In this document: one piece after another, positions 1-32,000 of the stretch | How the letters are laid out: the number at the start of each line of letters is the position of its first letter | Position numbering within the stretch: position 1 is the first letter of the stretch | Source: Sedimentisphaera cyanobacteriorum | GTDB taxonomy: Bacteria; Planctomycetota; Phycisphaerae; Sedimentisphaerales; Sedimentisphaeraceae | Assembly (NCBI RefSeq): GCF_001997385.1 | Contig: NZ_CP019633.1 | Location: 1,590,001-1,622,000 of the forward strand | DNA length: 32,000 nucleotides | Direction of reading: 5' to 3' | Position numbers and translations under genes: made by a program | The notes under the pieces: generated by a model | What the model was told of the DNA's origin: nothing | The model's input: only the letters and a program-made list of their open reading frames with translations | The model's database searches: none

Positions 1-170
1 AAGAGGTTAGAAAAGAGATGCTTGCGGCTAAGAGTATAAAGGAAATCAGCGCTTCGCTGAAACGAAACGGGATGCAGTTTTTCCAGGAAAGACTCACGCA
101 GAAAATATCAGATGGAAGCACAAGCATCAACGAAATGATACGAGTATTGAAGGTATTAAACGGTTAATCA
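1..170 (+). CDS. 3' end of a gene cut by the window edge; tail resembles the C-terminus of GspE/PilB-type secretion ATPases
   Basis: The frame is open from the window edge (phase of nt 3) to TAA 168-170. It translates to EVRKEMLAAKSIKEISASLKRNGMQFFQERLTQKISDGSTSINEMIRVLKVLNG*. The G-x-T-S-x-x-E-x-x-R-V ending is typical of that ATPase family. Only 55 codons are visible and no Walker motif is in view. Confidence 0.3.
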
Positions 171-189
171 TCCTTACTGAGGTTTTGAA

Positions 190-1299
190 ATGATAGTAAT
201 TGGTCTTTTCGCAGTAATAACACTGGCAATATTAGCCGAGGCGATTGTAAAGCCGAATTTTTATAAGTATGTAATAATGCTGTTCTCGATGGTGAGCGGG
301 CTTGTATTTGCGTTCTCGTTTTTCGAGCCGCTTTCTAAGATTGTATCAAAGATAAACTGGTTCCCGGCGGCAGCAGAAGGACTGTCATTCGTTCTTATTT
401 TCGGAATATCCTTCGCAATCCTGAAACTGCTTGGAGATTTCACAATTCGCCCGGAATTGAAACTCCCCGACATTGTAAACAGGTCTTTTTCGGCTTTGTT
501 CTCTTTGATATTCAGCTTTTTTGTTACGGGAATGATAATTGTTTTTCTCTCGATGATGCCCATGGAATCAAAGTACCCTTACCCCAGATACGCAAACAAG
601 CCGATAGTTACAAACAGCAACTATGAGATTGCACCGGACAATACTTTCCTGAATCTCGATTCAGCGGTTACCGGATTCTACAATATGCTCTCTGCAGGAA
701 GCCTTAGCGGAGATAAGAATTTCGGTATAGTTCACGACAACTTCATAGACACCAACTTCCTCGACAGAGCTCTTTATGAGGAAGGAGTTTCCCCAATAGC
801 CGGCGAGAAAGCTATCGATGTACCGAATACACCTCAGGCAGTTCGCAAGGCGCCCAAGCTTATGAAATACGACGAGGTCAATCAAGTAGTGAAGAAGATT
901 TCCGGCAAGCAGATGTTTCTGGTGAAGGTAGAGATATCTCAGGATAAAGTGAAAAACGGGGGAATAATAGAAAAAGGCGGCGGATACGAAATAGGCCCTG
1001 CCCAGCTTCGCCTTATCTGCAACAAAAACTACGCTGATATGTTCAAGGGCGACGGGCTTTCTGTTTTCCCTGTGGGCTATGTTACAGATAACAGCAAATT
1101 CAAAAAATTTGACCTAAAATCAAAATTTAATCTTCTTCCGCACAAACCCGATAAAAACAAAAATGCGGTATTAGACGTAGGGTTTTATGTTCCTGAAGGC
1201 TACGTACCTGTAGCATTGGAATTGAGACAGGACGATATTGCCAGGGTTCCAAATGTAAACGCAGAGCCTGAAGAAGAGCAATCAGAACAAAACGGATAA
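190..1299 (+). CDS. Integral membrane protein, CvpA-like N-terminal helices plus a soluble C-terminal domain; function unknown
   Basis: 369-aa ORF starting at ATG 190. There are four hydrophobic segments in the first ~125 aa (IVIGLFAVITLAILAEAIV, VIMLFSMVSGLVFAFSFF, GLSFVLIFGISFAILKLL, FSALFSLIFSFFVTGMIIVFLSMM), followed by ~240 hydrophilic residues and an acidic tail EPEEEQSEQNG. Only 21 nt separate it from the next gene. Confidence 0.6.
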   Translation: MIVIGLFAVITLAILAEAIVKPNFYKYVIMLFSMVSGLVFAFSFFEPLSKIVSKINWFPAAAEGLSFVLIFGISFAILKLLGDFTIRPELKLPDIVNRSFSALFSLIFSFFVTGMIIVFLSMMPMESKYPYPRYANKPIVTNSNYEIAPDNTFLNLDSAVTGFYNMLSAGSLSGDKNFGIVHDNFIDTNFLDRALYEEGVSPIAGEKAIDVPNTPQAVRKAPKLMKYDEVNQVVKKISGKQMFLVKVEISQDKVKNGGIIEKGGGYEIGPAQLRLICNKNYADMFKGDGLSVFPVGYVTDNSKFKKFDLKSKFNLLPHKPDKNKNAVLDVGFYVPEGYVPVALELRQDDIARVPNVNAEPEEEQSEQNG

Positions 1300-1320
1300 T
1301 TCTGGAAACTTTAATAACTA

Positions 1321-2367
1321 ATGGAAAACGAAAACAAAGCGAAACCTGAAAATGCTGCAGGACAGATTCCCGGTTATAAAATACTTGGCAAACTGGGTTC
1401 TGGAGCAATGGCAGTGGTTTACAAGGCCAAGCAGGTTAGCTTAGACAGAACAGTAGCAATAAAGGTTTTGCCGAATAAATTTGTCGGGAAGAGCAACTAT
1501 GTGGAGCGGTTCTACAAAGAAGGCCGGCTTGCAGGAAGGCTTAACCACAACAATATCGTTCAGGCATATGATGTTGGGGAGGCGAAAGGGTTATACTATT
1601 TCGTGATGGAGTATGTAGAAGGCAAGTCTATATACGACGATCTTTCGAAGGGAAAGATATTTGAAGAGAAAAAAGCCCTCGAGATAATGATCCAGCTGGC
1701 CAAGGCATTAGAGCACGCCCACGCACAGGGCCTGATACACCGAGATATCAAACCAAAAAATATAATGATTACCAAAGAAGGCGTTGTTAAGCTTGCAGAC
1801 CTCGGGCTTGCCCGGACAACGGACGACTCTGAAGCAGCAAGTGCGGAAAAAGGCAAGGCCTTCGGAACCCCTTTCTACATCGCCCCAGAGCAGATCAAGG
1901 GGGAAGTGGATATAGACGGCCGTGCAGATATATACGGCCTCGGGGCAACTCTTTATCATATGGTTACCGGCACAGTTCCGTTCAAGGCTCAAAAGCCGGC
2001 GGAAGTGATGCGCAAACATCTAAACGAACCGCTCACCCCGCCCGACCATATAAACACAAAGCTTTCAAGCGGGTTCTGCGAGATAATTGAAACTATGCTC
2101 GCAAAAAAACGAAGCGAAAGATACGCAAACCCGAGCGATTTGCTTAAAGACCTTGAATCTGTAAACAACGGTATGCCTCCCGTATTTGCAAGACAGACTA
2201 TAGATGTAAGCGAGCTGGAGGAGCTTGAAGAAGGCGAGGCGGTTGAAAGAGATGAAAGCAGTCAATACAGCTACGGGGTTATAGTTAAATACAGGATTAT
2301 TGTTGCGGTTCTCTCAGCAGTATGCCTTCTGCTTCTTATACTTCTCATTTTTACCGCTGCCGGCTGA
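1321..2367 (+). CDS. Ser/Thr protein kinase (Hanks type) with a single C-terminal transmembrane anchor
   Basis: Glycine loop GKLGSGAMAVVYKA, VAIK lysine, catalytic loop HRDIKPKN, DLG (DFG equivalent) and an APE motif (FYIAPEQ). The extreme C-terminus YRIIVAVLSAVCLLLLILLIFTAAG is one hydrophobic helix with nothing after it. Confidence 0.92.
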   Translation: MENENKAKPENAAGQIPGYKILGKLGSGAMAVVYKAKQVSLDRTVAIKVLPNKFVGKSNYVERFYKEGRLAGRLNHNNIVQAYDVGEAKGLYYFVMEYVEGKSIYDDLSKGKIFEEKKALEIMIQLAKALEHAHAQGLIHRDIKPKNIMITKEGVVKLADLGLARTTDDSEAASAEKGKAFGTPFYIAPEQIKGEVDIDGRADIYGLGATLYHMVTGTVPFKAQKPAEVMRKHLNEPLTPPDHINTKLSSGFCEIIETMLAKKRSERYANPSDLLKDLESVNNGMPPVFARQTIDVSELEELEEGEAVERDESSQYSYGVIVKYRIIVAVLSAVCLLLLILLIFTAAG

Positions 2368-2436
2368 CCTGAACCAGAATAATCCAGAATTATATACGCC
2401 TTAACAATAGGCCGCTTCACCGAAGGCAGAAAAAAA

Positions 2437-4314
2437 ATGATAAAACAGTTCAGAATTTACCTTTCGTTTTTATTGTTATTGATTTCTTCTGCTTTTTCCA
2501 ACGCAGAAATCCCCTGCGAACCGTTCGTTATTACAGTGAAAAACTCCGCAACAGGAGAGCCTGTACCCCTGACAGAGCTCAAAACCATAAACAAAATATC
2601 ATACCTGACTGACAGCAGAGGAAAGATTGCATTTCTCGAGCCCGGGCTTATGGATGCGGGAAAAGTTTTCTTTTATGTTGAAGCTCCTCACGGATACATC
2701 GATCTCGAGAAAGACGGCTTTGGGTACAGAGGCGTCAGCCTCAGCCCTTCCCCGGGCGAGAAAACTGAATTCACACTCGCACCAGACCCCAACACCGCTG
2801 ATTCGACCGAATACAGCAAACTGGAGCATTACAGACTGAAAAACAATTACGTTGCCAGCTCGGATGCATATTTGCCGTTCGAGATAACAGTTCGAGACAG
2901 CGAAACAGGAAGAGGCGTGCCGCTGGTTCAGCTGAAAACTGAGCAGGGATTAACATATCATACCGACAGCGCAGGAAGGATTGCATTCTTCGAACCCGGG
3001 CTTATGAGCGAGAAAATATTTTTCCATATAGACAGCTACGGATATAAAAGCGCTGCGGGAGGAGGTAAAACACTAATCCCCAAACCAAATGGAAACGCTG
3101 TTATCTACTTAGACAGAATAAACATAGCAGAGCGTCTCTACCGAATCACCGGCGGCGGGATTTACAGACACAGCGTTCTTCTCGGCAGAGATGTGCCGCT
3201 GGAAAAGCCCCTGCTTGCAGGGAAGGTGCTCGGGCAGGACACCGTAGCTATGACCGAATACAGGGGCAGGTATTTCTGGCTCTGGGGCGATACCGACCGT
3301 CCTTCTTATCCCCTCGGGAATTTTAAAACATCTTCAGCAGTATCTCTTCTGCAAGGCTCGGGCGGACTGAGCCCTGATGAGGGCATAAATCTCGATTACT
3401 TCACCAACAGCAGCGGCTTCAGCAAGCAGATGTTCCCCCACCCGAAGGGGCAGGTAGTATGGATGAACACCCTTGCAAGCGTTCAGGGAAAGACCGGCGA
3501 GAGACTTATTGCAAGCTATGGGGTGATAAAGGGAAAGGCAAAGGGAGAGAAAGGGATTGCGGTTTTCAATGATTCAAAGCAGGAGTTTGAAACGCTTACG
3601 GTTTTCCAAGATGAGCACAATATAGTTCTCTCAGGTCAGGCCGGCAAAAGAAACGGATACGTTTATGTTAACTGCCCCTACCCCGCTGCGAGAATCAAGG
3701 CTGAGTTAGAAGCTTTCGCAAACCCTCAGGATTACGAGGCTTATACCTGCCTCATGCCCGGAACTGCATTTGAAGGAGAAAAATCGCAAGTTGAAAGGGA
3801 TGAAAACGGCAATATTGTATGGGGCTGGAAGAAAAACGCCTCTCCATTGAACGACAATCAATGGCAGAAGCTGGTGGAGACAGGAAAGGCATCCCCAAAA
3901 GAAGCTTGGAACAGGCTGACTGACGCAAAAACAGGGAAAAAGGTTCAGTTAGCGTTCGGGTCTGCCGGATACAACGCCGATAAGGACTGCTGGATTATGA
4001 CAGGCAATCAGAAATGGGGAGATTCGTTTCTTGGCGAGATATGGATTGCTGCCTCAGAAAATCCGGAAGGGCCTTGGAGAAAGGCGAAGAAAATTGCAAC
4101 TCACGACGCTTCAGGCAATCTTGAAGACTACACATTCTACAACGTATCTTACCACCCTGAATTCAACAGCAGGGGAAATATCTACTTTGAGGGGACATAC
4201 GTTACAACTTACACCAGCAACAAGAACCCAACACCCAGATACGACTACAATCAGATAATGTACAGGCTGGATTTATCAGACCCTCGCCTCGAGGATATCT
4301 GGCCTCAGGAATAA
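2437..4314 (+). CDS. Secreted protein of unknown function with two tandem N-terminal modules and a large C-terminal domain
   Basis: 625-aa ORF with a signal-peptide-like start, MIKQFRIYLSFLLLLISSAFSNA. It carries a duplicated ~57-aa module (listed as separate repeat features). The C-terminal ~400 aa has no motif I can name with confidence. Confidence 0.75.
   Translation: MIKQFRIYLSFLLLLISSAFSNAEIPCEPFVITVKNSATGEPVPLTELKTINKISYLTDSRGKIAFLEPGLMDAGKVFFYVEAPHGYIDLEKDGFGYRGVSLSPSPGEKTEFTLAPDPNTADSTEYSKLEHYRLKNNYVASSDAYLPFEITVRDSETGRGVPLVQLKTEQGLTYHTDSAGRIAFFEPGLMSEKIFFHIDSYGYKSAAGGGKTLIPKPNGNAVIYLDRINIAERLYRITGGGIYRHSVLLGRDVPLEKPLLAGKVLGQDTVAMTEYRGRYFWLWGDTDRPSYPLGNFKTSSAVSLLQGSGGLSPDEGINLDYFTNSSGFSKQMFPHPKGQVVWMNTLASVQGKTGERLIASYGVIKGKAKGEKGIAVFNDSKQEFETLTVFQDEHNIVLSGQAGKRNGYVYVNCPYPAARIKAELEAFANPQDYEAYTCLMPGTAFEGEKSQVERDENGNIVWGWKKNASPLNDNQWQKLVETGKASPKEAWNRLTDAKTGKKVQLAFGSAGYNADKDCWIMTGNQKWGDSFLGEIWIAASENPEGPWRKAKKIATHDASGNLEDYTFYNVSYHPEFNSRGNIYFEGTYVTTYTSNKNPTPRYDYNQIMYRLDLSDPRLEDIWPQE
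2521..2697 (+). repeat. Intragenic protein-level repeat, copy 1
   Basis: aa 29-87: PFVITVKNSATGEPVPLTELKTINKISYLTDSRGKIAFLEPGLMDAGKVFFYVEAPHGY. It aligns without gaps over most of its length to copy 2. Confidence 0.8.
2875..3045 (+). repeat. Intragenic protein-level repeat, copy 2
   Basis: aa 147-203: PFEITVRDSETGRGVPLVQLKTEQGLTYHTDSAGRIAFFEPGLMSEKIFFHIDSYGY. Shared pattern: PF-x-ITV-x-(N/D)S-x-TG-x-x-VPL-x-x-LKT, then TDS-x-G-(K/R)-IAF-x-EPGLM. Confidence 0.8.
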
Positions 4315-4357
4315 GCTTGTCCAGATAGCTTACAGCCCCGCTTTAAACTCGGCAGGT

Positions 4358-4385
4358 TTGCAGAGATTTCCTCCTTCACTATAAT
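4358..4385 (+). promoter_or_regulatory. Putative sigma70-type promoter for the trkA-like gene
   Basis: TTGCAG (4358-4363), a 16-nt spacer, then TATAAT (4380-4385). This lies ~28 nt upstream of ATG 4413, and AAGGGA precedes the start. Confidence 0.35.
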
Positions 4386-4412
4386 AAGCCTTTTATTTTT
4401 GAAGGGAAAGAA

Positions 4413-5093
4413 ATGAAAAAATTCGCTGTTATAGGGCTCGGCAGATTTGGCAAAAAACTGGCCGTTGCGCTTTCAATGAGCGAGGCGGAAGTTATAGCGA
4501 TAGACATAAAACGAGATGAAATAGACTCGATCAGGGATCAGGTAAGCCATGCGGTACGTCTGGACAGCACCGATGAGCAGGCACTGATTTCTCAGGGCGT
4601 TGACAAGGCCGATGTAGCTGTAGTGGGGATAGGCCAGAGAAGAGGCGGCTTTGAGGCGGCTATTCTTACAGTAGTAAACCTGAAGAATATGGGCGTAAAG
4701 AATATCTATGCAAGAGCCATCAATCTGGTATCAGGTCAGGTATTCAAGGCTGTAGGGGCAACGGAAGTAGTTTATCCTGAGATAGAGGCAGCGCAGCGGT
4801 GGGCGTATAAGCTTATCGCCCCGCAGGTTACAGACAAGATTGATTTTGCCCCGGGCTACAGTCTCGCAAGGATAAGCGCAGGCGACAGCTTTCACAGCAA
4901 AACGCTGGTTGACCTTCAGCTCAGAAAGAAATTCAACGTGAACCTAATCGCTATTAAGAGAGGTAAATTTGCGGCAGATGAGAAAGAAGGCAAGATTATT
5001 AACGTACCTATGCCCAAGACAATAATATATAAAGAGGATATTTTGATGGTGTCAGGCTCTGATATTAATCTCGCAAAACTGCCGCAGGATTGA
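4413..5093 (+). CDS. trkA: TrkA/KtrA-type potassium transporter regulatory subunit (RCK N- and C-domains)
   Basis: N-terminal Rossmann motif MKKFAVIGLGRFGKKLA, ~226 aa long, and a C-terminal TrkA-C-like segment (LARISAGDSFHSKTLVDLQLRKKFNVNLIAIKRG). No TrkH/KtrB membrane partner is present in the window. Confidence 0.85.
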   Translation: MKKFAVIGLGRFGKKLAVALSMSEAEVIAIDIKRDEIDSIRDQVSHAVRLDSTDEQALISQGVDKADVAVVGIGQRRGGFEAAILTVVNLKNMGVKNIYARAINLVSGQVFKAVGATEVVYPEIEAAQRWAYKLIAPQVTDKIDFAPGYSLARISAGDSFHSKTLVDLQLRKKFNVNLIAIKRGKFAADEKEGKIINVPMPKTIIYKEDILMVSGSDINLAKLPQD

Positions 5094-5099
5094 GCTTTT

Positions 5100-5999
5100 A
5101 TGAATAATCCACCAAAAATAAGCCCGCTTTATATTACAGACCTCGACGGAACACTGCTGGATGAAAACGCAGCTGTTTCAGATTTCACTAAACACAAACT
5201 CAATGAACTGATATCAGAAGGCTGCAGGATTACCTTAGCAAGCGCAAGAAGCATTGCTTCGATAAGAAAGATTATGCGAGAAGTTGAACTCAACCTTCCT
5301 GTAATTGAAGTGAACGGGGCGTTTATAACCGACATTAACACCGGCGAGCATCTGCTGAGCGAACCAATGGAAGAAGGCGTCTGCAGAGAAATACACAAAA
5401 TCATAGACTTTTATCAGGCAATGCCGTTCATTTTCTGCTGCGCAGAAGGTAAAGACAGAGTTTTCTACGAAGGACTTGCAAATGAAGGTATGCGCTGGTT
5501 TTTAAACGACAAATCAGAAGACCACAGAGGCAGGTCTGAGCAGGTCTTAATTGACGACTCTGTTTTTCAAAATGAAACGGCCGGTTTTATTGTGATAGGC
5601 TCTCAAACTCAAATCGAAAATATAAGGGGTGATATCGAGAGCAGATTCAGCCAAAAAATAGACTGCTACTGCTTTGCAAACCCGTACTGTCCCGAATGGC
5701 ACTGGCTCACTATACACAGCTCACGGGCGAGGAAATCAGAAGGTGTTTTAAGCCTGGCCGAAGAGCTCTGCACAGATTTGAGCGATATAGTGGTTTTCGG
5801 GGACAACACAAACGACCTGCCGATGCTGAGACTCAATTCGCAGGGGCTTCAGAGCGTATGCGTTGCAAATGCAGCTGAATCAATAAAAAGAGAAGCAAGT
5901 CTAATCTGCAAAAGCAACACTGAAGACGGCGTTGTTAAATTTATAGAAAAAGATTTCAGAGAAAAAAACAGAGCTGGCTGTTCAGCAGAATCTGTATGA
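5100..5999 (+). CDS. HAD-superfamily hydrolase, Cof-type (HAD-IIB) phosphatase
   Basis: Motif I is LYITDLDGTLLD. A large cap insertion is present. Motif IV is VVFGDNTNDLPML. Confidence 0.85.
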   Translation: MNNPPKISPLYITDLDGTLLDENAAVSDFTKHKLNELISEGCRITLASARSIASIRKIMREVELNLPVIEVNGAFITDINTGEHLLSEPMEEGVCREIHKIIDFYQAMPFIFCCAEGKDRVFYEGLANEGMRWFLNDKSEDHRGRSEQVLIDDSVFQNETAGFIVIGSQTQIENIRGDIESRFSQKIDCYCFANPYCPEWHWLTIHSSRARKSEGVLSLAEELCTDLSDIVVFGDNTNDLPMLRLNSQGLQSVCVANAAESIKREASLICKSNTEDGVVKFIEKDFREKNRAGCSAESV

Positions 6000-6033
6000 T
6001 TATAGAAAAAACTTTATGCGTTAGGAGGGCAAA

Positions 6034-8787
6034 ATGCCCGAAAAATTTTATCTTATAGACGGCCACGCCTTAATATATTCGAGCTATTTTGCTCCGATGC
6101 GGACAAACCTTTCAAGCCCTTCAGGCGAGCCCACAAAGGCCTCATACATATTCACAACCACACTGCTCGGGCTGATAAACCGCAAAAATCCGGACATGCT
6201 TGCTGTGGCGATGGACAGCAGGGAAAAATCGTTCCGATCTGATATTTTTCCCGAGTATAAGGCGCAGAGGCCTCCAATGCCTGAAGATATGCCTCAGCAG
6301 ATCGAGAGGATTGAGCAGATCCTCGAGGCTATGAAGATTCCTGTTTTGAGAGTGAAAAAATATGAAGCCGATGATATTATTGGAACACTTTCCGAAAAGG
6401 CCTCAAAAGAGGGGTTACAAACCTATATATGCTCCGGCGACAAGGATATGCTGCAGCTTATCGAAAAGAACGTGTTCGTTTACGACATAAAAAAAGATTC
6501 CGTGAAAGATTTGAACTGGCTGGAGACAGAAAAACAGCTCACCCCGGAGCAGTTTCTTGATGCACTTGCTCTTATGGGAGATACTGCAGACAATATCCCG
6601 GGTGTCCCGGATGTTGGGCCGAAAACTGCTGAGCAGTGGATCAGGAAATACGGCTCTCTCGAAAAGCTCTATGAAAATGCCGGCGAGATCAAAGGCAAGA
6701 GAGGCAATTCACTCAGAGACAGCAAAGAAGAGGCCAAGCTCAGCAGAGAGCTTGTGGAGATAAAACGGGACTGTCCTGTTGAGCTGAGAAAGCAGGCATT
6801 CCGGCTTTCGGATTTTGACTACGACAGGCTTGCAGAAATCTTCTACGAACTGGGCTTTCAGAGATTGTATAAGACAGTGGGACTTGAGGGTAAACTCGAA
6901 GAGATCAAAACAGAAACAAAAACAGAAGGCAAGGGAAAGAAAAAGCAGACCGCCCTGTTTGACAATGAATCAGAATATGAAAGTATGAAAGACGGCAGGC
7001 AAAACTACAGGCTTGTGGGGAGCGAAGAAGAGCTTGAAGAGCTTTGCGGGAAGCTTGAGAAACAAACGATTTTCGCAATCGACACCGAAACATCCAGCAT
7101 TGAGCCTATGAAGGCCGAACTGGTTGGTGTAAGCATTTCATGGAAGCAGAACGAAGCCTATTATATACCCGTAAAGGCTGGCGGAAACGCAAAGACCATC
7201 AGCACCGATAAGCTCAAAGAAAAGCTCGGGGGCATCCTCAGAAATCCAAATATAAAGAAGGCCGGGCAAAACGTAAAGTACGATATCGAGGTGCTCTGGA
7301 ATTCAGGGCTGAGCCTTGAAGGCGTGAGCTTTGATACGATGATTGCTTCGTATCTGCTAAATGCCGAGAGAAGCAGCAACTCAATGGATGCTATGGCCAA
7401 GGACTATCTCAACTATGAATGCCAGCCGATAAGCGATTTGATAGGCAAGGGCAAATCGCAGATAACATTCGATAAGGTTCCCGCCGAGGATGCGGCAGAT
7501 TATGCCTGCGAGGATGCAGATATCACATTCAGGCTGTATGAGTATCTCAATCAGAGACTGAACCAGCAGCCAAAGCTTATGAAGCTTTTTGAAGAGCTCG
7601 AGATGCCTCTAATGAAGGTGCTTTGCAGGATGGAGATTGAAGGCGTGAGCATAGACTGTTCGGTGCTTGAGAAGATGAGCAGGGAAATCTCTTCTCAGAT
7701 AGAAACGTTAAGAGATTCAATCTTTGCGCAAACCGGCTCGGTTTTCAATATAGAATCTCCCAAGCAGCTTTCTGAGGTGCTGTTTGACAAGCTCAAGCTC
7801 CCTCAGATAAAGAAACGGAGCACCGATGCATCTGTTCTGGAAAAGCTCGCAGATTTCCATCCGGTGATCGAGGATGTGCAGCAGTTCCGCCAGCTCGTAA
7901 AGCTCAAAGGCACATACATTGACAAGCTCGGGGCTATGGTTAACCCGAAAACAAACCGCCTGCATTGCAGCTTCAACCAGACAATAACCGCCACAGGAAG
8001 GCTGAGTTCATCCAATCCGAACTTGCAGAATATCCCGATACGTACAGATATAGGACGGAAGATTCGCGCTGCGTTTGTGCCGGGGGAGAAAGACGGCGTA
8101 ATATTGAGCGCCGACTACTCACAGGTGGAGCTCAGGCTCCTCGCCCATTTCTCTCAGGACAGCCAGCTTCTGGAAGCATTCAACAGCGATATGGATATAC
8201 ACAGCTTCGTGGCAAGTGAACTTCTCGGGGCAGATACTGAGAACCCAGAGCCCGAGCTGAGAGCCAAGGCAAAGGCTGTGAATTTCGGCATTATTTACGG
8301 CCAAGGGCCTTATGCCCTTTCGCAGTCTCTGGGGATAACACAAAGCGAGGCGAAGGAATTTATCGACAGCTACTTTCATCGGTACAGCTCGATAAAGGAT
8401 TTTATGCAGAGCGTAATCGACGGGGCAAAAACCAACGGTTATGTAAGCACAATACTCGGAAGACGCAGAGCTGTGCCCGGGATAAACTCCTCAGCAAAAC
8501 GCGAGAAATCTTCTGCCGAGCGGATGGCCTTCAATACCACAATACAAGGCTCGGCTGCGGATTTGATTAAGGCTGCTATGATTGAGGTGCAGAATCAAAT
8601 TGACGCAGAAAAACTCAAAGCTAAGATGATTATCCAGATTCACGATGAGCTGGTTTTCGAATGCAGCAGAGACGATGCTGAGCAAAACGCAAAGCTCATC
8701 AGCGAGATAATGGAAAACGCAATAGAGCTCAGGGTTAGACTGAAGGTGGACACCGGCTGGGGCGAAAACTGGATGACCGGGCATTGA
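6034..8787 (+). CDS. polA: DNA polymerase I (5'-3' exonuclease, 3'-5' exonuclease-like and polymerase domains)
   Basis: 917 aa. N-terminal 5' nuclease signature (LIDGHALIYSSYF, GDKDMLQL, GDTADNIPGVPDVGPKTA). Exo I-like FAIDTETSS. Polymerase motif A DYSQVELRLLAH, motif B RAKAKAVNFGIIYG and motif C IQIHDELVFE. Confidence 0.97.
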   Translation: MPEKFYLIDGHALIYSSYFAPMRTNLSSPSGEPTKASYIFTTTLLGLINRKNPDMLAVAMDSREKSFRSDIFPEYKAQRPPMPEDMPQQIERIEQILEAMKIPVLRVKKYEADDIIGTLSEKASKEGLQTYICSGDKDMLQLIEKNVFVYDIKKDSVKDLNWLETEKQLTPEQFLDALALMGDTADNIPGVPDVGPKTAEQWIRKYGSLEKLYENAGEIKGKRGNSLRDSKEEAKLSRELVEIKRDCPVELRKQAFRLSDFDYDRLAEIFYELGFQRLYKTVGLEGKLEEIKTETKTEGKGKKKQTALFDNESEYESMKDGRQNYRLVGSEEELEELCGKLEKQTIFAIDTETSSIEPMKAELVGVSISWKQNEAYYIPVKAGGNAKTISTDKLKEKLGGILRNPNIKKAGQNVKYDIEVLWNSGLSLEGVSFDTMIASYLLNAERSSNSMDAMAKDYLNYECQPISDLIGKGKSQITFDKVPAEDAADYACEDADITFRLYEYLNQRLNQQPKLMKLFEELEMPLMKVLCRMEIEGVSIDCSVLEKMSREISSQIETLRDSIFAQTGSVFNIESPKQLSEVLFDKLKLPQIKKRSTDASVLEKLADFHPVIEDVQQFRQLVKLKGTYIDKLGAMVNPKTNRLHCSFNQTITATGRLSSSNPNLQNIPIRTDIGRKIRAAFVPGEKDGVILSADYSQVELRLLAHFSQDSQLLEAFNSDMDIHSFVASELLGADTENPEPELRAKAKAVNFGIIYGQGPYALSQSLGITQSEAKEFIDSYFHRYSSIKDFMQSVIDGAKTNGYVSTILGRRRAVPGINSSAKREKSSAERMAFNTTIQGSAADLIKAAMIEVQNQIDAEKLKAKMIIQIHDELVFECSRDDAEQNAKLISEIMENAIELRVRLKVDTGWGENWMTGH

Positions 8788-8800
8788 TAAAAAAGTCTTA

Positions 8801-8830
8801 TTGATTGAAAAACTAAAAACTTCGTATAAT
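8801..8830 (+). promoter_or_regulatory. Putative promoter of the AT-rich islet
   Basis: TTGATT (8801-8806), an 18-nt spacer, then TATAAT (8825-8830). This is followed by an AAGGG Shine-Dalgarno (8865-8869) 6 nt before ATG 8876. Confidence 0.35.
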
Positions 8831-8875
8831 ATATAATTGTTTAATAAAATAATTTATTACAACTAAGGGCTAACA

Positions 8876-9028
8876 ATGAAAATATCTGTCTAAAATCTAG
8901 GGCCGATAGAAAAAGCGGAATTTGAGCTGGGGGATTTTACCATAATTTGCGGTAAGAATAATACCGGCAAAACATACGCAACTTACGCCCTTTATGGTTT
9001 TATAGATTTCTTTAACAACCATTACCAT
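8876..9028 (+). other. Disrupted 5' portion of the ATPase gene: ATG plus SD, in-frame TAA at codon 6, then the Walker A segment
   Basis: The sequence reads ATG AAA ATA TCT GTC TAA (stop at 8891-8893). The same frame then stays open into the 9029 ORF, encoding NLGPIEKAEFELGDFTIICGKNNTGKTYATYALYGFIDFFNNHYH. Walker A GKNNTGKT maps to 8951-8974. No ATG, GTG or TTG occurs in frame between 8894 and 9028. Confidence 0.8.
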
Positions 9029-10270
9029 TTGGATGTCCCGGACAATCTTATAAAAAATCTACTGGAAAATGGCTCAGCAGAAATTCCATTAGATAATTAC
9101 TCCAAAAAAAGAAACAGAATACTTTCAGATGCATGCCGAGAATACAAGAAACTTCTTCCCAATGTATTTGCTGCAAATAAGAGGAACTTTGAAAATGTTA
9201 AATTCCTCGTGAGCTTAGATGAGCCTGAAGAATTCCCTGCCAAGGAAATCGAAGTAAATTACGGAACCAATAAAAAGAATATTCTAAAATTAAATAAACC
9301 CAAAAATGCAAATAAAATCACCGCAAGCCTGATGATACAAAATGGAGGCCAAGAACTTCACAAAGACCTTATAGATAATGCGATTGGAGAAACTATCCGT
9401 CAGGTTCTTTTTGGCCATTTATTCCCCAAACCATTCATTATAAGTGAGGAAAGAACTGGAGCTGCAATTTTCCGCTCTGAGCTTAATTTCGCAAGAAACA
9501 GACTGCTGGAAGAAGTTAGCTCTATGGAAAAGACTTCGTTTAACCCTTTTGAACTGATAAACAAAGTTTATTCAGATTATGCACTTCCGGTTAAGCAAAA
9601 CGTTGAATTCATTAGAAATATAGAAAATGTAGCTAAGAGAGAAAGCTTTTTAGCTGTCGAACACCATGATCTGCTCCAAGAATTTGCAGATATTATTGGG
9701 GGAACATACAAAGTAACAAATAGCGATGAATTATACTTTATCCCAAATAAAGATAAAAGAGTAAAGCTGACCATGGATGAAAGCTCAAGCTCTGTTCGTT
9801 CTCTGCTTGATTTAGGTTTTTATCTTAAACATATCTGCCGAAAAGGTGATTTGCTTATGGTGGATGAACCTGAACTTAATATGCACCCGGAAAATCAAAG
9901 AAAGATAGCAAGGCTTTTTGCAAGATTAATCAACCTTGGAATAAAAATCTTTGTAACCACTCACAGCGATTACCTGATAAAGGAGCTGAATTCTTTGATT
10001 ATGTTTGACCCTGAAAACACCTCACATCTAAAGATAATGGAAAAGGCAAATTATTCTAAAAAAGAATCATTATCTTCTTCTAAATTTAAGGTTTATACTG
10101 CTGAAAAAGCGAAAATTCTCAAAGACGGAAATAAACGAAAAACTACAGGCCTGACTTTAATCCCGGCAGATATCGATAAAGAACTTGGAATTGAAGTGGC
10201 CAGTTTTGATGAATCAATTGAAGCAATGGAAAGAATCCAAAACAGCCTTCTTTTTGAATCAGAGGAATAA
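9029..10270 (+). CDS. ABC/SMC-type (AAA_15/AAA_21-like) ATPase; this is the ORF-track minimum, and the real frame begins at 8876 but is interrupted
   Basis: Signature-like ESSSSVRSLLDLGF, Walker B GDLLMVDEPELNMHP and H-loop FVTTHSDYLIKEL. Walker A lies upstream of the called TTG start (see the 8876-9028 feature). Strongly AT-rich and lysine/asparagine-rich. Confidence 0.8.
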   Translation: MDVPDNLIKNLLENGSAEIPLDNYSKKRNRILSDACREYKKLLPNVFAANKRNFENVKFLVSLDEPEEFPAKEIEVNYGTNKKNILKLNKPKNANKITASLMIQNGGQELHKDLIDNAIGETIRQVLFGHLFPKPFIISEERTGAAIFRSELNFARNRLLEEVSSMEKTSFNPFELINKVYSDYALPVKQNVEFIRNIENVAKRESFLAVEHHDLLQEFADIIGGTYKVTNSDELYFIPNKDKRVKLTMDESSSSVRSLLDLGFYLKHICRKGDLLMVDEPELNMHPENQRKIARLFARLINLGIKIFVTTHSDYLIKELNSLIMFDPENTSHLKIMEKANYSKKESLSSSKFKVYTAEKAKILKDGNKRKTTGLTLIPADIDKELGIEVASFDESIEAMERIQNSLLFESEE

Positions 10271-10272
10271 AT

Positions 10273-10827
10273 TTGCTGCAGACTGATACACTTAAAAGCA
10301 TCTTTCATAGAAAATTTACCTTGGATTTAAATGTTTCCCAAGGGAAAAATACAGCTGTTTTAAGGGAATCTGGAAAAGAAGCCAAACTAAAACATGTGAA
10401 ACTCAGCAACATACCGGATAATTCATTAATACTGAAAATAGATGCTTGCAAGTGTCCTGAATATATTTTCAGTTCAACAAAAGACCATAACATAAGATGC
10501 GATTACCTTCTGATATATCAAAATACAGAAGAATCGCCCCCTGATTTGGTTTTCATAGAGCTTAAGTCGAAAAAACTCAAAGGCAGCAAGTATTCAAGTC
10601 AATTCAAAAGTTCAGTTTGTCTATTTGAATATATAAACTCCATCCTTATAAATTTCTATGAGATAAAATCCTTATCTAAAGCAAAAAAACATTTTATATT
10701 GCTGCACAAAAAAAGAATAGCTAAAACCAACACAAGAAAAAAACGGGAATATTTCAGCACCGATAGTACACCTGAGAAACCTTTGAGCATAAATGCCGGC
10801 AGTTCACCTATTTTTTTAAGAACATAA
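10273..10827 (+). CDS. Small basic protein with a PD-(D/E)xK-like nuclease motif, translationally coupled to the ATPase
   Basis: TTG start 2 nt after the ATPase stop, with GAGGA (10262-10266) 6 nt upstream. 184 aa with no internal Met. RCDYLLIY (D77, nt 10501-10503), then 18 aa, then DLVFIELKSKK (E96-L-K98, nt 10558-10566). The C-terminal third is very basic (KKRIAKTNTRKKREY). Confidence 0.6.
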   Translation: MLQTDTLKSIFHRKFTLDLNVSQGKNTAVLRESGKEAKLKHVKLSNIPDNSLILKIDACKCPEYIFSSTKDHNIRCDYLLIYQNTEESPPDLVFIELKSKKLKGSKYSSQFKSSVCLFEYINSILINFYEIKSLSKAKKHFILLHKKRIAKTNTRKKREYFSTDSTPEKPLSINAGSSPIFLRT

Positions 10828-10837
10828 GAATAAGCGT

Positions 10838-12223
10838 TTGATTATGGCAAAAGATTACGATGCAGTGATAATAGGAGCGGGGCCGGGAGGCTATGCCGCA
10901 GGGATAAAATGCGCAAGAAACGGCCTCAAAACCGCTGTTATAGAGCGAGACAAGCCCGGAGGGACGTGTTTGAATTACGGCTGCATACCTTCGAAGGCGC
11001 TGCTTGGGTCTGCGGAGTTTATAATTAAAGCCAGACACGCAAACCTGATGGGGCTTGATGTATCTTTCGGCGAGCCGAACTGGGGCAGGATTCAATCCCG
11101 CAAAGATGCAATAGTAAAGAGCTTCACATCCGGCGTTGAAGGGCTGCTGCGTTCGAACGGAGCGGAGCTGATTATAGATGATGCCGAAGTAAAGGAAAAT
11201 GGCTCGGTGAGGCTGAAAAATGCCGGCAGAGAAATCAGCTGCGAACACATAATTCTGGCAAGCGGGTCTGAGCCAAAAGGGATTCCCTCAATCCCATTCG
11301 ACGGGAAAAAGGTAATTTCCAGCAAAGAGGCTTTGAACCTTAAAGAAATACCCAAATCCATGGTAATAATCGGCGGCGGGGTAATCGGCTGCGAGATGGG
11401 CTGTCTTTATGCCTCAATGGGCTGTAAAACCACAATTATCGAAGCCCTTCCGAGACTGCTTCCAAGGGAGGACGATTGGGCAGGCAGGCTGCTTGAGAAG
11501 GAATTCAGAAAGATAAACCTTAAAGCCCTTACTGATGTTAAAGTGAGCTCTGCGGAAACCTCAGGCGATCTATGCAGGCTTCATCTATCCTCAGGCGAGG
11601 TGCTTGAGAGCGAGAAGGTTTTAGTTGCTGTGGGAAGAAGGCCTGTAATAAGCGAGGAAACCGCCAAGGCCTTAAGCCTTGAGCTCAGCGTCGGCGAGGT
11701 GGTAATAGATGAGAAAATGCAGACATCCGCTAAAGGCGTTTACGCACTCGGAGACCTTGCCGGGAAAACATACCTCGCTCACGGCGCATATTTGGAGGCG
11801 GAGATCCTCGCAGACATTCTCGCGGGCAAAGGCGGGCAAATCAAAGACTACCATCTGGTTCCAAGGGCTGTATATTCCTTCCCCGAAGCGGCAGGCGTCG
11901 GGCTTACAGAGAAAGAGGCTCGGGAGAAAGGCATTGATTACAGCGTTACCAAATCGGGGTTTCTCGCAAACGGAAGAAGCCTTGCCCATAATCAGACAGC
12001 CGGCGAGGTGCGGATTATAAAAGACAAAGCTGACGGCCGTATAGTCGGAGTGAGCATGGTAGGAGAATCGGCAACTGAAATGATCAGCACAGCGAGGCTG
12101 ATTATTGGTACAAACGAAAAGGCCGGCGAGGTTAGCTTCCCCCATCCTACAGTATCAGAAGTGCTCAAGGAGGCTTGGATGGGTGCATACGGCGAGAGCA
12201 TTCATCTGCCGCCCCAAAAATAG
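10838..12223 (+). CDS. lpdA: Dihydrolipoyl dehydrogenase (E3, pyridine nucleotide-disulfide oxidoreductase class I)
   Basis: FAD motif VIIGAGPGGY, redox disulfide GGTCLNYGCIPSKALL, NAD motif VIIGGGVIGCEMG and C-terminal His-Glu dyad FPHPTVSEVLKEA. The ORF-track start is TTG 10838. ATG 10844 (MAKDYDAV) is the more likely start. Confidence 0.93.
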   Translation: MIMAKDYDAVIIGAGPGGYAAGIKCARNGLKTAVIERDKPGGTCLNYGCIPSKALLGSAEFIIKARHANLMGLDVSFGEPNWGRIQSRKDAIVKSFTSGVEGLLRSNGAELIIDDAEVKENGSVRLKNAGREISCEHIILASGSEPKGIPSIPFDGKKVISSKEALNLKEIPKSMVIIGGGVIGCEMGCLYASMGCKTTIIEALPRLLPREDDWAGRLLEKEFRKINLKALTDVKVSSAETSGDLCRLHLSSGEVLESEKVLVAVGRRPVISEETAKALSLELSVGEVVIDEKMQTSAKGVYALGDLAGKTYLAHGAYLEAEILADILAGKGGQIKDYHLVPRAVYSFPEAAGVGLTEKEAREKGIDYSVTKSGFLANGRSLAHNQTAGEVRIIKDKADGRIVGVSMVGESATEMISTARLIIGTNEKAGEVSFPHPTVSEVLKEAWMGAYGESIHLPPQK

Positions 12224-12264
12224 AAAACTCAGCTCAAGACCTGCACGCTCAAAATGCCGAAGGG

Positions 12265-12301
12265 GAAATAAAAATGGGCGCCGGAATGAATCCGAACGCC
12301 C
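12265..12301 (-). terminator. Rho-independent terminator of the hyd operon
   Basis: The minus strand reads GGGCGUUCGGA-UUCAU-UCCGGCGCCC, a 10-bp stem with one bulged U (12276-12301). It is followed by AUUUUUAUUUCC (12275-12264) and lies 46 nt past the hydA stop. On the plus strand the hairpin has no U-tract. Confidence 0.6.
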
Positions 12302-12346
12302 GAAAGAGTATTGTATGTGTGTTCTATTAGTTGAATGAAAGGATTT

Positions 12347-14365
12347 TCATTTTTTCGATGACACCTCTGCAAGGGCATTATTGAGCTCTTCAACAGCCTT
12401 TGCTGAATCGCACTTGCTGATAATCTTATCATCAATGCGCACATTCGGCCCTTTATCGCATTTCTCAAAGCAGAAGGTGGCCTGAATGTTCACCTTGTCC
12501 TCGAGGTCTTTCTGGTGGACATAGTCCATCATATCCTGCAGAATTTTCCTTGAGCCCCTGAGATGACAGCTCGTACCCACGCATACGTTCACAGAGATTT
12601 TGGCCTCATCTTCGCTGCCTATTTCGATGTGATCGCTTTCGATCCTTCTGCGGGTTTTGTACTTCGTATGCAGGAGTTCATGGGCAGTATGGCTGCCGGG
12701 TTCGCCTCCGAGGGCATCGGCATAACAGCTCTGCAGATAAGGGTTGTCCTGAGATTTATGCAGCTGTAAACCTTTATCGCTCACATAAAGCCCGTTCTGA
12801 CGCTTCTGCTTGTAGTTGTAGTCTTTGCTGAAAGGCTGGCCTGCCCCTGCAATGCACCCGCCCGGACAAGACATCACTTCCACAAAATCGTAGTCGCACT
12901 CACCTGCCCTTATCATCTCTGCCACCTTGCGGGCATTTTTCAAACCGTGCACTACTGCGAGCTTGAGCTTAATATCTCCGATTTCAATCTCAGTTTCTCG
13001 TATATCTTCATTCCCCCGCACCTGATTGTAGTCTGTCTCGGCGACCTTTTTGCCCGTAAGCTTTTCTGCAGCAAATCTGAGCACTGCCTCGCTCACGCCT
13101 CCGGTTACCCCGAAGATAACTCCAGCGCCGGTTTTAAAGCCCATGGGCATATCGAGAGATTCGGGAGTTAGGCCGCTGAAATCGATCCCCGCTTCCTTGA
13201 TCATCATCCCCAGCTCCTGAGTAGTGAGCACTACATCCACATCTCTGTGGCCGTCTGTCTTGAATTCATCCCTCTGGGCTTCAAATTTTTTGGCCGTGCA
13301 GGGCATAATTGAAACAAGGTACAAATCTTCATTCTTCACATTGAGCTGTTCGGGGAGTGTCTTGCGTGCAACAGAGCCGAACATCTGCTGAGGGCTCCTG
13401 CAGGAAGAGAGATTGCCCAGAAGGTCAGGATAGAACTGCTCTGCAAACTTAACCCAAGCCGGGCAGCACGAGGTGAAAAGCGGCAGTTTTTCGCCCTTGG
13501 TCTTTCTATCGATAAATTCAGTTGATTCCTCCAGCACTGTAAGGTCTGCGGCGAATGAAGTGTCGTAAACCTGATCAAACCCGAGCAGCTTCATCGCAGC
13601 TACGAGCCTTCCCGTTGACACCTCGCCGGGCTCAAGGCCGAACATCTCGCCTATAGCTACCCTGATTGCAGGAGCTATCTGAACCGCTACAGTTTTTTTC
13701 TTGTCGTTTAGCGCATTCCAAACCTTCTCTGTTTCAAATTTTGGCGTTATAGAACCTGTGGGGCAGACACCTGCACACATTCCGCAGTAAACGCATTCTA
13801 CCGCATCAAGATTTTTGAGAAACGCAGGCGAGACAATCGTATCTGCTCCTCGGTTTGCAAAATCAATCGCCCCCACGCTCTGGATCTCCTCACAAGCACG
13901 GACGCAGTCGCCGCAGAGGACGCATTTATTCGGATCGCGAATAAGAGACGGACTGCTTGAATCCACAGGCTTTGGCTTATACTCCTCAGAGAAGGGAATC
14001 TCCCTTATCCCGAGCCTGTTGGAGAGATCCTGAAGCCTGCAAGCTCCGGACTTTGAGCAGGTTGTGCAGGTTTGGTGATGATTTGCAAGCAGGAGCTTGA
14101 GATACACCTTTCGCATCTCGCGCAGCTCGTTTGTATTGGTGCTAACTACCATACCTTCCTGAGGCGTTGTGCTGCATGATGTAACGATGCCCATTCCCTC
14201 AATCTCCACAACGCAGAGCCTGCAAGCTCCGTAGATGCTCAGCTCTGAGTGGTAGCAGAATGTCGGCAGGTCTATGCCTGTTCGTCTTATTATTTCAAGC
14301 AGGTTTCTTTCGTTTTTGATTTCAACCCTGCGGTTGTCTATTGTTAAGTATTTCTTATCAGCCAT
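12347..14365 (-). CDS. hydA: [FeFe]-hydrogenase catalytic subunit HydA of a trimeric NuoE/NuoF-type (bifurcating-type) enzyme, with an extra C-terminal thioredoxin-like [2Fe-2S] domain
   Basis: N-terminal 2Fe-2S and His-ligated cluster region (CYHSELSIYGACRLCVVE, HHQTCTTCSKSGACRLQ) and two ferredoxin motifs (CVLCGDCVRAC, CVYCGMCAGVCP). H-cluster motifs FTSCCPAW, MPCTAKKFE and EVMSCPGGCIAGAGQP. The C-terminal CVGTSCHLRG...CFEKCDKGPNV is also present. The ORF track starts at TTG 14380, but the first ATG (MADKKYL) is at 14365, 4 nt after the hydB stop. Confidence 0.95.
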   Translation of the reverse strand: MADKKYLTIDNRRVEIKNERNLLEIIRRTGIDLPTFCYHSELSIYGACRLCVVEIEGMGIVTSCSTTPQEGMVVSTNTNELREMRKVYLKLLLANHHQTCTTCSKSGACRLQDLSNRLGIREIPFSEEYKPKPVDSSSPSLIRDPNKCVLCGDCVRACEEIQSVGAIDFANRGADTIVSPAFLKNLDAVECVYCGMCAGVCPTGSITPKFETEKVWNALNDKKKTVAVQIAPAIRVAIGEMFGLEPGEVSTGRLVAAMKLLGFDQVYDTSFAADLTVLEESTEFIDRKTKGEKLPLFTSCCPAWVKFAEQFYPDLLGNLSSCRSPQQMFGSVARKTLPEQLNVKNEDLYLVSIMPCTAKKFEAQRDEFKTDGHRDVDVVLTTQELGMMIKEAGIDFSGLTPESLDMPMGFKTGAGVIFGVTGGVSEAVLRFAAEKLTGKKVAETDYNQVRGNEDIRETEIEIGDIKLKLAVVHGLKNARKVAEMIRAGECDYDFVEVMSCPGGCIAGAGQPFSKDYNYKQKRQNGLYVSDKGLQLHKSQDNPYLQSCYADALGGEPGSHTAHELLHTKYKTRRRIESDHIEIGSEDEAKISVNVCVGTSCHLRGSRKILQDMMDYVHQKDLEDKVNIQATFCFEKCDKGPNVRIDDKIISKCDSAKAVEELNNALAEVSSKK

Positions 14366-14369
14366 TTTT

Positions 14370-16265
14370 CTACATCCCAATTACTGCGTTAAATTTACAA
14401 GCTTCTGCGCACGCTCCGCATTTGATGCACTTATCCTGATCGATTACGTGGGGCTGCTTTTTCTCGCCCTCAATCGCATCTACCGGACATTTCTTCTTGC
14501 AGAGCCCGCAGCCGATACATTTCTCCGGATCGATCTCAGGCATTGCGAAGGCCTTGCACTGCCCTGCCGGGCATTTCCCGTGCACTACGTGAGCGGTATA
14601 TTCATCGCGGAAGTATTTCAGCGTAGTAAGCACGGGGTTAGGTGCGGTTTTCCCGAGGCCGCAAAGCGAGCCTTTGGATACCGCGCTTGCCACCCTTTCG
14701 AGCAGGTCGATCGTTTCCAGTGTTGCCCTTGCCTCGATGATATCCTCAAGGAGCCTGAGCATCTGTTTTGTACCCTCTCGGCACGGGACGCACTTTCCGC
14801 AGGATTCGTTCTGCGTAAACTGCATAAAGAAGTGCGCAATCTGCACCATACAGGTTTTCTTGTTCATCACCACAAGCCCGCCTGAGCCCACCATTGCACC
14901 GATATTCCGCAGGTTGTCGTAATCTATAGGCAGATCGAGGTGTTCTTCTGTGAGGCAGCCGCCTGAAGGGCCTCCGCACTGAACGGCCTTGAAGCCGTCT
15001 TCGAATATATTCCCGTCGTCGTCTGTTACGCCGCCTCCGATGCCGAATACAATCTCTCGCAGAGTTAGGCCGAAGGGCACTTCGATAAGACCGGTATTTG
15101 CAACGTGGCCGGTGAGAGCGAAAGTCTTCGTGCCCGCTGAGTTCTCCGTACCCATAGACTTGAAATACTCTGCCCCGTGCTGGATTATCAGCGGAACTGT
15201 TGCGAGCGTTTCCACATTGTTAATGCAGGTTGGCCTGCCCCAGAGCCCGCTTTGTGCGGGAAATGGAGGCTTTGGATTCGGCATACCCCTGCGCCCTTCA
15301 ATGGAAGCGATGAGGGCTGTTTCCTCGCCACAGACAAATGCGCCGGCTCCTTCAAGCACCTTTATCTTAAGGCTCTCTCCAGTGCCGAATACATCATCGC
15401 CCAATATGCCCAGAGCCTCGGCATCTCTTACCGCCTCGCTGACCCTGCTTACGGCAAGCGGATACTCCGCACGAACATAAACATAGGCCTCATCTGCTCC
15501 GATAGCCCTTGCAGCAATCATCATCCCTTCTAACACTCGGTGCGGATTGCCTTCCATAAGGCTTCTGTCCATAAAAGCGCCCGGATCGCCTTCGTCGCCG
15601 TTGCAGATTACATATTTCTTCTCGCCGGGCTGGGGGAGAGTGAGCGCCCATTTTTTCCCTGTGGGGAATCCGCCCCCGCCTCTGCCTCGCAGACCAGATT
15701 CGAGAACTTCATCATATATCTGCTGAGGCTGCATCTGTGTAAACGCTTTTCTCGCTGCGAAGTATCCCTCATGTGAGATATACTCTTCTATATTGCAGGC
15801 ATCAATCTTGCCGCACTCATCGAGAACCGTACGTTTCTGCCTTGTATAAAAGGGGATGTCCTTGGTGGTTTTGCAGGTGTTTCCGGTAGCCGGATCGGAG
15901 TATAGAAGTCTTTCCACAGGCTTATCATCAGCTACTGAGGATTCAACAATTTCAGCAGCATCCTCCGGCTTCACCCGCACATAATGATATTCCTGCGGAC
16001 GCACCGTTACCAGCGGCCCAACCTGACAGAACCCGCGGCAGCCTGTTTTGGCCATAACCACATCAGCATCCTTATCAGATTCGAGCTTTACCGAAACGTT
16101 TAAGTCTTTCTTTTCCACCTGCTCTTTTATAGCCTCAAAGACCTTCAAAGACCCGTTTGCAACGCAGGCCGTACCTGCGCAGACCACAATCTGCCTCTGG
16201 GTTTTCTCAAGGGCTTTGAGGTAGTTTTCTTTTATTGATTCCAAATTTACGGTTGCCGCAATCAT
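14370..16265 (-). CDS. hydB: Hydrogenase NADH-binding flavoprotein subunit HydB (NuoF-like)
   Basis: N-terminal thioredoxin-like module (CAGTACVANG...GCRGFCQVGP), FMN/NADH region GLRGRGGGGFPTGKKW and the NuoF cluster ESCGKCVPCREG. C-terminal 2x[4Fe-4S] ferredoxin motifs are CIGCGLCKKKCP and CIKCGACAEAC. Its start overlaps the hydC stop (TGATG at 16263-16267). Confidence 0.95.
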   Translation of the reverse strand: MIAATVNLESIKENYLKALEKTQRQIVVCAGTACVANGSLKVFEAIKEQVEKKDLNVSVKLESDKDADVVMAKTGCRGFCQVGPLVTVRPQEYHYVRVKPEDAAEIVESSVADDKPVERLLYSDPATGNTCKTTKDIPFYTRQKRTVLDECGKIDACNIEEYISHEGYFAARKAFTQMQPQQIYDEVLESGLRGRGGGGFPTGKKWALTLPQPGEKKYVICNGDEGDPGAFMDRSLMEGNPHRVLEGMMIAARAIGADEAYVYVRAEYPLAVSRVSEAVRDAEALGILGDDVFGTGESLKIKVLEGAGAFVCGEETALIASIEGRRGMPNPKPPFPAQSGLWGRPTCINNVETLATVPLIIQHGAEYFKSMGTENSAGTKTFALTGHVANTGLIEVPFGLTLREIVFGIGGGVTDDDGNIFEDGFKAVQCGGPSGGCLTEEHLDLPIDYDNLRNIGAMVGSGGLVVMNKKTCMVQIAHFFMQFTQNESCGKCVPCREGTKQMLRLLEDIIEARATLETIDLLERVASAVSKGSLCGLGKTAPNPVLTTLKYFRDEYTAHVVHGKCPAGQCKAFAMPEIDPEKCIGCGLCKKKCPVDAIEGEKKQPHVIDQDKCIKCGACAEACKFNAVIGM

Positions 16266-16762
16266 CAGGCCTTCTCCTTTTCAAGAATTTCTTCGATAAG
16301 ATTTCCCGCCTTCTCCGGCGTTACAAGCCCGTAAACATCTTCGTTTATAGTAATCACCGGAGCCATCCCGCATGCACCGAGACAGCTGACAGTTTCCACT
16401 GTAAAAAGCTGGTCGTCTGTTGTGCATTTTTCCTTGTCAAGGCCGAGCTTTCCCTGCATTGCCTCAAGGATCGCTATCGAGCCCTTTACATGGCAGGCTG
16501 TTCCGTCGCATACATGGATTACATACTTGCCTTTCGGCTCAAGTGCGAAGTGTGCGTAAAAACTTGCCACTCCATAAACCTTTGCCGGCGGCATTTTCAG
16601 ACTTGTTGCAATATATGTTAAAATTTCTTCCGGCAGATACCTGTACTCCCTCTGCACTGCGTGGAGTATTGGTATGAGATTTGATTTGTCTGCCTGATGT
16701 TCTTCAAGTATCCGGCAAACCTTCTCAAACTTCTGCTTTTTACAGGCTTCACAAGACATCAA
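16265..16762 (-). CDS. hydC: Hydrogenase [2Fe-2S] subunit HydC (NuoE-like)
   Basis: 165 aa with the NuoE pattern YVIHVCDGTACHVKG...VSCLGACGMAPVITINE. Confidence 0.93.
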   Translation of the reverse strand: MMSCEACKKQKFEKVCRILEEHQADKSNLIPILHAVQREYRYLPEEILTYIATSLKMPPAKVYGVASFYAHFALEPKGKYVIHVCDGTACHVKGSIAILEAMQGKLGLDKEKCTTDDQLFTVETVSCLGACGMAPVITINEDVYGLVTPEKAGNLIEEILEKEKA

Positions 16763-16804
16763 TATTTCCTTTATTCAATTATCACTAAACTACTTCTTTT
16801 ACTC

Positions 16805-17998
16805 TTATATCAGCTCCATATCAGAGCTTTTTAAATGCTTGTTATTGAGCGTATCAACAATTTCTCTGAGCATATTTCTTCTAATATCCAAAGACGCCGG
16901 CAAGTTCGGGTCCTGGTGGGCTTCGTTAATCTTCGTTCCCACGATAAAATGTATGCTGTCGCTCTCGAGCAGGTATTCCACTAATTTTTCAGCGGGATTT
17001 TTTGCAGGCGGGTCAATTTCGCCTCTGCTTTTTAGCAGTTCAAGCGCCCTGCTCAACGTTACCGTACCCTCAGTAACCAGCTCTGCGCCTTCCATCTTAG
17101 AGGCCGGAGGGATATAGGGATCGGTCCAGCTGAGGTCTATCTTCACATCCCTTTTCGTCTGATTTGCGATAATCCTCGCAGTTGTTCCTCCGCAGACAAG
17201 CTTTCTTCCGCTGAACTCTTCAAACTTTGAAGCGAGCAGGCCGTCATTGCTCTGATTGTACGGAGGGCCTGTTATCACAAGCGTTCTGCGGGGATGCCTG
17301 AAAGAGATTACTGCTGCGCTTATATCGTCTTTGGCTTTATTGCCGTCGTTCTTCAGAGCCCTTTCAACAATCCTGCGGGCAAGCTTCCTCGCTGAAACAG
17401 ATTCTAACCCGCCCAGCTGAGCGGTTATATATTCCTCAGCTCCCTGAGATGTCCAGCCAAGAGGCATAGAGTCTGTTCCCATCCCGGACTGGGTAACGCC
17501 GTCGCTGCAGAAAAAAAGCTTATCACCTTTGACCGCATCAAAGCTTGTATATTTGAGCTCTCTCTGTCCTGCTGAGCCGGCATCTATCCTGTGGCTGCTT
17601 CTTTCCAGCTCAATCTTTCTGCCGTTCCTGAGAAGAAGGCAGCAGGGATTGTCATATTCAATTATCCGCACCCGCCCCTCATAACTCACATCAACTATGG
17701 TGAAAGTGGAATACCCCACTTTCCGAACGCTGCATACCGGCAGAGTGGCCATAATGATCTCTGAGGCGCGCTTGAGATCTATATCGCTCTTGATGTAGTT
17801 CATTGCCATCGTAGAGGTTAGGGTAGCAAGGACGTTGGCCTTAATCCCGCTTCCGAGCCCGTCAGCGAGTATGCAGATAGTTCTCTGGCCGTCTTCTGTC
17901 CTGCTGGAATAAAAAACATCGCCGGGAGAGCCCATACCTTCCTTGCTCTTCTGGAAAGAGCCGACCTCTACGAAGAAATCATTCTTTGTGAGCATCAT
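16805..17998 (-). CDS. PP2C/SpoIIE-family Ser/Thr phosphatase with a conserved ~160-aa C-terminal domain of unknown function
   Basis: PPM motifs SPGDVF, ILADGLGSGIKA, FFCSDGVTQSG and KDDISAAVISF. These are followed by VCGGTTARIIA, VTEGTVTLSRA and IVGTKINEAHQ. The ATG ATG start overlaps the hydS stop by 20 nt and AGGGG sits just upstream. Confidence 0.85.
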   Translation of the reverse strand: MMLTKNDFFVEVGSFQKSKEGMGSPGDVFYSSRTEDGQRTICILADGLGSGIKANVLATLTSTMAMNYIKSDIDLKRASEIIMATLPVCSVRKVGYSTFTIVDVSYEGRVRIIEYDNPCCLLLRNGRKIELERSSHRIDAGSAGQRELKYTSFDAVKGDKLFFCSDGVTQSGMGTDSMPLGWTSQGAEEYITAQLGGLESVSARKLARRIVERALKNDGNKAKDDISAAVISFRHPRRTLVITGPPYNQSNDGLLASKFEEFSGRKLVCGGTTARIIANQTKRDVKIDLSWTDPYIPPASKMEGAELVTEGTVTLSRALELLKSRGEIDPPAKNPAEKLVEYLLESDSIHFIVGTKINEAHQDPNLPASLDIRRNMLREIVDTLNNKHLKSSDMELI

Positions 17999-19739
17999 TG
18001 CCCCTTTCGCTCTCTTCGCTGCCTGTCTGGAAAGACTCTACAATAGAATTGAGAATCACCTCTGAGTCAGAAGCATTCTCCCCGAGAAGATAGGCAATCT
18101 GCTGAACAGTCTGAAGGTTTTTCTCTATAACGTTTTTCGCCTTGTTTATTATCTGCTCCTTGGCGACTGCCGGAGCGGTAATATCCTGCAGAAACGCACC
18201 TGCGAGCCTTCCCTGCTCGATAGTGAAAACGGTAATATGCAGAACGGCGTTATTGAGCTTTATGTCCTTCTCGATAACCTGCTCACGGCTCTCTATTGCC
18301 CTTCGAAACATCTCAGCGCTGGGCAGGAGTTTTTCGATTTTTGCCTTCTCCAGCCCGGGAATCTGAGCGTACAGCTCTTCGGTATCGCTTCCAAGCATAG
18401 AGGCAAAACGCCTGTTAGACTCTACCACCTCAAGCTTCTCATCCACAATCACTACCCCGCCGGGCATTGTTTTGATAAGCATATCGGCCTTCTTATGGGC
18501 GAGCTGACGCATATAGCTTACGCACATACTCTCCTCCGCCCTGCCTTCAAGAAGCGCCTCGGCAAACTGCCTGCAGGAATCATACCCGCAGCCGCTGCAG
18601 TTGAGCTCGTCCTCGGGGCGGTATTTGCCAACACGCTCAAGGGCTTCTCTTATCTTATGCTCGGGATATTTCTTTTCTTCCTTCGGGTCGGGGCTGAAGC
18701 TGGCAGTTATATCGATGCCAGGCTTTCTGGGTATATTTTCCTTTTCATATTCGCTGCCTGACAAAACATCAAGCCGTTTTAATGCGCTGCTCTTTCCGCT
18801 CTGGGCTGCCGGGCCGTTAACGCATCCGCCGTCGCAGGAGAGCAGTTCGAGGAATACAGGCTTATCGGGCTTGAAATTCTCGAGCCCTTCAAGAACCTGC
18901 ATTATATTATCCATTCCGGAGAATGTCATATAGCCTGCATCAGTAACATCGCAGTTGGCCTTGATGCCTGCTATCATCCCGCCGTCTACGGGATAGAGAC
19001 TGCCCTCTGCCGCCCTCTGCGGAACAAACGCATCCCCGGTCTTATCGGGCTCAAGAGCTGCCTGGTCAATCTCTTCATCCATAAGCCACTGCTTCAGGTC
19101 TTGGAAGGTTATCGCAACATCCAGAAGGCCTTCTGAGGTGTCCGATTCCTTCTTCTTGCCTATGCAGGGGCCTGCAAAGACGATCCCAATATCCTCCCCG
19201 TATTCCTTGCGGAGCATCTTGCAGTGCGCAAGAAGGGGCGAGAGAATGCCTGTAATGCTGCCTGCAAGCTGAGGCATATATTTAAGCACATACTCAACCA
19301 CGGTAGGACAGGCGCTTGAGATGTAAACGCCGGGGCTGCCTTCGGCGAGTATTTCCGCAGTATTTGCAGAAACTTCCTGCGCCCCGAGAGCGGTCTCTGA
19401 AACGCCCGCAAAGCCGAGCTTCTTAACCGCTGCTATGAGCTTGTCCTCGCTGCCTTCAAACTCCGCCCTCCAGCTGGGAGCTATAGACATATATACCTTT
19501 TCTCTGCTTTTCAGCAGAAGGCGTGCCCTCTGGAGGTCGTTTCGTATCTTTTTTGCGCCTGCCGGGCAGGTTCGAACGCACGTACCGCACATAATGCAGC
19601 TGTCGTTCATTATCCTTGCGTGGCCGTCCTGTATCTGTATCGATTTTACAGGGCATCGGCGCAGGCACTTGTAGCAGTCCTGGCATTCCGCTGCCTGAGT
19701 GTAAACTGGTTCCATAAAATCCATACTATACCCTTTCAA
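17979..19739 (-). CDS. hydS: Sensory-type [FeFe]-hydrogenase homologue HydS (ferredoxin domain, H-domain, 4-Cys motif, PAS)
   Basis: N-terminal CQDCYKCLRRCP and CIMCGTCVRTCP. Degenerate H-cluster motifs ISSACP (versus TSCCP), GPCIGKKKE and ELLSCDGGCVNGP. Extra cluster motif CSGCGYDSCRQFAEALLEGRAEESMC. PAS-like C-terminus (GGVVIVDEKLEVVESNRRFASMLG ... ITVFTIEQGRLAGAFLQDITAP). Confidence 0.88.
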   Translation of the reverse strand: MKGYSMDFMEPVYTQAAECQDCYKCLRRCPVKSIQIQDGHARIMNDSCIMCGTCVRTCPAGAKKIRNDLQRARLLLKSREKVYMSIAPSWRAEFEGSEDKLIAAVKKLGFAGVSETALGAQEVSANTAEILAEGSPGVYISSACPTVVEYVLKYMPQLAGSITGILSPLLAHCKMLRKEYGEDIGIVFAGPCIGKKKESDTSEGLLDVAITFQDLKQWLMDEEIDQAALEPDKTGDAFVPQRAAEGSLYPVDGGMIAGIKANCDVTDAGYMTFSGMDNIMQVLEGLENFKPDKPVFLELLSCDGGCVNGPAAQSGKSSALKRLDVLSGSEYEKENIPRKPGIDITASFSPDPKEEKKYPEHKIREALERVGKYRPEDELNCSGCGYDSCRQFAEALLEGRAEESMCVSYMRQLAHKKADMLIKTMPGGVVIVDEKLEVVESNRRFASMLGSDTEELYAQIPGLEKAKIEKLLPSAEMFRRAIESREQVIEKDIKLNNAVLHITVFTIEQGRLAGAFLQDITAPAVAKEQIINKAKNVIEKNLQTVQQIAYLLGENASDSEVILNSIVESFQTGSEESERGNDAHKE

Positions 19740-19748
19740 AGCCGCTGG

Positions 19749-20012
19749 TCAGTTTATTATGCCCTTTTCTCTCAGATGGATTCTGATAAGGTCTAAAACT
19801 GATTCTGGCTTAATATCATCATACTCTTTATCATCAATCGTAATGTGAGGGCCGCTGCTGCATTTACCCTCGCAAAGGCTCCCTGAAAGCTCAATGCTCT
19901 GTTCAAGATTGTTTTCAGAGATATACTCTTTGATGAGCTCTATGGCCTTATTATTCCCGCGTGTAAAGCAGGAGCTTCCCATACAGAGCCTTATTTTCAC
20001 TTTTCCGTTCAT
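19749..20012 (-). CDS. Small thioredoxin-like [2Fe-2S] ferredoxin
   Basis: Likely start is MNGKVKIRLCMGSSCFTRGNNK at 20012, giving an ATGA overlap with the rex stop. The ORF-track start at 20090 lies inside rex. Cys pattern C-x4-C ... C-x3-C (CMGSSC ... CEGKC), as in NuoE-type modules. 87 aa. Confidence 0.75.
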   Translation of the reverse strand: MNGKVKIRLCMGSSCFTRGNNKAIELIKEYISENNLEQSIELSGSLCEGKCSSGPHITIDDKEYDDIKPESVLDLIRIHLREKGIIN

Positions 20013-20680
20013 ACATTTGCACCGCTGAATTCCTCTGCCGATTCTTCGTTCTTCTCTCGAAGCCTGCTTGAGAGAACCGCAAGCGAACATTCAAGCTCCA
20101 CCCGCTCAACGATTATGTGCTCGGGAATATCCAGACGGACAGATGTAAAGTTCCAGATTGCCTCAATCCCAGATTCCACCATATACCCTGCCACCTGCTG
20201 AGCCCTGTTCTGCGGGACGGTAAGCACGCCTATTTTTATATGCAGCCTTTCTAACAGATCGGGGAATTTCTCAAGGCTGAAAATTTTCTTCCCGCTGATC
20301 TCTTTGCCGATTTTGTTTTTATCAACATCAAAGCCGGCAACTATATTCAGCCCCCGCTCGCGGAATCCTTCGTATCCCATAAGAGCCACCCCGAGATTGC
20401 CGCAGCCTACGAGAAAGGCATCTCTGCTGTTGTTCCAGCCGAGAAAGTCCTCAAGGTGTTTGATCAGGCCGGCAATATTAAAGCCTACTCCGGACTGCCC
20501 GGAAATGCCTGTGGCCGAGAGGTCTTTGCGAACCTGAATAGCCTCAAGATGCAATGCACGTGCTATATACGCGCTGCTGATATTTTCGTGCCCCTCTTCC
20601 AATGCCTGCCTGAGTATATGCAGATATGAGGGAAGCCTCTTGATTGTGGGCAGTGAAACTGATGAAACTTTCATAATCAT
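20009..20680 (-). CDS. rex: Redox-sensing transcriptional repressor Rex
   Basis: N-terminal winged-helix LPTIKRLPSYLHILRQ and ISSAYIARALHLEAIQVRKDLS. Rossmann motif FLVGCGNLGVALMGY. The tail region GIEAIWNFTSVRLDIP is also present. Confidence 0.92.
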   Translation of the reverse strand: MIMKVSSVSLPTIKRLPSYLHILRQALEEGHENISSAYIARALHLEAIQVRKDLSATGISGQSGVGFNIAGLIKHLEDFLGWNNSRDAFLVGCGNLGVALMGYEGFRERGLNIVAGFDVDKNKIGKEISGKKIFSLEKFPDLLERLHIKIGVLTVPQNRAQQVAGYMVESGIEAIWNFTSVRLDIPEHIIVERVELECSLAVLSSRLREKNEESAEEFSGANV

Positions 20681-20704
20681 ACATACTCTTTCAAAGATAT
20701 TTTA

Positions 20705-20725
20705 ATATCGATATTTTTTTATCGA
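20705..20725. promoter_or_regulatory. Palindromic element in the rex leader
   Basis: ATATCGATAT (20705-20714) is a perfect 10-bp palindrome. TCGATA (20708-20713), six T residues, then TATCGA (20720-20725) form a second inverted repeat. The element lies at or just downstream of the predicted transcription start. Confidence 0.3.
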
Positions 20726-20729
20726 GGGT

Positions 20730-20757
20730 ATTTTATCACACTCTAAACGAATTTCAA
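20730..20757 (-). promoter_or_regulatory. Putative sigma70-type promoter of the rex-hydS-hydCBA unit
   Basis: On the minus strand: TTGAAA (20757-20752), a 16-nt spacer ending in TG-A (extended -10 like), then TAAAAT (20735-20730). This is ~50 nt upstream of the rex ATG. Confidence 0.45.
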
Positions 20758-21423
20758 GGACTTTTTAAAATTTTATTATCATCCCAAAGTTTGCAGGTTA
20801 TTAGCAGTTAGACTTATTAGCACAAGTGTTAAATTGCCTGTAATTTTGAGCTTCTTAACTCGGACTTCTTTTGCACGCTGTCCCATCAGTAAAAAGCATA
20901 TCAGATGATCCCACGCTCTGGTCAGTTTGGTTGCAATCGCTTTGTGCAGACCAGCAGTGAGCAGTACTCTTTTGCACCGGAATATTTCCTATGGCACTAT
21001 TAAGGTTTTTGCTGTTTGGAGGATACTTCTGTTCATTAACAACTTCTGCAACTATCGTTTCTATTCTGATCTCTTTGGCTGATATAGTTTAAGAACAAGA
21101 AAATCACTTAACAGGATATTCGTCTGACCCCAATTACAACACTTAAGCCGGGGACACCGTGTCTCAACAATTCCAACGAAAGTTCGAAAATGACGATTCA
21201 GCCGACCTTGGTATTTATAGAGAGAATGCTGCAGCAGGAAAACTGAAAATCTAAGGCTTGCCCTGAACAATTTTCTTGCCTATCTTTTCATCTGCTAACC
21301 GAATATTTAATTTTATAATATCATACGCGGCTTAAAATCCTATGACAAAAGCTTCTTAACGTATAAATACCATATCAAAGCTCAAGTCTTTTCAAATACC
21401 TAAAAATTCCGGGAGTATAATAA

Positions 21424-23304
21424 TTATCTGCCCGAGATTTTTAAAGATTTAAGGGTTACATCCCTGAGATTAACAGGGCTCCACTTTCCCCTCAAAGGTC
21501 GTATTTTAAGGCGGTGTTCACCTGGATTTAATGTTATTTTATCTACAATACTAACGGTTTTAAAATTTGAATAGCTTCCAGTGGGGTTAAGCTCAGCCCG
21601 GTATTTCTTATCATCAATTTCTATGGTTATCTCAGATGCTTTATCAGTCAGAGCAACATCGGTTTTTACAGAAAATTCAGCTTTCTTTTCCACTTCAAAA
21701 GGCCATTCAATCCAAACTCTTGCATCTGTCCAGAAACCAATGTTTTTTTTGCTGTTTATCGTTTCTAATTTGGCTTTAGAGCCGTATCCCGGGTTGTGAA
21801 TATTGGCAAGCTCAGCTTTCAAAACTATCTCACCCTGAGCGTTAGCGGATGGAATAATCTTGTCTATGTCAAGCTCGCCTTTAACCTTCAAAACTGCAAC
21901 AGTATCAATTTCGTTAAGAGGCTCAGAAGGCAGCTCAACCATAACTCCATCTGAGACAGAAGCGGCTTTAAGCTTTTTCATATTTTCCAGCAGGTAAGCC
22001 TGCTGAACCTTGTTTTTAAGCCCGGGCAGGATGAGCTTTCCGTCTTCTGGCCAGTCGAAAATATGCAAATAAAGATCTGCCCCATTGATGTATGTTTTTT
22101 TAGTGCATCTTCCCCAACTCAGCTTTGCGAAAGGACTCGCCGTTGTCTCGTATATAGACCTGCTGTTTACGCTCATCCATTTGCCAATCTCTTTGAGCCT
22201 TTCAACTGATTCTTGAGGTATCTCACCCTTCGAAGTTGGGCCTACATTAAGCAGGTAATTACCGCCTTTACTTGCAATATCAACGAGGTTGCGAATGAGA
22301 TTTTTTGCTGATTTCCAGTTATGGTCATAGCTTTTAAAACCCCATGTATCGTTCATAGTCATACATGCTTCCCAGTCATAATCAAGGCCTTTTGCCGGGA
22401 TATGCTGCTCCGGCGTTTTTAAATCGCCCGGATAGCCTCCTCCAAGACGATTGTTTGTGATTATACCGGGCTGAAGACTTATAAGCGGCTGGAGCATATC
22501 AGCTCTTTCCTTGTTCATATCAACCGGTGTATCCCACCACAAAACCGCAATATCGCCGTAGTTAGTAAGTATTTCTCTAACCTGCGGGGCTGCGATATTC
22601 TTAATGTATTCATCCATGCTCCCAAGCTGGGCGGGGTCCCAATGGCCGGAATGCTCGGCAGTAAACTTGTCGATTTTTTCATGATCGGGGTTATCCCAGC
22701 CTGCTTTTGCAGGAACCCGCATTACCGCCCCTCCTTTATGGCACCAGTCCTGGGCCTGAGAATAGTAAAAGCCAAGCTTAATGCCGTGTTTTTTGCAAGC
22801 CTCAGCCAGCGGCTTTAAGAGGTCTTTGCCGTAAGGCGTTGCGTCAACCACATCCCAATCTGTAACCTTGGAATTATACAGAGCAAACCCGTCGTGGTGT
22901 TTTGAAGTGATAACAATGTATTTAATCCCTGCATTTTTTGCAAGCATAACCCATTTATCAGGGTCATAATTTACAGGGTTAAATCCTTCAGCATACTCTT
23001 TATATTCAGCAACGGGTATTTTACCGCGATTCATTATCCACTCCCCAATACCCTTAACCTTATGTCCTTTGTAAATGCCGGCAGGGACGGAATAAACGCC
23101 CCAATGAATGAACATTCCAAAGCGGGCATCTCGCCACCAGTCCATTCTTTGATTCCGCTGTTCTTTTGTTTCGTTTGCATAGGGCCAAGAAGTATCATTT
23201 GCCTCTGCTAAACTACAAAATACAGCAAAAATTAAAAAAGATAAAAGCACCTTAACTGCGACCTGATTTCTCACGATAACCTCACTATAAAATTTTAAAA
23301 ACAA
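21424..23304 (-). CDS. Secreted alpha-L-fucosidase (GH29) with a C-terminal carbohydrate-binding-like domain
   Basis: GH29 signatures WWRDARFGMFIHWGVYS and ITSKHHDGFALYNS, plus ~150 extra C-terminal residues. The ORF-track start is TTG 23304. GTG at 23274 would give a cleaner signal peptide, MRNQVAVKVLLSFLIFAVFCSLAEA. Confidence 0.88.
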   Translation of the reverse strand: MFLKFYSEVIVRNQVAVKVLLSFLIFAVFCSLAEANDTSWPYANETKEQRNQRMDWWRDARFGMFIHWGVYSVPAGIYKGHKVKGIGEWIMNRGKIPVAEYKEYAEGFNPVNYDPDKWVMLAKNAGIKYIVITSKHHDGFALYNSKVTDWDVVDATPYGKDLLKPLAEACKKHGIKLGFYYSQAQDWCHKGGAVMRVPAKAGWDNPDHEKIDKFTAEHSGHWDPAQLGSMDEYIKNIAAPQVREILTNYGDIAVLWWDTPVDMNKERADMLQPLISLQPGIITNNRLGGGYPGDLKTPEQHIPAKGLDYDWEACMTMNDTWGFKSYDHNWKSAKNLIRNLVDIASKGGNYLLNVGPTSKGEIPQESVERLKEIGKWMSVNSRSIYETTASPFAKLSWGRCTKKTYINGADLYLHIFDWPEDGKLILPGLKNKVQQAYLLENMKKLKAASVSDGVMVELPSEPLNEIDTVAVLKVKGELDIDKIIPSANAQGEIVLKAELANIHNPGYGSKAKLETINSKKNIGFWTDARVWIEWPFEVEKKAEFSVKTDVALTDKASEITIEIDDKKYRAELNPTGSYSNFKTVSIVDKITLNPGEHRLKIRPLRGKWSPVNLRDVTLKSLKISGR

Positions 23305-23365
23305 TATTCTTTAATTTCGACACAACGCACCTTCAGAACTGACAAATACACCTGCGCAACGAAAT

Positions 23366-24022
23366 CTACTTTTGAAGCTCTAACTGATAGTCAATATGCA
23401 AAGCTGTTTGCCTTGCGAGAATTTGATATCCTTTTTTAGTTAAATGCACATTACCGGGAGCGTTGAACAGCTGCTCTGGAAAAATTTTTGTCATAGCATA
23501 GAGATCGTTAATAGGAATTCCATGCTTTCTGATTACCTTTTTTGCCAATTTATTGTACTTAACTTCATCTCCTGCAATTCTTCCCGGCTCACCTTCGGGA
23601 ACAACTGTTGTGGATGCCCAAATCAGCTTTGCTCCAGTTTTTTTTAGCCTATCTACGAGTATTTCGAGATTTTTCTCATACTGCTCAAGCGAATTAGTAA
23701 TCGTGCCGTGTTTTTTGTCACGTTTATTAAGTCGATTAGACTCTGGATTGCGATAGCAAAGGTCATGGAGGCCCCAGTTAAAATGAATCAAATCCAATTT
23801 TTTATCACCCAGCCACTTTTCTATTTCCTCAAGCCCTTTGCTGGTTGGGCCTGCATTGCCTTCGTTATGTATAACATTTGCCTTACCCTGCAAGAGCTGG
23901 CGAACGTGTGGCGTGTAACCTATTGATATGGAATCACCAATTATTAACACATTCGCAAGCTTATCTTGTGATGCAGCCACAATAGAAGAAACTATCAAAA
24001 TAGCACAGAACATGCGTTTCAT
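23366..24022 (-). CDS. Secreted SGNH/GDSL-family hydrolase (esterase)
   Basis: Signal peptide MKRMFCAILIVSSIVAAS, block I VLIIGDSISIGY, block II/III NEGNAGPT and FNWGLHD, and a C-terminal GNVHLT. Confidence 0.8.
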   Translation of the reverse strand: MKRMFCAILIVSSIVAASQDKLANVLIIGDSISIGYTPHVRQLLQGKANVIHNEGNAGPTSKGLEEIEKWLGDKKLDLIHFNWGLHDLCYRNPESNRLNKRDKKHGTITNSLEQYEKNLEILVDRLKKTGAKLIWASTTVVPEGEPGRIAGDEVKYNKLAKKVIRKHGIPINDLYAMTKIFPEQLFNAPGNVHLTKKGYQILARQTALHIDYQLELQK

Positions 24023-24053
24023 TATACTTTCCTTTTCAGCTTTTTATAGAAGA

Positions 24054-25544
24054 TTATTCAAATTCAATTTCAACACTATCAATCATTGGCTTTGAGGGGT
24101 TTTCTGTTGTATCTTCAAGTTTGAATTCAAAGCAGAAACCGTAAGCTGGAGGAAGGAAGCTAATATCCATACTCGCATTCCTGCGTTCTATCCGCTTTGC
24201 AAAACCCTCGATATAGTCATAGTTTTCCTTTACTTCCTGCCACTTAGTCCAGAGTTCGGCCTCACCATCATTGTCAGTATCAGCCCCAACTCTGGCTGTT
24301 ACTTTCTCAACCCACGGTCCGGGACTCACATAATCTGTATCCATCTGCGTTACGAGATAGAACTGACCTTCCGCAAAACAAATATCCGGATCAGGATGCC
24401 CCTTTCCAATATTCCCGCACCACTGGAACTTCTTATTCAGCGAATCAGAAGTAAACCAGCAAACACTCATATCATGGCCGCCGACGGGATCAAAATCACC
24501 AAAAAGATAATACTGCTCACCAATACTAATCATCGCCCAGTCGCCGTAGGCTTCCTGTTCCGGCTTGTGGACGTTGTATTTAGCTGCATTGCTTTTCCAG
24601 TCCGGATGCTGAAGCCAGTGAGGATGCTTATACTCGCCAACTTTGCCTGTAGGCTTGGTGCGATTATCAACAGCAAAATCCAGTATCTCAAAATCAGTGA
24701 TCCCGTTTTTACTCACGGCGTGCCCTGCCAGAGGCGAATCCCACGAATGTTTAGAGGCATTTATCGGGCTCCAGTCTTCATAGATCACATGGAAACTCCC
24801 TTCTTTATCACGGAAAAACGCACAATCGGAACCGTCAGAAGGGTCTGCAAAAGCGAGCCCCATATTCTTCCCGGGTTCGCCGTCGGTGAGATCGTCATCA
24901 ATGTAAAGATGCGGGTCCTGGTCGTTTGGGTAGTCGTAATAGATGTAAGCCTTCCCGTCAGAATATTCTGCTGTTGTAACCCACCGAGAAAAATGTTTGG
25001 TAACAGGCCCGTGATGTACCCAGTTTTTCATATCCCTGCTCTGCCATGCGTGATATCCGCCAAAACCCTTTTTAAGACCGCCCGGGGCGTTGTACACATT
25101 TGGAAGCGGTGTAGTTTTCAGAGGAACATCAAAACCATCAAGAGAAGCAGCTTCCGCTTTAAAGCTGTCCTCACCTTTAATTTTAACATACTGCCCAAAC
25201 ATCCAATAGTTGTCCTGTCCAAGAATAAGCATAACAGGTGCATTATGAAAATTATCAGGGCCAAGATTTTTTACAGGCTTCCAGTTCTCCCAAACCGCTG
25301 ACTGAGATATTGTGATAGACTTAGCAGACATCTTTTTATCGAAGCGCTTCACCTTGCTTGTGTAATAACCTTTTTCAATGGACGGGCAAACTGTGTCATC
25401 TTCAAAATATATCGCGCTGTATGCCTTTCGAAGCTGCTTCCACTGCTTTTTAGTTTCTACTTTCCAACTGTCAGCTTTAACGAAATTATTAAACAGCAAA
25501 ACGAATGCCGCTAAAAATAAACTTTTATAAATTAAATATTTCAT
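24054..25544 (-). CDS. Secreted protein, possibly a beta-propeller glycoside hydrolase (GH43-like); family not established
   Basis: Signal peptide MKYLIYKSLFLAAFVLLFNNFVKA. Recurrent propeller-like patterns are present (HAWQSRDMKNWVHHGP, SDCAFFRDKEGSFHVIY, GDWAMISIGEQYYLFGD, PDICFAEGQFYLV). The assignment rests on pattern only. Confidence 0.45.
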   Translation of the reverse strand: MKYLIYKSLFLAAFVLLFNNFVKADSWKVETKKQWKQLRKAYSAIYFEDDTVCPSIEKGYYTSKVKRFDKKMSAKSITISQSAVWENWKPVKNLGPDNFHNAPVMLILGQDNYWMFGQYVKIKGEDSFKAEAASLDGFDVPLKTTPLPNVYNAPGGLKKGFGGYHAWQSRDMKNWVHHGPVTKHFSRWVTTAEYSDGKAYIYYDYPNDQDPHLYIDDDLTDGEPGKNMGLAFADPSDGSDCAFFRDKEGSFHVIYEDWSPINASKHSWDSPLAGHAVSKNGITDFEILDFAVDNRTKPTGKVGEYKHPHWLQHPDWKSNAAKYNVHKPEQEAYGDWAMISIGEQYYLFGDFDPVGGHDMSVCWFTSDSLNKKFQWCGNIGKGHPDPDICFAEGQFYLVTQMDTDYVSPGPWVEKVTARVGADTDNDGEAELWTKWQEVKENYDYIEGFAKRIERRNASMDISFLPPAYGFCFEFKLEDTTENPSKPMIDSVEIEFE

Positions 25545-25608
25545 ATTAAATCCTGTTCTATATCTCTATTAGCAATGTTAACACGTTTTCATCATCTTGG
25601 AATCAACT

Positions 25609-26733
25609 CTACTTTGGGAAACCATTTTTCCTGATATATTCACCAACTTTATGCAGCGTATTTACGTCCTGCTTGTCAAGAGAGCCGTCAGGGAGAGGCC
25701 CTGTATTCAACAGGAGATTAGCATCATAATCAGCAGCATATTTCAAATTATCCAGCACAGAATCAAAACCTCTGTGATTGCCGTCATGTTTTTTGGTATA
25801 TCCCCAGCCGGCAATAGCGGTGCATATCTCAAAAGGCTTTCCGGCTGCCTGTTTTTTCTTTACCTTTTCCTTATCTTTGAGCCAGTGAATCTCAGGGGAA
25901 TAATAATCCTCTTGACCATTGTAGCCCCATTTTGATGTAATCAAACATTGGGGCTGGAGTTTCCGGATAAGCTTGTATGTATCATCAACTCGAAACTTCT
26001 CAATAGGCCCGCTCATAGGAACGCCATGCCCATCAAGCCAAATGCTGGCAATTGGGCCGTATTGAGTAAGCAGCTCATTAATCTGCTGGTGCATATACTC
26101 TATATAAATATCTAAATCGTGCTCCTTGCCGTATTTGTAATACAGCTCAGGCTCATAATACTTCGGGCGTGCAAAGCTTCCCCATTTATCATTATTTGGA
26201 GCATGCGGATGACGCCAATCCCTTCCGTGAGAAAAATAAAGACATAACCCAAGCCCCTTTTTCTCGCAGGCTTCGGCCAGCTCGGCAACAAGATCTCTTT
26301 TTGCTGGCGATTTAACACTGTTGAAATCGGTCGATTTTGTATCAAACAAACAAAAACTGTCGTGATGGCGAGTTGTAATATTCACATACTTCATTTCAGC
26401 GCGAAGAGCCAGATCAGTGATTTCATCAGCATCAAAGTTTTCAGCAGTAAAGAGTTCAATAAGCTTCTCATACTCTTTAACATGTATTTTCTCCTTAATC
26501 TGAACCCATTCCCCCCGTCCAAGCAGACTGTAAAGCCCGTAATGAAGGAAAAGGCCAAACTTTGCTGCTCTAAACCAATCCATTGAAGAAGAATGAGGTT
26601 TGGCAGAGTAATCCTGAGCAAAACCTTTTAAATATGAAGGTGCTGAAGAATTAAACTGACCTGTAGAAAATGCCGGCAAACCTATTAGCCCGGCAGCACC
26701 CATTATTTTGGTAAATTCGCGCCTGTTTAGCAT
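25609..26733 (-). CDS. TAT-exported alpha-L-fucosidase (GH29), catalytic domain only
   Basis: Twin-arginine signal MLNRREFTKIMGAAGLIGLPAFS. GH29 signatures WFRAAKFGLFLHYGLYS and ITTRHHDSFCLFD. Confidence 0.88.
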   Translation of the reverse strand: MLNRREFTKIMGAAGLIGLPAFSTGQFNSSAPSYLKGFAQDYSAKPHSSSMDWFRAAKFGLFLHYGLYSLLGRGEWVQIKEKIHVKEYEKLIELFTAENFDADEITDLALRAEMKYVNITTRHHDSFCLFDTKSTDFNSVKSPAKRDLVAELAEACEKKGLGLCLYFSHGRDWRHPHAPNNDKWGSFARPKYYEPELYYKYGKEHDLDIYIEYMHQQINELLTQYGPIASIWLDGHGVPMSGPIEKFRVDDTYKLIRKLQPQCLITSKWGYNGQEDYYSPEIHWLKDKEKVKKKQAAGKPFEICTAIAGWGYTKKHDGNHRGFDSVLDNLKYAADYDANLLLNTGPLPDGSLDKQDVNTLHKVGEYIRKNGFPK

Positions 26734-27042
26734 TTAGTATTTTCCCTATGAAATACAAAAGAAATAGCAATTCAATCTGTTTACTGTTATATTATATATC
26801 GTAATCCAGTGTATTTTTTTTGCAGCCATTTTTTTGCTTTTTTTTGCTTCACAATAAAGGCAAATACGATTATGCAAGATCATTTCTGTAGATTATTTTT
26901 CATTGAATCTGGATAATCCCCTTAATCAGACCCGTGCAAGAAGTCCGCCAGAGGCGGATGTAACAAATGAACAGCAGATTCCCATTACACCCAACTATCA
27001 GCTTTTGCGATATATAATGTCGAGGCAAGTGTAATTTATTTT

Positions 27043-27061
27043 TTGTTCAAAAATTTCACAA
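27043..27061. promoter_or_regulatory. Rex-operator-like site (imperfect)
   Basis: The sequence is TTGTTCA-AAAAT-TTCACAA. The right arm is a perfect TTCACAA. The left arm matches TTGTGAA at 5 of 7 positions. The spacer is 5 nt rather than the canonical 4. The site ends 5 nt before the -35 hexamer. Confidence 0.3.
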
Positions 27062-27066
27062 AAGGC

Positions 27067-27095
27067 TTGACATTGCGGCCGGATATTGATATATT
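27067..27095 (+). promoter_or_regulatory. Near-consensus sigma70 promoter of the hydS2 cassette
   Basis: TTGACA (27067-27072), a 17-nt spacer, then TATATT (27090-27095). The hydS2 ATG at 27126 is ~25 nt past the predicted start site. Confidence 0.6.
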
Positions 27096-27125
27096 TTTAT
27101 CAAAGTTAAGACAAAGGCCGAAACA

Positions 27126-28853
27126 ATGCAGGAATTAAAACCAATATACACAATAACCACGGACTGTCAGGACTGCTACAAATGCCTTCGGGAATGCCCG
27201 GTGAAGGCGGTGAAGGTATCCTCGGGCAGTGCGAGCGTTGTTCATGAGCTCTGCATAAGCTGCGGGCACTGCCTTAACGTATGCCCGCAGGGTGCAAAGA
27301 GATACCGCAGAGATATTCAGTTCGCCGCAAACACGATATCTAAATACAAGGCTTTGGGCAGGAAAGTGGCTGCTTCTGTTGCGCCGAGCTTTATCTCCGA
27401 ATTTTCTGATCTGCCGGTTTCAAGCTTTATCAAGGCCGTTAAGATGCTTGGCTTTGATATAGTATCAGAAACCGCGCTTGGTGCGGAGCAGGTCTCCGCT
27501 GCCACGGTGAAACACCTCCGCGATGAGAAGCCGGATGTATGCATATCCTCTGCCTGCCCTGTGACGGTAGAGTTTATAAAGAAGTATTACCCGTCTCAGG
27601 GCGAAAGTATAGCCCCGCTGTTCTCACCCCTGCTGGTGCACTGCCGAATGCTCAAGCAGATTTACGGCGAGGATACATCAGTTGTATTCATTGGGCCTTG
27701 TGCAGGCAAGAAGCTGGAGGCCGATTCAAACCCCGAACTGCTCAGCGCTGCGATAACGTTTGAAGAGCTCAGGGGCTGGTTTGAGGCTGAGGGTATAAAC
27801 CCGGAGCATATATCTGAAAATATGGAACGATTCAGCCCGAACAGGGCAGCGAACGGGGCATTGTACCCGGTAGAGGGCGGAATGCTCTCTGGGATAAAGC
27901 ACGGGTGCAGCTCAATTGAGAGCAGTTATGCGTCGTTTTCAGGGATTGAAAATATGCGAAAGGTTATGGAAGACCTTGAGAACAACGAGCCCCCTGCCCC
28001 GCTTTTTCTTGAACTTCTCGCCTGCGAAGGCGGCTGCATAAACGGCCCGCTGGTTTCAGACAAAAAGAAGCTTCTCTCAGGGAGGGCAAGCGTTTTGAAA
28101 TATGCAAACTACCGCAAAGAGAGTATCACAGCAAGCACGAAAGTGGAAACAAGGGGCGAATACAGGATTGAACCGGTAATACCTGCAGAGCACCGACCCG
28201 CTCAGATAAAGCAGGCTCTTGAAAAGGTGGGCAAATACAGCACCGAAGATGAATTAAACTGCGGCTGCTGCGGCTATGATACATGCAGGAATTTCGCTGG
28301 CGCTATGCTCAGCGGAAAGGCCGAACCCTCAATGTGCGTAGGTAATATGCGGAAGATAGCTGCAAGCAAGCTCGACAGCGTTATAAGCGCCCTGCCCTGC
28401 GGGATAATCATCGCAGATTCTGGCAGCAGGGTTGTGGAAAGCAACAGGAAATTTGCAGAGCTTATGGGCGAAGACAATCTCGCTGTTTACGAAAGCTGCG
28501 GCGGGCTGAACGGTGCATCCCTTGAGAAGGTAGTCCCGTTCGACTACTACTTCCAGCAGGTAATCAAGAAAGAAAACGGATTTATAGAAAAGGAAATCAG
28601 CAGTGAAACGGGCGTTCTGAATGTGCAGATTTTCACGATAGAGCAGAATCAGCTGGCAGGCTGCATAGCGCAGGATATAACTGAGCCGGCAGTTGAAAAA
28701 GAGCACATCATCGGCAAGGCGCAGGAAGTGATGGACCAAAACCTCGATACAGTAAAGAAAATAGCCCATCTGCTGGGGGAAAACGCCGCAGCATCGGAGG
28801 ACATACTAAACTCTATAATCAAGAACTTCAGGAAAACGGGGGTGAAAAAATAG
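27126..28853 (+). CDS. hydS: Second sensory-type [FeFe]-hydrogenase homologue (HydS paralogue, PAS-containing)
   Basis: Colinear with the 17979-19739 protein. Motifs: CQDCYKCLRECP, CISCGHCLNVCP, ISSACP (27546-27560), GPCAGKKLE, ELLACEGGCINGP, CGCCGYDTCRNFAGAMLSGKAEPSMC, and PAS-like GIIIADSGSRVVESNRKFAELMG. Confidence 0.88.
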   Translation: MQELKPIYTITTDCQDCYKCLRECPVKAVKVSSGSASVVHELCISCGHCLNVCPQGAKRYRRDIQFAANTISKYKALGRKVAASVAPSFISEFSDLPVSSFIKAVKMLGFDIVSETALGAEQVSAATVKHLRDEKPDVCISSACPVTVEFIKKYYPSQGESIAPLFSPLLVHCRMLKQIYGEDTSVVFIGPCAGKKLEADSNPELLSAAITFEELRGWFEAEGINPEHISENMERFSPNRAANGALYPVEGGMLSGIKHGCSSIESSYASFSGIENMRKVMEDLENNEPPAPLFLELLACEGGCINGPLVSDKKKLLSGRASVLKYANYRKESITASTKVETRGEYRIEPVIPAEHRPAQIKQALEKVGKYSTEDELNCGCCGYDTCRNFAGAMLSGKAEPSMCVGNMRKIAASKLDSVISALPCGIIIADSGSRVVESNRKFAELMGEDNLAVYESCGGLNGASLEKVVPFDYYFQQVIKKENGFIEKEISSETGVLNVQIFTIEQNQLAGCIAQDITEPAVEKEHIIGKAQEVMDQNLDTVKKIAHLLGENAAASEDILNSIIKNFRKTGVKK

Positions 28854-28924
28854 CGCTGGCGGAGAATTTCATAGAGATAGACCACTATCAGGCTCTCAAG
28901 CACGGCCAAAGGCTCTGCGGAGAT

Positions 28925-30034
28925 GTGGTGGAGAAGCTGCGCCTCGAGGATCAGGGAAGGGTGATCACTGCCCTTTGCGACGGCCTCGGGTCGGGCGTGA
29001 AGGCGCACATACTCTCAACGCTGACATCAACAATCGCCACGCACTTTGCAGCCTCAGAATCCAACCTCAGGCGATATGCAGAAATTATAAGCCAGATCCT
29101 GCCGGAATGCAGCGAGAGGAATCTGGGCTATTCCACGTTTACAATTTCAGATATCGATTCGAGCGGACGCAATAAGCTGATAGAGTTTGACAACCCCTCT
29201 GCGATTCTCATAAGAAACGGCAGAATCGAGAGGATAAAGCGCAGGAAAGTTTCAGTAAAATACGGCAAACTCGGCAGCAGAGAGGTTTTCCAGAGCGTAA
29301 TCGATATGCAAAGAGGCGACAGGCTTGCAATCTGCAGCGACGGGGTAACAGAATCAGGCAGAGGCGAAAAAGGTATGCAGTGGGGCTGGGAGGAAGAAAA
29401 TCTTGCGAAATTCTGCGCTGGGATATGCAGCGAAAACAAAGGGCTTTCTGCAAGACAGATGGCAAAGAATATCGTAGAAGCAGCGATAAGAAACGAAGGC
29501 GGGAAGTGCAGTGATGATGCAACGGCTCTTGTGATAAACCTCAGAAGGCCGAAGAAGACACTGCTGGTAACCGGGCCGCCCTCTCAAAGAAAATTCGATG
29601 CATACATCACAGACAGGCTGAAAAATTTCCTCGGGACTAAAATTATCTGCGGCGGAACAACAGCAAAAATAATTGCTGACAAGCTCGGAAGACCTCTGCA
29701 TACACACCCGGCAAACATCGGGGAAGGCCTTCCTCCTGCATCTGAGATTGAAGGGGTAGATCTGGTTACAGAAGGCATACTCACGCTCTCAAAGCTCGAG
29801 GATATGCTTGATACTGCAGGCAGCGGAAGAGCAGAAAACACGCCGGCAGGGGCTTTAATGGAGCTTCTGCTTGAATCGGACATAATAACACTTATAGTAG
29901 GCACGAAAATCAATCAAACCCATCACAATCCGGATTTTCCGATTGATGTAGAGATCCGCAGGAATCTCGCCCGAAGACTGAAGAGGGTGCTTGAGAAAAA
30001 TTATTTGAAGAAAGTTGAGATAGAGCTGGTATGA
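28925..30034 (+). CDS. Second PP2C/SpoIIE-family phosphatase with the same C-terminal domain; the true 5' end lies upstream of the called GTG
   Basis: Motifs ALCDGLGSGVKA, AICSDGVTESG and SDDATALVINL, then ICGGTTAKIIA, VTEGILTLSKL and IVGTKINQTHH. The same frame upstream encodes (K)IALAENFIEIDHYQALKHGQRLCGD. This aligns to the paralogue N-terminus and contains PPM motif I (GD). No ATG, GTG or TTG exists there. Confidence 0.8.
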   Translation: MVEKLRLEDQGRVITALCDGLGSGVKAHILSTLTSTIATHFAASESNLRRYAEIISQILPECSERNLGYSTFTISDIDSSGRNKLIEFDNPSAILIRNGRIERIKRRKVSVKYGKLGSREVFQSVIDMQRGDRLAICSDGVTESGRGEKGMQWGWEEENLAKFCAGICSENKGLSARQMAKNIVEAAIRNEGGKCSDDATALVINLRRPKKTLLVTGPPSQRKFDAYITDRLKNFLGTKIICGGTTAKIIADKLGRPLHTHPANIGEGLPPASEIEGVDLVTEGILTLSKLEDMLDTAGSGRAENTPAGALMELLLESDIITLIVGTKINQTHHNPDFPIDVEIRRNLARRLKRVLEKNYLKKVEIELV

Positions 30035-30288
30035 AAAAAATATTAGTTGAAATATGCACGGGTACAACCTGCCATGTAATGGGTTCAGAGGCGATTATGG
30101 AAATACGGGATATGCTCGCAAGCCGCTTTAAAGATATTGTGGAAATAAAGGCCACAAGCTGCATCGGGCTATGCAGGGAAAGGAATGCTGAGCAGGCTCC
30201 TTTTGTTAAGGTCAACGGGAGGGTCGTTCCCGAGGCGAACCTGCTGAGAGTAACTCAGATGATAAACGAAATAGAGAGGGGCGATTAG
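30031..30288 (+). CDS. Small thioredoxin-like [2Fe-2S] ferredoxin (paralogue of 19749-20012)
   Basis: ATGA overlap with the PP2C2 stop. 85 aa with CTGTTCHVMG ... SCIGLCRERN (C-x4-C ... C-x3-C). The next gene starts immediately after its TAG. Confidence 0.75.
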   Translation: MKKILVEICTGTTCHVMGSEAIMEIRDMLASRFKDIVEIKATSCIGLCRERNAEQAPFVKVNGRVVPEANLLRVTQMINEIERGD

Positions 30289-31710
30289 ATGCTCTCAGAC
30301 AACAACGCCAGCAGGATAGTAAAGAAGCTGCTCGTAGAGACTGCCCGCTTAAGCCTTGAGGAAAACCTCGAGGAGGAGATAGACCGGCTTGTTATCAATA
30401 TGATTCCCAAAAACAGCGCCGCAAACCGGTGCTGCGTGCATAAAGACCGAGCAGTGATAAAATACCGTCTAATGGCAATCTTAGGCCGCAGCATTGAAGA
30501 TGAACAAGACGAGCTCAAGCCCTTGAGCGAATACGCCAAGGAAACTCTCAATCGAGAGAAGATAACAGAGCCCGTGCTTACTGTCATAGATGAGGCCTGC
30601 AGTGCGTGCCCTTCTGGGAGGCATTTTGTAACAAACGTATGCAGAGGCTGCGTTGCGAGGCCTTGTATGGTAAACTGCCCGAAAGATGCCATCGAAATTC
30701 ACAACGGCAGAGCGGAAATCGATGAAGACAGATGCGTAAATTGCGGGATATGCCTGAAGGTATGCCCATACAACGCTATAGTTGAGATCCCCGTGCCCTG
30801 CGAGAGTGCCTGCCCTGTAGGGGCGATAAGCAAAGACCAGAGCGGGAAGGAGAAGATCGACTATTCAAAATGCATCTTCTGCGGCAGATGTATGACCTCG
30901 TGCCCGTTTGGAGCAATTATGGAACGCTCGCAGATTATTGATGTTGCCAAAAAGCTTGCGGAAGGGCGAAGGGTTGCTGCGCTTACAGCCCCCTCGGCTG
31001 CAGGCCAGTTCCCCTGCGATTTCAAACAGCTTAAAGGGGCGATCCTCAAGGCGGGATTCGGCGAGGTGCTGGAGGTGGCCGAAGGGGCAGATATAACAGC
31101 GAAAAAAGAAGCTGAGGAGTTCGAAGAAAAAATCAGAGAAGGACAGAAGTTTATGACATCAAGCTGCTGCCCTGTTTACAAAGAAGCTGCCAAAAAACAC
31201 ATCCCCGAACTGTGGGAGTTTATATCTGATACGCCAACTCCTATGGAATTTGCAGGACGCAGGGCAAAGGCAGACAGTCCCGACTGCATTACGGTATTTA
31301 TAGGCCCCTGCATCGCTAAAAGACAGGAGGCTCTAGAGGGCAGCTCTATCGACCACGTACTAACCTGCGAGGAGCTGGGGGCGATTTTGGTGGCCAAGGA
31401 TATATTCGTACGTGAAACAAACCACGCTGAAACGCTCGGGTCAGCCAGCATTGAGGCGAGAAAATTTGCAGTCTCAGGCGGGGTTACCAACGCCGTGAAA
31501 ACGCACCTTTCCGGCAGCACAGAAATAAAACCGGAGCTTATAGACGGGCTGGACAAAAAAAACATCAAAAAACTCTCTGATATGTGCAAAGCAAACACAG
31601 ATGCCAACTTTGTGGAAGTGATGAACTGCAAAGGCGGTTGTGTAGGCGGGCCGGGAAATCTCAGCTCACCTGCAAGGGCTGCAAAGAGGATTGAAAAATC
31701 ATTCGAATAA
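30289..31710 (+). CDS. Monomeric [FeFe]-hydrogenase, group-B-like (N-terminal helical region, three ferredoxin-type cluster motifs, H-domain)
   Basis: Cluster motifs: CSACPSGRHFVTNVCRGCVARPCMVNCP, CVNCGICLKVCP, CESACP and CIFCGRCMTSCP. H-cluster motifs retain both cysteines: MTSSCCPVY, IGPCIAKRQE and EVMNCKGGCVGGPG. 473 aa. Confidence 0.85.
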   Translation: MLSDNNASRIVKKLLVETARLSLEENLEEEIDRLVINMIPKNSAANRCCVHKDRAVIKYRLMAILGRSIEDEQDELKPLSEYAKETLNREKITEPVLTVIDEACSACPSGRHFVTNVCRGCVARPCMVNCPKDAIEIHNGRAEIDEDRCVNCGICLKVCPYNAIVEIPVPCESACPVGAISKDQSGKEKIDYSKCIFCGRCMTSCPFGAIMERSQIIDVAKKLAEGRRVAALTAPSAAGQFPCDFKQLKGAILKAGFGEVLEVAEGADITAKKEAEEFEEKIREGQKFMTSSCCPVYKEAAKKHIPELWEFISDTPTPMEFAGRRAKADSPDCITVFIGPCIAKRQEALEGSSIDHVLTCEELGAILVAKDIFVRETNHAETLGSASIEARKFAVSGGVTNAVKTHLSGSTEIKPELIDGLDKKNIKKLSDMCKANTDANFVEVMNCKGGCVGGPGNLSSPARAAKRIEKSFE

Positions 31711-31743
31711 TAAAAACTCTTAACCTGCCCATTAACAGCAAAA

Positions 31744-31817
31744 CAGCACTGAGATATTTCAGCCGCTGAGCAGCGCTGAGATATTTCAGCCACTGAGAAA
31801 CGCTAAGATGCGCTAAG
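31744..31817. repeat. Tandem 27-bp repeat and phased heptamer array C(A/G)CT(G/A)AG
   Basis: CAGCACTGAGATATTTCAGCCGCTGAG (31744-31770) is followed directly by CAGCGCTGAGATATTTCAGCCACTGAG (31771-31797), with 2 mismatches. Heptamers occur at 31747, 31764, 31774, 31791, 31801 and 31811, giving spacings of 17, 10, 17, 10 and 10 nt. A T7 run follows at 31820-31826. Confidence 0.85.
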
Positions 31818-32000
31818 GATTTTTTTAGACAGGGCTTTATAGGTTCAAGGCAATGATAAGGCAGAAGTTTTTACTCCTGCAGCTGCCGCTGACCCGAGTC
31901 CACCTCGTCCACCTTGTCCGGCAGATAATCTTCCATGATTTTTCACTGATGATTTTGATTGCGCGAATTGCTAACATTTTATAACTCTTCTGTTTAAATT

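Follow-up and report, generated by a model that had tools for sequence, protein, structure and literature searches.

The two-gene islet between polA and lpdA of Sedimentisphaera cyanobacteriorum is an anti-phage module of the PD-T4-4/PDC-M47 family, most likely inactivated recently in the sequenced genome; we put the probability of this reading at about 0.85. All coordinates refer to the window, that is, the whole 32,000-nt stretch of contig NZ_CP019633.1 that was analysed, and all features lie on its forward strand. Gene 1 (nt 8876–10270) encodes an OLD-clade ABC ATPase, typed as PD-T4-4_A/PDC-M47A by PADLOC, with 464 codons and a stop at codon 6. Gene 2 (nt 10273–10827) encodes a protein of 184 residues, predicted from PADLOC and an AF2 model to be a small PD-(D/E)xK-type nuclease effector of the PDC-M47B/PD-T4-4_B type. 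The total module is 1952 bp.

Genes A and B lie side by side, point in one direction and follow the A-then-B order that marks the family. The ATPase frame ends with TAA at nt 10268–10270 and gene 2 begins with TTG at nt 10273, so that the two genes are 2 nt apart, as the preliminary description had stated. The GAGGA ribosome-binding site of gene 2 (nt 10262–10266) is located 6 nt upstream of the TTG, within the end of the ATPase gene, and gene 2 is probably translationally coupled to it. S. salicampi, the sister species, begins the gene at the same TTG. The N-terminus of the gene 2 protein aligns with its homologues, and M1 is conserved in at least 90% of the 97-sequence family alignment.

Profile searches, which had been proposed earlier, were carried out with PADLOC (PADLOC-DB v2.0.0, the ATPase query having codon 6 repaired) and with Pfam, and they matched the PD-T4-4/PDC-M47 models, AAA_15 and AAA_21. 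The ATPase matches PDC-M47A with an E value of 5.3e-201, residues 1–461 covering positions 1–459 of the 461-position profile. It also matches PD-T4-4_A (E 8.7e-154, profile 1–459 of 460) and a second PD-T4-4_A HMM (E 1.1e-74). The nuclease matches PDC-M47B with an E value of 1.7e-82 over positions 1–167 of 174, and four more PDC-M47B profiles match it. Its match to the PD-T4-4_B profiles is moderate, with E values of 3.7e-12 (27–172 of 190), 1.3e-11 and 2.9e-6. Because the B protein carries no generic domain, its PADLOC matches cannot be a generic-domain artefact.

The S. salicampi pair also matches the PADLOC models over their full length, its nuclease fitting PDC-M47B over the whole profile with an E value of 7e-122. 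A pair from a Vibrio P2-like phage and a pair from a cyanobacterial plasmid cross-match the same HMM sets, indicating that PD-T4-4 and PDC-M47 are one family. The PDC-M47 ATPase profiles cross-match PD-T4-4_A over its full length; PDC-M47 is thus a sub-clade and not a separate kind.

The preliminary description took the islet for a defence or abortive-infection module with a small PD-(D/E)xK effector, possibly an undescribed variant. The pairing of a defence-type ATPase with a PD-(D/E)xK-like protein stands; the claim of an undescribed system fails, since both proteins match named models at full or near-full coverage. An ATPase and nuclease system outside every named family would agree with the lack of a Pfam or NCBIfam family for the 184-residue protein, with the lack of a significant structural neighbour for the nuclease, and with the absence of any closely related solved structure for either protein. 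It does not agree with the matches above, including the full-profile fit of the S. salicampi nuclease, nor with the literature, where PD-T4-4 and WonAB are already described as pairing an ABC ATPase with a PD-(D/E)xK nuclease, and we give it hardly any credence.

PD-T4-4 from E. coli ECOR58 is an experimentally validated system of 1973 bp, described as 'ATPase, nuclease' (Vassallo et al. 2022, PMC9519451). EcPD-T4-4 defends against T4, builds higher-order complexes and cleaved none of 11 DNA substrates. Published work assigns its nuclease to the PD-(D/E)xK class. The Sedimentisphaera pair shares with it the A-then-B operon, an AAA_15/ABC ATPase of about 460 residues, a nuclease of about 190 residues and nearly the same length (1952 against 1973 bp). 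The two differ in several respects. The Sedimentisphaera B protein, compared through HMMs, shows only a remote relationship to the E. coli type and is fitted best by PDC-M47B. PD-T4-4 resides in an ICE-like element, whereas the present pair occupies a housekeeping location in a planctomycete, and the ATPase gene is interrupted in S. cyanobacteriorum. Complete E. coli genomes, searched with blastn, gave no match to the module at the DNA level.

PDC-M47 is the top-scoring PADLOC model for both Sedimentisphaera proteins, and the pair on the cyanobacterial plasmid belongs to this type too. The name denotes a computational phage defence candidate ('PDC') in PADLOC-DB v2.0.0, and no paper mentioning PDC-M47 was found in the literature searched.

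The full set of ABC ATPase motifs claimed for gene 1 is present, and in an alignment of 24 homologues it falls on invariant or nearly invariant columns. The Walker A or P-loop motif GKNNTGKT (nt 8951–8974) contains K32, with G26 and N28–T33 invariant. The ABC-signature-like motif DESSSSVRSLL (nt 9776–9808) has D301, S303–S305, V307–S309 and L311 invariant, and long inserts lie between it and Walker A. Walker B, LLMVDEPE (nt 9851–9874), includes D330 and E331; the homologues are invariant from D330 to P338, including a Leu column where S. cyanobacteriorum carries M336. In the H-loop TTHSD (nt 9956–9970), H363 is conserved in at least 90% of the homologues, while T361, T362, S364 and D365 do not vary. 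Pfam AAA_15 matches residues 2–368 with an E value of 9e-24, and AAA_21 matches residues 291–368. The protein is 85% identical, without gaps, to the intact 464-residue orthologue of S. salicampi. The structure model of that orthologue matches PtuA, retron Eco8, OLD, Rad50 and SMC heads with a probability of 1.00; among solved structures, PtuA and OLD are the nearest.

Septu, PARIS, Gabija and OLD share with the present pair the logic of a nuclease effector joined to an ABC ATPase sensor of the same broad clade. In PADLOC the ATPase accordingly cross-matches AriA (E 1e-25), Old (4e-15), PtuA (8e-11) and GajA (1e-9), all of them trailing the match to PDC-M47A by 175 orders of magnitude or more. 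The effectors of these systems are HNH (PtuB), Toprim/DUF4435 (AriB) or a fused Toprim, whereas the Sedimentisphaera effector is a separate small PD-(D/E)xK-like protein. Gene 2 has no HNH match in Pfam or PADLOC, as Septu would require, and PtuA profiles reach only 8e-11 or weaker on the ATPase. It has no AriB or Toprim match either, and the AriA match reflects the common AAA_15 domain. The 464-residue ATPase contains only AAA_15 and AAA_21, the Old and GajA profiles matching its C-terminal ABC lobe at about residues 323–377, and a helicase partner such as GajB is absent. Since the required effector types are missing, membership in Septu, PARIS and Gabija was rejected.

The assignment of gene 2 as a small, divergent PD-(D/E)xK-like nuclease is a prediction from motifs and modelling. 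The D77/E96-x-K98 pattern noted earlier is indeed there. D77 of the RCDY motif (nt 10501–10503), predicted to be catalytic, and K98 are invariant in 97 homologues, and E96 is conserved in at least 90% of them, as is E32. E96-L-K98, in the FIELKS motif, is encoded by nt 10558–10566. The AF2 model of the 184-residue protein has a pLDDT of 91.8 and a pTM of 0.89. In this model D77 immediately precedes the strand 78–82, and E96-L-K98 closes the strand 91–98. With the strand in front of D77, the helix 106–129 and the strand 138–145, the elements follow the order of the PD-(D/E)xK core.

The nuclease family comprises 396 representatives. Sub-threshold Pfam matches of its members are mostly to PD-(D/E)xK families, including HSDR_N, NERD, MutH, SfsA, PDDEXK_9, SduA_C, DpnII and VRR_NUC. 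The fold search with the nuclease model gave no significant match, the best E values being 0.13 in PDB and 0.008 in BFVD; the top Foldseek matches, all weak, were BspD6I, DdmD, FokI, MunI and MspJI. A search of the family profile against PDB sequences found nothing. The restriction-endonuclease fold is thus argued from the motifs, the topology and the literature. A nuclease missed by standard profile and fold searches would fit the 'OLD-ABC ATPase + novel REase' operon of Krishnan, Burroughs, Iyer and Aravind (2020, NAR), as that work is relayed in PMC12137116.

WonAB, from the WASA-1 prophage of Vibrio cholerae, was likened to PD-T4-4 by its authors (Adams et al. 2025, PMC12137116). Phage protection has been demonstrated for WonAB as for the E. 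coli system. Neither of its two genes is dispensable, nor are the ATPase motifs and the Lys of the nuclease, and it stops translation while genomic DNA is not degraded (PMC12137116). It resembles the Sedimentisphaera pair as a two-gene operon of an OLD-type ABC ATPase and a small variant PD-(D/E)xK nuclease, a likeness drawn by description. The inserts of WonA are shorter, and WonB is smaller (16 kDa). The essential residues of WonAB are K34, R182, E300, H333 and K71; their counterparts here, placed by motif order and not by alignment, would be K32, R193, E331, H363 and K98.

By analogy with EcPD-T4-4 and WonAB, a dimer of the ATPase may bind the nuclease in a complex. The ATPase would sense a phage cue, and ATP binding and hydrolysis would license the nuclease. 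The nuclease would then cut nucleic acid and the infection would be aborted; RNA of the translation apparatus seems a likelier target than bulk DNA.

Overproduced WonB is toxic, and the toxicity requires the ATPase and its activity (PMC12137116). The toxicity could place the present pair among type IV toxin-antitoxin or AbiEii-like systems, in which the ATPase merely neutralises a toxic nuclease, and the AAA_21 match carries the Pfam description 'putative AbiEii toxin'. That match is limited to the generic C-terminal ABC lobe, for which reason the AbiEii-type reading was rejected. The need for an active ATPase in WonAB toxicity rules out simple sequestration, and a broken ATPase gene beside an intact nuclease gene is unexpected for an essential antitoxin. 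A toxin-antitoxin pair is thus extremely improbable, and a defence pair remains the preferred reading.

The stop at codon 6, flagged earlier as needing repair, is real. It is an in-frame TAA at nt 8891–8893, where S. salicampi has CAA (Gln), and the family shows K, Q, N, S or D in this column. All ATPase motifs are present, but the frame is broken by this nonsense codon. A single C-to-T change in S. cyanobacteriorum would have turned CAA into TAA. The ATPase has 15 substitutions derived in S. cyanobacteriorum and 19 derived in S. salicampi, showing no acceleration of rate in the former lineage and indicating that the nonsense change is recent. Judged from the codon in the sister species, the S. 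cyanobacteriorum ATPase has probably been inactivated recently or truncated at the N-terminus. The system would at best produce a poorly initiated ATPase minus its first 10 residues.

Residues 1–10 form the first beta strand of the structure model and include M1, I3, N7, L8 and G9, which are conserved in the 24 homologues. The first canonical start past the TAA is TTG at nt 9029, downstream of Walker A. RefSeq gives a 454-residue AAA ATPase starting from ATA at nt 8906, which retains Walker A; some ATPase might thus still be made. It is possible, though on balance unlikely, that the module is fully functional here, either because the TAA arose from an error of sequencing or assembly or because a restart downstream, for example at the ATA, yields a working ATPase. 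The TAA could be a sequencing error or a mutation of the laboratory strain. The remaining 458 codons are intact without an excess of lineage-specific change, the RefSeq/PGAP product keeps its Walker A, and gene 2 is intact with every conserved residue present, all of which would suit a functional module. GenBank and RefSeq, however, both skip the first 10 codons, showing that the stop is present in the deposited sequence. ATA is a very poor start codon, and a product beginning there would lack the conserved residues and the first strand. In addition, the ATPase carries A191E and L336M, both at columns invariant in the 24 homologues. These points favour recent inactivation.

The claimed collapse of G+C content between polA and lpdA was confirmed. 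In 300-nt windows the GC content is 0.30–0.37 across nt 8750–10849 and 0.45–0.54 in polA and lpdA. GC3 is 0.31 in both islet genes, compared with 0.57 in polA and 0.54 in lpdA, indicating that the drop is not purely an effect of amino acid composition. An 88-nt spacer separates polA from the ATPase gene. Within it, a consensus scan identified a promoter-like TTGATT and TATAAT with an 18-nt spacer and 10 of 12 matches (nt 8801–8830). Promoter-like sites in the region are no more numerous than in shuffled sequences, and this one is thus a candidate only. The locus lies outside any defence island; its neighbours are housekeeping genes, without mobility genes or repeats. Flanking direct repeats, tRNA genes, an integrase and Rfam families were sought at the islet edges as marks of integration, and none was found.

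Homologous loci were collected by a locus search with the ATPase alignment. The 80 loci span many bacterial phyla and Methanosarcinaceae. As to the co-occurrence of the two genes elsewhere, a point raised in the preliminary description, 78 of the 80 have the nuclease ORF immediately behind that of the ATPase, with the B gene starting –41 to +6 nt from the end of the A gene. Family loci are AT-richer than their own flanks in 68 of 70 cases. This composition and the patchy distribution across phyla fit horizontal spread, so that the horizontal acquisition proposed earlier is upheld in part; it is not recent.

In S. salicampi the pair occupies the corresponding site in the same synteny, and the ATPase there is intact at 464 residues. 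Between the two species dN/dS is 0.11 for the ATPase and 0.13 for the nuclease, showing purifying selection. The dS values, 0.75 for the ATPase and 1.12 for the nuclease, are like those of the flanking core genes (0.61–0.88). The shared position and these dS values exclude a recent acquisition, and the shared site together with the selection argues that the pair predates the species split. The pair came into the Sedimentisphaera lineage ahead of the split between S. cyanobacteriorum and S. salicampi, and purifying selection has maintained it from then on. In the three closest LpdA loci outside Sedimentisphaera (about 54% identity) polA does not lie beside lpdA, and no empty site is observable there.

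Such retention raises the question of whether the pair was domesticated for a housekeeping role tied to DNA replication or repair, being fixed by polA in Sedimentisphaera and by mfd in the Nostocales. That two species have inherited the pair vertically between polA and lpdA, with purifying selection acting on it, would fit this, as would the tight packing of the islet, where no terminator was found before lpdA, and the seven Nostocales loci in which the pair is directly downstream of mfd. Those seven loci, however, probably represent one ancestral insertion. Other loci of the family adjoin BREX, PIN, Fic or ResIII genes, or unrelated metabolic genes, and the patchily distributed family also occurs on one plasmid and one P2-like phage. 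The foreign base composition has been retained, more distant Sedimentisphaerales relatives have no copy of the pair linked to polA and lpdA, and the ATPase gene is broken in S. cyanobacteriorum with no visible consequence. Domestication is thus very improbable. Very improbable too is a variant in which the defence pair has become fixed in the core genome of the genus and passes on vertically, probably transcribed into lpdA, and its placement by polA or mfd reflects, instead of chance, a functional or regulatory link to replication or repair genes, such as the sensing of intermediates. In a related and likewise improbable reading, the intact nuclease gene could be retained for a role independent of the broken ATPase.

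A defence pair of the PD-T4-4/PDC-M47 family at this position represents a planctomycete case of long-term vertical retention of the family at a housekeeping site. The locus alone raises no new question. GenBank lists the ATPase as a 413-residue 'cell division ATP-binding protein FtsE', RefSeq has the 454-residue AAA ATPase from ATA, and the nuclease bears the label 'hypothetical'. No link of the ATPase to FtsE or to ABC transporters was accepted, the NCBIfam matches being far under the cut-off. All three annotations should instead name a defence pair of the PD-T4-4/PDC-M47 type in which a nonsense codon disrupts the ATPase. The intact ATPase gene of S. salicampi and the broken one of S. cyanobacteriorum constitute a natural allele pair that could be used as a control in functional studies of the family.

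The GC content is 0.30–0.37 over nt 8750–10849, against 0.45–0.54 in polA and lpdA (300-nt windows). Third-position GC is 0.31 in both islet genes, 0.57 in polA and 0.54 in lpdA. The islet comprises two co-directional genes. The ATPase frame (8876–10270, + strand) carries an in-frame TAA at codon 6, and the 184-codon nuclease gene (+ strand) begins 2 nt past the ATPase stop at TTG 10273, with GAGGA at 10262–10266 (+ strand) upstream. The preliminary description had reported both the GC drop between polA and lpdA and this gene layout, and the composition data and the sequence bear them out. No repeats, tRNA or integrase were found flanking the islet.

For profile searches, codon 6 of the ATPase query was repaired. 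The ATPase matches two PADLOC profiles end to end, PDC-M47A (a phage defence candidate) with E 5e-201 and PD-T4-4_A with E 9e-154. The 184-aa protein matches PDC-M47B with E 2e-82 over profile positions 1–167 of 174, and three PD-T4-4_B profiles, the best with E 4e-12. A pair from a Vibrio P2-like phage and one from a cyanobacterial plasmid match both profile sets in a different rank order, showing that PD-T4-4 and PDC-M47 are sub-clades within one family. The islet pair thus belongs to a family that is already known and catalogued and has been characterised in part. The module type, a defence-type ATPase with a PD-(D/E)xK-like protein, had been correctly recognised from the sequence, but the suggestion of an undescribed variant fails, since both proteins match these named profiles.

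PD-T4-4 was found by functional selection in E. coli, and is a validated "ATPase, nuclease" system whose two ORFs cover 1973 bp of an ICE-like element (PMC9519451); the present module spans 1952 bp. The PD-T4-4 ATPase is classed as ABC-type and its nuclease as PD-(D/E)xK (PMC10952713; bioRxiv 10.1101/2024.01.29.577857). EcPD-T4-4 protects against T4 and assembles into higher-order complexes; none of 11 DNA substrates was cut, and RNA or tRNA were suggested as possible targets (Ragucci et al., bioRxiv 10.1101/2025.07.10.664194). WonAB of Vibrio cholerae is a PD-T4-4-like pair of an OLD-type ABC ATPase and a variant PD-(D/E)xK nuclease. Its function depends on both genes, on the motifs of the ATPase and on the Lys of the nuclease, and its activation halts translation and leaves genomic DNA undegraded. 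The WonAB nuclease is unstable and ATPase-dependent (Adams et al., PMC12137116).

S. cyanobacteriorum protein L21SP3_01281 is identical to the 184-aa product, whose family numbers 396 representatives after clustering at 50%. An alignment of 97 members shows no variation at D77 and K98 and at least 90% conservation at each of E96, E32, C116 and Y120, which upholds the D77/E96-x-K98 motif proposed earlier. In the AlphaFold model, a confident one (pLDDT 91.8, pTM 0.89), D77 lies just ahead of strand 78–82 and E96-x-K98 at the end of strand 91–98, followed by helix 106–129 and strand 138–145; the predicted order of elements is that of the PD-(D/E)xK core. Foldseek searches of the model against PDB and BFVD gave no significant match; the top matches are weak and largely PD-(D/E)xK enzymes (BspD6I, DdmD, FokI, MunI, MspJI, VRR-NUC, UL24). 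A Pfam search with the 184-aa protein returned no match, the sub-threshold Pfam matches of family members are mainly to PD-(D/E)xK families, and NCBIfam gave none above cut-off for either islet protein. The nuclease assignment is well supported by motifs, topology and literature, and is not proven by fold statistics.

The ATPase translation contains Walker A (8951–8974, + strand), the signature-like DESSSSVRSLL, Walker B LLMVDEPE and TTHSD. These columns show little or no variation among 24 aligned homologues, so the ABC-type motif set claimed earlier holds. AAA_15 and AAA_21 are the sole Pfam matches. The model of the ATPase from the sister species S. salicampi (pLDDT 80.8) resembles PtuA (Septu, type I-A retrons), retron Eco8, OLD, Rad50 and SMC heads, with matches at probability 1.00. 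Sequence profiles match UvrA, OLD and PtuA in the C-terminal lobe only. Neither protein has a close relative among solved structures.

In S. salicampi, too, polA and lpdA flank the pair; gene order is unchanged, and the ATPase, of 464 aa, is intact. Amino acid identity between the two species is 85% without gaps for the ATPase, 73% for the nuclease, 92% for polA and 89% for lpdA. The dS is 0.75 for the ATPase and 1.12 for the nuclease, comparable to 0.61–0.88 in the flanks, and dN/dS is 0.11 and 0.13, respectively. By these values the pair predates the split of the two species and has been under purifying selection. In outgroups with LpdA of about 54% identity, polA does not lie beside lpdA, so that no empty site is demonstrable.

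The codon-6 TAA (8891–8893, + strand) is CAA in S. salicampi, a single C-to-T difference. The earliest canonical start past it is TTG 9029, downstream of the P-loop. The GenBank and RefSeq models conflict, each working around the stop: GenBank gives a 413-aa "cell division ATP-binding protein FtsE" from TTG 9029, without Walker A, and RefSeq a 454-aa "AAA family ATPase" from the non-canonical ATA 8906. Both miss residues 1–10, which hold the conserved M1, I3, N7, L8 and G9 in the homologue alignment and the first strand of the fold in the model. The FtsE name is a mis-annotation (NCBIfam FtsE score 27.9, cut-off 264.85).

In WonAB the nuclease depends on ATPase activity; by analogy, the pair in this strain is probably inactive (probability about 0.65–0.7). 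The remaining probability is shared by a sequencing error at codon 6 and weak re-initiation downstream. A relative-rate count gave 15 substitutions derived in the S. cyanobacteriorum ATPase and 19 in its sister, and this absence of acceleration points to a nonsense change that is recent, or to an error. Besides the stop, the window allele carries A191E (9446–9448), in the SAERTGAAIF motif two residues ahead of a conserved Arg, and L336M (9881–9883), within DEPELNLHPENQ; both columns are invariant in the 24 homologues, the sister species included. The comparison yields a corrected annotation and a natural pair of intact (S. salicampi) and broken (S. cyanobacteriorum) alleles.

At least 485 species genomes encode ATPase homologues of 48–58% identity, including genomes of Desulfobacterota, Gammaproteobacteria, many cyanobacteria, Omnitrophota, Verrucomicrobiota, Chloroflexota, Acidobacteriota and Methanosarcinaceae. 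Of the 80 loci that could be tested, 78 have a nuclease-family ORF on the same strand whose start lies −41 to +6 nt relative to the stop of the ATPase. The other two, L042 and L074, have no recognisable nuclease ORF downstream, which suggests that the system is decaying in other lineages as well. The L074 ATPase ORF is itself shortened (3475–4518). Measured against its own flanks, the module has a lower GC fraction in 68 of 70 loci, by 0.07 on average and by up to 0.19; the GC of the flanks in these hosts runs from 0.31 to 0.72. Thus low GC is a family trait and no peculiarity of the S. cyanobacteriorum genome.

Some loci have defence-related neighbours (BrxC at three loci, ResIII, PIN, Fic, Uma2), and many have housekeeping neighbours. 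In seven Nostocales genomes (L029, L031, L036, L038, L040, L044 and L064, at about 2000–7950 in each) an mfd/TRCF gene of about 1150 aa lies directly upstream on the same strand, probably reflecting one ancestral insertion inherited vertically. This placement echoes that of the present pair behind polA. Close relatives are rare in the plasmid and phage collections. The P2-like Vibrio phage 1.202.O (NC_048066.1; locus L088, 2501–4532) carries a PD-T4-4-type pair between its repressor and integrase genes, with a 469-aa ATPase (PD-T4-4_A, E 6e-185) and a 209-aa partner annotated only as hypothetical (PD-T4-4_B, E 7e-18).

The gap from the nuclease gene to lpdA is 16 nt in the window (to ATG 10844; region 10825–10846) and 2 nt in S. 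salicampi (locus L001, 10571–10578), and no terminator-like site separates the genes. Transcription of lpdA therefore probably either passes through the defence pair or starts at a promoter within it. ATG 10844, which gives a 459-aa product in agreement with NCBI, is likely the true lpdA start, rather than TTG 10838. The C-terminal tails of the two nucleases (window 10795–10827; L001 10540–10573) differ in length, the proteins having 184 aa in the window and 190 aa in S. salicampi, and the frames end at TAA and TGA, respectively. The DNA directly 5′ of lpdA (ATAAGAATAAGCGTTTGATTATGG) is conserved between the two species, which together with the different stops implies a small insertion or deletion close to the 3′ end of the nuclease gene.

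Elsewhere in the window, a 625-aa ORF of no Pfam family (2437–4314, + strand) is flanked by genes for a Ser/Thr kinase and TrkA; S. salicampi has a conserved counterpart of 624 aa, likewise without a Pfam match. A glycan-degradation cluster (21424–26733, − strand) contains two GH29 alpha-L-fucosidase genes (21424–23304, with a CBM6 domain, and 25609–26733), a GDSL esterase gene (23366–24022) and a 496-aa ORF without a Pfam match (24054–25544). Several [FeFe]-hydrogenase-like genes occupy 12347–19739 (− strand) and 27126–31710 (+ strand): a large-subunit gene (12347–14380) with NuoF-like (14370–16265) and NuoE-like (16265–16762) partners and an Fe_hyd_lg_C gene (17979–19739) on the − strand, and Fe_hyd_lg_C genes at 27126–28853 and 30289–31710 on the + strand. 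Two SpoIIE-type phosphatase genes (16805–17998 and 28925–30034) accompany them.

Follow-up and report, generated by a model that had tools for sequence, protein, structure and literature searches.

The planctomycete Sedimentisphaera cyanobacteriorum carries two gene sets in which a putative H2 sensor and a PP2C phosphatase accompany an [FeFe] hydrogenase. The second of these, cassette 2, raises the question of whether it is a duplicated and rearranged copy of the first, as originally predicted, or one more instance of an arrangement found elsewhere. Both lie in the 32,000-nucleotide stretch of DNA that we analysed (the window), and cassette 1 was indeed found on the opposite strand, 6.4 kb away. 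Their features are the following.

Cassette 2 and its flanks:
27126-31710, + strand: cassette 2, four tightly coupled genes (hydS2, pp2c2, fdx2, group B1 hydrogenase)
27038..27063, + strand: conserved upstream element TTTTTTGTTCAAAAATTTCACAAAA, directly 5' of the -35 box
27067..27095, + strand: sigma-70-like promoter TTGACA-17-TATATT, extended TG, 11/12 consensus positions
27086..27103, + strand: putative Rex-type operator TTGATATATTTTTATCAA (TYGATA-N6-TATCRA), 18-bp palindrome
27126..28853, + strand: hydS2, putative H2-sensing [FeFe] hydrogenase, group C3 / M2f type, 575 aa
28850..30034, + strand: pp2c2, SpoIIE/RsbU-type PP2C phosphatase with a family-specific C-terminal alpha/beta domain
30031..30288, + strand: fdx2, 85-aa thioredoxin-like [2Fe-2S] protein
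30289..31710, + strand: group B (B1) [FeFe] hydrogenase, 473 aa, directly after the fdx2 TAG
31744..31797, + strand: two tandem 27-nt repeats, a short GCTGA/TCAGC hairpin possible in each

Cassette 1:
12347..20680, - strand: cassette 1, comparison set (Pfam)
20708..20725, - strand: matching operator TCGATAAAAAAATATCGA, preceding rex
20009-20680, - strand: rex
19749-20012 (likely), - strand: fdx1, also a PF01257 match
17979-19739, - strand: hydS1
16805-17998, - strand: pp2c1
16265-16762, - strand: hydC
14370-16265, - strand: hydB
12347-14380, - strand: hydA

Gene products and coupling of cassette 2

All four open reading frames of cassette 2 were recovered where the original prediction had placed them, including the ATGA overlap of the fdx2 start with the PP2C stop and the abutment (TAG-ATG) of the hydrogenase frame on the fdx2 TAG. 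The remaining junction is an ATA/TAG overlap, and the sequence identifies cassette 2 as a single operon of four translationally coupled genes behind a strong promoter. This promoter is the best-scoring site within 26600-32000 and is conserved in S. salicampi, where TTTTTTGTTCAAAAATTTCACAAAA is identical and the sequence farther upstream has wholly diverged. The tandem repeats start 34 nt past the hydrogenase stop and possibly mark the operon end; the promoter/terminator scan returned no canonical intrinsic terminator on the + strand. As judged from dN/dS ratios of 0.065-0.14 against S. salicampi, purifying selection acts on all four genes.

In HydS2, Pfam detects Fer4, Fe_hyd_lg_C (E 5.6e-44) and PF04060 FeS domains. 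The predicted four-cysteine motif can be read directly in the translation (C379-x2-C382-x4-C387-x16-C404), whereas the predicted PAS segment is present only as a weak match, below Pfam thresholds. On alignment, HydS2 keeps all cofactor ligands of a sensory [FeFe] hydrogenase, the eight N-terminal Cys, H-cluster Cys144/192/300/304 and Cx2Cx4Cx16C being invariant in that alignment, and is missing the proton relay: Cys299, Glu279 and Glu282 are absent, and Ala occupies the position of the relay Cys in both HydS1 and HydS2. TmHydS from Thermotoga maritima, a characterised group C (M2f) sensor, has the same domain order, namely, two [4Fe-4S] clusters, an H-domain without Cys299, Cx2Cx4Cx16C and PAS, and sensor-like properties have been seen for both TmHydS and TamHydS (PMC8163306, PMC10055695). 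In HydS2 and TmHydS alike Met353 is replaced by Gly; the position of Met497 is Leu in the former and Ser in the latter.

PP2C2 matches SpoIIE (PF07228, 75.9 bits, Pfam), and the best Foldseek matches of its AF2 model (pLDDT 87.9) are SpoIIE, RsbU and RsbX; for its C-terminal domain, Pfam and structure searches returned neither a family nor a significant solved structural relative. The gene probably starts at ATA 28850, giving 394 aa, its first canonical start being GTG 28925. Upstream of this GTG the frame stays open and conserved back to the ATA, and FIEIDHYQALKHGQRLCGD, which it encodes there, is a conserved segment that contains the invariant G24-D25. In the model, residues 7-32 contribute strands to the PP2C fold, and homologues are 390-400 aa long. 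Three Sedimentisphaera-type sequences have ATA where locus L082 has ATG.

The last gene encodes what is, by alignment and profile match, a catalytically complete group B1 hydrogenase. Its predicted group-B character was borne out by NCBIfam TIGR04105 (group B1; 530.8 bits, cutoff 450, residues 4-460 of 473), and the full H-cluster motif set (TSSCCP, GPCIAKRQE and EVMNCKGGCVGGPG) by an alignment in which the four H-cluster Cys and the relay residues Cys, Glu, Glu, Lys and Thr are kept. The enzyme clusters with planctomycete B1 enzymes (99% bootstrap), in a family with 18 invariant accessory Cys, and Pfam found no small-subunit domain in it. As in CpIII of Clostridium pasteurianum, a characterised group B enzyme (PMC12138974), F-x-G-P-C stands where group A enzymes have the M-P-C context. 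TSCCCP of CpIII contains an additional Cys, whereas the motif of the present enzyme and its family is T[TS]SCCP (TTSCCP in 66 and TSSCCP in 14 of 96 sequences).

Partners of the hydrogenase and a proposed regulation

Fdx2 matches PF01257 (32.8 bits, cutoff 24.8) and its translation carries Cys9/14/44/48. It occurs at 33/34 sensor-linked B1 loci, which make up 34/65 informative B1 loci, versus 0/31 stand-alone ones. From this distribution Fdx2 probably serves the group B hydrogenase as a small subunit or partner, and the description of that enzyme as monomeric becomes doubtful because Fdx2 is so closely co-conserved with it. The best precedent for Fdx2 as a subunit comes from 'Ca. Prometheoarchaeum syntrophicum', in which a small [2Fe-2S] protein of thioredoxin-like type, HydC, is likewise encoded with the catalytic subunit, HydA, of a group B enzyme; HydC is predicted to bind HydA, and the two were modelled as a heterodimer (PMC11216029). 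That cluster differs in being archaeal, and a sensor or phosphatase is not reported there. The confinement of Fdx2 to sensor-linked loci would fit a regulatory role as well as a structural one.

We propose that HydS2, through its H-cluster, the C-terminal [4Fe-4S] cluster and the PAS region, would signal the H2 level to PP2C2. The phosphatase would then dephosphorylate a target and in this way adjust how much of the ferredoxin-dependent hydrogenase is made or how active it is, with Fdx2 as the putative electron-entry subunit of that enzyme. The operon encodes neither a kinase nor a phosphoprotein substrate. Rex from cassette 1 may additionally repress cassette 2 through TYGATA-N6-TATCRA over the -10 region; NADH/NAD+ and H2 would then both act on expression.

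The absence of rex noted in the original prediction holds for the open reading frames and neighbourhood of cassette 2, within or next to which none was found, but a putative Rex-type operator is still present. TYGATA-N6-TATCRA matches twice in the window (0.28 expected by chance), both times in cassette leaders: TTGATATATTTTTATCAA overlaps the -10 box and expected transcription start of cassette 2, and TCGATAAAAAAATATCGA lies directly downstream of the promoter TTGAAA-16-TAAAAT (20757-20730), 28 nt upstream of the rex ATG. Among 165 loci, 16/24 matches fall 3-138 nt upstream of rex, in many phyla, and the motif also precedes the hydS2-type genes of L081, L082 and L083; only 11-16/28 sampled rex genes carry it. 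The motif is assigned to Rex by position alone and differs from the published consensus; TTTTTTGTTCAAAAATTTCACAAAA matches the classical TTGTGAA-N4-TTCACAA only with 3 mismatches.

In a survey of 80 HydS loci from many phyla, the neighbouring hydrogenase was HydABC at 30, B1 at 20 and both at 1, and 16 had none, some of these carrying only HydE/HydF maturases. The sister sensors of L001 and L004 (100% bootstrap) have different hydrogenase partners. These counts support the predicted association of the sensor-phosphatase module with different hydrogenase classes. They also bear on an alternative in which HydS2, Fdx2 and the B1 enzyme form one multi-subunit 'Hfs-type' complex, HydS2 serving mainly in electron transfer or catalysis and PP2C as an accessory regulator; hfsABCD was first described as such a hydrogenase complex. 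The translational coupling and the strict company that Fdx2 keeps with sensor-linked B1 enzymes agree with it, as do the low catalytic activity retained by TmHydS and TamHydS (PMC8163306) and the suggestion by the Lynd group of a possible functional HfsABC hydrogenase without HfsD (PMC13277313). However, we regard it as unlikely: HydS2 lacks the proton-relay residues, the Fdx1-HydS-PP2C unit also adjoins HydABC or, at 16 loci, no hydrogenase, and deletion of hfsB raised rather than lowered hydrogenase activity (PMC5707799).

Origin of the cassette 2 layout

The original prediction held that the Fdx-HydS-PP2C trio had been duplicated within this genome, its ferredoxin gene moving behind the phosphatase and the copy joining a second hydrogenase. 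The colinear paralogue set on which it drew stands for HydS and PP2C, which align end to end between cassettes with 47% and 43% identity, respectively; both small proteins match PF01257, and HydS2 lies beside the planctomycete HydS1-type clade in the NJ tree. It does not extend to the small proteins, with only 20% identity. With the family HMMs, Fdx2 of the window reaches 106 bits for Fdx2 but 28 bits for Fdx1, and these profiles split every Fdx1/Fdx2 member by at least 56 bits. By these scores the two small proteins belong to separate families and do not correspond to each other, which contradicts the moved-ferredoxin part of the scenario. Nor is the cassette permuted, since B1 loci elsewhere carry both proteins: the usual order in other phyla is [Rex]-Fdx1-HydS-PP2C-Fdx2-B1, Anaerohalosphaera lusitana has the complete set, and among the 20 B1-linked loci Fdx1 lies upstream of HydS in 19/20 and Fdx2 before the hydrogenase in 20/20. 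The region upstream of hydS2 holds no fdx1 remnant. As for recent duplication versus acquisition, the HydS and PP2C pairs have diverged as much as orthologues from other phyla, and at such identities they are old pairs rather than products of recent duplication; the node that joins HydS1 and HydS2 within the planctomycetes has only 32% bootstrap, the trees give PP2C2 no firm position, and in S. salicampi a distance of 1.9 Mb separates the two cassettes. We hold the scenario as a whole to be very unlikely.

Given the separate families and the 19/20 and 20/20 counts, cassette 2 corresponds to the common B1 cassette without its rex and fdx1 genes and is no rearranged trio. The Sedimentisphaeraceae cassette, which has no rex or fdx1 upstream, would have been derived from the widespread Rex-Fdx1-HydS-PP2C-Fdx2-B1 form, with the phosphatase ATG additionally replaced by ATA in the genus Sedimentisphaera. 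The reduced layout is also found in S. salicampi, L082 and L083, and L084, a short contig missing the upstream part, has PP2C-Fdx2-B1 in the same order; the gene order of cassette 1 recurs in S. salicampi (L166), L001, L019 and L029. That the regulatory half of cassette 2 is decaying, so that the hydrogenase alone still matters, is scarcely credible: rex and fdx1 are absent, the canonical PP2C start is lost, HydS2 and PP2C2 have long branches, the annotated PP2C is N-terminally truncated (368 aa) in three Sedimentisphaera-type sequences, and dN is higher than in cassette 1 genes, but dN/dS against S. salicampi (HydS2 0.065, PP2C2 0.085) is similar to that of HydS1 (0.062) and PP2C1 (0.048), cofactor ligands and invariant PP2C residues are all retained, the 19 codons before the first canonical pp2c2 start differ from S. 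salicampi only synonymously, and relatives down to 56% HydS identity keep the layout.

Comparison with known sensor-linked hydrogenases

We give a probability of roughly 0.7 to the reading set out here, proposed roles and derived layout included, in which cassette 2 is of a known kind that joins a group C3 sensor, a PP2C phosphatase and a fermentative hydrogenase in one operon. Its relatives are hfsABCD of Thermoanaerobacterium and, in Ruminococcus albus, the hydS-hydA2 cluster. The idea of a portable module is not new (HydDB class C3, PMC5037454; hfsABCD, PMC5707799; Vallitalea, PMC6163223; Elusimicrobium, bioRxiv 10.1101/765248), group C3 sensors adjoining group B or A hydrogenases having been described in hfsABCD, R. 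albus, Elusimicrobium and Vallitalea.

First, hfsABCD of T. saccharolyticum / T. thermosaccharolyticum likewise has a PAS-bearing HydS-like HfsB, a serine phosphatase HfsC and then a ferredoxin-linked [FeFe] hydrogenase, HfsD, to which the 473-aa enzyme is likened by description; genetics indicate a regulatory role for HfsB (PMC5707799, PMC11837493), and deletion of hfsB or hfsA alters hydrogenase activity and adhE expression (PMC5707799). There, in a firmicute, the small HfsA gene precedes the sensor, whereas planctomycete cassette 2 has nothing at that position and instead a small [2Fe-2S] gene between phosphatase and hydrogenase. Second, the hydS-hydA2 cluster of R. albus 7 (pRumal01), according to accounts of Zheng et al. 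2014 in PMC6776011 and PMC10838669, co-transcribes a group C sensor and phosphatase with a ferredoxin-only hydrogenase, in a genome with a separate HydABC elsewhere, as here, and its expression responds to the H2 level; the sensor cluster is down-regulated 90-111-fold under low H2 (PMC6776011, PMC10838669). The R. albus enzyme is assigned to group A1, with adhE in the cluster (PMC6776011), whereas that of cassette 2 is of group B1, and S. cyanobacteriorum, unlike R. albus, has a sensor-phosphatase pair for each of its two hydrogenases. Third, Vallitalea guaymasensis (PMC6163223) and Elusimicrobium minutum (bioRxiv 10.1101/765248) have the same two HydDB classes (C3 and B), the group B gene again following closely downstream of the sensor gene; both papers record this adjacency only, the small ferredoxins, operator and phosphatase not being analysed in them. 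Since the arrangement is already known from other anaerobes, cassette 2 is a sound yet rather ordinary instance of it.

Gene content and enzyme classes of cassette 2

All four open reading frames predicted for cassette 2 were found where they had been placed, and the junctions claimed for them, namely an ATGA overlap of pp2c2 with fdx2 and a hydrogenase ATG that abuts the TAG of fdx2, were borne out in the sequence. The features to which we refer are the following.

Features of cassette 2 and of the rex promoter region of cassette 1
27067-27095, plus strand: near-consensus promoter TTGACA-17-TATATT before hydS2
27086-27103, plus strand: TYGATA-N6-TATCRA box, overlapping the -10 box of the hydS2 promoter
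27126-28853, plus strand: hydS2, with a 2x[4Fe-4S] N-terminus, an Fe_hyd_lg_C H-domain, a PF04060 cluster motif and a weak PAS match
Reading frame after hydS2, plus strand: pp2c2, SpoIIE-type PP2C phosphatase (PF07228, 75.9 bits, cutoff 25)
30031-30288, plus strand: fdx2, thioredoxin-like [2Fe-2S] protein (PF01257, 32.8 bits, above the cutoff of 24.8)
30289-31710, plus strand: B1 hydrogenase, H-domain behind several Fer4 motifs
20708-20725, minus strand: TYGATA-N6-TATCRA box between the rex promoter and the rex ATG, close behind the former and 28 nt from the latter

The 473-residue hydrogenase is 100% identical to the S. cyanobacteriorum protein annotated as 'Iron hydrogenase 1', and matches NCBIfam TIGR04105 ('monomeric [FeFe] hydrogenase, B1') over its full length, with 530.8 bits against a cutoff of 450 and residues 4-460 placed onto profile positions 2-461 of 462; homologues carry the JGI label 'group B1/B3'. 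When aligned with the group A3 HydA of the same window, it retains the four H-cluster cysteines and the proton-relay Cys, in the aligned motifs TSSCCP, GPCIAKRQE and EVMNCKGGC, and its relay positions are Glu, Glu, Lys and Thr. Residues C293, C294, C341, C447 and C451 are invariant in the family. Neither Pfam nor the HydA alignment revealed a small-subunit-like C-terminal domain, and a Pfam search with the N-terminal 120 residues gave nothing above threshold. Among 96 B1 family sequences the P1 motif reads TTSCCP in 66 and TSSCCP, the form of the window enzyme, in 14. In CpIII, the characterised group B enzyme, this motif is TSCCCP, with a supernumerary Cys (PMC12138974) that the window enzyme lacks. 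The difference separates the B1 family from CpIII-type group B enzymes and is compatible with membership in TIGR04105.

HydS2 shows a different set of residues. First, its two [4Fe-4S] motifs (C14, C17, C20, C24, C43, C46, C49 and C53; Fer4 matched) and its H-cluster cysteines (C144, C192, C300 and C304, aligned to HydA; Fe_hyd_lg_C, E 5.6e-44) are invariant in the HydS family alignment. Second, both HydS1 and HydS2 read ISSACP, with Ala where the relay Cys (Cys299 position) belongs, and both are devoid of the relay glutamates, the E279 and E282 positions being non-acidic in HydS2. Third, C379, C382, C387 and C404 form a Cx2Cx4Cx16C motif (PF04060, 36.3 bits, cutoff 23). The PAS region gives only a PAS_8 match below cutoff (E 0.0037); it aligns to HydS1, whose PAS-family matches likewise fall below the Pfam cutoffs, and to homologues with PAS-family matches on record. 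Since the proton-transfer Cys299 and the relay glutamates are not conserved in group C/M2f sensors, the ISSACP motif, the missing glutamates and the Cx2Cx4Cx16C motif give HydS1 and HydS2 the defining features of that group (PMC8163306). The PP2C gene lies directly downstream of hydS2 and overlaps its stop codon, and among the matches listed a PP2C gene adjoins HydS in 78 of 80 sampled loci; an adjacent Ser/Thr phosphatase is the defining trait of HydDB subtype C3, the 'phosphatase-linked' sensors (PMC5037454). HydS2 is therefore regarded as a putative sensory [FeFe] hydrogenase of group C3/M2f. With these checks of motifs and class on both B1 and HydS, the descriptive statements of the original prediction proved correct.

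As for the surroundings, cassette 1 lies on the minus strand in the order rex-fdx1-hydS1-pp2c1-hydC-hydB-hydA. The 6.4 kb that separate cassettes 1 and 2 are taken up by fucosidase and lipase genes, with a 496-residue reading frame without Pfam match (24054-25544, minus strand) between the GDSL-lipase and fucosidase genes. Two tandem 27-nt repeats (31744-31797, 93% identical), each containing a GCTGA...TCAGC inverted repeat, begin 34 nt past the hydrogenase stop and may act as a terminator or belong to a repeat element. No RNA family was matched when 26600-32000 was scanned against Rfam. At 9029-10827 (plus strand) a low-GC stretch, 35% against about 46-51% in the surrounding DNA, codes for an AAA_15/AbiEii-type ATPase and a 184-residue protein without family. 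The stretch resembles a small insertion of defence type, and S. salicampi has an AAA_15 gene at the corresponding place.

Translation start and C-terminal domain of PP2C2

The start of PP2C2 called automatically, GTG 28925, yields 369 residues, and the database entries of the three Sedimentisphaera-type PP2Cs have 368, against 390-400 in homologues. The frame is open upstream of this GTG; its product there, IALAENFIEIDHYQALKHGQRLCGD, agrees with homologues at their N-termini and contains G24-D25, invariant across 67 family members and absent from the 368-residue entries. Among the acidic residues invariant in the PP2C family alignment, namely D25, D44, D164, D222 and D223, the first is encoded only with a start upstream of GTG 28925. 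The AF2 model of PP2C2 (pLDDT 87.9) places residues 7-32 in two strands of the PP2C sandwich. At the hydS2/pp2c2 junction, the related locus L082 has ATGA, its start overlapping the stop, at the place where the window has ATAG and S. salicampi ATAA; in L084, a short contig, an in-frame ATA follows 5 nt past the stop. The 19 conserved upstream codons differ between the window and S. salicampi by three changes, all of them synonymous. Given the homologue lengths, the invariant Gly-Asp, the modelled strands, the ATG/ATA position and the synonymous-only changes, PP2C2 most likely starts at ATA 28850, and the start is probably non-AUG. Alternatively, a fusion of HydS2 to PP2C2 could arise from a -1 slip on the A6 run with which hydS2 ends. 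Next to the favoured ATA start we also noted a G-rich, Shine-Dalgarno-like run preceding the in-frame ATA (window 28845-28925; related loci L081 8556-8640, L084 635-733 and L082 2204).

The PP2C2 model is nearest to SpoIIE, RsbU and RsbX in fold (Foldseek: 3pu9, 5mqh and 5ucg, E 1e-15 to 1e-13). Its C-terminal part of about 160 residues (230-394; 29537-30031) forms a confident alpha/beta domain with an invariant CGGTT loop, and the same region is found in PP2C1. Pfam searches with both C-terminal domains gave nothing above threshold; over these searches and that of the B1 N-terminus, only TackOD1 came up, below threshold. A separate AF2 model of the domain (pLDDT 86) had no PDB match with E <1e-3, its best structural matches being generic Rossmann- or flavodoxin-like folds with TM <0.45. 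A STAS-like phospho-acceptor fused to the phosphatase, an idea suggested by the invariant GGTT loop, was not supported by this structure search. A whole-library search with the domain returned 809 representatives, nearly all full-length matches being PP2C fusions of about 390 residues, and therefore provided no functional lead.

Cassette architectures, small [2Fe-2S] families and age

To place cassette 2 among its relatives, 80 HydS loci, sampled among the matches listed from species genomes across many phyla, were annotated by BLAST with the window proteins. Two layouts dominate, Rex-(HydCBA)-Fdx1-HydS-PP2C-(HydCBA) and [Rex]-Fdx1-HydS-PP2C-Fdx2-B1. In this sample among the matches listed, HydS neighbours HydABC in 30 loci (21 close, 9 further), B1 in 20, both in one and neither in 16, with 13 loci truncated, so that the predicted linkage of the sensor module to both hydrogenase classes holds in other genomes. 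Among the same matches listed, a Fdx1-type gene precedes the sensor in 19 of the 20 B1-linked loci and a Fdx2-type gene stands between phosphatase and hydrogenase in all 20, as against none of the 21 loci closely linked to HydABC. The full Rex-Fdx1-HydS-PP2C-Fdx2-B1 arrangement, beside a divergent adhE, is seen in a member of the same order, Anaerohalosphaera lusitana. The layout without rex and fdx1 recurs in S. salicampi and two more distant relatives (L081-L083), and the short contig L084, whose upstream part is missing, keeps the PP2C-Fdx2-B1 order. Cassette 2 is the common B1 cassette without its first genes.

This bears directly on the claim that the ferredoxin-sensor-phosphatase trio of cassette 2 is a permuted copy, which had to be given up because Fdx2 belongs to a family separate from Fdx1. 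Fdx2 (C9, C14, C44 and C48, as C-x4-C ... C-x3-C) is only 20% identical to Fdx1. Family HMMs built from the two sets found in the sampled loci split every member by at least 56 bits; window Fdx1 scores 111 bits with its own HMM against 37 with that of Fdx2, and window Fdx2 106 against 28. Fdx2 is thus not a relocated Fdx1. A leftover fdx1 before hydS2 was likewise rejected, as the Fdx1 HMM matched nothing in any of the six frames of 26500-27200 when hmmsearch was run at maximum sensitivity.

A second sample, 80 metagenome loci centred on B1, comprises 34 sensor-linked, 31 stand-alone and 15 loci too short to classify, again among the matches listed. Fdx2 is present in 33 of the 34 sensor-linked loci and in none of the 31 stand-alone ones (among the matches listed), and the two kinds of enzyme are intermingled in the B1 tree, so that Fdx2 goes with that form of the enzyme which is under sensor control. 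Most simply, Fdx2 would be a small subunit of B1; it may alternatively be regulatory. A published model joins a group B HydA to a thioredoxin-like HydC in a heterodimer (PMC11216029), and this model together with the co-conserved Fdx2 would argue for a partner subunit and against the label 'monomeric'. A further reading makes Fdx2 more than an electron-transfer subunit, namely the physical link between sensor module and enzyme, through which the phosphatase or HydS would gate electron entry post-translationally, instead of or besides acting on transcription. It is prompted by the occurrence of Fdx2, among the matches listed, only in those group B loci that also carry HydS-PP2C, and we consider it unlikely. 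If true, Sedimentisphaera, with one Fdx1-containing and one Fdx1-less module per cell, would be a natural system to separate the roles of both proteins.

Other copies of this small fold occur nearby. Thioredoxin-like [2Fe-2S] domains lie at the C-terminus of HydA (12347-14380, minus strand; residues 591-666), which scores 70 bits on the Fdx1 HMM, and at the N-terminus of HydB (14370-16265, minus strand; residues 22-108), giving five copies over both cassettes. The fdx1 reading frame (19749-20090, minus strand, 113 residues) shares about 80 nt with rex. Judging from the family consensus and from the S. salicampi orthologue of 87 residues, its real start is probably the internal Met27 (about 20012), right behind the rex stop.

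Several sampled loci show further arrangements. L057 (Riflebacteria, 4280-14600) reads Rex-HydCBA-Fdx1-HydS-PP2C-Fdx2-B1, with one sensor module between both hydrogenase classes. Loci of Riflebacteria and Marinilabiliales carry in tandem a second, far more divergent HydS-like/PP2C pair of 30-35% identity (L038 14647-17500, L057 14652-17500, L039, L044, L053 and L056), so double sensor modules are not unique to Sedimentisphaera. In two deltaproteobacterial MAGs (L003 7165-12879; L007 7313-12897), Fdx1-HydS-PP2C follows hydF and a radical-SAM gene, probably hydE, and no catalytic hydrogenase was found within 10 kb of these units.

Aligned end to end, HydS1 and HydS2 are 47% identical, and PP2C1 and PP2C2 43%. 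In neighbour-joining trees with 100 bootstraps, HydS groups mainly by taxon rather than by partner hydrogenase. The HydABC-linked L001 and the B1-linked L004 are sisters (100% for HydS, 99% for PP2C), so partner switching among close relatives is real. HydS2 forms a fully supported clade on a long branch (window, L081, L082 and L083; 100%), next to the planctomycete HydS1-type clade with only 32% bootstrap; in these trees the deep nodes have no support and PP2C2 has no supported placement. The B1 enzyme clusters at 99% with its planctomycete counterparts (L004 and L086) and thus looks vertically inherited. The HydS2-PP2C2 pair, in turn, is both old and fast-evolving. Gene decay is ruled out by dN/dS values against S. 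salicampi of 0.03-0.16 for all eleven genes of both cassettes (HydS2 0.065, PP2C2 0.085, Fdx2 0.141 and B1 0.074). As the two cassettes lie 1.9 Mb apart in S. salicampi, their closeness in the window has no conserved meaning. The lineage-specific traits of cassette 2 are the lack of rex and fdx1, the likely ATA start of the phosphatase, and faster evolution.

A putative Rex-type operator and comparison with known systems

The original prediction had noted that cassette 2 has no rex. The gene is indeed absent, but a putative Rex-type operator is present at hydS2 nonetheless. In aligned hydS2 leaders of Sedimentisphaera relatives the palindrome TTGATA-N6-TATCAA is kept, and the pattern TYGATA-N6-TATCRA, with one mismatch allowed, has exactly two matches in the 32-kb window, as listed for hydS2 and rex, where about 0.28 would be expected by chance. 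In 2.26 Mb of fetched loci it has 24 exact matches, of which 16 precede a rex gene by 3-138 nt, in members of the Planctomycetota, Spirochaetota, Cloacimonadota, Fibrobacterota, Lentisphaerota and Bacillota; others lie at hydS2-type genes (three), upstream of hydC (one) and upstream of adhE (one). An operator through which Rex controls its own gene would be expected to recur in this way before rex genes and hydS2. Ravcheev et al. in 2012 reportedly published an 18-bp Rex consensus, TTGTGAA-N4-TTCACAA, which our box resembles but from which it differs. A search with this consensus gave only matches with three mismatches, none before rex, and it was dropped as operator model in favour of the empirical pattern. 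Through the putative box, Rex from cassette 1 would repress cassette 2 in trans. Just upstream of the -35 box, a 25-nt element at 27038-27063, TTTTTTGTTCAAAAATTTCACAAAA, is identical in S. salicampi within otherwise unalignable upstream DNA; a second regulator may bind there.

Overall, what was observed about this locus by the original prediction stands, and its interpretation does so only in part. To our knowledge, neither the signal output of group C sensory [FeFe] hydrogenases nor a settled physiological role for group B enzymes has been established. The locus offers a clean case in a cultured planctomycete, with two diverged, fully constrained sensor-phosphatase pairs in one genome, one attached to the bifurcating HydABC and the other to a group B enzyme. 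Its comparative by-products may outweigh the locus itself: two small [2Fe-2S] families, one tied to the sensor and one seen, among the matches listed, only in sensor-linked group B cassettes; a palindromic putative operator common to rex genes in many phyla and to the rex-less cassette 2; a PP2C-specific C-terminal domain without known relatives in Pfam and PDB searches; and a probable non-AUG start.

Sensor-plus-phosphatase operons on fermentative hydrogenases are already described, and the locus leaves this general picture unchanged. For hfsABCD of Thermoanaerobacterium there is genetic evidence for regulation (PMC5707799, PMC11837493). In R. albus, HydS and a phosphatase are reportedly co-transcribed with a ferredoxin-only hydrogenase and adhE, and the HydS cluster is shut down about 100-fold at low H2 (PMC6776011, PMC10838669). 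The A. lusitana locus (L085 2782-6466), where the divergent gene is a bifunctional adhE and a TYGATA-N6-TATCRA box lies in the shared intergenic region, echoes that adhE linkage. Group B genes just downstream of group C3 genes occur in Vallitalea guaymasensis (PMC6163223) and Elusimicrobium minutum (bioRxiv 10.1101/765248). With these precedents and HydDB subtype C3, cassette 2 belongs to a known kind of operon. Compared by description, it follows the same logic as hfsABCD, with HfsB-, HfsC- and HfsD-like genes in order, but it lacks a gene upstream of hydS2, in the place of HfsA, and has fdx2 in addition. Cassette 2 is thus best described as a putatively Rex-box-controlled, hfs-like operon for a putative H2 sensor, its phosphatase and a ferredoxin-dependent hydrogenase of two components, Fdx2 and B1.
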